Part shown: positions 1 to 64,000 of the stretch, piece by piece
Layout: every line of letters begins with the position of its first letter
Position numbering within the stretch: the stretch's first letter is position 1
Source of the DNA: Paraspadella gotoi
Lineage: Eukaryota > Animalia > Chaetognatha
Reading direction: 5' to 3'
Assembly: GCA_051294375.1 (NCBI GenBank)
Contig: CM119266.1
Coordinates: forward strand, 20,099,657-20,163,656
Length of the DNA stretch: 64,000 nucleotides
Notes under the pieces: generated by a model
The model's database searches: none
Told to the model about the DNA's origin: nothing
What the model saw: the letters and a program-made list of their open reading frames with translations, nothing else
Program-made: the position numbers and the translations under genes

Positions 1-581
1 CTAAGACTAAATCAATTCAATTCATTTATTAACAATAATCGAAATACCTTGTAAGCTTATTACCTTCGAATGACTAGATCATGCAAATCTTCCTTTTTCT
101 ATCCTGCAGTGCAGAGACTGTTCGATTCTAAAGACCGGTTTTTAACCGGTTTGAGTTTTTATTCGAGCTCAGAGTTTAAATTCTTGGCTTTTGCACAGTA
201 TTCGAAATTTAAGGTAGGCATATTTTTTGCGGGAGTTTAAAAAAGGGTCCGAGAACAGTTGATGACACAATACTAAATCCAAACGTGAATATCAAGTTTT
301 ATTAAGTAACATTTTATATTATTTATCGAATACGATAACTGGCGTTTTTTAAATTATAGTGATATTGATTATATTAGTATAATAAGTCACCTTATTATAT
401 ATTTTATCTAAAAAAATTTAAATAATTTAATCGTGGCAAAATTTAAAAAATTGAAAAAGCTTTATGGAATTTTTTTAAAAAATACTAAAATGACCAAGCC
501 CGAAATAAAATCTTTTGTTTTATTTATTGTTTCATGAAATTATTTCAGTCACGCGATTAGCTATTGATCAACATCGAAAAC

Positions 582-2216
582 ATGAAGCGGAAAACAGAAC
601 ATTTTGCAACTTTGTTCCTCTACTTTGTGGCCAATTTTTACCCGTCGATGCAAGAAATTCGATTCGACATCTGCGACGTATCAAAATCGTTTTCCACCGA
701 CGATCTTGCAAATAGCGGCATCACCCTTTTAATCTCTACAGGGTTAAGAAATAATTTCATCGAGAGCAGGAATCCTCGAGTTCTTTCCCACTGCAAAATT
801 GTCCTTTCGCTGGACTCTAGCAAAACCACCGAGATCAGCTTTCGGGAACCACCAAATAGAAAATTATTAACTGAATCCACCCGCTATTGCCTAAACTTTG
901 AATTAGAAAAGGCGGGTGTTCAAGTTCGGACGGAATCGTTGTCTTGTAATACCACCCAGCCATCCAAAAAAATACTGATTTATATCTTGGATACGGAAAA
1001 ATTGACCCTTCGAATTGATGAATCTGTGGCGGTGACGGACAAACTCGACTTCGAGATTTTAATTAAATCGCAGGATTACTCAATCGTTGAGCCGAAATAT
1101 GTGTACGCGACAAACAAATTACTATTCAAATGCGATTACGAAAACAATGATTATCTCTCTCCAAATCTATTTAAGGGAGACATAGATTTGACCGCCAACT
1201 TGGTTAATCGAGAGTACCGTCATTCATTGGCTGGCGATACTCCTAAAAACGCGTCTGGTCGTTATGATTGTACCTGGGGCTCCTCCGCCTCAGATCGTCG
1301 TCCACTTACCTCCTTCTATGCCGTGGTGTACTCCACCCGAGTAATTTGCGAAGTTCAGGAGCGCAATGATGTTTCAAATCTCCTTTTGACCAGAAACGAA
1401 AGTAGAGGCTCTGAAATCCAACTCGTCGTTCCGGAAGGAACGAGTCTTTCGAATTATCGTATGTTGTGTTCGCTCGCCTTCGGCGGGACCGAAGAGTCGT
1501 CAAAAGCAGCCACACTTGATTGGGAACCACCACTCGGCTATAACGGTCCGGAGCAACCCTTTCCTGAGACACATACCTCGAACGCTGACCTCAAATCGCG
1601 CGGACTACTTCACTCGATCACAGTCAACGGTTCCGTTACTTATAAGTGCCAGTTGACGACGAATGTCTCGATTGATGGCGGAAAACCTCAACCCTGTACA
1701 ATTCGTTTTGTCACCGAGAGGGTGCTGGAAGAAGAGGAGCGGTCAAGATCTGCCGGATTGTGGTGGATCACAATCATTGTAGCTATCGTAGTCATTATCA
1801 TCGTCGTTGTAGTTGTGGTGTGCGTTAAGGTACGATCACGGAAATCCAAAGATGGCCGGACGCCGGTCATATCCGAAACTAAGTCAGAGGCAACTTTCGA
1901 CGACGTGTCTATCGACACTCGAGAAGTGGATTTGAACGACAAAGCCAGCGCTGCGGACGACAACCCATCGGTCAGTCCCATTGAAAACATTCCCGATGTT
2001 GCTGTAGTCACACCCTCACCCGATGTGACCACGCCGACGACCACGATTGATCCACCAACGGACATCGAGGATAACGACGCGAAAGTTGTTTACGCCAACG
2101 CTGCTTTGGATTCCGTGGCCGAAAAATCGAAAGAAACGATCGGCAAAAAAGACGAAAATCCGTACTATGACGTCGTCGCCGACGGAGGAAACGAAATTTT
2201 GGAGGAAACCGTTTGA
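582..2216 (+). CDS. Intronless orphan type I single-pass membrane protein with putative divergent Ig-like ectodomain and Tyr/PDZ motifs in the tail
   Basis: Long open frame; first ATG at 582 follows an in-frame TAG (558-560) and an acceptor-like tttcag (547-548). N-terminal hydrophobic stretch FATLFLYFVANF; TM GLWWITIIVAIVVIIIVVVVVVCV followed by KVRSRKSK; Y-x-C motifs (SGRYDC, VTYKC); C-terminus EETV; AATAAA just after the stop. Confidence 0.8.
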   Translation: MKRKTEHFATLFLYFVANFYPSMQEIRFDICDVSKSFSTDDLANSGITLLISTGLRNNFIESRNPRVLSHCKIVLSLDSSKTTEISFREPPNRKLLTESTRYCLNFELEKAGVQVRTESLSCNTTQPSKKILIYILDTEKLTLRIDESVAVTDKLDFEILIKSQDYSIVEPKYVYATNKLLFKCDYENNDYLSPNLFKGDIDLTANLVNREYRHSLAGDTPKNASGRYDCTWGSSASDRRPLTSFYAVVYSTRVICEVQERNDVSNLLLTRNESRGSEIQLVVPEGTSLSNYRMLCSLAFGGTEESSKAATLDWEPPLGYNGPEQPFPETHTSNADLKSRGLLHSITVNGSVTYKCQLTTNVSIDGGKPQPCTIRFVTERVLEEEERSRSAGLWWITIIVAIVVIIIVVVVVVCVKVRSRKSKDGRTPVISETKSEATFDDVSIDTREVDLNDKASAADDNPSVSPIENIPDVAVVTPSPDVTTPTTTIDPPTDIEDNDAKVVYANAALDSVAEKSKETIGKKDENPYYDVVADGGNEILEETV

Positions 2217-2958
2217 AAAATAAAGTTATTCACATGGAACGAGACCGATAGAACGCGATCTTGTCAGACCTGTATTTAGTTATTTTCAAGAATCACGTGT
2301 ATGGCAATGTATGTATTGGTTCCTATTATGACTACTATTGTTAATAAATTCGATTATTCATTCTTCTAAAACTTAGCTACGTAATTATGGATAAGGCTGA
2401 ATAACGGTAGACGCAACTTTAAAGTTTAAGACTATAACAAGCCTAAGAGTAAGACTAATAAGACTATTGGCTAATGGCTATGTCTGCTCAATAAACGATT
2501 GCCGTTGTGGGTCGACGACCCCCTCTCTCGGTCACTTCACGAGGCTCTTTGATTTGACTTTTGTTTTTAAAAGTTTAACTGCCAAAGGCGACGCAGGGAG
2601 CGAAGAAAAGATAGAATGTTTTGTACAATGTACATTTATAATATGTATTTCCAAATACTTTTATTATTAACAATTGAATTAGAATTAGAGATTGTTACCA
2701 CCACTATTTAGCTTCCACGTTGCCGGATATTAGAAATAGACAAAATATTCAAAATAGATTGGTTAAAAACAAGAAGTAATCAACATGGGTCATAGAAAAT
2801 AGACTCAACCAAAAAAATCTTAAAAGCATAAGGATCGTCGCAATCGCATAAGAAAAATCTGCATTAACGACAAATTTTGATACTAAAAAAAATAAAATTT
2901 GAGAAAAGAAAATTAATTTATAAATAGAAAGAAAATTATATTTTATAAATTATAAATC

Positions 2959-3060
2959 TTAGGAATTGTTTATTGTTTGCCAATACAACGATTTTTATTT
3001 ACATAGTACATGTTTCGACTCTGTTGATTCGAGTCTTCAAAAATGCTCTACACATTAATT

Positions 3061-3096
<36 letters not shown>

Positions 3097-3866
3097 AAGA
3101 GAGAGGAGAGAGAGTGGAACACCCAATGCCACCCCAACCGCACGGTGATTCCCCTGTCCCAACTCAACGGGTCAGGCGGAGGCCTCCCGGCAGGCAATGG
3201 ACGTCCGATACCTCTCCCGAACCTGTAGCAACTTGGCGTGACTCTCTGAACGCCAAGCGCCGCCCAAAACGACGGCTACAGGAGGAGGGAGAGGAGTCTG
3301 TATCTCCTGCACCAAAACAGGCAAGAACAGGCAACTGCCCACCTCACCGTCAGGTGAGAGGAGGGCCTTCGGCAGGCTTATCAGGCCAAAGAGATATTAG
3401 AGTGGCACTTGGTATTTTCCCAGCCGGGTCTTTACCTGACCCCATGATATCCCACTCTACAAGAATATCATCTCAGTCTATGACAAGCCAATGACCCGAT
3501 CATATCGTCAGCGTCCCACCTTTGTCCACCCGGGGGGGCCAGCTCATTTTGAGCTCTTTCTTCTCTTATATATATTTCACTTAACTATTAACTTATCTAT
3601 CCCTCACCACCTATTCCTCCATTTCATTTTTCATCATTATTACTTATTTAACTTTTGTTAATTCAAAATCTCAGCTTATTTCTAAGTTTTTCTAAATTAT
3701 TCTTTGTTGTACATTGTCAAATGTAATTATTTCTCTCTCTCTCTCTCTCTCTTTCACTTTTCACCATTTCAAAATTATCTTCTTCTCTGTTCTTACCTTC
3801 ACCTGTCCTCTCATCTGGCCACTGTCCTTTACTCAGCCCTTTGTTGAAACTCTCCCTCAATCTCTC

Positions 3867-3900
<34 letters not shown>

Positions 3901-4023
3901 ACTTAATGTGTAGAGCATTTTTGATAATGTTTTTCAAAGCTGATGAAGACTCGATCAACAGAGTCGAAACATGTACTATGTAAATAAAAATCGTTGTATT
4001 GGCAAACAATAAACAATTCCTAA
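2959..4023 (+). mobile_element. 5'-truncated Penelope-like element (PLE) remnant with inverted pseudo-LTR copy
   Basis: 2959-~3070 is the reverse complement of ~3890-4023, apart from a ~20-nt deletion that removes the CTGATGA box in the left copy. The right copy contains a minimal hammerhead motif typical of PLE pLTRs. Confidence 0.6.
3931..3984 (+). ncRNA. Minimal type I hammerhead ribozyme motif
   Basis: CTGATGA (3940-3946), stem II GACTC/GAGTC, GAAA (3966-3969), palindromic ACATGT stem III, GTA cleavage triplet (3973-3975), imperfect stem I TTTTCAAAG/CTATGTAAA. Confidence 0.7.
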
Positions 4024-4277
4024 TATTCACTTAGCAACGAATAGAGAGAAAATAATACAAATTATTAAAATCAAAGTTTCTTAAAAAAAGCGGAAAAAAA
4101 AACAAACAAAATTTTCATTGTCAAGCCCCTGTGAAAAAAAAAACGAAATAAAAACGCGATGTTGCGATAGCAAAATGATAACATGCACGAATGCGATTAT
4201 AATTTTATAAGTTCAATCCTATTTCAATTTTTTTTAATAAAAACGCAGAGAGAGAGAGAGAGAAAAAAAAAAGAAAT

Positions 4278-4421
4278 CAAAAGGCAGCAGCAGAAGCAGC
4301 AGGAGAAAAGAAAGAAAAAGAGAGAGCCTTTGCAGAGCCAGCTGCAGACTCAAAAGGCAGCAGCAGAAGCAGCAGGAGAAAGAGAAAAAGAATAAGCCCC
4401 TGCAGAGCCAGCTGCAGACTC
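4278..4421. repeat. Two-copy ~72-bp tandem duplication (CAAAAGGCAGCAGCAGAAGCAGCAGGAGAAA...TGCAGAGCCAGCTGCAGACTC)
   Basis: Direct repeat visible in the sequence. Confidence 0.8.
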
Positions 4422-5341
4422 GTTTTTTTCCCTATGAATCGTGACTAGGGAAAAGAGAGAGGGAGAGAGACATGTAATTAAAAGAGGAAAGAGAGAGAGA
4501 AAGAAATATAAAAATAAAAGAGAGAAAATTGTTGTTTTGATAAAACGTAACAAAACATATTTAATAAGTGTCCTGACTCAATTTTAAGCACATCGATGAT
4601 GAGAAGCTGTATACAAATTTTCAGCTTCATACACCCAAATTTAATCATAAAAAAGTGCGATCTATAATTTGGAACGCCAACGACGACAACTTATGTCCCA
4701 CTTATGTGCAAAACCACAGCAATATCGCAAAGCGATTGCGACGATAAAAAATCTTCTGAGACGTATGATTGTGATTAATAATTGGGAAATCACTAAACAA
4801 ATTTAATTAAAGGTGAACAAAGTAATTAAAGTAAATTAAATTTAGAATTAGTACAGTAATTACTGAAAGTAAACCTGCAAATTTTTTGAATCATGAAATC
4901 GAAAATGGTGACAAAAGATTTTATGAATTTCTTTATTAATCATAGGTTAATCATAAGGAGATAATTAATGGCATAAATTGTGGAAAACGGATAGAATGAT
5001 TGGATAGTGGATGGATACTCTTATTGAGGGGCATTTACACTTTTTTACTTTTCGCCAACAAAAATCCCAAAAACGGTCACAAGACTTTCAGTAGTGACAG
5101 TCCATAAAGGGACAGTTTCAACTGCTCTCGATGTAATTGTTCACTACTACTGATTGATTTCTATCCCGCCTCGATTTATGATGGGGATCGCGGAATGAAG
5201 CACTAAATCCTGCCGCGGATCCCCCCAAAAATATCCTTGTAGTAAATTAAGGTTAAGATTAGGTTAAGGAATTTAGGAACAGAAATGGACCGCTTTTGGA
5301 TAAGAGAGCCCGAAAAAAAACATAAATTTGAAAGATGATGC

Positions 5342-6074
5342 TATGGCAACAGCCGGGTTGCCTGTGATGCCCATTGGGATGGGGCATCTCACTGTTGGCT
5401 TTGGGGCTTCCGACCCTCAGTGACGCCTCCAGTCACTGGCGCGGTTACCCAGGACGGTCTCCGCTTTGCCACACGCAGAGGGAAGTCATTAGGACTGTGG
5501 ATGGAACACTACGCCTGGGATGGTGTGTTCCCCCTCTGAGCCAATGGATTTGGCTGCCGGATGGTGGACGTGAGGCGGTGTGAATATACCACCACAGGAT
5601 CCCGGGCCAAGCATCACTCATGGTTCCTCAGCCTGAGAGGTGTCTGACAAGACTGTTACCATAGTGGAGGAGAGAGAGCGCGAGTTGTGGGGGCATAGGG
5701 TTTGTCGTAGCGTACCCAGGGGCATAGGCGTTTGTCGTAGCGTACCGAAGTCGGCAGGGCATAGGCGTTTGTCGTAGTGTACCCTGAGAAGGTTGCGTGT
5801 TCGATAGTAGGGCTCACCACTTATGGCAACAGCCGGGTTGCCTGTGATGCCCATTGGGATGGGGCATCTCACTGTTGGCTTTGGGGGCTTCCGACCCTCA
5901 GTGAGCCTCCAGTCACTGGCGCGGTTACCCTAGGACGGTCTCGCTTTGCCAACGCAGAGGGAAGTCATTAGGACTGTGGATGGAAACCTACGCCTGGGAT
6001 GGTGTGTTCCCCTCTGAGCCAATGGATTTGGCTGACGGATGGTGGACGTGAGGCGGTGTGAATATACCGCCACA
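5342..6074 (-). mobile_element. TRIM-type non-autonomous LTR retroelement, family A (full length)
   Basis: Two ~255-bp direct repeats (5342-5596, 5822-6074); TSD ATGC (5338-5341, 6075-6078); minus-strand LTR ends TGTGG...CCATA; PBS TGGTGAGCCC 2 nt after the 5' LTR; ~225-bp non-coding interior with three copies of GGGCATAGGCGTTTGTCGTAGCGTACC. Confidence 0.9.
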
Positions 6075-6085
6075 ATGCTTCATAT

Positions 6086-9000
6086 TTACACTCTCACCCC
6101 TTCCACATGGGTTACGAGAGTGACAGAGACGTCGTGGAGAGGTATGCCGCTTGGCGGTCCCCCGAGATAAACGTCGCCTGCCGCCGCTTGCAATTCGGCG
6201 ATTGTGAGTTTTTGAGCTCTCGCGTCGACGTTCGGGACGTTGGCAACACCGCCGCTGCCCAAAGAATTTTCGCCGTATTGGTTATCGTCGGCGTCTTGGT
6301 TAGGGAGTCGTAAGGTGGCGTTGGAGAGATCGCCTCGCCCTCGACGATTGCATCGATTCTTGCAAGAGGAAGGAACAAAGGTACGGACGAAGCATTGCCG
6401 AAATTGAGTGAAGAACAAAAGGTAAATTGGAAAGTTCGTGGAAGAGTTCACCACCAAAAGTAAATCGGTGAATTCGCGCACTCCTTTTTCGAAGTTGGAG
6501 CCGTCTGCGTACTTAGGACCTTCGAGAGAGTCATATTTACATTTAATCTTGTAAAGTATGCGTTTTTAGTAACTTAAAACTAAAAAAAATTATCCCACCC
6601 GTACCCCGCGTTACATTCTATTCTAGGTTTAAAACTTGAGAATGTGCATTCATGTGCAATTGTGCATGTGAATGTAGAGTCTTGTGAAAAAAAAACCAAA
6701 AAAAAAAAAAAAACGCGTCACTATGTATCAGCCCTAATAAGTCACCATGTATTCTTTGATTTCGATTTTCAAGGCAATTAAAAAATAGGAAGAAGCAATG
6801 TCAATGATTGTAAATCTTAACAAAATTCGATTTACCTAGATCGCGTTTGGAATACTCAAGTTTAAAAAATATTTACTCTTAAAGCACGGATTCTGATAAA
6901 ATTTATTGATCTCATGTTTTAAAATATTCGTATGAAGAGTCTGGAATTTAAAGTTAAAATTGGCCCTTTTTTCTTTTTTTATCTTTTCCACAGGATTGTA
7001 TTACGTCACTACAGGTATTTTAAGGCTTGAGCGTCAAATTGTTCCATATTATTCTCGGGCCACCGAAATTTCTAATTATTTTTATCAAAAAATATTGGCT
7101 TCTTTTTTTGAGTAGTTTTTAGTTGCTCCGCGAGTACTCACGGAGCAACTCTATAAGTCACGTTTCGGTCGGTCGGTCGGTCTCACGTTAAAAATATACA
7201 TAATTTGATTATAGTTATTTGTTGAGACAGAAAAAACCTCAAATCTAAGGGACTGCTAGTGCCGCCTTCAGGAAATCCTAAAACTTTAAAGAATAAAAGA
7301 CAGAATTCCGATGCAGTGCGTGTCATAAATATACAGGCTAAGAAAGTTATAGTAGTCATGTAGTGATGTCATGTCGCGTCACGAAAAATACACTGTGGCG
7401 TAACACATTGGATGAACCGATCTTGTTTATTTTTTATAAATTAAATTTTGTCTGAGTTGTTAGCAGATTAGCAAACAAATTTTATGCTGTCATAACATCT
7501 TTTTATTACTGATACTTACCAATAATCAAACTGATGAGGGCGTCAGGCGTAATGCAAACAAGGAATATGACGAGAACAACGATGAGCATCATAGTGATGC
7601 GATTTTTCTTTCCCTAAAGCGCATTAGTCATTTTATTTGACGTGACACGGATTAATATATAGGAAAAAGAAGGGAAGAAAAAAGAAAAAGAGATACTTAT
7701 GACAAATGAAAACTGGACCATGATGTTCTAAAATAGGCATACGTGAAAATGATCCATTTTAATGGCCCCTTTACGATCCACCTCACTTTTTTTCTAACTC
7801 TTCTCTTCGCTTTTCCGCTATATAATTTTCTTTGATGAATTACCGCAGGTTTTCACGCGAAGAAAAAAAAAGTTTTTAGTCGCGTAACATAGGGGCAGCC
7901 GAACTCAGTGGGGTAGGTAAAAAATTTTAAGTTAATATCATAAGTTGGGGAACTACTTGAGGCGACTTACCACCGGTCGTTTTTTATGTATAAGTTTCAT
8001 TTCGTGTTTAATTCATTTACTATTCTATGTTTAATTTTTTATCTAACAGTAAAATTGGCGAAAAAAGACCATTTTAGGCATGTTTTGATCGAATTTTTAA
8101 AAAAATTTACATCTTAAGAAATCCCTATTAATGGTCTAATCAATGGCGTATCTGAATTATCGTAATGTGTAACTTCTGAGTAATGATTTTTTATTTATTT
8201 TTTTAATTGTAAATCTTAAGTTTTCTTTATACAATTCGTCCATTTAGAAAAAAATGCTGTCTGAGCATATTCTTGACTGTCTTGAATAATTATTCCCAGA
8301 TAATTTTTAATTTAATGGTGTGAATGAATTTTAATAATTTTAAGTAATTAATGAGTAATTAATTTATAATGATTTTCTTTTTTTTTAAAGATTCAGTTTT
8401 TTACTGAAGATGAAATTGGATGACCATTAAAGAAAGCTTGTTTTACATAAGTAAATATCAAATTAATCTCATGAAATTAAAATATAATAAACGTCAAGTA
8501 CTTTGAGGAAAGAAAATTTAAAAAATATTTATTCAATGAGAAATAGTACGAATTTTTTTGGTGTCACTCGCGAACGGACACGGGGTACATAGAATTCCAC
8601 TTATTCGAGTTGCGCATCAAACTAACTTTCCTGATTGGTCGACAATTAGGCATGCTGTCTACGTCTCGTTACTTTTTTTTTTTGTTTACCTTGGCCGCTG
8701 TGCGTCCTTTAATTCGATCTTTCCTTAATCCTTTAATGATGAAGACGTTGAGAAAGAAAAGTATGCAGAAAGGAACGATGGAACGTAAAAAGCTCTGGCA
8801 CCAACTGAACGCGATGAAAAACGTCGCGTTATGACCAAAGGAAGTTAATTCTGTAGCGGAAAAGAAATTCTATTAATTAAGGAAGTTAATTCTATTAATT
8901 AATTATATTAATTCTATTATTTCTATTAATTAAGGAAGTTAATTCTGTAGCGGAAAAGAGATTCTATTAATTACTTTCTATAAAATGACGTTACACAGTG

Positions 9001-12000
9001 ATATACACTTCCATTATCCATATGATATCACCATTTGGTTTGTCTTTATTCAAAGGAGCACATGATGTTAATTTTGAACACCATTTTAAAGAATTTGGCC
9101 TGCGTTTTTATTGTATTACTAGTTGCGTGTCTGTCTGTCTGTAAGACACTTGTGTGTCTGTCGGTCTGTCTGTAAGTCGGTCTTTCCGTCGGTATGTCCC
9201 ACTTACGTTTTAAATGCTTCTAACTCTGGTAAATTTTTATTAATTAAGTTCATATTTGATATGAATGTAAGGTACCATAAAACATTTTTTGTTTATCTAT
9301 CATGCTTGTGCTTGTCAGGGATATTCGGTTATTTTCATTTCCAATTCCATAAACATAAAATAATTATAAGACTTACCAACATCTGGATATTCGGTGATAA
9401 GAGAATTAAACTCAGCGGGAGAACCTTCCAACTCGGTAATATTTTTTGTCACTATAACTGAAATAAAGAATGGAGGTATTGACAATTGAGGGTTTAACTT
9501 TCAACGACTGCATTTATAAGAAAATATGTATAATTTTTTAAATTTAAATTTATTTTAATTTATAAAATAAAAAAAAAGTGGATCCACGGATTGTTTGAAT
9601 AGAACCAGTTGTTTAATAATAATAATTAATATAACAATAATAATAATAATATTTAATAATTGAGATATATTTACGCGTTCTTTCTGCTCAGGATGAATGC
9701 CGAGTAAAAATGGCTTTGTGGCGGTCATAATAGATGAAATAACAAGTCGGGGAATAATAGAATGTACAATGTAAGAGGAAAATATTAAGCCTTGACTCTT
9801 TCTATCTCTTTTTAAACGTTCCCTCAATATCCCTCAATATTTTTTAATTTCAATTTAAAACGGACATGTTTCGGCTTGTAAATTTTTAGGCTTTCATCGG
9901 CGTTAACAGTTTGTGAGTGATTTTTGTGAGTGAGTTATTTTTCGTTTAAAATTTTATGAAATGTGTTTTGCCCGGAAGAAACTCTGTTTTTACGAGTTTC
10001 TATTATAAACAAGTTAAAAAAGAACCATTACAGTGTAGCTCCGCTCTTGTACGGTATAAAGTTATTAAAACTTAAAAAGTTCTAAATCAAAAAATCTATA
10101 ATTAAATAATAAAAGTTATATACTAAAAAATTTGAGAATTTAAGCAAAAAAAATCTTGTACATACTACATAGTAAACTGATAAGTATATATTGTTCACGT
10201 CACCCTATTCACAACATGATTATATGTTTATTGTTTAACATATTCTTTTTAAATTATACAAATATGATATATAATCCATTGATTTACCAGTGTGATATCG
10301 AAATCCATAGGGAATAGCCGCCATAGTCATGGTGCCGAAGACAACCACTGACACAACTCTCGCGCGAAATATGGTGCAGTAGTTTTTAGCCAGATGTGGG
10401 TAGCAAACTGATACGAAACTGGAATAAAAAAAATATAGTTATCGTCAGTCGTCATATTATCAAGTTTAAGCAAACAACGTGGGATCTGCCTAAGATAATT
10501 TAAATACATAGAATTAGCTAAGCAGATCATGTATCATGATAAACGTTAAAATATATTTTCGATTCATAATAAAAGTGAAAATAAGGAAATGATTTAAGTA
10601 CATGGTGACAATTTTATAAGCGCCGGTAGAAATATGCTGTCATTTGCAAACCAGTGGTTATTTCATTGATTTTTAAAATTAGTTGAGTAGAACATATTAA
10701 AGTCATTTATGTGTTTAAATTTTATATTGATCAGTTAAGATATGCCTTGGCAATGAGTGGAGAAAGTTGGCTTGTAAAATCGGGTTTCATTTTCTAACTC
10801 ACTTTTTTAGATTCAATTTTTTTTCTTACCTTCAGTAAGTTTTCTGAAGAAATTTAAAATAAAATAATATTAATATTATTATCTTCTGAAAGCCCTTTCA
10901 AATCTAAAGAGAATGACATACTTGCAAATACTGTAGTATAAAATTTAACCGGCCCAGCTTTAATTTAATTAGGATACTCAAAAACAAGACATATTTCCAA
11001 AAATCAATAGCTGGAGGGTAAATTTAAGATTTTTATCAATTGTGATTGGCTATCCTAAATCTCTTAAATTCAGGCTCTTTCATGATACTTATATAAATAA
11101 TAATATTTTATGTTATAATAATTTAATCAGGTCATATATTTTCAAAAAAGATTTGAAATTTTAGATAATTAACTTTTGACTCTCTTAATTGAACCAAGGC
11201 TGGGCAGCTTAATTTTTATGTTAGAGCTTTCATAAGTATATCATTCTTTTCATTTTTTTAAGGGCTTTCTGAGGATATTAATATTGTTAATATCTTAATA
11301 AATACTTTGTTTAAAAAAGAGCTAAAAGTTGAAAAAAAAATTGAAATTAAAAACAGTGAGTTAGAAAATGAAACCCGATTTTACAAGCCAACTTTCTCCA
11401 CTCATTGCCAAGGCATATCTTAACTGATCAATATAAAATTTGAACACATAAATACTTTAATATGTTCTACTTAACTAATTTTTAAAATCAATGAAATAAC
11501 CACTGGTTTGCAAATGACAGCGTATTTTTACCGGCGCTTGTAAAATTGTCACCATGTATATTATCAATTGCAGTACCCAATGCACACTTCCGGCCTAGTA
11601 CTCGGGTTCACCCCGCATTGATCCCTCATTCTTTGAGTGAAGCCGCAATTAGGTTACAAGTTTGGTAGCAGATTAAGGTTAAATCTTAGGATTACAATTA
11701 GTTTCAGGGTTTATGGTACAGAAATTGGGGCGTTTTTGGAAGAAAAGAGCCAATGATTTAATGATTAGAGATGATCTAAATAATTTACCGACAAGATATA
11801 TACTAAAATAGGGGGTTAAGATTTTACCTCTTTCATTCTCAAGGAAAATGTTTACAATATCTTACCGTTCGATTCCAATGAAAACCGTGAGCCATGATGT
11901 AATGCAGACTGAAGCGTTCATGACGTAATGACTGCAAAATAAAAATGAAAATTAATTAGTCAAGTAATACAATCACTTTTGTTTTTTTATGTCATAAATA

Positions 12001-14282
12001 CGTAGTCTTAAATTTTTAACCCCGAAGTCACAACAAGTTGAACAACCTCAAATCGGAGTAGCATCGTATCGTAGTACTTAAATGAATTATAAGAATCAGT
12101 AGTCTATGAGAGTCTTGATTGAAAACTTTCAGAGACCTGCCATGAGATGGAGGACTCTCTAAAGTCAGGGACAAGATAGCTTATTAATTAAATGAATATA
12201 TTTTTTTTGATATTGGTTGCGCGGATCCAAGTTGAGAAAAAAGCGAAATAATTAAACCTATAGGGATAGAGGTGAGCGAAGACTGTTTGACCCTCGGCTT
12301 CTCCGACGGCCGTGAATAGAAAATTGACGACGAAATATAAGAAGTCATTGGTCAACTGAAAAAGTAAAAGGCAAAAAAAAAAAAAAAAAAATAGAAAGTT
12401 TATACGCAATAGGTTAAATTCGTTGTTTAGTTTTAAAAAAATAAGTTAATTATATGTAATAAGTTCAAGTACAACGCTATGAAAAATTTATTTCACTCGA
12501 GTGGACTTTTGGCAGCGGGTCACAACCAAGCGCACAAGTACAAAAATGAAAAAAACTAATAGTTTCATAAAAAAAAGAAAGAAAGAAAGAAAGAAAGAAA
12601 GAAGAAAAAAAATAAAGAAAGGAAGAATTAAACAACAAATGAAATGAACAGTGAATAAGAAAATAATAAAACATAGGAAGGAAATAAATAAAAATCATTA
12701 ACTATTTCTTTCAACGTCCTCACAAGCGTAGGGATTGCAATTAAAATTATGCGAGTTACTGTGCTAAATACAAAAACAATTTTTTGCCAAAATTTTAATC
12801 ATTTGTCATAATGTTAAATGTCATAATTGTATTCTATATCCTCAAAATTATTCGTTTTTTTTTTAAATTAATTTTCCGTTTTTCTCTGTTACTGCTTTAC
12901 CACTGATCATGGCATAGAAATGTATGCGAAAATATTTGCAGTAATTCTCATTATGAAAATACACATCATTTTAATGATCAAAAAGGTTATTTTGTTTTCT
13001 GTCATACAAGGTTATACCGTTTATAGCCACTTCTGCGTTTGGTAAGGTCACGTGCACTGAAGTGATGATATCTGAATTCCGTTTCGCCGCGATATTCAAT
13101 ACGTGGCATCCATCCTTTTCGAGCTACGTCTACGCGACCCGCCATTAACTTTTTTTTCTGTTGACGCCCTATCGAATGACTCGGCTGAGACGTGCTTTGG
13201 CAATCACCGACTTAATAAACGGCTTACGTGCGACACAGTATCATTTTTCGGGTGACGCCAAAAACAATTTAGGTTTTATTTATAAATTATAAGTACGTTT
13301 TCTTTCTCATCTTCTCCATCCTCCGCTCTTCATCTTTTAGTCATTATCTCTTGCTCACTTTCTCATCTCCTCACTTGCTTTTCATTCTTTCTCCCTTACA
13401 GGAGTGGGATCATAAATCATTGGCCGTTTTTCGCACAATGATTTTTAAAAATTTTCCCCATTCATCATTGCGTTAAAGTGCAGTTGGATTTTGAATAGTA
13501 AAATTTCAAGTAAATGACATTTGATTAAATACCTTGGTAAGTGATCCTACGTAACTGACCTTGATCAAATCAGAGGCTGCCAACGCTCCTAGATATACAT
13601 TAGTCGACGTTTGCATTTTTTTGTTGGTAAAGATGATGAGAGAGAGAAGGTTTCCCACTATTCCGAACGAGCAGACGACAGGGTAGCAGTACAGACCTGC
13701 GTCGAGGTTTGGCCTCGCTTATTTAGTATTACATAGGAAATAATGAAGCGGGAAATGCACACTGCACACTGCACACTGCAGTGCACAGGTCACCCCGCTT
13801 AGAAATATCATTGAGTAAAGCCATCTGCTCATGACCTACCGGATTTCCATCCTAACACGGTGCCTTGCCTTCAAGAAGCATGAAAACGGCCGTAAACTGC
13901 CTTGGGACCTGATTCCAAGCCCAGGACCAGTTCCATTGCTGCTAGTGGGGGTTAAAGAAGTTGTGAATAGTCAACTTCAGCCCACTTAGCGCCTTATCCA
14001 CAATAATAAAGGGAGTTAAAGAAAGGTTTGAAAAGTATGACCGCGGGTGGTAAGAGGATCTTACCGTAGAGTTACTACAATTACTAAGTAACAATATCGA
14101 CATTTTCGATTTCTTTTTAAGCTGCCCTGAGGATTAGTCACGTGGGGCTTGCCTGTAATGTCACGTGCGGTTCGGTAAAATATTTCATATTGATCGATGG
14201 AAGAGTCGTTCTCGTTGTTCCGCTTGACGATTTGCGAGGGCGAAGTGGCAATGAATTCTTTGCTTGAGTTTGTAGAGTACAT
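6086..14282 (-). CDS. Class A neuropeptide GPCR, FMRFamide/MIP(sex-peptide)/myosuppressin receptor-like
   Basis: Exons 14282-14153, 13696-13560, 12355-12258, 11931-11866, 10418-10288, 9457-9377, 8850-8690, 7613-7520, 6519-6086 join in frame. TM1 GIVGN, TM2 LAASD, TM3 SWLTVFIGIERF, TM6 FLVCITP, TM7 NSSTNFPIY. Intron 1 has a GC donor. Confidence 0.9.
7117..7430 (+). mobile_element. HINE/DINE-like interspersed repeat (terminal hairpin plus GTCG microsatellite)
   Basis: Hairpin AGTTGCTCCG..CGGAGCAACT followed by (GTCG)n. Related copies at ~14610-14905 (-), ~17575-17885 and ~23075-23360. Confidence 0.55.
9856..9906 (-). ncRNA. Degenerate minimal hammerhead motif (probable PLE relic) in a GPCR intron
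   Basis: Minus strand reads AACG CCGATGA AAGCCT..AAGCC GAAACATGTC CGTT: same GAAACATGT core as 3931-3984, but with a U4C change and a damaged stem II. Confidence 0.45.
10601..11556. mobile_element. Foldback MITE / non-autonomous Tc1-mariner-type DNA transposon with long TIRs
   Basis: CATGGTGACAATTTTA... and ...TAAAATTGTCACCATG; about 200 bp of near-perfect inverted repeat plus weaker inner arms; flanked by TA on both sides. Confidence 0.85.
13780..14005 (+). repeat. Interspersed repeat family (CACCCCGC..TGAGTAAAGCCATC..CTCATGACC; TTCAGCCCACTTAGCGCCTTAT)
   Basis: Partial copies at ~25775-25865 (reverse) and ~36070-36128. Confidence 0.6.
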
Positions 14283-14609
14283 GGCGGGAAGTTGTGACCC
14301 TTGGCACAGGTAATGCCATTGGCTTATGGCTTCAAGACAATCGCTGGAAACATAAATATTCTTAATGATATCATCTTTCGGAAGCTAAATATCGTCGTGC
14401 TCTTTTACCCAATCCCTTGGCTCTGTGTTCTAAAGCACCATCGCACTGAGGCACCCGCTGGTCCAAAGCACGAAAGTCCGATTTTTTTTTATTTATTGTA
14501 ATAACAAATCACAAAAACGATATTTTATCACAATTGGCGTTTAAAAAAAAACGGTTACAATTTTTAAGAAAACAATAAGGGAAATTCAAAAGTATTTCTC
14601 TTTGATCAC

Positions 14610-14905
14610 ATGATATGATGTGACATGACATGACTAAAAAACTATTTTTGCCCGTGTATTTATGGCATGCACTGCAGCAAAATTCCATCTTTTATTCCTT
14701 ATAGTTTTAGGAATTCCAGAAGGCGGCGCTAGCAGTCCCTTAGATTTGAGGTTTTTTCTATCTTAACAAATTAGCAACCAACTATAAGCAAATTATGCAT
14801 TTTTAACATAAGTGAGACAAACCGACGGACAGACATACCGACCGACAGTCCGATCGAAAAGTGACTTATTGAGTTGCTCCGCGAGTATTCACGGCGCAAC
14901 TAAAA
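14610..14905 (-). mobile_element. HINE/DINE-like repeat copy
   Basis: Reverse complement of the 7117-7430 family, including the AGTTGCTCCGCGAGTATTCACGGCGCAACT hairpin. Confidence 0.55.
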
Positions 14906-16020
14906 ATGAATAAAAGTGACTCCGCGCATTTTTCCGCCACGGATTCCGCAACGTGGGGCGGGGGGGGGGATTGTGGGTTGGAGTGAGGATAGGCGTTGTA
15001 GAGACTTTGGTTAGGGTCTAGGCGTGTAGAGGATAGAGTGGACGGAACCTTTCACGGGTAGAAGTGGAAGACCGGAATTGAAAATTGAAAATCCCTCCTT
15101 CAAAGTTCAATAAGTTTTCCACTTTCACTTGCATATAAAAAAAATTGTCGCGGTTTGGAAAAGTCGGTTAATTTCAATGTCAAATATATTTCTTAACCGG
15201 TAAATAGGTTTTAATATATAATATGACCTCCCTAGGACTGAATGAAAATATTATTTTTAACAGCATAAAATTATTTTAGGCATACAAATACTTCCAAAAG
15301 AGATCGTCTCCAAATGTTTTCACCTCTTTTTGATCAAGAGGTCTACTCAATTATTCATTAATTCAATAACATAATAATAATAATAATAATCAATAATAAT
15401 ATAATTCAATACTCAACTACTCATATTATTTTAAACCAGGCTTTAGTTATTGCTGCATAATGTAATGATGCATTATCTTTTACTTTAACAAAATATTTGA
15501 TTTTTTTTTTACTTGTTTAATACTTGGTTCTGATAATACATATACAAATAAAAATAATAACATTGCTCACAGAAAGGTTACCCAGAGCCTTATAACTTTT
15601 ATCGATACTTTACAATATAAAGAAAATATTTTGGAGCATTTACAGCATCAATATATTTTTAATACAGCTCTTTTTTTGACATATAAATTAAGATTCTATC
15701 GTAATGCAATAACCATTTGGCATGAGACTGGGAAAAGGCAAGAATTTTTAATAATAAAAAGTAATAAAAAAGAACCGGAAATTAATAAATAAAAAATGTA
15801 GATATAAAAAAGATAAAAAAGAAAGAAGCATTTTTTTTTAACAATTCATTTTCTTTTGCATAGAACTCTTGTATTTTTTGTCATACATAAATGGGACAAG
15901 CTCATATGAATTACAAGAGGCCAAAGTTTCTCAATATCTAAATTTTATTTTTCGATTCTTACATTAAAATGCCGAAAAATAGCTGGAAAATAACCGCGAC
16001 AATTTTTTCTATCATGATAC

Positions 16021-16673
16021 TATGGTGGACTAAAACCCACCAACCGTTCATGCAGGCGCATTTGGTGCCAGAGGCAGTCATTCGCCTCCCAACCCAAAGG
16101 TCCGGGGTTCTAGCCCGGTGGTCGTCTGGCAGTTAAGAGGGACGGGGCGCTTAACCCGCCTGTAACATGGTGTTACAGCCTGATCCGAAGCTCAGGGACT
16201 GATATTGAACGGTTCTGTCATTAACACATATCAATAATTACTGTCTCTTCTTTGGTGAGCCCGACTTCCGAACACAACAGCAACAACAACACTTTCAGGC
16301 GACATGCCTCAACCTGGCGATGCACTTTCGCCCCCACAACACATCAGGCGACATGCTCAACTTGGTGACGCACTTTCCACCAACAACAACAATTCACTGA
16401 AGAGACGCAACGACATCTTCCTACGGGAGGGGGGATGTATGGTGGACTAAAACCCACCAACCGTTCATCAGCGGCCATTGGTGCCAGAGGCAAGTCATTC
16501 GCCTCCCAACCCAAAGGTCCGGGGTTCTAGCCCGGTGGTCGTCTGGCAGTTAAGAGGGACGGGGCACTTAACCCGCCTGTAACATGGTGTTACAGCCTGA
16601 TCCAAAGCTCAGGGACTGCTTATATTGAACGGTTTCTTGTCATTAACACATATCAATAATTACTGTCTCTTCA
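16021..16673 (+). mobile_element. TRIM-type non-autonomous LTR retroelement, family B, with a tRNA-like module in each LTR
   Basis: LTRs 16021-16251 and 16436-16673 (3' LTR TGTATGG...TCTTCA); PBS TGGTGAGCCCGAC at 16253; polypurine tract GGGAGGGGGGA 16425-16435; TSD ATAC (16017-16020, 16674-16677); interior with two imperfect repeats TCAGGCGACATGC..CAAC(C/T)TGG..GCACTTTC. Confidence 0.92.
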
Positions 16674-19400
16674 ATACTAAGATAAAAAATATTGATGGGC
16701 TGTTGGAATTCGATCTCCAAAACTAAAAATTTGCCAAAACTTTTTTATTTTTACCACAGTTGCACAATACACAAATATACTTGCAATGTCAATGTTATGG
16801 CACAAGTCGATTTAGAAGACAAAGGAAAAAAAAAATTTTAAATAATCGTTTTTAATAAAAGATAAATGATGCCCGGCGTTATATATTTTTTTTTAATTTT
16901 TGGTTGGAAAGCATTGATTCTGATTCTCCAAAAGGCTTTTAACTGAAAGGAATGAAACGTGACAAATGGAAAAAAAATTATGAAAAGACAAGAATAAAAA
17001 AAAAACATTAACCGAAGACAGGAAATCATTACAAGAGTAATACTCAGTAAGGAATAAACTGTTTGGGCAGAAAAAGGCTGCATTTTGGGGAAGAAAGAGA
17101 AGTAAAGAGAGGAAATTGAAGGGAAAAGACATCTTTGTCTTTGATTGGTGATATTGAATTGAATTCCTTCTATCCTCATTAATGATTTTATTGAATATTG
17201 TATTCTTTATAAACAATTTCGCCTGTTTATAGTTTTATATAGATTAGTAATTTGTAACAGCATTTGAAATTAGCAGCGAAGCTACAAAAATTTATGGTTT
17301 TTTCTCATAAAAAAATCAAATTGCAGCCCGGAAATTGATCCCGCTTACTTTTCCGCGCCCGCCCATTTCGGTTTGCGTGACTTCTCCGAAGGAAAAGAGA
17401 ATTTTTGACTTTTCGGCGCGAAATTTTCCATTGTTCTCTCCATGTTAACTCCAAGGTGTGCTTTTTACAACTTGCTGCGATTTTTGCATTGCCTTTCTTT
17501 CCTCATCCTGCCCTTCAGAGTTAAACTTAAAGAATGTGGGTAGAATCGTCCATCTCTCCGTATTTTGTTGTTATTTTTAGTTGCGCCGCGCTGCTACTCG
17601 TCACTTGACGGTCGGTCGATCAGTCGGTCCCACTTACAGTAAAAATTCTTATAATTCGGGTAATACTGAAGTCACGTGATTATCTTATAAAGCGATCACA
17701 CAACGCAGATTCAATACGGCTTAAACTCGGTTGCTAGCTAGACTGCGAAAAAAAATCGTAGAAAGAATAAAAGACGAAATCCGATGCAGGGCATATCGAA
17801 CGCTCACGGTAGTCACTTGATCACCCTAAAATACTCGTGAAAGAAAGTTACTGCGGCGCAATACACATTGAAATGACCGGTCACAATAACTATTAAAGTT
17901 GTGCAGTGACACAGTTGAATACAGCATTTCGACTCGTAATATGATGTAATATGGACTCAGAATATGTTATTGTCATTCTCAAAATTTAACGAATTGAAAG
18001 TACTTTTAGTCCAAAAATAGAATATAACTATCTAGATTTAAAATAATACTATTTCGATCCCCGATGTTTTAAATTTTTTAATTTTTTTTAATTTAGTCGT
18101 CTGACCTAAACGCATCGACTCTTTGACACAATGCACATTTTACATAAATTTGGATTATTCAATATTCATTCTTTCTTTCTTTCCTCCCAAGAGTTGTTTT
18201 TATATTTAACCGATGCTGCTTGAAAATTGGAACCAATTAGTCGGTTGTCAAATTAGCAAGTCGGGGTTTGTTTCATTCAAGGGAAGGAAGGCGAATTGTT
18301 AAAAAAAGAAAAGATGAGCTCATTTTTCACGTTGAATTTGTTCTTTATTCTGGTTGTCATCTGAGATAGCTTTTTTTTTAAATTTTAATCCTCTACCACT
18401 CAATTTATTTCGCAAAATTCAATTATATTGTTCCAGATAAAGGGATAATTAAGATTAATGGTATTAAAAGAAAAACCGATTGGTTCGAAAAAATCGTCGA
18501 CCCTATTTCTGTTTTACACAACAGTAAATCATATATTATGACTTCAAAAATTGACTACTCCAAGTTTAATCACTTACCCGACTTGGATGTGCTATACAAT
18601 GGTGAGATGAATCGATTCAGAGGTCCAAAAACTTTTAACTGGCTCGTTAAATAAAAATAGTGAAGTTAAAATCCTTTAAAAATTTCAGCACTAGAAATTA
18701 GATTTTTTTTTTTCAGTGCTTCATAAGGGGAAACAATTTTTTTTTAAAGATATAATCACAAATATATTGTATTTCCTTAGTGGCTTATCATCACAATTTA
18801 AATTTAATATTAAAACAGTACGTAAAGTCAGAATGTAGAAAATTAGTCTTGTCCAATGTCCATTTCGGAAAGTTTTCTCGAAAAAATAAATCTTCTCTTT
18901 GAAAGAAAGAAAAAAATGGGCGCGGGTTGAAAGGAGCGGCGCCGTATAGACGGCGTTGTCGTCGTCGTCGTCGTCGTCGCTCTCCTCATCCTCTTCCATC
19001 GCGTCATTTTTTCTCCTCGTCGACGCATTCATTCAGAGGCGTGTATAGTATACACTGGCCTGTGGTGCTGATAAAAAATATATATATCATAAACGACAAC
19101 AACTCGGCAACAACAACAACGATCGAAAAGCTGAGGAGCAAGCGATGCAGGTAGGAGAATAGGAGGAGGAAGCGCTTGCTCATGAGGATGAGGACCAAGG
19201 AGCAAGCGAGGAAGGAGTGAAGGGAAAAATGACATTCAACTCTTGAAGCGAACTGAGGAGCGTTTGGGACTAAAACTTTAAAATGATTGATTGATTCCCC
19301 CTTATCACCCCACTCGCTCCGCGTTCCCCTACCGTGTGGACACGATGGATCGCGTGCGAAAACACTTGTCAGTGACGGCTCTGATAGCGTTTATGATATA

Positions 19401-19771
19401 CAGTGTGTCCCAATGTCTGTTAATAAAAACTTACTGCTCCTATATCAGACCATTGTATTGTCCATTTTATAGCATACCTAAATTTTAAAAATTGAACCAA
19501 ATAAACTCCTATAGTTATCACACAAAATTATTGGAGAAATCAATTTTAGTAATTTTTAAAAAAAAAGATTATTAATTTTTTTTAAATATTTAATAAATAT
19601 AATTGTTATTTTCCTTTCGTTTTCGTTGGTGCAAGGTTTATAGATGAAAAATATTTTTATTTTTACAACGAAGTTTATTAATAATATTGCAGACATGTTT
19701 CGAAAGGTTTTCCATTCTTTTTCAGTGCAAAAACGAATTATGAATTACAAGATTAACAATTTTTTAAAATT

Positions 19772-19857
<86 letters not shown>

Positions 19858-20185
19858 CTGAAGTTGAGGTCAGATTGAAGGATACAGGAGGGAAAAGAAA
19901 AAGAAATAAAAGGTCAAAGGAGAAACAGCAACGGAGATATTAATAAGTTAAACTGTAATGTATAACAGTTATAAATAGTTTAAAACTAAAATTGGATGAA
20001 AAAGTTAACAGTAACAAAAAATAAATTAAATTAAGGTTTTTCCATAATTTGATTAGTGAAAGGAAACTTCAGCTGTCTTCACCCTCTAGACTCTAGTTGT
20101 TGTCTTTCCCTTAACCCTTTGTTGGAAGCTATAATTTCATTTTCTCTTTCTCTCAGTTAACAGACAGTACCATAGGGACACACTG
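19401..20185. mobile_element. Tc1/mariner-type MITE
   Basis: TA|CAGTGTGTCCC...TGTCTGTTAA and TTAACAGACA...GGGACACACTG|TA terminal inverted repeats. Confidence 0.6.
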
Positions 20186-21277
20186 TATATATAATACATT
20201 GGTTGTATATATATTATATATATATAATATATTGGTTGTACCACTTTCAAAGAAGAAAAAAAGACGTGTAAGTTGGAAGCATAAAAACTTACGTAATAAA
20301 ACGATTATATGTTAATTTTTAAAAGAGCAGGGTAATTGTGAAAACTTCTTGACAAGTGGAAAGTTCGTCATTTATCCCTAACCCTAATCAATAATCTAGC
20401 CTTAATCTTCAACCTAATTCATAACCCTCGCCTCGTAACTAATTTTTAGAGCTAATAATTAACTTAATCTCGTAATCGTTGGGCGATAACATTATTATAA
20501 TATCAATAGTCAATATTTTAAAAAGATTAATAAAGAATAAAAACTAGAATTCAAATTCCAACTGATCCGGTTCTCTCCATAGAACGAAAGAAAATTCGTG
20601 GTTCAGGTGCCTAACGACCAAAAAAAAAAAAAAAAATAAGAAAGAAGAAAAGGACTTTGAAGTCGGACTCACTTTACAAGGGCCTCGTTTTCATTCCGCC
20701 CCATCTCTTTGAGTTAAAAGAGACAAAAGACTAACGATTCCTCCGGCTCGTTTCTTTCCCCTTTTTTTTCTCTCCGAGTCGAAGACGTCGTCATAGAAGA
20801 AAGACGATCAAGATCCAAAGGTCGAGGCGATCTTTAGCTTCAATCCTCCTTTTTTTCTTTTTTTCTAACTTATTGTGGAGTTCATTCAAGACTTGGAAAT
20901 GTATTGAATATCGATTGCGCTCACGTGACCTCGCCAAAGGCAAATGCGATATCGATATCACTTTTGTTCACTTCTGTCGAGACTGAAAATCCTCCGTATC
21001 GATAATTTACTCTGGAAAGCGTCGAAACGTGTTCTCGAATAAATAAATACGCATTAGCTAACGATTAAACTAATGTATAACTATATTAACTTTTTTTTAC
21101 ACGAAGTAAAATTTAGTATTAAATTTAAAACCATTAACAAGTAACAAACGGATTTGAAAAAAAAAAATTCCTAGAGGTTTACATTACAGTCTAGAGACTT
21201 CCCTTGCCAAAGCTAGCACAATTAACACTCTCAGTAATAGTTGAATTTATTAAAAAAAAAAAATCAATATCATATAC

Positions 21278-24200
21278 TTAGTCATTCCCTCGACTCCCCA
21301 ATGAGTCTATTGTCTGCATCCACTCAATGAGCGACTTGGTCAGCTGAAAGTCAGCTTCGACCAGTCTTTCCGTGATATCGAAATGGTCGGTTCCGCCAAC
21401 ATCCTCCAACGAGGCGTCGAAGCCGTGTCGTCGACACTCGGAAGCAAACGCGGCGCTTTGACGCCGGAATTCGGGCGAATCGTTTTCGGCGACGGCGACA
21501 CGAATTAAGAAAGACGTCGAGTTCGGTGCAACCGCGGCCACGCCCTCGGCATCGGTGGACTCGGTCTTTAAAAAAAAATATTTGAGTTTATTGACTTATG
21601 TTCCGTTAATGATTATAATATTAATAGTAATAAACTCATCACTTTTTGTATTGGAAGGTTTTGAATGAGTAGTAGGGGGCTGTTGCGCCTGGCCTCCGCG
21701 TCATTCATCTTGACGGCAATGTTGACGGAAGTTCGAAGAAGCGGAAGAAGATTGAAAACCCCGCTGATGGGAAATACTCCTTTAGGGTTGTAAGGCGAAA
21801 AAAATTAAGAATAAAATGAAAATAATGACCGTCCTAGGTAACCGCGCCAGTGACAGGTGGCGTCACTGGGGGTCATTGAGGGTCTCCAGAAAAATGTAAA
21901 AATGAAAAGGATAAAATAGAAGGAAGTATTTTTTGGACAATTTAATTTCCTTTTGCATAGAACTCTTGTATTTTTTGTCGTACACTTCATTGATAGGGAA
22001 GCCAGGTTCACTGGGAGTGAATAAATAAGACTGTGAGAGAGTCTTGATTGAAAGCTTGCAGAAACCTGCTATGTTATTATATTGTAGGTGTGATGGAGGC
22101 CTTAAACCACCAAAGCCTGTCCAAAGTCAGGGACAAGATAGCTTATTTATTAAATGAATGGATAATTTTTATATTGGTTGTACCAATTTCATAAAATTTT
22201 ATTTTATTTTCATTAAAATTAATTAAAATGCGGATAAATAGCTGGAAAGTAACCGCGACAATTTTATTTTCCATCATGGTAAGTACCGAAAAATGGCTTG
22301 AAAGTTCCTCCATAGTAATACTTAGCGAGACTTTCAACAACACTGACCTCTAAATGTCGACTCTTGCTGTGAGTCGAGACCGAAGCACTGCCATTCGGTC
22401 AACATGAGCATAGAGACAAGCTGACCACCGGCAGAATGACCCACAGCCACTGCCCAGGTCCCAGACTTCGCAGCCTCTCGCAAAACAATAGCAAAACCTC
22501 GCCTGACTTGATTCACGATTTCGTCCAGACTAACCTGAGGTAGAAAATATAACCAAAAGGGAATAAGTAAATTATAGAATCCTTCGAGTCCTTTAATTAG
22601 TTTTAGATAAACTAATAGAAAAAATATTTAGAGAGAGAGAGAGAGACTTAAAAGAGTAGAAAGAGACGCTAGAGTCTAGACAAAAAATAAAAGAAAATGT
22701 GACAGAAACAAAGTATTGGAAAAGGGCAGAAAAAGAAGAGTTTGTGGTGGTCTACCATCACAAGTTATAAGTTACTAGTGTCATGTTGAAAGTAAAAATT
22801 TCCCCCGAAACTGTTACTTCACTTTTCATATATACTCAATATAAAAATCGAGGAAGAAAGATGATAGAAAGCCTGTCTGAAGTCAGGAGCAAGATAGCTA
22901 ATTTATTAAATGAATAGATAATTTTTATATTGGTTGTATCAATTTCATACAAAGCCTTGTGTTTTCTGATTTGAATGATTTAGCTCTTAGTAAAGCAGAA
23001 ATAAAAACATAGGTATGGGGTGCAACTGGAAGAAAGGACTAAAAAAAGATTTGACCACATTTTTTATAACATCTTTCGTGGCGCCGCGAGTAATCGCGAA
23101 ATATCACTATGAGACACTTGGGGGTCGGTCAGTCGGTATGTTTGTCCGTTAATTGGTCCCTCTTACGTTCAAACTGCTTATATCTCCTTCAGTCGGGTGC
23201 TTTTTTGTCATTTTTGTGGAGATCCTCGCATCTAAGATACTATTAGTAGTATCTAGTAGTACTTGCACTAACTTTTTTTTTTAATCGTAAAACGCAGGTT
23301 GAATGCTTATTGGTGGTCACGTGATCACCCGGAAATATCCGTGATAAGACAGTCACATTTGAATTTGTTCTTTTTTTAAAACCTAAGATATATTAATAAT
23401 TTTGCGAATATTTTTAGTATAATTCGTGCTTAGCGGTTAATCGAGTTAAGTCTAACCAAAGTGACAAGTTCTTCACAACCAGCTATTAAAAAAATATATA
23501 TATATAATGAGAATTTTGGATTAGCTAAAACGAAAAATCGGACCTTGGGAGCCAAGTCGTACCCAAGCGCCACAAACCGGAAACCGTGGGCGTTTACGGA
23601 GTCGGCGAAAAAGCCAGATGACGCCACGTCCAATGCCTGCCAATAACCCCCGTGGACGTAAACGCAAAAAGGTCGAGAAGGTTTTCCCGAAGTGGTTGGA
23701 GGAGGTTCGAAAACGTGAAGCGACGTTTCATCTGGGAAATGTAATGTAATTGTATTACAATTACTAATTGTAAGAGTGAACCGAATTTTAATTTATTGTT
23801 TCGAGTTGATTAAAAGACATTTTTAGAGAGAATTAAAATAGTAATAATAAAAAGAAATTTAAAAAAAAAGTTTTTTAGTTTTATGGAAAAAAAAAACTTA
23901 GGGGAGAGAATAAGTTAAGATTTGGAGGAGCATCTGGCGCAATCATTTTCTAGTCGCCTATCACTTTTTGAAGCTCGCAATCTCTGCATAGTGAATATAT
24001 CATTTGCAATTTTATCGATTGTGCCACAGGCGGCACGTCGACCTCTTCCCTTTGGTGATGAAAGGCGAGGGCAACGAATTACAAAGCGAGCATTGACGTG
24101 ACAAAAAAAAAAGGTCGTGACGTGGCACAAAAAACGCGGATCGCACTCGAGTAAAAAAAAAAGCAGATCGCACGCAAGTCACTACAATTCCATAATAATC

Positions 24201-25382
24201 GCCACCGGCGCTACTTCAGCACGACCGACATTTTTAAACTTCGAAAATTTTTGTTTTCTCTTATACCGTTTTTAAAATTAGAGGTGGATATAAAAAACTT
24301 CGGTGAATGAAGGCCGCCGACGATGAGTCACCGAGTAAGGGCAAATGGGTCATACAAAGTAACATTACGTTCAAACTGAGAGCAAAGTAGAGACACACAC
24401 CCCTTCGAGTTGTCCAGCATGAAAAAATACGTAAGAGACTAAAAATAAAAATCGTAAAATTAAAGGAGGAAAAAAAAGTCGCTGTTCAATAAAATATTGA
24501 ATTTTTGAGCACAAAAGGATCAGCAAAGAAGAGTCATCGAACGAAACGCCATCGCCAGGCGGAAAAACATACTTTAGCCCGGCGCCTATTTTTGCTTCTC
24601 TATTATAAAACGAAGTCAGCTTAAGAAGCGAAATCTCCTCTCAACGTAAATAAAATTCCATCTTTTTAAATTGATATTTTCGCCACAAAAGTGAAAATGT
24701 TAGAAAAGTTAACTTGTGGCGGTATATTCACACCGCCTCACATCCACCATCCTTCAGCCAAATCCATTGGCTCAGAGGGGGAACACACCAACTCAGGCGT
24801 AGTGTTCCATCCACAGTCCTAACGACTTCCCTCTGCGTTGGCAAAGCGAGACCGTCCTAGGGTAACCGCGCCAGTGACTGGAGGCGTCACTGAGGGTCAG
24901 AAGCCCCCAAAGCCAACAGTGAGATGCCCCATCCCAATGGGCATCACAGGCAACCCGGCTGTTGCCATAAACTCCTCTTTAAATTGTACAAAACCGTGAA
25001 TATCACTAAGTTGTGAAGAAAAAACCGTGATCGGGGAAAATTTTCTCCAATAAACGAGGTTTGATTAAGGCACGAAGAAAAGCATTGAATATTAAGAATC
25101 TTTTTTCGTATCAATCATTAAATGATCAAAAGCACCTAAATTGAAAGTATCTCGCTAAAGTAATTGAAAAGATCTATCCATACCTGATTCTCCGTACTTC
25201 ACCACGCTGTCTGGATGACGTAATTCGCACATTTTTGCCAACGTGTTTATATGATTTCCGACAATAGATTCTGGGGAGAGCCTCTTGCACCACTTAGAAG
25301 GTGACATTTGAAGTTCAAAGTCTTCGTCAAACTCGGTCGTTTCCGCGTCAGAAGTGTGGGCGCCTTCGGTTTTTTCCGCCAT
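21278..25382 (-). CDS. AFMID: Kynurenine formamidase (arylformamidase), alpha/beta hydrolase
   Basis: Exons 25382-25184, 23731-23544, 22534-22348, 21779-21643, 21565-21278. Motifs SPSKWCKR, VHGGYWQ, GYDLAP, GHSAGG, ISGVFNL, AENDSPEF and DHFDI. Confidence 0.88.
21827..21884 (+). mobile_element. Internal fragment of the family A LTR
   Basis: GACCGTCCTAGGTAACCGCGCCAGTGAC..GGCGTCACTG matches the solo LTR at 24716-24969. Confidence 0.75.
21950..22195 (+). repeat. ~250-bp interspersed, sometimes tandem, repeat family (core GCCTGTCCAAAGTCAGGG(A/G)CAAGATAGCTTATTTATTAAATGAATGGATA...TTGTACCAATTTCATA)
   Basis: Other copies at ~12095-12225, ~22860-22950, ~46170-46340 (-), ~48238-48733 (two in tandem) and ~56382-56458 (-). 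Confidence 0.8.
24716..24969 (+). mobile_element. Solo LTR of TRIM family A in AFMID intron 1
   Basis: Single LTR TGTGGCGG...TTGCCATA flanked by TSD AACT on both sides. Confidence 0.9.
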
Positions 25383-26464
25383 CTTGATATTTTCGATTTT
25401 TTAATTAGCCTTAAATTTAATAATAAAAATTTTTAAAAAAAAATTTGCATAGCAAAAACGGTTAAGTTGTTCAATATCCGATTCCTCTCTTTATATCTAC
25501 CTGATTGCAGGGCAAATTGCGCAGAATATTTGAAAATAATTGATAAAAAGAGAAGGTAAGGAATATTCAGTTTCTAAGTGAAAAAGGAGAAAACTAAAAA
25601 GGAGTGAATTATGAAAGGCATAGGCCATTAGATAATATTATTAACAAAGTACAACAAAATAAAAATTTTAAAGGTTCGAAGTCTAAATAAACTAACTAAA
25701 TAAATTTACTGGAAAATTTTATAGTTTGGAATAATAGAGAAGATTCGCTGGTAATTTTTTTAAAAAGTAGATATGTGCATAAGGCGCTAAGTGGGCTGAA
25801 GACTACTATCCATATCTTCTGTGCACCCTCAGCAGCAATGGGTCCTGGGTTTACGGCCGTCCTTATGACATGAATTATCAACCAACCATCATGCATCAGC
25901 CAAGATGATGGGATTTCGGTTTTAAAAAACAATGGCCTTACAATTTAAACACAAACAGGAAAGTAAGGGAAGGGGGTTGGGTCACGAGTTAAGGTCACGA
26001 AGTCTGTGTTCGACGAAACGTTGAAAAAAAGTCCGATAAAAGTCCGAGAGATTATCGGTGGAGCGTAAAAATAGACTGTCGACGCCTCGGACGTGGACGA
26101 CGTCGCCCTCAAAGACTAGAACAACTGAGTTCGCTACTTTGGGGGAAAAAATCCACAAAAAAAAGATTGAATAAATAATTGGATTAGGATAATTCGGATA
26201 TTATCGTTCATTCTTAATTTGCCTGGAACTTAGTGCATTTAAAATTAAATGGTTTTCATATTTTTGTTCTTAAATGCCATACGAATGACGCAAAAATCTA
26301 CCGCGTGCGAAATCGCGTTAACGACTCGAACGAAGTTACTTAGCAACGAGTCAACTGTTATAAACATTTCGAAGCTCGAACCTTTAACCTAAAATCGAAG
26401 AAAAACTCTTGTTTCAAATTTTCTCGTTTTTTCTTCGAAAAACCAAAAACATCGATCAAAAAGG

Positions 26465-30219
<3,755 letters not shown>

Positions 30220-30627
30220 GGAGGAGGAGCAGTGAGGAGGAAGAAAAAAAGAAATGGAAAGACAGAAGGAAAATTCGTTGTATTTGTTCCTGAACAACTG
30301 GTACAACAAAGAGAGAGAGATAAAAGTGGATGAAAGAAAGATAACTAGAATAGGAGCTGGGAATGTTCAATATTTCTACCTTCCTTTTCGTTTGCGATTT
30401 GAATAAAAATCAAGAAAAATGATGATGCAACTGTTCATTTTGATGTAGGTCCTTGGAGACGAGCAAACTAAGTAGTTATCATACAACGTTCACATTTTAT
30501 TTTACTAGCTCAGGAGAAAACTCTAAGTGAAATAGGTGAGTTTCTCAGATTTTTTTTTTTTTTTTTTGCGTAAAACGAGTTTAAAGGCTGATGATATTCT
30601 GCATTATTTAATTTTTCCTTACATCTA

Positions 30628-30702
<75 letters not shown>

Positions 30703-31277
30703 CCCTGCGCTAGAAAAATCCCTTATTAGTATTCCAGCCAGGATTTAATCGCATATGGGAGTCTTCACTTAGTCATATTCGTAAGCAGATTGTCAAACAC
30801 AACCTTATCTTGTGTGTTTTTTTGTTTTTTTTGTTGCCAAAAAGGAGAGAAAAAAAGGAAGATCGTGTGCGAAAATAAAAAGAAAGGGAATTTAGAACGA
30901 AATAAGAAAGGAACTCGGCGAATTGAAAAAGCGATTATTCCCACTTAAAGTAAGATGCAAGTTTTTCTCCTTTTTTTTTTATTGTACTCATTTTATGTCA
31001 GGTTTGTTGGGAGGTTAGTCTGACGAAGAGGATTCGGATTAAAAACTCATTTTTTTATTAGGAATTTTAAAAAAAAAAATACACCAATGATGACGGTTTG
31101 CGTTGTTTAATCGGTGACGCCAAAAACTAAAATAATAATAATTAGCTGATCCTCTTGGGGAGTGTTACTCCCCCGAAAAGATATTAACGCTTTTTTGACG
31201 AAATAAATTTATTTGTAATTTGGTTATTTTTGGGTCAGTCGCTCAGGCGAATAGGTGACTCGCGGGATCCACTGGAA

Positions 31278-33931
31278 ATGCGGTTTTGGGTTCCGTTGGT
31301 AGCCCTCGTCGTCGTCGTCGGCGTCGACGACCGATTCCGGCTTGTCACGTGGGCGGCGCCGGTGCAGTCGCGACCTGGCGCCGCCTACTCTCGACGCGTG
31401 GACGAGGAGTTCGCCTACGATTTTTTGCTTCGCTTCGGTTACATCCCACGCGAGTCGCGCAACGCCTCCTCCGCCAACTCTGTTTCGGTCTCCACTTCCC
31501 TCCGCAACTTCCAACGCGTCGCCGGGATTCCCCAGACGGGCTACCTCGACAAGCGGACAAAGCTATGGATGCAACGCCCGCGGTGCGGCATGGCCGACGA
31601 CGCCAAGAACGAACCGAGCAACGCCACCTTCGGCGAGTATTCCCTCTATTACACCAAGTGGCCGCGAAAAAAGCTTTCCTGGTCCATCGTCCGATACGGC
31701 AAGCTGAGTGAACTCAGCCGAGCCACCGTCGACAACATCTTGGCGCAGGCGTGGAAGGCCTGGGCCGACGTCTCCCAGCTCAGGTTCGAGCGGCAGCCGA
31801 CGGGAAGCCCAGTCGACATTCGCGTCAGCTTTGCCGCCGGAAGCCACGGCGACGATTCACCCTTCGACGGACCTGGAAGAGTTTTGGCTCACGCCTTTTA
31901 TCCGCAGGTGAGAATGAGATTTAAAAAAAAAGAAACAGTAAATCTAATTCCAAATGAGTTTTACCATTCGTACAAATTTTCAGCCTTTCGCTCGTCCCAC
32001 CGATATCGCGGGTGACGCCCACTTTGACGACGCTGAGACGTGGACGGAAGGGACGTACTACGGAAAGAATCTGTTTCAAACGGCGGTTCACGAGTTTGGC
32101 CACTCGTTGGGCCTTCGCCATTCGGAAGTCCGCGGCTCTGTCATGTGGCCCTACGCCCAACGCTACAGCCCCAATTTCGCGCTGCAGGAGGACGACATTC
32201 TCGGCATTCAGGCGCTTTATGGTGCTGCTCCAATTACCACTACGACGACAACGACGACGCCCACAACAACAACAACGACGACGACTACCACACCGACAAC
32301 CACTACCACCACAACGACGACGCCTAAGCCGACGAAACCGACGACGAAACCGACGACGAAACCGACGACTTCACCACCGACGCGCGGCGTAAACAGAACG
32401 ACGCCACCAGCGGGAGCGGTGCCGAATAACGCGATCACCACTCTGGCCACCACCTCCACCTCCGCCGTCTCTCACGATCCTATCACAAAATCCACCAAGC
32501 CAGGTACGACGCCCGAGACGACAACGACGACGACGACGACCACGCCGCCAACGACGACGACTACTTCCACGACGACGACAACAACGACAACTACTACTAC
32601 GACGACGACGACTCCGCCTGGCCCGCCGCCTCCGCCGTACTGCGACGGCAAGGTGGACGCCATCATGACAATTGGTCGAAAGATCTTCGCCTTTCGCGAG
32701 GACCTCATCTTCGAGTTGGAGCAAGGCCTCTTCAACGCCGTCAGCGTCGTCAACATCGAGCCCATACTTAACTACTTCCTCGAAGGCCCACGCACTGTCG
32801 ACGCTGCCCTCTACAGTCGAGTCTGGAACGTAGTCTACCTGTTCAAGGCGAGTTGGTGATCTCCTATCTAATTGTTAATCATTGTTAATTATTGTTAAAA
32901 ATTGTAAATGCAATAGGACTTTTGAGACAACCCCCCCTTGCAATAGAGGACAAAAATTTAACAAATAGTGGAGGAAAATTTGAAATAATTTCTAGTCAAC
33001 GCAGTAGTTTCGTTTTGTTATAAAAATTTGTGAACAACTTGGATGTGATTTTTTTTTTCAGGGAGCGGAGTTCTGGAAGTTCGATCTACCATCACTGTTG
33101 ACTCCGAGATCGTTTCAGGTAATTTTTTTTATTTGTCTATTATGTATTGTATTGTCCAGCAATCGTTTAACTTTAAGGGTTGACAAGGTTGGGCTCAACT
33201 TGAAAAAAAGGACTATCGGTTGGAGCTCTTCTTTTCTTTTTTTTCTTTCACTTATGATTATAAATAGATTCATCACGATGAAATAAAAACTTATTGAAGC
33301 TCTAATCTTTCTGTTCATTCTCAACTCGGCATCAACCCACTGATTTTCCATTTCTTTCTCAATTCCTCTCACCTCAATTATTCTCCATTCCATCAAGTTT
33401 ATGATTATCCTTCTCCCTTTTCCATTTCGCAATTCCTTCCACTCACTCACTCTCTGTCCGCGCTTCTTTCAGGTCCACCCCGGCTATCCCAAGCCTTTGA
33501 CCGAGTGGAACCTTCCCCCGCCTTTTGATCGCGACATAGACGCCGTCTTTTGGTACGAACCAGAAAAGCGGATTTACTTCATCAAGGATAACCTTTCCAC
33601 CTACGTAATCGTGCCCACTCGGTGGTGGAAATGGACTGCAGCGCCTTCCGCCAACGAGCTCTCCAACATGTGGCCCGGTCTGCCAGAGTCCGGCATTTCC
33701 GGAGCTCAGACCTACACGAACGAACGTCTCTATTTCTTCACGGACAAGGGGCAATACTTTCGGTGGAACGGGATTGCGCGTATTCAGGGTCCGGATTTGA
33801 ACAGCATCAACCCGTACCCGAGAGACACGGCCGTGTGGTGGTTCGAATGTACGGCCGAGGAGACGGCCAGACTACAGTCGTATCCGCCGGACAAAGACTC
33901 TTTCGTCGTGCGCAGGAATCGGACAGGCTAA
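31278..33931 (+). CDS. Matrix metalloproteinase (M10A) with long Thr-rich linker and hemopexin domain
   Basis: Exons 31278-31907, 31984-32847, 33062-33118, 33473-33931. Signal peptide, cysteine switch [30 protein letters not shown], Met-turn SVMWP, hemopexin GYPK/IDAVF and terminal WFEC. Intron 2 donor is GC. Confidence 0.93.
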
Positions 33932-36872
33932 AGGGAGAATGACGGGATGACGCTGACAGGCGCGACAAACGCGACAGGCGCGACAGGCAAACCGCTCGTC
34001 TTTGATTATATAAGCATTATATAAGCATTATATTATATAAGCATTGCTGATTTTACCTTTTTTTAAGATCTTTTATTTCTCCCTTATTTATCCATAATTT
34101 TTTTTTTTCCGATAGCAATGCCATTATTCCTGTTTAGTGTTTACGTCTATGAAAAATCTCTGTTCCGTTTCTTGTTCCTTTTCTGTTACGAAGAAAATTA
34201 AGAGGATTACTAATGAAAGAAAACTACTGCATATCTTGCAGGAGAGGAGGAGAAAAAAAGAAAGATGAGAGAGAGAGAGAGAGAGAGAGATAGAGAATTT
34301 CCCTTTGCTTGCCTAATAGGCCACATTTTGGTTTTCCTGTTACATCCTTCCAGCTTCTCTTTTATTGCATTCTACCCATTTACCCAACTGCCCCAAGTTT
34401 CCTTCGCTGACCGCGAAGGGACGGATGTTTCTATTCATTCTTTCGGATTAATTCGTCGAATCCGAGGAAGAGTCGCTGATTCTTTCGTCGTCACAAAACA
34501 TTCTGGATGTAAATATAGACTGCGGCGGCGGCAGCGGCAGCGGCAGCGGCGGCGGCGGCGGCGTCGGTAGCGGAAGCGATATCTTGATTAATTCTATTCA
34601 GTGATGTCGGCGCCGGCAAGGTGGAAGGCGATTCGAGTGTTGATGGGAAAGACGGGGTTCCTGGCGTGGGTAAGTGAAAGCTTAAGCGAAGATCCCCACA
34701 TATTTAAACATGCCGTCTTGAGAAACAGCGTCACGGTGTTCTGGTCTCAAACATCTCAAGTTAATCCTGTTAATTCCGTTTTGTCACGGGGCGTCGTGTC
34801 GACGACCCGGTTAACTCAACGGATCGTAAATTTTGACTAATCTTTGTTTCAAGATGTTACCTTCCAACGCACTGAACTTCATATTTCGACGGAAATGATC
34901 GTTTCCATTTTCTCTCCAGGTTTTTTATTCTTTTTTTTTTTTTCATTATTTTTCGCTGTGTTATTGAAATTGTGGTTTTTTTTCCTGAAATAATTATCCT
35001 TTGTGAAAATTTTTGCTTCCTATCTTCTGCGGTGTCGGTTTATCGATAACATCCTGAGGCAACAGAAAAAATATTTCGGTTCTGAATGAAAGTAGATAAT
35101 AATATTTGTTAACTTAAAGGGAAGCAAACTTTATCACTCACTTTCGCACTACTACTACTACTATAGTTGAAATAAATTTTTAAAAATTTAGATGGGGATT
35201 CAAAATATATTAAATATTTGTTATATTTGTTTAATAGAGAAGTTAAATATTAAAAATTAAATATAATCAATATTTTAGATTGAATAATGGATAGAAAGAG
35301 TAATATGAATAATAATAAAATGAATAATATGAAAGAGTCCGGGACATTGATTGAAAGAGTTACAAGGACTGACACCGCACTGAGGAAATGACCTAAGAAG
35401 ATAAAGACTCACAAGAAAGAGGAGATTGACTTCTCGGTTTCCGTTAGTTGGAGCCACAGTCTATGAAACAAGTGCCTCGGCGATCCTGACAGTTACAAGG
35501 TGAGAATGAGTGACGGCAACATATGTTTCTCGTGTCAACGACTTCCAATACTTGTCGGGCTCGTGGCGCATTTAAGCCGGTAACCTCATACTTGCAAGTG
35601 TCAGTAAACTGGATTGAATCCGGTACCCAAGGTTATTTTTTCGCCAACGTCAATATTATCAACCTGCAATTTTTTTGTTAATATAAGGATACAGCGAGAG
35701 GTTAGTTAAAAAGCAATAAAGACGTACGATTACCAGAAACTTTGCACTTTGACAATGCTGACGAAGATATAAAATAGGATGACGTAGAACGCGTTACGTC
35801 ATTTCTTTTCCATCCATGTCTTCACTGCGGCGCTGGGATTAGCGGGGACGGTGTTTGTGGAGTCGCCAATATTGGCGAAAGCGGCATTAGCGAGGGATTA
35901 TTGGTGAAGGTTCATACCAGGGCTCAGGCGAGGCCGTTGGAAGAAAATCACATCGTCGAAAGTCGGAAGCACAGGTATCGGAATTTAGGAGGTATTAGCT
36001 ACGTAGTTCCGTTTCGTTTTCCATAAAATTTGAGAATAATAATGCTATATGACAGTGAAATTGTAGTCGGGCATTGCATAATTCACCCCGCCTATAAGCA
36101 TGATGAGTAAAGCCATCAACTCATGACCAGTGGTCAGAATATGAAAAAAAACTATTATTATAATATTATTTTAAATTCCTTACAAACTAATGTTAACTCG
36201 ACATGTTGAGGCTTAACAGTTAGAGGTCACGTTATCTTAAAGCCACCGACTATTTTTATCCAGACGATTTGTGTCTTGAGGTCAATGCTCTTGAAATTAG
36301 ACGCTTTTCTTTTCTCTTCGTCGGTTAATGTTCGATGAAGTTAATAAATTACTTTTTGATCATGAGCGGTATTAAATTTATCGCTTTTCAAAAGAGCTCA
36401 AGAGAACATTAATAATATTACATAGGCATTTTTCCTCGTTATTTATGCTTCTTTAACTTTTTTTACCCTGGAAAACTTTCCGCAATAAAAATGTTTTGAA
36501 CCGTGAATTATTAAAACTAGTGGCTTCGCCAATGCTTGTGAATAGCTTTCAATGGCTAATATTGAACTGTTTCGGTAGTCCTAGCTATATGAAATAAAAA
36601 TTAAAAAATTAGTAGAAAATTTGACAATAAACGAAGAAATCTAGCATGAAAATCATGTTAGCATGAAAAGGGAAAACAATTTGTTAATTTTTTTTTTAAA
36701 AGGTATTTAACGGTATATGAAATTGGTATATGTTTTAATTAATTGTAGAACTGACAAACATACTCCTGAGTGAAGTGAAAGAATTAATTTAAAAGATATC
36801 GACCTACTAACGTTTAAAATAGAAAAAATAACACCAATTGAGTTATAAATTTCAGTCAACGGAACTAAAATA

Positions 36873-37204
36873 CACTGCGGCACAAAAAAAAGTAGCCACT
36901 TTTTCACATAAAAAAAATAATATTGGATAGCTTAATTCTACCAAGATATAAAAATATAAAACAAAGCTTATTGAAAAATGAAATAATTGGTCTAAGTCAA
37001 AATCAAAATATTTTTAATTCTATATTGTTGTATTCTACTGCCTGAACCAATTAATTTTTTTTTGCACCAATCGATAGCTTTTTAAAAAAGGTAATAATTT
37101 TTTTGATCAAAATATATTTTTTATAAATATTTTATCAAAATTAAAAATGAGATAGTAAGGAAATTTAAAGCTAACAAGTGGCTACTTTTTTTTGCGCCGC
37201 AGTG
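36873..37204. mobile_element. Tc1/mariner-type MITE
   Basis: TA|CACTGCGGCACAAAAAAAAGTAGCCACTT ... AAGTGGCTACTTTTTTTTGCGCCGCAGTG|TA. Confidence 0.85.
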
Positions 37205-37346
37205 TACATTTTATAACCGTCATTGGAGGAAAGGCCATTTGAAGCGGCAATTTCTTCCTGTACTTCTTTCTTTTCTTCGTTCGCTCACTCCCATCTTTTT
37301 ATTTCGCTTCATATAATCCTTTTCCATGCGGAAAAAAATATCAATT

Positions 37347-37596
37347 TATAGCAACAGCTGGGTTGCCTGTGATTCCCATTGGGATGAGGCATCTCACTGT
37401 TGGCTTTTGGGGCTTCCGTCCCTGAGTGTGGCCGCCTGTCACTGGCGCGGTTACCCTAGGAGGGTCTCGCTTTGACAACGCAGAAGGAAATCGTTAGGAC
37501 TCGTGGATGGAACGTAACGCTCGGGATGGTTCGTTCCCCCTCTGATCCAAAAGGAGTGGCTGAATGAAGGTGAGGCGGTGTGAATATACCGCCGTA
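37347..37596 (-). mobile_element. Older, diverged solo LTR of TRIM family A
   Basis: Aligns over its full length with 5342-5596, with more substitutions; flanks AATT/AACT (near-TSD). Confidence 0.85.
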
Positions 37597-38777
37597 AACT
37601 CATAATATAAATAAATATAAACTCGAGCAATAATTTCTACCTCTGCCTTTTCAACCGTTTACCCTCAACGCTCTGCTGAAGTAAGTTTCCGCCCCTTTTC
37701 ATCCATTCACTCTTTCCGTTCTATTTGAATAAAACTATTTCGCTTAGTTTATATCCGCCCATTATTTATTTATTTATTTTTCCACGATTCCATTCCACTG
37801 CATTTCCTCTCTCCTGACGCGACATTTTTGGCCCATTTTTTACACCTAATCTTTATCTTTACCTACGCTCATCGTTTCCACATTTTCGAAATTCCCTTTT
37901 CGCCATTTTTTCGTCAGCATCTTCTCTCGTCCTTCATCTTCTGTTCTACTTTCCATTCTTACGGCTATTTTCGTTTGTCGCTACTTTCTCTAACGATTTC
38001 CCATCCCATTTTTCCGCTTCGTTCGGTCGCCATGTTTTTCCGTCTCTCGTTTTATTTCTCCGCTCCCCCGGGCCTCCCATATTCTCCCCCCCCTCTCTCG
38101 TTTCTCTTTAGGCCCCTCGCTGCTTATCGCGTAAACAATCGATCTGCCTGGTTTGCCAGAGACTCCCAAATATTTTCGCCTCTAAGTGAACTCTATTTCC
38201 TTGTACGTTGTTTAGATGTCCTCTTATTCGGGGTTTTTTTTTTTCACTCATCTTTTTTGTCTGTTTTCGTTTCCGCTGTTTTACATCTTTCATTCCTTTT
38301 TATTTCTTGTTGTTTTGCTTCTCTTATCTCTTTTTATAAATTTCCTATGGATTAGATATTTGCTCATAGCTTCACTAATATGATCACAACAGCAACCGTC
38401 AAAAAAAAAAAAAAATAACGAATGGCCTTTTTACTTCCAAGTTGGGTTCAGCGCGACGTCTCGCGAAAGTTGTCAGCCTCACTGTCATTGTCGTTCACCC
38501 AAATGTCATTCACAGAAATGCGCGATTAGTTACCCAAAACAGGAAATCGCTCTTTCGATATATATTTTTTTCTTTTTCTCCCTTTTTTGAAACTCCCTTT
38601 CATTTTGCACTGTTTTGACGAACGTTTCTGCCTTGCTGTCACTTTGATCAAATTCATTTTACAGGGAAAACCAAAAAAGTGAGTGGGAGAAAAAACATGA
38701 TACTGATAAGAACATTTGGTACTGGATGAAATTCTGCGCTTTTTGTCGAAATGTCTCAGGATAAAAGTAATTCAAAA

Positions 38778-38812
<35 letters not shown>

Positions 38813-39443
38813 GTCGTCAATTCTTTTTATTTTTAGACATTAGCTAACATTCGAAAGCGTTAAAATCGAAAACATAAGCATTAAGCAAAGTTGAAAAATT
38901 GTCAAAGGGGGTAAACTCGATTTTCAGGTCACCAAAAAAAAACAGAGAGTAAGACAATTCAGAAATAATAATACAAACAAACAAACTATAGTGATGCAAA
39001 CGTGAAGACTGGGAACTGGGAAGACGACGACCTTAAGGTAACGAGAAAAACAACAAAACAAAGGTGAGAGTGGGGAGAGGACAAAGGAGAAAGAGGGGAC
39101 AGGACAAAGGAGAGAGACTGGGAGAGAGGAGAGGGGATAATGTGGAAGAGAGAAAGGCTTGGAGAGAGAGAGAGGATATAGTACTAGAGAAAAAAGGAAA
39201 ATAAGCATAAGATTAGAAAATCTAGCTTTTTATTCTTTATGGTATGTGTAATTGTGTATGTACGTATGTATGTACGAATGAAAGGAAAAAAAGGAAGATA
39301 AAAAGAAAGAAAGAACGAAATATAGAACTAATACGTATGTATAAAGAAAAAAAGATAAGGAAAAAAGAAAAGAGAAAGAAAATTATAAAAAAATTACACA
39401 AAAAAATTTTTATGGTGTAAAAAAATGGAATAATAACGGAATT

Positions 39444-39572
39444 TATAATGATAGACTTGATTTTTTAACAATGCGGGTTGAACAGAAATTACGTTCTCCC
39501 GCTTCGGAAGTCGTCACAACTTTTTTCTCTTCTTTCAACCCGCATTGTTAAAAAATCAAGTCTATCATTATA
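39444..39572. mobile_element. Short palindromic MITE-like element
   Basis: About 39-bp perfect inverted repeat TATAATGATAGACTTGATTTTTTAACAATGCGGGTTGAA. Confidence 0.7.
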
Positions 39573-40598
39573 CGCCATAAATTTTACTTTTGCCGTGGTT
39601 TAGGGTTAAAAGGGTTTAGAGTTATGGGAATAAGATAATAATTTTTTTAATTTTTTTTTAAATAACTATTTTTAATAGGTTTTTTAAAAGCCGCCAAAAA
39701 CCCGGTCGGCGAAAGTAAAATTTTACCGTTTAATGTAATTATTTTATTATTTTTTCTTTCTCTTCTTCTTCTCTGCTTTTTCCTGACTTAAAAGTGTCTA
39801 TCTGTGTTCTGTTTTGGTTTTTTGTACTGAATCAACCTTCTTATATATTATTACGTCGTAAAAACAAAGAAAAATATAAAATCCCCGGGACTTGTAATTG
39901 GGAACGCACATTTTAGGCGGCCTAACACAAATCACTATGCTGCGGTCATTTCTTTAAAAAAAAACTAAGCTTAGGGTTTTGCTATCTCGGAAAAATTCAA
40001 AGCCTTATTAACTTAAAAGAAATATTTAGAAAAATAATTTTTTTTTTTAGATTTCTGATTTAGTAACTTTTTATTTGAAGGCGTTGCCGAACAAACTCGT
40101 CAGGCTTTTTCGAGTACAAATTTAGGCAAATATATAAATAAGAATCGAGAAGCGAAAAAGAAGGAGAGATTTCACATTGAAGTCGCAATCGAAGGGACGC
40201 TCAAAAATAAAACCGAAACCCAAGAATAATAAAAATAGAATCTGGGAGAAGGATTTTATTGTTAAAATGCTATGGCTTTTATTAAAATGCAGGCTTTAAA
40301 CGAGATTGAAGCAGCGTTATAACCCCAACGACATCTCTGGAAGATAAAAAAAAACTTCTCTCTACTCTCTCTTTTTGTTAAAAAACTCAATGAACATGTA
40401 ACATTCAATAGGCTAATCAAAATGAACGCAGGAAGGAACGAAGGAACCTACCAACGAACGAACGATTAAAAATACTGTCTAAATGTTTCCAAACCTTCGC
40501 ACTTAACAGTCACCCGTTCATCCCCAACCCCTCCGCCCATCCACTCCCCAGCCCCCTTCCATCTCCTGCCCCTAAACCCCCTCCCCTAATCCGCGGCA

Positions 40599-43500
40599 TC
40601 AGGCTACTGTGACTTGCGCCGGTTGCATCCCCTTGACCATGAGGCAGGCGAAGATGGTCATTATCATCTTGTTCTTGACTTCGGTAATGTCTTCCGGCAA
40701 AGCGTACACGGCCGCGCCCACCTTTCGCGCCGTAGAGATGGCGTACTTGGCGTTCTGTTCGCGCTCCTGATTAAAAAAAAAAGGGTTGAAATCGTTAATT
40801 CGGATATAAATTAATAAGTTGAAAGTCTTCGAGACTCGGGGTGTCGAGTTGAATTGGAATAATATCGAGTTTGAAAGCCAAGGAAAGGTAAACCTGCCGA
40901 CTTTTTTCCCCGAGAAAAAAAAAAAGAAGAAAGAAATCTAATAATAGTTTTTTTCTATTTCTGGTTCCGTTGGCGCCGAATATTCGCCCAATGTTTCTCG
41001 TTTAGCTTTAGGGGAAAAATCGGAAGAAATTATTTCTATTTTCTGGTTTTTTTTCTAAACCTGTATTCCGTTCTAGCAAATGCAACGTAATAAAAAAAAA
41101 ATACCCAAAAACCCATTTGTAGAATAAAAAAAAACGTTCAATAAATGTACAACTAAGCCTCCGCTTTGTACATTTACTTTTGTTTTTCGAAGTGCAAAAA
41201 AAGTTCTTGTCAGAAATTTCGACATATATTTTCTATGTGTGGAAAAGAAATAACAGAGAAATACATTTTTTATAAAGAAGAAGATTTAATGTTTTATTTA
41301 ACAAGTCACGAATTGTGGTGAATCCTGTTCGACAGCTTCGCGACAAGGTTTTCAATGTTGCGATAAGTCGCTACTTGCTTTCCTCACTCACGGAAACTTC
41401 AGGCACCGAGGCAAGAGACTCCTCTTGGTCGACCAAGCAGAAAATCAAAGTTGAAAATCCGTGAAAAAGAAGAAACAAATGAGCAAAAAAGAAAGAAACA
41501 AAAGAGCAAAAAGGAATGAAACAAAAGAGCAAATAGGAAAGAAACAAATGAGCAAAAAGGAAAGAAACTAATGAGCAAAAAGGAAAGAAAAAAATGAGCA
41601 AAAAGGAAAAAAACAAATGGGCAAAAAGGACAGAAAAATTAAAAGAGCAAAAAGGAAAGAAACAAATGATCAAAAAGGAAAGAAACAATAGAGCTAAAGG
41701 AAAAAACTAATGAGCAAAAGGGAAAGAAATAAATGAGCAAAAAGGAAAGAAACAATAGCGCAATAAGGAAAGAAACAAATGAGCAAAAAGTAAAGATACA
41801 AAAGAGCAAAAAAGAAAAGAAACAAAAGAGCAAAAAGTGAAAAAAAAGGTGAAAGAAAAGAAATAAAAGAGCAAAAAGGAAAGGAAGAAAAGAGGAAAAA
41901 AGGAATGAAACAAAAGATAAAAAAGTAAATACAGTAACTTTNNNNNNNNNNAAGAAAGTTACTGTACAAAAGAGCAAAAAAGGAAAGAAACAAAAGAGCA
42001 AAAAGGAAAGAAACAAAAGAGGAAAAAAGGAAAGAAAAAAAAGAGGAAAAAGAGAAATAAAGAGATATGTGAAATGGAGTCGACAAAAAAAAAGATGAAG
42101 CGTAATAAGATCATGAAAAAAAGAATTTCAAACGGACTCTTATTTTTGGTTTTGAAAAAGATTCGTATCATATTTAAGAATAATAGTCCAAATTGAAGGT
42201 GAGACACATTGTGTTCATATTGAGTTTAAATAGTTTTATTTATGTTCTTTATTACAACATGGATAATTTTGGTCATTAAGGCTATAGTTAAGGTGTTTTA
42301 CATGTTAGTACTGTTAATTTTCCATAAAATTGAGAGCTGTTAAATACGAATTTTAATTTTAATTTGAAACTTAGTTTTGTTTTATTTGCGATATTACTGG
42401 ATTATCTAGGTTGCGCTTCAAAAGGGTTTTAGATTCCTTTGTAAAGATCCAAATTCCATCCAAGATCTTTCAAGATATCGAGTTTAAGAAAACTGACCTC
42501 TACCGTGGATCCGGGTTTCACGAAGTCGTAGTTGACGGATCCGGGTTGGAGGGAGTCGATCAGGTCGAGGATGGTGATCCCGTTCGCCAGAGACGAATCG
42601 TTGAAGTTCTTGAAGGATGATGCCTTTCCGCCCTCGGACAACTAACGTGCACGAAAAAGAAACTCCATTTTTATTTTTTCCTCATAATTTGCATTATTAA
42701 TATTAAGAAACGTGTAATTCAGAATACGGAAACGTTCAATTCAGAATACAGAAACGTACTTAAACTTTATTTACATATTGCCGTGAAAGTTTGACGCAAA
42801 ACTCATTCTCAGCAAGAAAAAACAAACAAAATAAATAAATAAAAAGAAAAAAAAATTAACAATTCCAACCGACCTTCTGGTTCGCCCAGTCGATGATCTC
42901 TTTCTCGAGCACGGGGTGGCCGTCTCCGAGGTTCTTGAGGATGGCCAGCGTGTAGGCTCGCATGAGTTGCCAAACCAGCGCAAGTGTCAGAGTCTTGTTT
43001 CCTTCCCGGATGTCGTTGCCATCGATGGAGACAAGTGAAAACTATCACAACAAAATCAATTTTAAATCAATGGGTCAAAATTTTATCTTCCACGATTGGG
43101 ATTTTCTGAGGAATAATGTATAAAATTTTTTTTATTAATATCCCAACCTAAACCCTAAACCCCCGATATCCCTAGTCGGCGAATGTAAAATTAAGCCGAA
43201 TGAGGAAAATTAATCCCATCAATCAATCGTTCAATCAAATCTGATAATCTCTCTCCAAACCTTGCACTCCTTTCCAAGCTCGACGGCGTAGTTGCAATTC
43301 TCGAGCTTTCTCAGCATGGCCACGGCCGGTCGGGTGGCGTCGATGGTCTGGACTCGTTTCCAATTCACGATTCCGGGCGAGATGATGTCGAAGAGTTGAA
43401 AGATGACCAACCCGTCCGTCAGGTCCGTGTAGAGGTAGTTGACGACGGGTTTGACCCCCAAAGAGTTCATCCAGTTGCGGTAAGTCTTCTCCTCGCGAGT

Positions 43501-46500
43501 TTCCACGATCTGAGGCTCGTCGAGGTCCACCACATCTGCGGATTTGTGGGGGGGGGTGGGTATGGGTGAGGGACGACCGGAATCTTTTAACCATTTTATC
43601 ATTTCGAATTTTTATTTTATTTTTCGCGAATAAAAAAGTTAATAAAAAAAAAAATGGGGAAAAAAATAAGAAAAGTAAAATAAAAACATGAAAAGCCCCT
43701 CAAAATTCGTACCTTCTGCTTGGAAATAGTTACAAAAACTCTTCCCCTGGGGAAAAAATTTTGATTGCTCCGCGCTCACACGTAAGTACGGGAGTACGGT
43801 ACGCGCATCCAACTCTTCCTCTCTCATTTGTTCATCTTGCTCGGGAAGATGCAACGTTTAGCATTTTTTTAAAATATCGCGGTTTTTCTCCTGAACCTAA
43901 CAGGCATAATTCACAATGTTGGTGAAGCTTCGACGTCTTTGCGTGCGTCACATCACATCTGTCATATTACTGTCACAAAAGGAGCGTACTGGTGTCGTCG
44001 ACTCCTTTCCTCATTGGCCGAGTCTGTCTCCGGCGCCTGGCCTCATTTCGGCCAGCCGGCCGCAAAGGGTTTTTCCCCTTGATTCCATTAAATCTAATTT
44101 CCTCTGCAACCGACGAAGAAAAAAAAGGAAAGGAAAGGAAATTCATATAGTTTGAATATATAATATGGTAGTAATATCAGGGCCGGGTAAAACGTAAAAC
44201 GTGGGCCCTAAGATAAAAAGAAAAGATGGAGAGGAAACGAGTTGAAACCCGAACAAATAAAAAGGTAATGAAAGGAAGGAAAGGAAAAAGAGAAAGGAAA
44301 AAAGTTGAGAGAGAAAAGAAAGGATAAACATTTTTGTTCCTTCTTCAATATAATTCAATAAATTAATGTAATAAATTCTTCCGACGCGCGAGTCTTATTT
44401 CCTTTCCCTTCGCCATCATGCATTTTAATCTCACACCGAAGAGATTCAAAGGATTAATTCCACTTGTCGCTCGCAATCATCGTTAGAGTTCTTTCGTCAC
44501 CATCGTCGTCTGTGTTGACGCACGATAGAAAGACAGACGATGGAAAGACAGACGATAGAAAGACAGAAAGTTAGTACGTTGTCAATGAACGTCGCGATAC
44601 AGAACAGAAAGATCTTATTTGTCTTTCTTAGATTTGATGGAATTTGGATTTTGGAGACTAAAAAATGGAAGCCAAAAAATATACAATAATACTCTCTCTC
44701 TCTCTCTCCCTCTCTCTGGAATCTAAATGGGACGCTCTCGGAAATTATCGCGATTTATTTAAAATTAATTTTTTCATTCATTCATTCATTCATTCATTCA
44801 TTCATTCATTCATTCATTTATCCATTCATTCATTCATTTTATGTTTCTCTCTCTGTCTGCGATCTCCATGTCTAACCGAGAGCTGGGTATTTGTTGAAGA
44901 GGTTGGCAACGAACGCCAAATTGAGTTTATAGTTTCCGTTGACGATGTCGTTGGGGCTGACGAAGGATTTGCAACCGATCTTGTCGGCCTCTTCCAGCAC
45001 ACCCGTCGCCCGCTGCTTGGGGTCCGAGCTCTGAGGATGAGGAAAACGTCTTTTAGTTCTTTATCTTACCCTTTCCAGACATTAGTCAATTGACTGTTCT
45101 AAAATCATAGACCAAGCTAATGTTAAAAAAAACAATCGCTAACCTCAAACCCCTATAACCCTAACCACCCCTAACCCTAAATCACCCCTATATCCCCCGA
45201 GGAAAATTTAGGAGTCGAGCGTTAGCCCATATGAACTATTTAACACGGCTTACCCTCGTGGGCGAATGTGAAATTAATCTCCCTCGGGTACGAATTCGAG
45301 AGAATCTTCAAAACCTACTGACCCTGAGTGGATCGAGAGTGATCCTCTTGTTTGGGTCCGTTTGATCACGAGGTTGAATCTGGTGGAGGAGATGAGCGTA
45401 AGCTTCTGAATCTTTGATGTCGTCGGTGAAGTTTTTGATCTCACGTTGAACCCCGGCCCGTTCCAAATGATAATTCACCCACCTTAATGATTAAAAAGGG
45501 GAAACAAATATATACTATATTATATATTTAATACATCGTAATATATTTCTTTAAAAATTAAGTCTAATATAGACTATATTATAGTTAAAGAAGTAATCTT
45601 GCAATTTTTTTTTCGTCCAATCAAGTCGGGGCTTATTCTTTTTCTGTGGAAAAAAATGGCAAAACAATCTTTCCATCTTACTCTTCCTCCTTTTGCTGCT
45701 TTTACAGCTGCTCTTCTTCTTCCTCCATTCTTCTTTCTTTTTCACTTTTATATTCAAGTATCGAAAACGCGGGATTTAGTCAATGACACATTTTTCAGTA
45801 ACGCTTTTCCCATCTTAAGCTTATTACGACGTAATTTCTACAGACGAAGTCTTTGTCAAAGTGGTATCTTATTGAATCGCGTCCTGACGCGAATAAAAAA
45901 AAAAACAAATCACGTAATTCTAATTTTAATTCTTTCCTATAAAAATCGAGAATTTATCCAGTCTGTTTTGTCATTAGGTGATGTTACAATAAATAGGTTA
46001 CACTCACCTGAGGAGAATTGCCTCGGGTCCCAACTTCAAGAGGTCTTCCTGCGTCTCACCCTCCCGCAACAGCGCCATGAGTTCTGGGTGATGCATGAGG
46101 TCGATCTCGCTTAGTAGGCCAATCTGTGGGCAGCACGAACGGTTAGGTCGATAGGGACATCAATATTTCACGAAATTGGTACAACCAATATTAAAATTAT
46201 CCAATATCCATTCATTTAATAAATAAGCTATCTTGCCCCTGACTTTGGACAGGCGATGGTGGGTTACAAGATAATGACATAGCTGGACCCTTCAAGCTTT
46301 CAATCAAGACTCTCTCACAGTCTAGTTTATTCACTCTCAATGTGCGAAGGTGGCAGCTAACCTAACGGAACCTTCTCGTACATATGTATTTGTGTTTTAT
46401 TCATAATTTAGTTTTAATTATAAAAGCAATCCCGTTCCAGGAACTAAGAGTCAAAACGTTTTTGTCAGCATTTATCAAAATCTTTTCCATTTTTCCGATG

Positions 46501-49500
46501 GAGAAAAAATGCTTTCGAAAGCAAGAATTCTTGAGCAAATCTGAAACGAACGAACCCCTTTTAAGGTACAAAACTTTATTCAGTCGAGCGGCCATCTTTC
46601 ACCCATTTTTCAATGGCTTTTCTTTCACTGTCAGCGTCTTTCATTCTTACACTCGGTTTCACCTACTTACAGTCAATTTTCAGACGTTCTTTCTCGTTCT
46701 TACAAAAAATTATTGGAAAGAAAAGGAGGAAAAAATGAAATGACGTCATGCCACTCATCCCTGAAGAAAGAAAAAAAGCTTTTCAGTGGATAGTGTCACA
46801 AACTGAGAACTCGTAACTCAATAACTTTTACAAGAAAAAGAAAATTCTCGGGGTCAAATTGACCCGAATTTTAAGTAACTTCCGGTTAACAGAAAAAAAA
46901 AGAATTTCAAAAATCCTTCATATGAATATTCAATATGAAACAACCTTTTATTATTAAAAGCAGAGCGTAATGGAAACGTTACGTCAAATATGATGTTTTT
47001 AAAAACCGAAAGGTGACGTTTCAGGCGTTTCCCTTCGGCGTTCTCTGACGCGAAAAAATTTGGCTTAGGCTAAGAATCGATTTGGCAAAGAAACGCGTCT
47101 CTAATGGCGACCGAAATCTGTTGGTTTTTCGTTAGTAGGATTTTTTTGTTAAAAAACGCGGGGGGAAAAAAAAAGATGTCGACAAACGAGAAGGTTCGGA
47201 CTAAATTACCTCACCTAATATATTAGACTCCCCATGAAAATCATCACTATTCTCTCTTTTCCGAAACTGGTCAATTTTTTTATCACCATTCGCAAAATCG
47301 ATAAAAAGTAATGAATAAATAAATCCAATTCAACTTCCCATAAAATCGATTTATTATTACGTGACTTCGTTATTTCAATTGATTATAAATCGCTTTAAAT
47401 GATTAATACAAAGCAAACTTTTGGTCAGGATCTCAGACTTTTACAAGATAGACTCTGGATTAACTGTTGCTCTTTTATTATCTTTTTCAATTCGTATTTT
47501 TGTCGTTAAGAAGTATTTGATTGATCAACTGATTGGACAGACTTTATGTTGTTCCCCATCTAATGGTACAAAACTGTCAGGATAAGTTAACTTTGATTCG
47601 TGACAGTGAGTAAGCATTTTTTTTTAATGATTCTTTTGGTTAAATTTAAATTTTTAATCAGTTTTTTCCTTTTTGTATGTTTTACTGGCTTTACACCCTA
47701 ATACAAATTAAGAAATAACTTGTATTTTTTTTAAATGAATAGCTATGGTAAATTAGTTACGGTAAAATCTTTAATAACTCTTACCCTGATGACTTGCCAC
47801 AAAAGGCCGAGGACAAGATGAGGCTTCTTCTCTTGAATGTCGGTGGCGCCGATGTTGACGACGTGGCATCCGATGGCCGACGCCGAGTTCAGCGCCAAAT
47901 TCAGGTTCTCCGTCACCTATATGAACATCCGACACAAATGAAACAAACAAAAAACAAGATGGCGTCAGTCGACAAGTTTAAGTCTAAAAATTAAAATAGT
48001 TTGAAAAATAAAACCTGGAAGACGGAGAGTTGGCTGGTTCCTTTTCGCCGGTTGATGGATCGTTCGTCGATTGTCTCCGGAACTGCGCGTGAAAAATAAT
48101 ATTTGTAAATAATAATATTTATATTTATATAAAGGAAATGGAAAAAAAATTATGGAAATTAATGGGAAGAAATCTGGGATCAGGGAAAGATGGAAGGATA
48201 GGGGGGAGAGAGAGGGAGAGAGAGATCATAAATAATTACATTGATTGTACAAATTTCATAAACATTCTTTGATAGGGAGGCCAGGTACTCTGGGAGTGAA
48301 TAAACGAGACTGTGAGTGAATCTTGATTGAAAAATTCCAGGGACCTGCTATGTCATTATCTTGTAAGAGTGATGGAGGCCTTAAAGCACCAAAGCCTGTC
48401 CAAAGTCAGGGGCAAGATAGCTTATTTATTAAATGAATGGATAGTAAATAGTAAATTGTACCAATTTCATAACGGTTAGCTCCTTGTATTTTGATGCTAT
48501 GAGGTGTTCGTTATAGCAATCTCCGAAAATAATACTTGAGGGAGTGGTTCTTTGATACAATTGAAGTTAATAAAAACTAGACTTGAAAAGAGTCTTGATT
48601 TACAGAGTTATTATCCTATGGGATCGAGGGATGGAGGGATGGAGGCCTTAACCAAGCACAGCTTGTCCAAAGTCAGGGGCAAGAGAGCTTATTAACTGAA
48701 CGAATGGATATAATTATATGATACCAATTTCATACCTGCCATGTTGATGAGTTTGCAGAGCAAAACTCCGTCAACGCATTTGTCGTAAAGATCATTTTTC
48801 TCTTTCGTTTCGTTAATGACATAAAATTTTTGGAACTCGGGATCCGATCCGAAGCTATATAAACAAAAAAAAGGACAGAATTTCAGTTAGGGTTTTTTTT
48901 TTCACTTTTGGAACATTTTCATTTTTTAGCGAATATATATAATTATACAAAATGCTCTAGAACTTTAAATTCTTCGACTCGCTTGGAGTTGATCCAGTTG
49001 GAGAATCCGATGACCTCCTCGTCGCGGACGGTGTGTTTGGCCGTCTCCATGAAGGTCTTGGTGGCTTCGACGCCCGTGGCCGTCGCGATCTTCCCATGAA
49101 GGAAGCCTTGCTTCTCCGAGTAGAGTTTGAGATAGAGAGACTTGAACTCGTTCATGTCCAACTTTCCGTCTCTGCATCCCTCGGTCTCGAATTCGCTGAT
49201 CAACTTGCGTACCTGAGCGGAAATCCAACACTTTGTACTACGAACGGCGGGAAAAATGGGGAAACGTTAAAGACCCCCTAGAGGTCTACCTATATCGTTG
49301 GCTGACTTAAGCTGATTAGTAAGCTGTTTAATTGGTTCGATCTTCGGGTCGTCGCGTGTATATTTTTTATCTTACGGCAACGCGACTTCTTTGCGAGAAA
49401 AGAGCGAATTGGTCTCGAAAAGAAAACAAAAAAAAAGGGCGAATGGCAACGTTATTTGTAATGAGAAGGTCGGGTTAGGCGTGTTTATGACGCCAAACAA

Positions 49501-50573
49501 AGAGCGTCGTCGTCGTTGTCGTCGTCGTCGTCGTCGTTGTTCACCCATGAATCGATTCTCTTTATCGCCTTTCCGAAACGTTTCATTTACAGGGGTTGAC
49601 GCTCTCCACAAAACCAGGAGGCCCGGGCTCTTATGGGGGGGGCCCCGGGAAAAGCGTAAATTTATAAGGAATAAATAACAGGGGGAGGCAGCCTGCTAAA
49701 AATAGAAGCAATGTATCAAAGCGACGAAGTAAAAGGTAGTTTGTAATCGGCGTCTTCAGCAAAAATATAGCTTTCCCTGTACCAGTAGGAAATCTCAAAA
49801 TATGTTCTATTCTAAAAAGAAGCGAGAGGCAAAGCCCAATTTTAGAGATTTAAAGCCTCAAAGGTCAAGTGGCGCATTCCGCACCATGAACAATTTGATC
49901 AAAGGAAAGGAACGTAAAATATTTTAGGCACGTTCTTTCGTGAAAGGGAACGAGGTTGGCAGGTGTGAATAGGCGAGATTGACGTGGGGCTGCAAGGTCT
50001 GCGCCGCCTGGCGTCCGTCTTTTGTTTACGAGTCAGGAAAATCGTTTTGTTGATATTGTTTTTCTCGTTTTGTTTTTCTCGTTTTGTTTTCCTCCTCGTC
50101 GCAGTTAAAAAACGTCTTTGCCATTGATTGCAAAACTCCTTTCCTTATTTAACCGATTTTTTTTTTTTTGTGGTTAAGGTTTACGTTGTCCTCGACACCT
50201 TTCTAAACAAATTGAAACATTTTTTATACGTATATGTTTGCTAATATAGAAAAGCTAAAATCAAATAAAATACATTTTTGTTATTTAGCAATTTTTATCT
50301 CCGGTTTGCCAGTCTTTGCATCTCAGTCTAACAGGGAATCGACTCATCTACTCACAAAACCAATAAAACCAAACCCGTCGTGCTATATCCTAAAAAGGGG
50401 CCAACGCGATACAGAAGATCGAACCCTTAACCCAAGGTTTTATCTCAGCCATTGAGATAAGGTTTTAGGACGAATAAAGGGAAGGTAGATAAACAAGAAT
50501 TTCAGAAATAATACTAGGATAGAAAGTTATGACTACGTTTAGGGTGGGTGCTGCCATCTGGGTTGAGTGCAAA

Positions 50574-50635
<62 letters not shown>

Positions 50636-50862
50636 CGATGATGATGATGACGACGACGACGACGACGAAGATGACGATGCCTACAGCGTCTCCAACTCAC
50701 CTCGTGATTGGGTCGCTCTACGTCGCACTTTTTGAGCGCCTCGCCCAGTTCCGCCAACTCGATGTAACCGTCGCCGTTGTCGTCGATGTCTTTGAAGGTC
50801 GCCTTCAAATCCTCGATCTGTTCCGGCGTCAGCACGGTGGAAGACTGTCGTTGATACGCCAT
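40599..50862 (-). CDS. Plastin/fimbrin (EF-hands plus four calponin-homology domains)
   Basis: Exons 50862-50701, 49212-48983, 48854-48736, 48082-48015, 47916-47785, 46123-46008, 45482-45323, 45030-44877, 43535-43261, 43041-42874, 42641-42498, 40766-40599. EF-hand [12 protein letters not shown]; [64 protein letters not shown]. Confidence 0.95.
41460..42062. repeat. ~23-bp purine-rich minisatellite (GAGCAAAAAGGAAAGAAACAAAT) containing an assembly gap
   Basis: Tandem degenerate units; N run at 41942-41951. Confidence 0.85.
50574..50679. repeat. (GAT/GAC)n trinucleotide microsatellite at the start of plastin intron 1
   Basis: Directly visible. Confidence 0.95.
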
Positions 50863-53800
50863 GACGTGGAAGAGGCTCGCTCGAGCGTCGCCGAGGAGAG
50901 GGAGTCAGAAACGAAGAGAGGGAGTGACGAGTTTTTTTCCTTTTATATTTGACTTTCGGTCGAAGGCGATTGTGGGGTTTTTAAAAGTTTTGAAATTCGA
51001 GAGACGAAAGAAGCGATGAACCTGCGACAAAAGAATTTGTTTTTATTTTTGAGAACAAAACAAAAAAAAATGCGGGAATCGAAAATAATGAGTTGAGGAC
51101 GACGACGACGACGACGACGACGACGACTCATTTTAAGAAGATTTGCATTTGGGTCTCTTTAAAAACGATCGGCGTGGGAGAAGAGACGGAACAAATAAAA
51201 CAATAACTAAGGAAATTCGAAATTACGAATTCGGATTTAGCGAATCGCGTTAAATATATAACCAAATAAGAGTCGAATCCCGAATATTTGCCAAATTGTA
51301 GATTTGAGGTTTCATATATTATATTCTCGGTTATTAGATTTCACGATGGAGTAACTATGTCAGTTTAACGCTATGTTTATTTTTAAATTCGGTTTTCTCC
51401 TTCTTACTGCTTACTAAATTTCGATTTTCCACCTTTTTCGATTTATTGAGACCAAAAATAATTTGAATAATGGTAAAAAATAAAGAAAAAAAACAATTGA
51501 GTTAAAAATAAGTCTCAATGTTTTTCAAATTCTTTGCGTAAATCTTAAATTCTAAGTTTGAGACCTTCCGATTACGCGGTAAGTCAACGTTGTAATTTAA
51601 TCAACGTTATGCGATCTCGTCGAATCAAATTGTTAAAAATAGATTTGAAGAGTAAGTTCCCTAATTTTAATGTTCAAAACGAGAAATAATAAAAAGATTC
51701 CGAACAGACTAACTAATTTAAAATGAAAAATATTTTGATCAAATACTCGCGTTGAAACAAGAAAAAAGAAAGATTTCAGCGTCGACAAGAGAGCTTCGAC
51801 AGAGTTGTCAAGTCGTTCCAACAAGTTCTCAGCTCTCTCTCTCTCTCTCTCTCTCACTCTCTCTCTCTCTCTCTTCCCCTTACATTTCCTATCGCTCTCT
51901 CGCTCTCATTTTACAATCTCAACTTTGTGTTTTTAAAATCGGGAAACTACGATTTCTGCGGCACAAACCTGTCTGTTTTTCTCTATCTCTCGCTTTCTTC
52001 GTTTTTGTCTCTCTCAGTGTTTAACTCTCTCTCTTGTTCCATTTTATTCGTATCTGCTTCTTCAGACCCGACATGTGGGTCTGTCGTTAGCCCCTCATAG
52101 TTTAGTAGGTCAGTCATTTAAATCATCTCAGAACATGCCAATATGCTTTCTTATGAAATGAGTCCGTATTCATGATACAACAAAAACAACATCTTAACAA
52201 TCATTACTACCACAACAACCACCAGAATTACAATAACCACAACCAGAGCAATAACAATCTTAATTACCATATCCACCACTATTAGAACAACCACACGCAT
52301 CCACAACAATATCCATAACAACCATTATTTAAACTACAACAACAACCATGTAGCAACGATAACATACCATAACAACCACAACTACTAGCATAACAACAAC
52401 TATTGCCACAATGACCGGAACAAGGACTACTGCCACTACAACCACCACAGATTTTAACCACCATAATCACGGTAACTACCCAAACCACAACTACAGTGCG
52501 TAAAAATACTAAAATATGTCTCGTCTCTCTCTCTCTCTCTCTCCCCTTTTCTCTCTGAACTTAAAACTCAAAACCAACTAAAAACCCGCATACGACATAA
52601 ATATTATTAAATAAGCGCAGCGTAGCGTAGCGGCTGCGCAGCGGTAGCCTCACAACTGCGTCCTTTTCAAATTCCCTTTTCCCCGACAGAAAAGTTAAAA
52701 CAAAACCCGGTTGAAATTTCACTCCTTTGTTTTGAAAATTAAAGAAAGCAAAAGTGAAGATCGAGCATTCGTGTCAACAAACGGGAGCCAAATTGAAAAC
52801 AAAAGAGTTTCTGAGAAACATTTAGTTGGAGAAAAAGAGAATAGAAATTAGACTTTAATTTAAAGGTTTTAAATTTATTAGCAATAAGCGGTTTTTAAAA
52901 AAAAATTTGAACTCACGACCGTTATTGAAGTTGACCCGCTCGGGTAACACTGTATTTATTAACTTTGTTCATATGCATTTGTATCATTAATGTGCAAACA
53001 CGCGATCATTTAAAGAATGATTCATTCATTCGTCAAATACGGAGTCATTTTAAAAAACAAATATTTTGAGTTAATGCTTCTTGGTGTTATTAATGTAGTC
53101 ACGTGACCACATTGAACTGCGGGCGCGTGATCAGAAAGTAAATGCGATACAGTTGATAAAACTTGATTATTTTAATGTATGTTTCAAATAAGCGATGTTT
53201 GTTGTGTGTTTGTTTCCAACTTGTGTAGTGACGTGACCATCGGGTAATGCGCCCGAGAAAAAAAGTCACTACGGCGAAACACTTTGCCAGTTTATTATAT
53301 TTTCATTGATGTTCTACAATGTTTCTGTGTTTAAATATTTTGGTTTATGCTCACCTTACTTCTTTTTCAGGTCTCAAATCAATTTTGAATTGTTGCTACT
53401 GATAAAATCACAATAGTAATAATAAGTTTTTTTTTTATTTTCCTCAGAAAACCAAAATATTTTTGTAAAGTACAGACCGATCGCCCTTAAAATATCTCGT
53501 CGAATTTTTCTTTTCCGATGAATGTGTATTTTTTTCTATTACGTATTATTAAAGCGTTGTAGTATTTTCATCTTGAGACATTCTCAAATTTAAATCAGTA
53601 GGAGCGCAGAATGAATGATGGCACCATCCAAATTTTTTAAAAAATTTTTTGGTTAGATTTTCACTTAAAAAGACGGCGACGAAATCGCAGAAAACGAAAA
53701 GGTTTCACGTGAACATAAAAAGTAACGTGAAACCACAGAATTGAGAATACCGGCTCCGCGACTGAATTTGGTAAAAACAGAAGTTGAAACCCGCATTCGC

Positions 53801-54832
53801 ATTAGACAACCCCCACGCCCCCGTTGGGATCGAAACGCCGGTATTTGTCGAATCGGAGAACCGAAAGCCCGCAGTCATTCCGATCGGATGCAACCTCCGT
53901 CGAATATAAAAATTTCCGTATATGGAGACGAACTAAACTCGTTTTTCTGGAATTTCGATGAGTCAGCTGAGCGCTGTTGGTGGAAGGAAGAAGAAAAACG
54001 GAGGAAAAAGGAAAGAGATGGAGAGCGAGACAGTGAGTCATGTTAAAAATGGGAGTTAAGAATTGAATGGAAGCCGATGGAACAATGAAAGGGAATATTA
54101 GCCGGAGTTTTAATTTTTTCCATTTGACGAAAAATAATAATTTTTACGCCACGTGCGTAACATGTGGCGTAAATTAAAATTAATATAACTTGAACACCCG
54201 CGCAAACTGCACTCTTTTTTTCTAAGTGAAAAAAATTCTTTGGCTGTGGTTTTTTTTTCCGGAAATTGAGCTGAAACTTGAGTCAAAGAGTTTTCATTGT
54301 ATGGCGCTTATAACCAAAGACACCAAACAGTAATCGATGATGAATTGACGTTTGTTTTAGTCTGAATAAAGGTTTAAACTTTGAGGTTAAAGTCTAAATA
54401 TTTTTTAAACAATTTTTGAACAAATCATCAACCGGACAGATCTCTTTTGTTTTGTTTTTTTTACTGGCGTTTAGCATTAGATGTCACGACAGTGAAAGGA
54501 TGTCACGACGACCGAAAGATCGTCCCAGACACAGTTCCTGCGATTCAGCGGCGATTTGGCAATTGGTCTCTCTATTCTATCTGCAGGTTATTTATGTTAT
54601 TATGTTTACTTTAAACCCAATGAAAAAATTGGGATAGAAATGAAATAAAAAGCCGTAAATGTATCTGAATTAGTTTATTCAAATCAATACAAATCATCGT
54701 AAAGACTTCTCTTTGTTCATCATGGTAATTGGCTAGTTACTAAACTTAAGAACAATATTAAAAATCATCTCGAGTTCCGGTTAATTTATTTCATGAAAAG
54801 TCAAATTCGAAGGCTGAGAGAAACAATCAAAT

Positions 54833-57216
54833 TCAGAGACCGGACATCGATCTGATCCATCTCCTGCGAATAAAAAAAATTTAAGAAATTTTAGAAATTT
54901 TAAAGGTTATTTTTTAGTTAATGAATTATAAACTAGTAATTAACTAGGAGAAATTTTGTTGTATATTGTTATACTTTTGTAATTATGTGATAATCGACCA
55001 AATAAAGTAACTGTTTTCAAACAATCGTATCATTTCTGGTTCTAGTTAATAAGTAAAAAACCACTAGAAAATCGACTCTTTAATCTCGCTGAATATATCC
55101 TCGTTCAAACAAGTCTGAGCACAATCTTCCCACAACTTCCACGATCATTAGCGTTAATTATTAAATTAAATAAATAAAAAAATATTAAAATAAGAAAATA
55201 AATAAATATTTAATTAATTAATAATTGATAACACTAAATAATAATAATAATTAATTAATTAATTAACTGTTAAGATTCGCATTGTTTGCTCAAACTTGTC
55301 TGTTTTTAAGTTTTTTTCGTCAGTTCACTGACCAGAACGACAAAAGTAACGACGACGATGATGGAGGATGACGACGACGATAACCCCGACGTCGATTGGT
55401 TGAGTGATTGATTTATTAATTATAATATTAATTGTTTGATAAATTAATTGATTGAATAATTGATTGATAGATTAACTGATTGATTAATTAATTAATTGAT
55501 TAATTAATGCAGCTTACATTTACATTTAATATAAAAAAATCATAAACAAATGAAACAGGTTTTTGGTTTTTTTCCATTTCAACTCATTTCCACTCGGACG
55601 ATTACATCCGGACGATTTCCAGCTCAATCACATACTTTCATACCCACATACAAAATTTAAGTCAATCGGCCCATCCACTCATGAGGAATTGATGTTTAAA
55701 GCTAAGGCGGGACGGACAGACAGACAGACGGACGGACGGACGGACATACATTTTTTTGCATAATTTATCATAATTCGATGTTATGACATGATTTAAGTGA
55801 CTTACCGACAATATTTTGCGGTGGGGCCGACGGGCCGACAAAGTGAATCGGTGAGCCGGAATCTGCCGTAAGCTTATTTTTTTACGACATATGTACCTGA
55901 AAGCGGCGACTTCGGTAAAGACGCCCGGCTTTCCAGAACATGTAGATGGGCCAAAGGAAACGACGCCAATTACGTCGTAAGTCCCCTCCTTGTTGGGGCA
56001 GACCAAGGGACCGCCGGAATCCCCCATGCAAGCAGACCATCCCTGTCTCGGTTCTCCAAATCCTACCACGCCTGAAGGTCGAACAAGTCGCTGTTATTAT
56101 AGCTGTAATTAGAAGCGTTCATGGTTCATGCTTTCAGTTTACCATCAGGCAAGCTGTAGTATTGCTGCCTCATTTCACTTGCACCCCAAATTCTACCGGA
56201 GACCTTCTGCAGTTGATTGGCCGGAGTTGCGGGGTAACGCCTCACGAGTCCCCAGCCCGAGAGGAGGCAATTTTGAGTTCCACGGTAGTCCTCGCCCGGA
56301 GCAGGCAAACACGCCAGTCCTAATTCGCAAAGGGCCAGGGTTTTGTTATTCATTAAACGCGCAGATCACCGAAAAGTAAGAAAATTGGTACAACTAATAT
56401 AAAAATTAATCCACTTATTTAATAAATGAGGTGTCTTGCCCCTGACTTTGGACAGCCTATATAAGGCACTAAGAGCGTTCTCACCGGCATAGGGTCCGGA
56501 AATATCCACGGAACTCGAGAGCTTCAAGAGGGCGATATCATTGGAGAACTGTTTCGGATAATTGTACTGCGAATGGAGAATAACGCGGGACACGCTGTAA
56601 TCTCTTTCGGTGCCATCCCTAGATCTTTGCTTCCATTCTCCAACACGGATCTAAGAACGAGAGTGAAGGTTAATCTATGTTTGAATATTACTCGTTACTC
56701 TTCTTTATTCGGTTTGGCATTGGAGCATTTTTCTTACGACGTAGCTGCTAGGATTCCTCGATTGACCAAAGCAATGAGCCGCGCATAGAATCCATTGCTT
56801 ATATAAAAAAAAAAGGTAACATATAAAAAACAAGATTGAACAATATAAACATAAAAACAATGATGTCGCGGATTACAGGGCTAATTAGAGTCCCGCCACA
56901 GATGTGGCCGCCGTACTTCGTTCTCAGCGAAACTTGCCAGGGGAATTCTCCAGAACCTGCATTGACGCCGTTGATGATTCGGCTGGACGGACCCTTCTTG
57001 CCACATTCTGTAAAGCATTAATTAATCGTCTCGTAACAACATGAATGTATTTTTTTTTTAACCAAAAACATTGATTCTTAGATTATTATCATACTGATCC
57101 TATACTAATAAGCTTAAATCACAGACAAAAATTGATAACTGAATTTCTCATAACTTACGCTGGTAAGCCGTGGCGCTCACGACCAAAAGAGCCAGTAAAC
57201 AAAAGGCAACTTTCAT
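54833..57216 (-). CDS. Secreted S1A serine protease, chymotrypsin-like specificity
   Basis: 7 exons. Signal peptide [17 protein letters not shown]; CGKKGPSSR|IINGVNA activation site; [31 protein letters not shown]; Ser at position 189; last exon RWIRSMSGL*. Confidence 0.92.
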
Positions 57217-58260
57217 TGTAAATTTTTTACTAAAGGAGTGGACACAAGACAGTGAACGTTTCTCTTTGGGCTATCATATTTATAGTCTGCAAAAGTGACT
57301 AGTTTGCGAAAACGAATGGCAACATCAGGTGCATAAAAAGCGCTATCTAAGAAACTTTTTTTAAAAAACAATTGAAAAGAATGAATCAATGATGCTCTGT
57401 TTTTTTGCAAAATTATCTTTATCCGGTGACTTTGATTTTATTTTTGTGTTGAATTAATTTGAGCACCTGAAAAATTCTCAAGATCTTGATATCTCCAGCC
57501 GTCGCGCAGAAATCTAACTAAAACTTTTCCAGAGCTAATGGTAATAGTTAATACTTGATAGGTATTTTTATTTTTTCTGCATCAGTTATCAAACAATTAA
57601 TTTGCTCTTTTGTACTTGGTTTGATAAATCGTAAAATTTTCCATTTGGATTTATTAGAAAATATTTTCACGCCTCAGTAAAATTGAACCCTTAAAATTAA
57701 ACACACAGACGAAATAAAGCGGCGGCTCAGTGGACTAATAATGCACCATCCCGGCGTAAGTCCCTGTTTGTATCCTGAGGTTCTCATGTAGTGAGTGGGA
57801 CAGACCGGTTAAATTCTTGGTATGCACAGACCTGTAGCAAGAAAATCTGGACTACTTGAGCATTGAACAAGCTGTCTCTTTGTAAAAGCAAGCACATACG
57901 CAGTTTCACAAGCAGCTTTCTACGACTCGCCTCTCTCTTCTGCATGAGGGTCGTGTCTTTGAGTAACCCCAAAAAGTGAAGCCTCAACTCGAATCGTCAT
58001 TTTTTGCTCGCAAACAAGCGGATTGTAACTTAATCGTATGACATTCCGTTCCTGACATCACTCTTTACGCAAATATCATTAATTCGATTAAAGATATCCA
58101 ATAAATCGCTAAGCGATAGTTAAGTGTTTTAATGGCGGACAGAAAAATTATTAGGTTGAAGAATGTATTAATGTTACTAACAAAAAAAGGTTAACATATT
58201 TGGTAAATGATTTTAATCCATTTGTAAGCGGAGATTGATTCCCGAAAAAGCAAGTTTCAA

Positions 58261-58878
<618 letters not shown>

Positions 58879-59216
58879 GTTTTGGTCTGTGATCGAGCGA
58901 GACAACCGTCTTTATTAAGGGGACATATAATGGATGAATTGTAAAAGCGAAAGCAAAAAATTGTGTGAGAATCGAGGACGATGAGGACGACGACAACAAC
59001 GACGAGGTTGAACTCGGGCTCGAACGGCACGGAGGTCTTCTGTCAAAATCTCGCTGCTCCGCGGGATTAAGAGAAGACGAGATTCGTTTTTGAGTCTAAA
59101 TCAGAGACGCGCTTGAATTCTTTCGAATCTGCGGCCGAGGATCTCCGATATTTCGTTAAGGAAAGAAAAAAAAACCCATCAAGAATCGGACAAGAGCCGA
59201 AACCGAATGAAAGAAG

Positions 59217-60626
59217 ATGTCCGTCATCGCGGCCATTCAGGAACTTCTCTTGAACGACGTCTGGATCGACGATGCCGTCGATCGATTCAACAGAAAGTAC
59301 ATGGTGACGCTGATGCTCTTCTTTCTCGGTCTCATCACCGTCGGCCAATTCGTCCGTGGGGACGAGATCCAGTGCTACTCCCCGCCCTATCTCTCCGACA
59401 TGCAGAGCGAATACGCGCTAAGCATCTGCTGGACCAAGGGCACCACGACGCTCTACCCGAAAGGCACCAAAAGCGCGCGTAGTTATGAGGCCGACGCCGT
59501 TGCCTTCCAGCGAATGCTGCGTCCCGAAGATGCCCGTCCGGACTCCCTCGCCCACGACGCGCGCTTCTACGTGGGCCCACACCACGCTGGAGAGTCGGTG
59601 CCAATCACTTACTACCAGTGGATCCCGCTCATTCTCGCCCTCATGGCGCTGCTCTTCCACGCTCCCTACATCCTTTGGAACGTCTTCGTGCGCGGAAGCG
59701 GCGTTCCGCTCAAGTCGCTCGTGTCAGCAGCGAAGGAGGCGTCGTCGGTGCAGCCGGACGGCGGGACGAGGGACGGCTACGTTAACGACATCGTTTACCG
59801 GTTGACGGCGCACTTGGAGCGCGGGAAGCGGCGACGGAGGGCGATCATCTGCGGCAAGTCCTTTCTCTACCTGATGTACTTGTTTGTGAAGACGCTGTAC
59901 TTGGGATCCGTGTCCGCATGCCTCTTGCTTCTTTACGCATTTTGCGGTCAAAACGAATACTTTTCCGTGTGGCATCACGGAGTTTGGGTTGCCAAGCGGC
60001 TGGTCCTCGACTACTCCTGGCCGCAGTCGCCACTCTTTCCTTTGGAGACCCAATGCACGTTTCTGGCTGAGCGTCAGGGCGCCCCGCACGCCCACGTGAT
60101 GCAGTGCGCGATGCCGCTAAATCTTTATAACGATAAAATCTTCGCCATATTTTCGATTCTCTTTCCTTTGGTTTTTTTGCTCAATCTGGTTTCACTCATA
60201 CGTTGGACTTGGAACAATTCCTACTTTGGAAGAAAAGATTTCGTTCGCGACCACGTCGACGAGGAGGCGGAGGCTGCGCCCGCGGCCTCGATCACCCGTT
60301 TCGCCGAGGACGTTCTCGGACGCGACGGTTGCTTCGTGCTGCAGGTGATCCGCATCAACGTCGGGGATTTCGTGGTGGACAGAGTCATGACCCGGATGTG
60401 GAACAACTTTAAGGATCGAGATCCGATTCCCGGCAGCGAAGCAGACTTCCTCGTACCAGGGGCGCCGCCACCCCCGACTCCCCCACAGGACAACGACAAG
60501 AGGAAGCCGTCGAAGGGGTTGTTAGAGATCGATGATAGCGGGGAGAAAATGGGACGAGGGTTTCGTTCGGGACTCAATAAGTTGCTCCACCCTTCAATCG
60601 GCAACAACAAAAGTGTCTTGCTTTGA
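59217..60626 (+). CDS. Innexin (gap-junction protein), intronless CDS
   Basis: DDAVDRFN N-terminus, IQCYSP..ICW extracellular cysteines, YYQWIPLIL signature, FP..TQC..QC.MPLNLYNDKIF, four TM segments. Confidence 0.95.
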   Translation: MSVIAAIQELLLNDVWIDDAVDRFNRKYMVTLMLFFLGLITVGQFVRGDEIQCYSPPYLSDMQSEYALSICWTKGTTTLYPKGTKSARSYEADAVAFQRMLRPEDARPDSLAHDARFYVGPHHAGESVPITYYQWIPLILALMALLFHAPYILWNVFVRGSGVPLKSLVSAAKEASSVQPDGGTRDGYVNDIVYRLTAHLERGKRRRRAIICGKSFLYLMYLFVKTLYLGSVSACLLLLYAFCGQNEYFSVWHHGVWVAKRLVLDYSWPQSPLFPLETQCTFLAERQGAPHAHVMQCAMPLNLYNDKIFAIFSILFPLVFLLNLVSLIRWTWNNSYFGRKDFVRDHVDEEAEAAPAASITRFAEDVLGRDGCFVLQVIRINVGDFVVDRVMTRMWNNFKDRDPIPGSEADFLVPGAPPPPTPPQDNDKRKPSKGLLEIDDSGEKMGRGFRSGLNKLLHPSIGNNKSVLL

Positions 60627-61908
60627 ATAATAATGTAATTTCTTGTAACCAAATAATTTATATGTACAGTCGAGCAGCAGATAGTATTTGTATAGACTAT
60701 AGTAGCATCCTAGATCCTAGATTTTAGATTGAACCAATATTGAAATACTATTGAACTACTCACTACTATGCCATGTTTAAAAATGGTTTTCTTTGTCTAT
60801 CTCTTTCATGTTCATGTAAATCAGTCGTTTTAAATTAAGCCAGTATGACTATGAGTTCCTATTTTCTGTCTTTAATCATTGGTTTTTAAAGTTTTGTATC
60901 TTAGAATCGTTCGTAATATATAAATAAATACATAACATCAGAAAGATGTCATTTTGGCTCAATACGATGAGAAAATATGTTTTCGCTTTATCTGTATATT
61001 TTTTACAGCCAAATCTCCCGAAAAAAACCTTTAGATTCCAAATTACAGATGATTTAATCTTCTTTGTTATCCTTATAAGTTTAATCATCCAATATTTAAA
61101 GTTCATCATCTTTTATCATTAAGCGAGGTGTCAACAAAAAAAATGTCAAATTAAGTAGATCCAGTCAAGGTCAAAAATTCGGGTCGAGCGAGTAAATCGA
61201 GCAGCGCGCGGTTCTGATAACTAATTCAGAGCAAAATAGAAAGATAGAAAGAGTTTCGCCGTAAATAAAAATTATAAAAATTACATTCTATTCAATTCTA
61301 TCGTAAGAGAAAGCGTAGTTCGTCTTTTAAAAGTTGGCAGAAGAAAGCATCAATCCCCCTCATATTTCCCCCCCCTTTTTATTTAGACTATTATAAACAG
61401 ATGATGTTTAACTCTTGAGTTCCCACCCTTGAAAAAAAAAGGGGAGCTCCGCCCATGAGAGAGACGGAGGTTAAACTTAGTTTTTTTTTAAAAAACCGTA
61501 ACGAGCCGAATATGTGGATCTTTAAAGAACCAAGAAAAAATCCCGATTTCGGTCAAACATGTTTGTTTACTTTTGAGAAAATCGTAAACATCAGTCGTAA
61601 TCTTCGTCAGCGTCGTCTTCGTTGTTCTCATCTTACTGTCGTTGTTATGTTTTTCTTTCTTCTTTCTTTCTCCTTCCTTGAAACTGATTTAGCCGGCTTT
61701 TTTGAAACCATGCGTTAATTTTTTGTAAAAAAGTTTTTTTTTTATCATCACAAACGTCAAAACAATGTGTTTTTTAGAGCTAAGAAGGTGGAAATTGAAC
61801 ATTTGAACACAAAACCTAAAACGAGATCAATGAGTTCGAATTTTTGAAAAGCCAAAAACTACCTACTTTTGATTATTTGAAATATTCATCTTAATCATTT
61901 GGGGAAAA

Positions 61909-64000
61909 ATGAGGAACTTTTATGTCTTTCTACGACTTTTCCGAATACTTCAAAAACTCTTTGTTGGTATCACCATCTTCCTCTTCATCCTCTTTCTCAC
62001 CAAATACTACTCATATTTAGATTCACGGCAAAGATACTACACATTAACCGGTGAATTTGAACCAACGCTAAACAATTACTCGGTTTAATACTGTCTGCTT
62101 TATCATAATAAGAAACATTTAAGAAAAAGGAAATAATAAAAAGATAGCTTTAAAAAAAAAAACACGAAAAAGCCGACAGACAAAAGGTTTCAATTAAATA
62201 TATATATAGTTAAATAATAGTTATACTCACTTTCGATCCGAACGCTCTTCTCTTGTTTCGCGTAGGCTTCGACCGCGCATCAAGTCGACGTCTCTTCCAC
62301 GAGCATCACCGACGCATCGTTGACGACGTCAATTCGATCGTCGAGGGAAACTGGACAGCGAAACTCTACCCTCGGTTCCAAGACCCACAGTTTGACCCTT
62401 GGAGCCTCTTGGGCAATCTCCCAGGTGGGTTAATCAGCATTCCAACATACGAAGAAAAAAAAATCCTTTGCCATGTCGTGACCCGTTGAATACGACCGCT
62501 CCTTAAATCAGCGCCGTAACAGCGCACCGGGCTGACGCTTCATCTCTCGTAAACCAATGGTTCTAGGTTCCAGCCCTTTTCGGAACGGTACTGGAATAAA
62601 AAGAGTAACGGGCCGCTTAAACCGGCGACCTTCTCTCTCCTCTCGGTCACTTCACTGGTGATTGTCGTGAATATGGCAACGCCGTCGAGTTGATAGGCTT
62701 GGCGCATGTTGTAAAGCTTTTTTTTTTTTTTGAGGAGGCCGGGGACGAGTGAGTCGTGATCACTGTATAAGAGTGAATTGTCGTATCCAACGGGTGGTGA
62801 TAGTAAGTCACTACAGCCATTCATTTTTCTTTTCTTCAGATCCTGTCCCGAATCGACTCCGTCGCGTCCGCAGATCCGCAGACGACTCCGTCTACTCCTT
62901 GATCCCAGAGTTTTTCGACTCCAGAGAAAAATGGAGTTTTTGCGATTCGCTCTTCAAGATCCGCGACCAAGGGGCCTGTTCGTCCTGTTGGGCCATCGCC
63001 GCCACTGAGGCAATTTCGGACAGGTGGTGTAAGGGTAAAGGGCCCGGTTTTTTTTTTAACGCAATTGTGGTGACTGAAATATCGGGCTCTGTGTTCCCAG
63101 AACGCACCATTTCCGTGTCTTTATCCCGGAATATAATTTTAAACATATTATTTACCCTAAATATAATAGATTTGAAAAACCAAAAATGAATTATATTAAA
63201 AACCGACCTTCAATTCTTTTGTTTTATTTTAGAATTTGCATCAAGAGCAAAGGAGCACTGCAGCCTTTTCTGTCAACGCAGGACGTGTTATCTTGCTGCA
63301 AAACTTGCGGAAATGGATGTTCCGGGGGCTACATCTCAGCCGCTTGGGAGTATTTTGTCAAGGACGGCATAGTCACAGGTTAAGATCTCAGTTTTGTGAG
63401 TCGCCGATTGGAAACGACTTTTCTGTCTCTCGGTTCGTAGACATTATTACATTAAAAAATAAAAATTAAAAGATAAAAATTCTAACCATCTAAAACACGC
63501 ATCTTCGGAGATGGAATGAGAATGACAATGCCAAGAGAAATGAAAAAGAGAAAACAAATGTAAGTAATATCAAAATAGTAAATACATTTCAAAGGCGGCC
63601 TTTATAACGAGACTGAAGGGTGCTTGCCCTATCAACTGGAGCCATGCGACCGACATAATAAAACCTCCGCCGCGCGCCCCTTGTGCGGCCCAGACGTTCC
63701 CACGCCGAGGTGCTTTAAGAAATGTCGTCCGGGCTACAACAAAACTTTCGAGGAAGACAAATTCTTCGGTTTTCAAGTATACGAAGTCGTACCAAAGGTG
63801 AACTGAATCCTGAATCTAACCCCTAACTGCAGTAAAATGAATACTGTGTATTCGGTAATGGTTCAGGAAAAAAACAACCTTTCCGACGAAACTCTTTAGG
63901 TTGAAGAGATCCAGCTGGAAATACTATGGCACGGACCTGTTCAAGCCTCGTTCGTTGTCTACCACGACTTCTTCACTTACGAGAACGGGATCTACGAGCA
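61909..64000 (+). CDS. Cathepsin B-like cysteine protease (3' end outside the window)
   Basis: Exons 61909-62050, 62266-62424, 62840-63023, 63233-63378, 63595-63797, 63900->64000. [41 protein letters not shown], occluding-loop PCDRH..RPLC, GPVQASF. The first exon is less certain. Confidence 0.88.
62511..62731 (+). mobile_element. tRNA-derived SINE-like element in cathepsin intron 2
   Basis: TCTCGTAAACC resembles a tRNA-Thr(CGT) anticodon arm, followed by B-box-like GGTTCCAGCCC. Body motif CTCTCGGTCACTTCAC recurs at ~2525-2540; the element ends in a T run. Confidence 0.4.

What the first reader, a model, noticed from the sequence alone, without database searches (positions are those of the whole stretch)
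5787..5819. Two unrelated TRIM families share an extended, bipartite tRNA-Trp primer-binding site
Seen: the + strand at 5787-5819 reads AGAAGGTTGCGTGTTCGA-TA-GTAGGGCTCACCA. The family B PBS (16253-16275), reverse-complemented, reads GTGTTCG-GAA-GTCGGGCTCACCA. Known (from memory): metazoan tRNA-Trp ends ...AGAAGGTTGCGTGTTCRAATCACGTCGGGGTCACCA. Both elements match about 13 nt at the CCA end, skip the same 3 nt, then resume matching the T-loop; family A continues through the variable loop into the anticodon stem, well past the canonical 18-nt PBS limit set by m1A58. The LTRs of the two families show no similarity, so the shared gap suggests a conserved primer-annealing architecture imposed by a common autonomous partner (4-bp TSDs suggest Ty3/gypsy).
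Basis: partly seen in the sequence, partly recalled or inferred. Interest (0 to 1): 0.7.

Follow-up and report, generated by a model that had tools for sequence, protein, structure and literature searches.

The report
Split tRNA-Trp primer site, two TRIMs
Two small non-coding jumping genes in this animal genome carry a primer site that matches tryptophan tRNA in two pieces with the same 3-base shortfall; the tRNA likely docks on both pieces, as shown for yeast Ty1, and longer matches of this kind turn out to be common in related elements.

Summary
TRIM A (5342-6074, - strand) and TRIM B (16021-16673, +) both match the 3' end of a tRNA-Trp ending GTCGGGCTCA (found as L006, a proxy; the host gene was not obtainable), fall 3 nt short across tRNA positions 63-58, then resume at G57: to position 41 in A, 51 in B. 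A's site showed no variant at 1% or more in four runs. It is not special to this pair: among 28 pattern-selected tRNA-Trp primer sites from other eukaryote-like contigs, 21 run on without a gap and one (L052/L110), in front of a CsRn1-type CHCC gag, has the same 3-nt-short spacing. Best reading: CsRn1-clade Ty3/gypsy dependants with a Ty1-like two-part primer site that loops out m1A58, born from a captured over-copied primer; pairing is predicted, not shown. No autonomous partner was found in this genome, and the gap is not obligatory in the clade. New variant of a known kind; moderate interest.

The parts
5342..6074 (-). TRIM family A, full copy (733 bp), non-coding
   Evidence: LTR pair 247 identities, 4 mismatches, 6 gap columns; TSD ATGC at 5338-5341 and 6075-6078
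5822..6074 (-). A 5' LTR, ends TGT...ATA
   Evidence: loose ends of many contigs stop at 5821/6074-6076
5342..5596 (-). A 3' LTR
5807..5819 (-). A primer site, acceptor segment (tRNA-Trp 76-64, mismatch at 66 = base 5809)
   Evidence: alignment to L006 tRNA
5804..5806 (-). A 3-nt spacer opposite six tRNA bases 63-58
5787..5803 (-). A second segment, complementary to tRNA-Trp 57-41 (T-loop, T-stem 5' strand, variable loop, end of anticodon stem)
   Evidence: no variant listed at 1% or more in runs X1, X5, X9, X10
5689..5786 (-). Three tandem ~30-nt repeats in A's internal region
   Evidence: D-arm-like 6-mer in them not significant
16021..16673 (+). TRIM family B, full copy (653 bp), Helenus-like
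   Evidence: LTR pair 223 identities, 6 mismatches, 7 gap columns; TSD ATAC at 16017-16020 and 16674-16677
16253..16265 (+). B primer site, acceptor segment (tRNA-Trp 76-64, 13 of 13)
16266..16268 (+). B 3-nt spacer
16269..16275 (+). B second segment, complementary to tRNA-Trp 57-51
16280..16284 (+). Possible third B segment (tRNA 50-46) after a 4-nt insertion; 5 nt in CA-rich sequence, may be chance
   Evidence: alignment and duplex model
16425..16435 (+). B polypurine tract
   Evidence: sequence
16056..16127 (+). tRNA-like (box A / GGTTC box B) sequence inside B's 5' LTR
   Evidence: gapless alignment to tRNAs; tRNA profile E 5.3e-05 at 16076-16119
16473..16545 (+). tRNA-like sequence inside B's 3' LTR
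   Evidence: tRNA profile E 3.3e-06 at 16485-16536, best hit in the window
24715..24969 (+). Solo LTR of family A with TSD AACT
37347..37593 (-). Older solo LTR of family A (83-84% identical)

Best explanation
Both elements are small non-coding LTR retrotransposons (TRIMs) whose primer site matches tRNA-Trp in two segments; they are likely mobilised by CsRn1-clade Ty3/gypsy elements, and the tRNA is predicted to anneal on both segments with its bases 63-58, including the likely methylated A58, looped out. Shown: the two-part complementarity, its offset, its constancy in family A, its recurrence before a CHCC gag elsewhere. Inferred: (1) the extension began as an over-extended copy of the primer tRNA captured by an ancestral element; (2) it is now passed on through the element's RNA, not re-copied from tRNA each cycle (as shown for Ty1/Ty3), which is why the gap persists; (3) the second segment is kept because it helps open the T-arm and hold or package the primer, as Ty1's extra segments do; it matters more for A (weak 10-nt core) than for B.
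For: Match to a real tRNA-Trp. Predicted duplex energy goes from -21.2 to -52.4 kcal/mol in A and -27.1 to -35.1 in B when the second segment is added; the model loops out 63-59 (A) or 63-58 (B). No variant at 1% or more across 5776-5829 in four runs; zero-difference contigs in X9 and in organism B's X10; a sister subfamily keeps 5791-5829 while the sequence next to it is replaced. Same -3 spacing with a third spacer (TTT) in L052/L110, upstream of a gag with CX2HX9CX3C and DUF7041; its second segment follows the A57/G70 tRNA type (L085) while A and B follow the G57/C70 type (L006) (one comparison only). L040 (gag+RT) keeps the T-loop match across a non-matching 7-nt spacer. Origin signs among 28 families: 17 match exactly 3 or more nt beyond the searched pattern, two stop at position 27 just before G26, A58>G is the commonest substitution (4 of 21 colinear families, and B). 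Precedent: Ty1 two-segment PBS with small internal loop, PBS not inherited from tRNA in Ty1/Ty3 (PMC5371799 passages), extra segments needed for packaging and initiation (PMC4974528 passages); m1A58 cannot Watson-Crick pair (PMC13191261 section 9).
Against: No pairing experiment; energies ignore modifications and competing folds (in the A model the acceptor segment is paired within the element RNA). Constancy in A may only reflect recent expansion. B's 7-nt segment is weak alone and was not checked in other B copies. 21 of 28 families have no gap, so looping out A58 is not needed in the clade. Helenus-2_SyJa/SyUm show 13 nt and no colinear T-loop match, GyRex2 a shorter match. The host tRNA and an autonomous partner in this genome were not obtained. 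A and B internal regions do not align significantly overall (262 of 1000 shuffles), nor does either to the L052 leader.
Confidence: 0.55

Rival explanations
1. Neutral relic: a captured over-copied primer tRNA that is slowly eroding; only the 10-13-nt core primes, and A and B share the gap because both descend from one gapped autonomous lineage.
For: Extensions end at scattered positions (27 to 51) across 28 families; B's is down to 7 nt; 13-nt-only TRIMs exist; secondary PBS copies in L010, L017, L023, L029, L120 lack the T-loop match; A and B share an 11-mer in the internal region (10 of 2000 shuffles).
Against: Spacer bases differ among A, B and L052 while both flanks are exact; the A sister subfamily and organism B keep the segment while adjacent sequence turns over.
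Confidence: 0.3
2. Primer over-extension acceptor: the second segment catches plus-strand DNA that was copied past m1A58, as the primer over-extension sequence does in lentiviruses and spumaviruses.
For: Known mechanism at the same place, directly 3' of the PBS (PMC13191261 section 10); fits the 21 ungapped families well.
Against: In A and B such a product would carry tRNA 63-58 and repair the gap (and A's position-66 mismatch) in progeny, yet no such variant was listed at 1% or more; Ty1/Ty3 do not inherit the PBS from tRNA.
Confidence: 0.08
3. The gap was favoured because it destroys the antisense RNA polymerase III box B that an intact tRNA copy would create next to the LTR.
For: Both A and B lose the C61-equivalent base of GTTCRANNC (sequence).
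Against: 21 of 28 families keep an intact box B; no transcription data.
Confidence: 0.04
4. A variant host tRNA or tRNA fragment lacking 3 nt gives a plain contiguous match.
For: Host tRNA set not seen.
Against: A and B differ in the spacer and at position 66, so no one RNA fits both; a contiguous partner would have no T-stem; of the 10 L006 tRNAs only Trp gives more than 5 contiguous nt (10 and 13).
Confidence: 0.03

Closest known systems
Yeast Ty1 bipartite/extended PBS
   Same: Short acceptor-stem segment plus nearby 3' segments complementary to the T (and D) arm, separated by a small internal loop; PBS not re-templated from tRNA (PMC5371799, PMC4974528, passages).
   Different: Ty1 is copia-type, uses tRNAi-Met, segments lie in gag and are proven functional; here tRNA-Trp, gypsy-dependent TRIMs, near-colinear match, untested.
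CsRn1/Kabuki-clade Ty3/gypsy elements (CsRn1, PwRn1, AgCR, Boudicca)
   Same: tRNA-Trp PBS of about 12 nt including the GAGCCC variant, 4-bp TSD, TGT...ATA ends (A) (PMC2582038 section 6; PMC3630058 passages).
   Different: A and B are non-coding; the texts read describe only the short PBS, not a T-arm continuation (their PBS figure is an image I could not see).
Helenus TRIMs (Kojima 2024, PMC10886601)
   Same: B: under 1 kb, tRNA-like sequence with GGTTC in both LTRs, PBS, PPT, 4-bp TSD, Trp primer occurs in wasp Helenus.
   Different: B's box A is degenerate; Helenus-2_SyJa's PBS stops at 13 nt; A has no tRNA-like LTR hit.
Primer over-extension sequence of lentiviruses/spumaviruses; HIV PAS; ASLV U5-T-arm pairing with tRNA-Trp
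   Same: Extra complementarity to the primer's T-arm (PMC13191261 sections 9-10).
   Different: Those keep a full 18-nt PBS; PAS and the ASLV site lie upstream in U5; here the core is 10-13 nt and the match is gapped.
Ty3 and Drosophila Gypsy 5'-3' bipartite PBS
   Same: Second site pairs with T-arm/anticodon-stem part of the primer (PMC1635307 abstract and section 19).
   Different: Second site is thousands of bases away at the 3' end, and is dispensable for cDNA synthesis in Gypsy.

Membership tests
TRIM | Two LTRs, total under 1 kb, no coding capacity | tested here: met
   A 733 bp, B 653 bp; no ORF of 120 aa or more inside either
TRIM | PBS next to 5' LTR | tested here: met
   2 nt after the LTR in both
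TRIM | PPT before 3' LTR | tested here: inconclusive
   Present in B (16425-16435); absent in this A copy, whose 5611-5628 stretch is rare among contigs (depth about 200 vs 45,860 at 5668 in X1)
TRIM | Target-site duplication | tested here: met
   4 bp for A, B and solo A LTR
CsRn1-clade dependence | tRNA-Trp PBS and 4-bp TSD | tested here: met
CsRn1-clade dependence | LTR ends TGT...ACA/AAA/ATA | tested here: inconclusive
   A: TGT...ATA met; B: 3' LTR TGT...TCA, 5' LTR lacks the first TG
CsRn1-clade dependence | Autonomous partner with CHCC gag in the same genome | not testable with these tools
   No genome held; CHCC gag seen only in other hosts (L052, L023)
Helenus (element B) | tRNA-derived sequence in both LTRs with GGTTC box B | tested here: met
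   Top two hits of a 7-tRNA profile over 64 kb, E 3.3e-06 and 5.3e-05, next 0.16; Rfam did not report it at E 10
Helenus (element B) | Box A with TRGCY and YGG | tested here: inconclusive
   T8 and G10 align, but the motif reads TGGTG...AGG
Helenus (element A) | tRNA-derived sequence in LTRs | tested here: not met
   No hit in A LTRs at E 10
Ty1-type extended PBS | Extra complementarity to T arm 3' of the core | tested here: met
Ty1-type extended PBS | D-arm segment | tested here: inconclusive
   Sister subfamily only: hand-scored match reached by 165-425 of 20,000 random 30-mers; not significant in the window copy
Ty1-type extended PBS | Needed for primer packaging or initiation | not testable with these tools
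   needs experiment

The most novel reading that the evidence does not exclude
CsRn1-clade retrotransposons of animals use a previously unreported multi-part primer site that unzips most of tRNA-Trp (acceptor, T-arm, variable loop and, in an A subfamily, the D-arm while skipping the anticodon arm); one sublineage has fixed a 3-versus-6 internal loop that parks m1A58 and acts as the cis signal by which unrelated TRIMs, one of them Pol III-driven, hijack the same machinery.
Probability: 0.3. Interest if true: 0.62.

Novelty: new variant of a known kind. Interest (0 to 1): 0.4.

Why it matters
PBS annotation normally stops at 18 nt. If the second segment pairs, a large animal gypsy clade primes like yeast Ty1, giving a natural series (ungapped, -1, -3, mismatched spacers) to test what m1A58 does in retrotransposon priming and whether the PBS is inherited from RNA or from tRNA outside yeast. 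The -3 spacing is also a usable tag for finding the unknown autonomous partner of TRIMs whose LTRs give no clue. B extends Helenus-type TRIMs to another host. If it is a relic, it is an ordinary footprint of primer over-copying.

Tried and rejected
No genome is held for the window, so host tRNA genes and partners could not be searched. ARAGORN finds no tRNA in the window; Rfam finds nothing meaningful at A or B. Viral contigs: 3 chance matches, then 0; L052 gag found no relative there. Innexin searches did not place the host below 'animal'. No RNA holder listed for element A; expression not assessed. Supplements of PMC6563192, PMC3212995, PMC8220671 held no Trp PBS strings, so no unbiased survey was possible; Friant 1996 not held. 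Apparent likeness of B's leader to L052's was not significant (rank 3 of 29, 8 of 200 shuffles). D-arm boxes in the window's A repeats were not significant. LTR A against the reverse complement of LTR B scored 25 (2 of 300 shuffles), not followed. Assembly error as cause of A's gap was rejected (zero-difference contigs); not tested for B. Earlier-findings look-ups by place, sequence and first word set were empty.

Full report
OBSERVATION. The window comes from an animal (innexin at 59217-60623); no genome is held. Element A spans 5342-6074 on the - strand: LTRs of 253 and 255 bp ending TGT...ATA, a 225-bp internal part, TSD ATGC; solo LTRs lie at 24715-24969 (TSD AACT) and 37347-37593. Element B spans 16021-16673 on the + strand with TSD ATAC and a purine tract at 16425-16435; it occurs once in the window. 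The LTRs of A and B do not align better than shuffles in the same orientation.

THE PRIMER. It is a proxy, not the host gene. Numbered from the 3' end, A matches 76-67, mismatches 66, matches 65-64, has three bases opposite 63-58, then matches 57-41 (18 nt exact counting A58; 0 of 20,000 shuffles). B matches 76-64, has three bases opposite 63-58, then 57-51, and perhaps 50-46 after a 4-nt insertion. B's 7-mer alone is weak (262 and 816 of 20,000 under two nulls) but has p about 2e-4 at A's register. The spacers differ, so only the net offset is shared. Of the 10 L006 tRNAs only Trp gives more than 5 contiguous bases.

OTHER COPIES. Contigs of four runs laid on A show a high-copy family (summed depth 45,860 inside vs about 30 on the flank in X1; not a copy number). 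On 5776-5829, with 131, 32, 15 and 2 records laid from X1, X5, X9, X10, no substitution or indel was listed at 1% or more (differences near contig ends are not listed, and single low-depth contigs differ at up to 8 places). A sister subfamily (13, 5, 3 and 1 records) shares 5791-5829 but continues with a different sequence ending CGGTGCGCAGC, which resembles the tRNA D-arm with the anticodon arm skipped; hand-scored, that match is reached by 165-425 of 20,000 random 30-mers, a second form by 1423-2958: suggestive only. B copies were not tested.

ELSEWHERE. Most look like chance matches in GC-rich DNA or bacterial tRNAs. I kept by eye 41 loci (39 from this scan, L005 and L007), which fall into 28 families by LTR end: 21 colinear with the tRNA, 4 one base short, 1 three bases short (L052/L110), 2 longer. 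17 of 28 match exactly 3 or more bases beyond the pattern; two stop at position 27; among the 21 colinear families substitutions fall at 58 (4, all to G, as in B), 60 (2), 62 (2), 63 (1). Of 15 ORFs from 9 of these families scanned with Pfam, 8 families gave retrotransposon-type domains: L052 has a gag with CX2HX9CX3C and DUF7041, L023 a full element (LTR pair, CHCC, PR, RT, IN) with an ungapped match to position 45, L040 gag plus RT with a non-matching spacer, L005/L123 BEL/Pao domains 7-11 kb downstream; L020 gave NADAR only. Because the pattern demanded the T-loop match, the share of Trp-primed elements with an extension cannot be estimated. Unselected examples are mixed: Calliphora CsRn1_Cv1 shows TGAACA one base short of register (supplement passage); Helenus-2_SyJa and SyUm stop at 13 nt; five secondary PBS copies lack the T-loop match.

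MECHANISM. Shown: two-part complementarity, its constancy in A, recurrence of the spacing before a CHCC gag. Predicted: adding the second segment lowers the duplex energy from -21.2 to -52.4 (A) and -27.1 to -35.1 kcal/mol (B), with 63-59/58 unpaired; m1A58 cannot form a Watson-Crick pair (PMC13191261 section 9; that host tRNA-Trp carries it is assumed). Inferred: the extension arose by capture of plus-strand DNA copied past A58 (minor read-through products are documented for HIV, section 10; that G26 and A58 are modified RT obstacles in tRNA-Trp is recalled). A gap could not persist if each cycle re-copied 18 nt of tRNA; in Ty1 and Ty3 the PBS is not inherited from the tRNA (PMC5371799 passages), which fits. 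I put current functional pairing at 0.55, a neutral relic at 0.30, an over-extension acceptor at 0.08, others lower.

WHAT THE ELEMENTS ARE. Trp PBS with the GAGCCC variant, 4-bp TSD and TGT...ATA ends are described for CsRn1-like elements (PMC2582038 section 6; PMC3630058 passages). B's LTRs align without gaps to tRNAs (anticodon position CCC) and are the two best hits of a profile built from 7 L006 tRNAs over the window (E 3.3e-06, 5.3e-05; next 0.16), which meets the main Helenus criterion (PMC10886601, parts 1-4 of 6, supplement passages and part 10); A has no such hit.

KNOWN AND NEW. Split primer sites are established for Ty1, Ty3 (PMC3681743 passages) and Drosophila Gypsy (PMC1635307 abstract and section 19), and T-arm contacts for HIV and ASLV (PMC8599865 passages, did not use the term). 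Nine searches showed no paper describing a T-arm extension or this gap in CsRn1-type elements or TRIMs; the library lacks most subscription papers, I did not see the original CsRn1, Boudicca or Anopheles lineage papers, and the PBS alignment of PMC2582038 (Additional file 1) is an image that may already show it. PMC3286476, PMC12471100 and PMC3587641 were seen as passages. Two earlier scan notes report comparable long primer copies in other genomes (unchecked).

VERDICT. Real feature, correctly read in outline; a gapped variant of a widespread, apparently under-reported extended tRNA-Trp primer site. New variant of a known kind; interest 0.40.

Noticed in passing
window 16056-16127 and 16473-16545: Both LTRs of B hold a tRNA-like sequence (anticodon position CCC, GGTTC box B): B looks like a Helenus-type, possibly Pol III-driven TRIM.
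   Followed up: yes
runs X1, X5, X9, X10, loose ends before 5791: Sister subfamily of A with a D-arm-like sequence 3 nt from the variable-loop match, skipping the anticodon arm; present also in organism B.
   Followed up: partly
L020 (match at 3841-3866), L119: 50-nt antisense tRNA-Trp copy ending just before G26; in L020 followed by a 571-aa ORF with a NADAR domain rather than gag-pol.
   Followed up: partly
L010, L017, L023, L029 near their matches: Tandem second Trp PBS 44-126 nt downstream of the first, mostly with a duplicated LTR tail.
   Followed up: no
L005 / L123: 39-nt tRNA-Trp match upstream of BEL/Pao-type pol fragments on a contig of a bacterial MAG (likely eukaryotic contamination); link between the two not established.
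   Followed up: partly
L006:83-1701: Cluster of 10 eukaryote-type tRNA genes in 1.6 kb inside a Pseudomonadota MAG, probably contamination.
   Followed up: no
L048: Site with the same A66-type acceptor match as family A and a one-base-short spacer; hints at an A66 tRNA-Trp isodecoder in some hosts.
   Followed up: no
window 5597-5630: This A copy has no purine tract before its 3' LTR and this stretch is rare among contigs; most copies likely differ here.
   Followed up: partly
window 10599-11558, 2955-4027, 7116-7361/14628-14906: Long inverted-repeat pairs resembling MITE/foldback elements; another dispersed repeat family at 21986-22200, 46162-46342, 48265-48472.
   Followed up: no
window 59217-60623: Single-exon innexin with only 53% best identity over half its length in the protein search.
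   Followed up: partly

Follow-up and report, generated by a model that had tools for sequence, protein, structure and literature searches.

The window analyzed here is a stretch of 64,000 nucleotides from the chaetognath Paraspadella gotoi (GCA_051294375.1, contig CM119266.1, positions 20,099,657 to 20,163,656 of the forward strand), and all coordinates below are positions within it. It holds exons of a rhodopsin-family GPCR (8672-13718, minus strand), recognized by weak Pfam matches, a matrix metalloproteinase (matrixin) with a Thr-rich hinge (31188-33931, plus strand), a divergent, intronless innexin (59211-60626, plus strand), cathepsin B-like exons identified by eye (62820-64000, plus strand), and a frame for a 551-aa membrane protein (561-2216, plus strand) to which a protein search found no relatives. 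The innexin and matrixin genes mark the host as an animal, and protein searches gave no close named relative. Long inverted-repeat elements (MITE-like) and a 23-bp tandem array occupy 10599-11558, 2955-4027, 27931-28173 and 41396-42109. About 2.3 kb upstream of the first transmembrane exon of the GPCR lies a 653-bp element (16021-16673), the single copy in the window of a repeat family that we refer to as B; its parts are listed in Table 1 together with those of two comparison families, A and C. An older repeat is common to 15792-16019 and 21890-22281, and both element B and one copy of family C sit in it or at its edge.

Table 1. Features of element B and of repeat families A and C (window coordinates)
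Feature	Position	Strand	Basis or remark
Left 4-bp TSD	16017..16020	+	same 4-mer as 16674-16677 (one insertion only)
5' LTR, 231 bp, starts TA	16021..16251	+	alignment to 3' LTR
tRNA-like module, 5' LTR; A-box-like 16063, B-box-like 16106; 5' acceptor strand damaged	16055..16126	+	LTR comparison, box scans
P5-permuted twister motif, 5' LTR; predicted cut 16152^16153	16138..16196	+	descriptor, parse, Rfam/Schistosoma consensus
Predicted unit between cuts, 417 nt, without terminal redundancy	16153..16569	+	inferred
Internal region, 186 bp, non-coding	16252..16437	+	sequence; frame and domain scan
Primer-binding site (PBS), likely tRNA-Trp	16253..16265	+	comparison with published PBS
Polypurine tract (PPT), then 2 bases before 3' LTR	16425..16435	+	sequence
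3' LTR, 236 bp, termini TA..CA	16438..16673	+	contig loose ends; TSD
tRNA-like module, 3' LTR; A-box-like 16479-16490, B-box-like 16523-16533	16471..16543	+	tRNA model, box scans, folding
P5-permuted twister motif, 3' LTR; predicted cut 16569^16570	16555..16613	+	descriptor, parse, contigs
P2', 3' LTR motif	16555-57
G-A, 3' LTR motif	16558-59
Pseudoknot strand, 3' LTR motif	16560-62
P1, 3' LTR motif	16563-68
U^AA, 3' LTR motif	16569-71
P2, 3' LTR motif	16572-74
Second pseudoknot strand, 3' LTR motif	16575-76
P3, 3' LTR motif	16578-94
P4, 3' LTR motif	16596-600/16609-13
L4, 3' LTR motif	16601-08
Right 4-bp TSD	16674..16677	+	same 4-mer as 16017-16020
Family A TRIM, 734 bp, 4-bp TSD, related PBS, no clear PPT	5342..6075	-	comparison family
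Family A solo LTR	24715-24970	+
Family A solo LTR	37346-37593	-
Family A fragment	21827-21875
Family C twister motif	22089..22131	+	further copies 48382, 48649
Family C repeat copies	21986-22194; 48265-48472; 48560-48734		fragments 12155, 22868, 56382
Family C repeat copy	46162-46342	-

Element B has the anatomy of a TRIM. The alignment of its two LTRs has 7 gap positions and 223 identities among 230 aligned bases, and the LTR start at 16438 is marked in three public runs by loose ends, where 137, 73 and 25 contigs, respectively, pass into unrelated flanks. The last base of the 5' LTR is T in the window copy and A in every contig of the public runs that covers the position. By eye, the PBS agrees at 12 of 13 bases with the tRNA-Trp PBS printed in Fig. 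S2 of PMC10886601 (in part; here and below, these words mean that a statement rests on portions of the source). Within 16385-16415, the internal region holds ten bases complementary to the 3' end of the LTR (16660-16673, and 16242-16251 beside the PBS); the predicted duplex of 10 bp (-13.7 kcal/mol) is a possible leader helix for priming. Five frames of at least 55 aa overlap the element, the longest of them 64 aa, and none holds a retroelement domain; one weak Pfam match fell below the cut-off.

Family B is highly repeated, since 17,861, 2,920 and 1,093 contigs of the three runs match a 901-base stretch around the element; this stretch includes a piece of another repeat, and neither these contig counts nor the summed depths are copy numbers. 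The third of these runs may be of RNA and does not serve here as evidence of expression; of the further runs, one gave two contigs, confined to the LTR tail and the interior, and the single certain RNA run gave none on the element. Variation within the family was read from per-site contig tables of the best-supported rows (the best 40 of 138 in the main table); a second such table, the source for the variants at 16485-16529 other than 16486, excludes the 30 bases nearest the ends, hence the acceptor strands fall outside its scope. A similar hairpin of 6-7 bp opens the LTRs of families B (16440-16461) and A (6052-6074, minus strand), and the base found at 16453 in most B copies (among the best 40 of 138 rows) lengthens it. 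In both families, moreover, one end of the LTR reads TA where CA would be expected, the left end in B (16021, 16438) and the right end in A (5342); this single TA end and an identical terminal 5-mer hint at a common integrase.

Each LTR carries a tRNA-like module, which is real but degenerate. The sequence-only reading had drawn this module in the 3' LTR as 72 nt at 16471-16542, and these are present as quoted. Folding of the module, either by itself or together with the sequence on its 3' side, gives each pair of the 7-bp acceptor-like stem a p of 0.75-1.0 (in the fold of the entire LTR, the outermost pair falls to 0.11), and the A-box-like (16479) and B-box-like (16523) motifs are both there. 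The T stem, described as an intact 5-bp stem, did not hold up: it barely forms (p 0.02), its 3' strand being taken up by a longer acceptor helix instead (p 0.98), and its TTC lies one base out of the tRNA loop register. An alignment to a tRNA model that restores the register leaves the T loop one base short and the stem with mismatches. The module of the 5' LTR does differ in the 5' acceptor strand, as had been said; since that version occurs in hardly any contigs of the public runs, the differences are private mutations or assembly errors.

The tRNA-likeness of the module is above chance. We built a tRNA covariance model from 24 of 29 distinct E. coli tRNAs, excluding five with long variable arms, and found that 16471-16543 tops the 13 matches in 128 kb (both strands), with 16.8 bits (rough E about 0.01), compared to 11.8 bits for the next-best match in the window; the module of the 5' LTR reached 8.2 bits in a partly shifted match. 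ARAGORN called 0 tRNAs, and Rfam gave the module no tRNA match at E up to 10 and the whole window none at E up to 5, nor did it find a 5S or SINE-head family. A hand-made pattern of A plus B box had the two LTRs as its sole matches on both strands of the window and occurred in 23 of 3000 LTR shuffles. The stems alone occurred in 219 of 3000 shuffles and stems plus boxes in 0 of 3000, with a pattern composed after the module was seen. When the boxes were scored with weight matrices from an E. coli tRNA alignment, the score of each LTR was reached by 2 of 200 shuffles. Box B has an exact GGTTC core and agrees with the full consensus at 10 of 11 positions, box A agrees at 3 of 5 (TRGCY) and 2 of 3 (YGG), and the spacing between the two, 43-44 bases, is tRNA-like.

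Variation among copies bears on how the module should be read. Position 16542 is mostly C in other copies (66%, 54% and 99% in the three runs), by which the first acceptor pair changes from G-U to G-C. Position 16486 is mostly G (86%, 99% and 98%), which weakens the A box, and a minor C-to-A variant at 16485 (12%, 3% and 6%) would give the A of tRNA position 14. CpG transitions account for 4 of the 12 variant rows in 16485-16529, and the B-box bases 16527 and 16529 show as much variation as the positions around them. Folding did not predict a cloverleaf as RNA. Given this and the site variation, we take the module for what is left of a DNA promoter rather than for a mimic of a tRNA. By sequence, it is probably tRNA-derived and a Pol III promoter, and the copy in the 5' LTR is likely to be the promoter used.

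Three hairpins had also been noted downstream of the module. The first does not form (p 0.0), whereas the second and third do (p 0.57-0.99), and these are P3 and P4 of a twister. We rejected the view that the hairpins are mere decoration, since together they form a P5-permuted twister motif, which we mapped on the Rfam type-P5 consensus and on published Schistosoma twisters. (We call the 3-bp pseudoknot T2 and the 2-bp pseudoknot T1; the numbering is reversed in PMC5408937, in part.) The motif is closed by an outer stem, and its layout is identical in the 5' LTR, 417 bases earlier. The L1 nucleotides (UAA, GA), L4 and the two pseudoknots are complete in the 5' LTR, in which P1 (16146-16151) is 6 nt long and self-complementary. 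The 3' LTR has one mismatch in the 3-bp pseudoknot, at 16604, and its P1 palindrome is broken at 16566. The base that pairs at 16604 makes up 76%, 95% and 92% of summed depth in the three runs, and the mismatch of the window copy is a minority state. P4 has 5 bp (p 0.97-0.99), and of the two stems that are optional in twisters, P3 has 7 bp and the closing P5 has 4-7 bp; the flanks of P3 closely resemble, by eye, those of the Schistosoma twisters in the published portions that we compared. P1 is too short for a hairpin; as a self-duplex, the 5' LTR version has -8.3 kcal/mol. The joint of the predicted circle has the same sequence as the LTR.

A strict descriptor of the motif had two sites in the window, in the 5' LTR of B and in family C at 22103, compared to 0 of 5000 LTR shuffles and one site in 10 shuffled windows. 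When one mismatch was allowed, the 3' LTR of B was added (three sites), and the background rose to 2 of 5000 shuffles and four sites in 10 windows. Both descriptors were composed after the motifs were seen, and the strict one missed family A.

Families A and C allowed us to follow the motif beyond element B. Both LTRs of the family A element hold a twister motif (the U that precedes the cut is at 5927 in one and at 5447 in the other), with a 4-nt P2 and an 8-nt palindromic P1, and part of the element scores 14.4 bits (E 0.95) with the Rfam twister model, compared to a gathering score of 67.2. Its PBS is near-identical to that of B; its A-box-like motif is strong and its B-box-like motif weak, 33-35 bases apart. 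The A/B-box scores of this family are reached by 0 and 8 of 200 shuffles. Family A has the termini TG..TA, 4-bp TSDs, short internal tandem repeats and no purine tract before the 3' LTR. Family C has the best Rfam twister score of the window (Twister-P5, 25.6 bits, E 0.0009), which is under the gathering score of 37.6. We found no A or B boxes in family C (109 and 133 of 200 shuffles reach its scores); thus Pol III is not needed for every twister repeat here. Two of the family C copies lie about 270 bases apart at 48.3-48.7 kb.

We parsed 11 repeat copies of the three families loosely and found that eight fit the twister layout (two of B, three of A and three of C); a diverged copy and two partial ones failed. 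Pairs were counted by script, as the family A twister loop was misaligned by MAFFT. Among the eight parsed copies, the 3-bp pseudoknot is complete in six, the 2-bp pseudoknot in all eight (one with a G-U), and P1 is self-complementary, over 6 or 8 nt, in six. At the first position of the 3-bp pseudoknot, where the Rfam and Schistosoma consensus has G:C, families A and B both have C:G and family C has U:A. The middle pair of this pseudoknot is flipped to C:G in A, and a G:C of the 2-bp pseudoknot has become A:U in C. Thus, both pseudoknots covary across the three repeat families in the window, and since these are related lineages, the changes amount to few events, not many.

Other findings speak against twister activity in family B. 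Rfam gave the family no twister match at E up to 10. P2 of B has two direct pairs, or three with a bulge, compared to the canonical four, and P2 is imperfect in all eight parsed copies; a review suggests that altering the length of P2 might disturb the active site, and states that P1, although conserved, is not needed for cleavage in vitro (PMC5408937, in part). Moreover, a local hairpin that sequesters the strands of the pseudoknot and of P2 is predicted with p 0.99; it is more stable by 7.7 kcal/mol than the nested fold compatible with the twister, a comparison of nested folds that leaves pseudoknots and dimer out of the count. The predicted circle is 52% paired (z -2.1, 60 shuffles), and RNAs of retrozymes are quoted as 70% or more paired (PMC4918200, in part); thus the circle of B falls short of the high self-pairing of LTR retrozymes. 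The plus strand of the element has no run of four T, a weak observation since 160 of 2000 shuffles likewise have none.

Weighing these observations, we arrived at a reading that we regard as evenly balanced between right and wrong, namely that family B is a Pol III-driven, twister-cut mini LTR retroelement, whose RNA forms a 417-nt circle that a Gypsy-type partner copies and integrates. Pol III transcription, cleavage and circle formation are what we infer for this family. Specifically, TFIIIC would bind the A and B boxes as DNA and Pol III would start near 16055, possibly reading through because no T4 stops it, a step that we consider somewhat probable; with similar, mild confidence we expect that the twisters would cut at 16152^16153 and 16569^16570. 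More tentatively, the self-complementary P1 may pair two LTR copies of one transcript, or two transcripts. That the 6-nt P1 is self-complementary and stable as a duplex suggests that the LTR motifs pair, comparable to minimal hammerheads, which act as dimers (PMC6765202, in part). The released 417-nt RNA would carry the PBS, the interior, the PPT and one permuted LTR, with no repeated end. Since a unit cut in this way has no repeated R region, ordinary strand transfer would be impossible, and ligation into a circle would replace it, as modelled for plant retrozymes (PMC4918200, in part). The competing hairpin would stop the circle from being cut again and could be an off state. tRNA-Trp would then prime at the PBS, and a Gypsy reverse transcriptase and integrase would make new copies with 4-bp TSDs; a Gypsy partner is also the one given for animal Helenus families (PMC10886601). 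At the RNA level, the tRNA fold probably has no function of its own, and the lost register of the T arm would shield the unit from RNase P and RNase Z.

A further-reaching version of this mechanism, which we put forward as a tentative possibility, would make the element an animal LTR retrozyme that combines a tRNA-derived Pol III promoter, a dimeric permuted twister with palindromic P1, and Gypsy priming around a 417-nt circle, with the several families here and a hammerhead-bearing wasp Helenus as independent arrivals. If the twister worked as a dimer, only transcripts with two LTRs would be cut and solo LTRs would be silent.

We considered that B might instead be an ordinary Helenus element, the published class of TRIMs with tRNA-like LTRs, in which a linear Pol III RNA with a repeated R goes through the usual reverse transcription and the twister of B is an inactive relic or plain structure. 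B does have the structural features of Helenus, with a box A that agrees in part, a promoter upstream of the motif yields an R region without any ribozyme, and the short P2, the blocking hairpin and the missing Rfam match of B are all as this alternative would have them. However, the pseudoknots are kept with two-sided changes between B and C, both of which have a shortened P2, and most copies (among the best 40 of 138 rows) retain the pairing base at 16604. Kept pseudoknots and a kept pairing base are hard to explain without selection on the tertiary fold, and we consider the ordinary Helenus unlikely, while giving it serious weight.

If the tRNA-like module were a passenger SINE head in one LTR lineage, the element could be a twister retrozyme transcribed by Pol II or by read-through, with its unit defined by the ribozymes alone. 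Family C, with its twister and no A or B boxes, the degenerate A box in most B copies (among the best 40 of 138 rows), and the proposals of read-through (PMC7761336, in part) or of an LTR promoter (PMC12029980, in part) for plant retrozymes agree with this idea. We find it improbable, in view of A and B boxes that stand at the tRNA-like spacing of 43-44 bases and beat shuffles, of the scores of family A for the same boxes (0 and 8 of 200 shuffles), and of an element without a T4 terminator.

The palindromic 6-mer could have another function altogether. Retroviral dimer signals are palindromic loops, the minimum-energy fold of the B motif puts the 6-mer in an 8-nt loop of the local hairpin, and the 6-mer duplex has -8.3 kcal/mol; on this account, the 6-mer would be a kissing-loop dimer signal for packaging in Gypsy particles and not P1 of a twister. 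Such an account leaves the conserved twister core and the covarying pseudoknots unexplained, family A is predicted to have a different local fold, and we hold it to be very improbable as a replacement for the twister, although the two roles of the 6-mer could coexist. Hardly credible, finally, is the trimming of the transcript by RNase P and RNase Z at the tRNA-like fold that the sequence-only reading had suggested: the acceptor-like helix is stable and gains a G-C first pair by T-to-C at 16542 in most copies (among the best 40 of 138 rows), but a T stem with p 0.02 that is out of register makes such trimming unlikely, neither ARAGORN nor Rfam accepts the fold, a CCA is missing, and cleavage within the module of the 3' LTR would part the PPT side from the remaining unit and so split what replicates.

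We prefer the twister-cut, Pol III-driven element, and most of its components have precedents. A tRNA in the LTR of a TRIM is known; ribozymes in LTRs are known from plants, as hammerheads; Pol III together with a ribozyme is known from SINE-like repeats of Schistosoma; and twisters in retrotransposons are known from non-LTR RTE elements (the last three from portions of the sources cited below). A literature search that covered sources other than subscription journals and supplementary twister lists turned up no description of twisters within LTRs, nor of an LTR retrozyme in an animal. Element B is a variant of Helenus/TRIMp3, and its more interesting part is the permuted twister motif. If this twister is active, the circular-RNA route of plant LTR retrozymes would extend to animals, with a different ribozyme class and in an element that brings its own promoter, and twisters would have a second concrete job in eukaryotes beside the 5' trimming of RTE elements. 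The natural variants with short P2 and palindromic P1 also probe what the fold requires, and a 417-nt unit with a 60-nt motif is small enough to be cheap to test.

The comparison with Helenus (TRIMp3) decides how much of the earlier interpretation is new. Helenus elements, TRIMs whose LTRs are tRNA-like, have been described from six animal phyla, where they carry Gypsy-like PBSs and are flanked by 4-bp TSDs (Kojima 2024, PMC10886601); they are thought to have arisen by insertion of a SINE into an LTR, and their Pol III activity is unproven (PMC10886601). The sequence-only reading had seen a TRIM with a tRNA-like Pol III-type module as an animal analogue of Cassandra. Our results support the anatomy of a TRIM and a promoter module that is tRNA-derived and probably used by Pol III. 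They do not make B a new analogue of Cassandra, since element B fits Helenus and the idea of a tRNA in an LTR was already published. Like Helenus, B is short and non-coding with two LTRs (653 bp, inside the published 311-1263 bp), and it has a tRNA-like module with A- and B-box-like motifs in each LTR, a PPT and the 4-bp TSD of the animal families; its PBS corresponds to a tRNA 3' end, that of Trp, as in Helenus-2_SyJa (in part). A weaker likeness is the tRNA-derived LTR sequence, recognized by the E. coli-based model with ARAGORN and Rfam negative. In contrast, the A box of B is more decayed than that of most families in the listed part of the Helenus data, no T run follows the module, the termini are TA..CA, and the module is followed by a twister motif, while PMC10886601 mentions no ribozyme. 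Six short motifs of B had 0 matches in the text of the Helenus supplement, in which FASTA line breaks could hide a match, and a motif search and inspection by eye found no sequence common to B and the Helenus families in the listed part; on that basis, B is a new family. In the LTRs of Helenus-2_SyJa and Helenus-2_SyUm (Data S1, PMC10886601, in part), we noted by eye a hammerhead-like core behind the tRNA module, together with a Trp PBS.

Cassandra resembles B in being a TRIM with a Pol III promoter derived from a small RNA in its LTRs (PMC7215508, in part; PMC10886601). It differs in that it is a plant element with a 5S-derived promoter (boxes A, IE and C), and in that its short R region is made by Pol III start and stop (PMC7215508, in part; PMC10886601); as for a 5S-derived promoter of the Cassandra/Ajax type, Rfam found no 5S match in element B at E up to 10. 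The Sm-alpha SINE-like repeats of Schistosoma share with B a Pol III promoter followed by a self-cleaving motif, and a promoter that ends at the 3' end of the released unit; they are, however, tandem non-LTR repeats with hammerheads, and have no PBS, PPT or integrase-type 4-bp TSD (PMC6765202, in part). With twisters (RF02684, type P5; RF03160, type P1), B shares U^AA, the catalytic G-A, P3, P4, an 8-nt L4, two pseudoknots and the closing P5, as well as the association with retrotransposons, which is also seen in the Schistosoma T-variants of Perere-3 (PMC8501958, in part). Those published retrotransposon twisters lie at the 5' end of non-LTR RTE elements, whereas the twisters of B are permuted, lie inside LTRs, and have a 3-nt P2 strand, a 6-nt self-complementary P1 and no Rfam score.

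The closest functional parallel would be the LTR retrozymes of plants. Like these, B is non-coding, with a PBS, a PPT and a 4-bp TSD (Cervera et al. 2016, PMC4918200, in part), and has one motif of a self-cleaving type per LTR, a unit that lacks R, and a partner presumed to be Ty3-Gypsy (PMC4918200, PMC7761336, both in part); its predicted cuts lie 417 nt apart in the arrangement found in plant LTR retrozymes. Published animal retrozymes, in contrast, lack LTRs, PBS and PPT (PMC7761336; bioRxiv 10.64898/2026.07.22.740005; both in part). Plant LTR retrozymes differ from B in their type III hammerheads, their tRNA-Met primer and their units of 600-1000 nt, they are found in plants only, and no Pol III boxes are reported for them in the consulted portions of PMC4918200 and PMC7761336. 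Circles are demonstrated for the plant elements (in part of these sources) and predicted for B. A scan for a hammerhead core found none on either strand of elements A and B, and Rfam gave no hammerhead match. Element B would work like an LTR retrozyme, yet the place of the hammerhead is taken by a twister motif.
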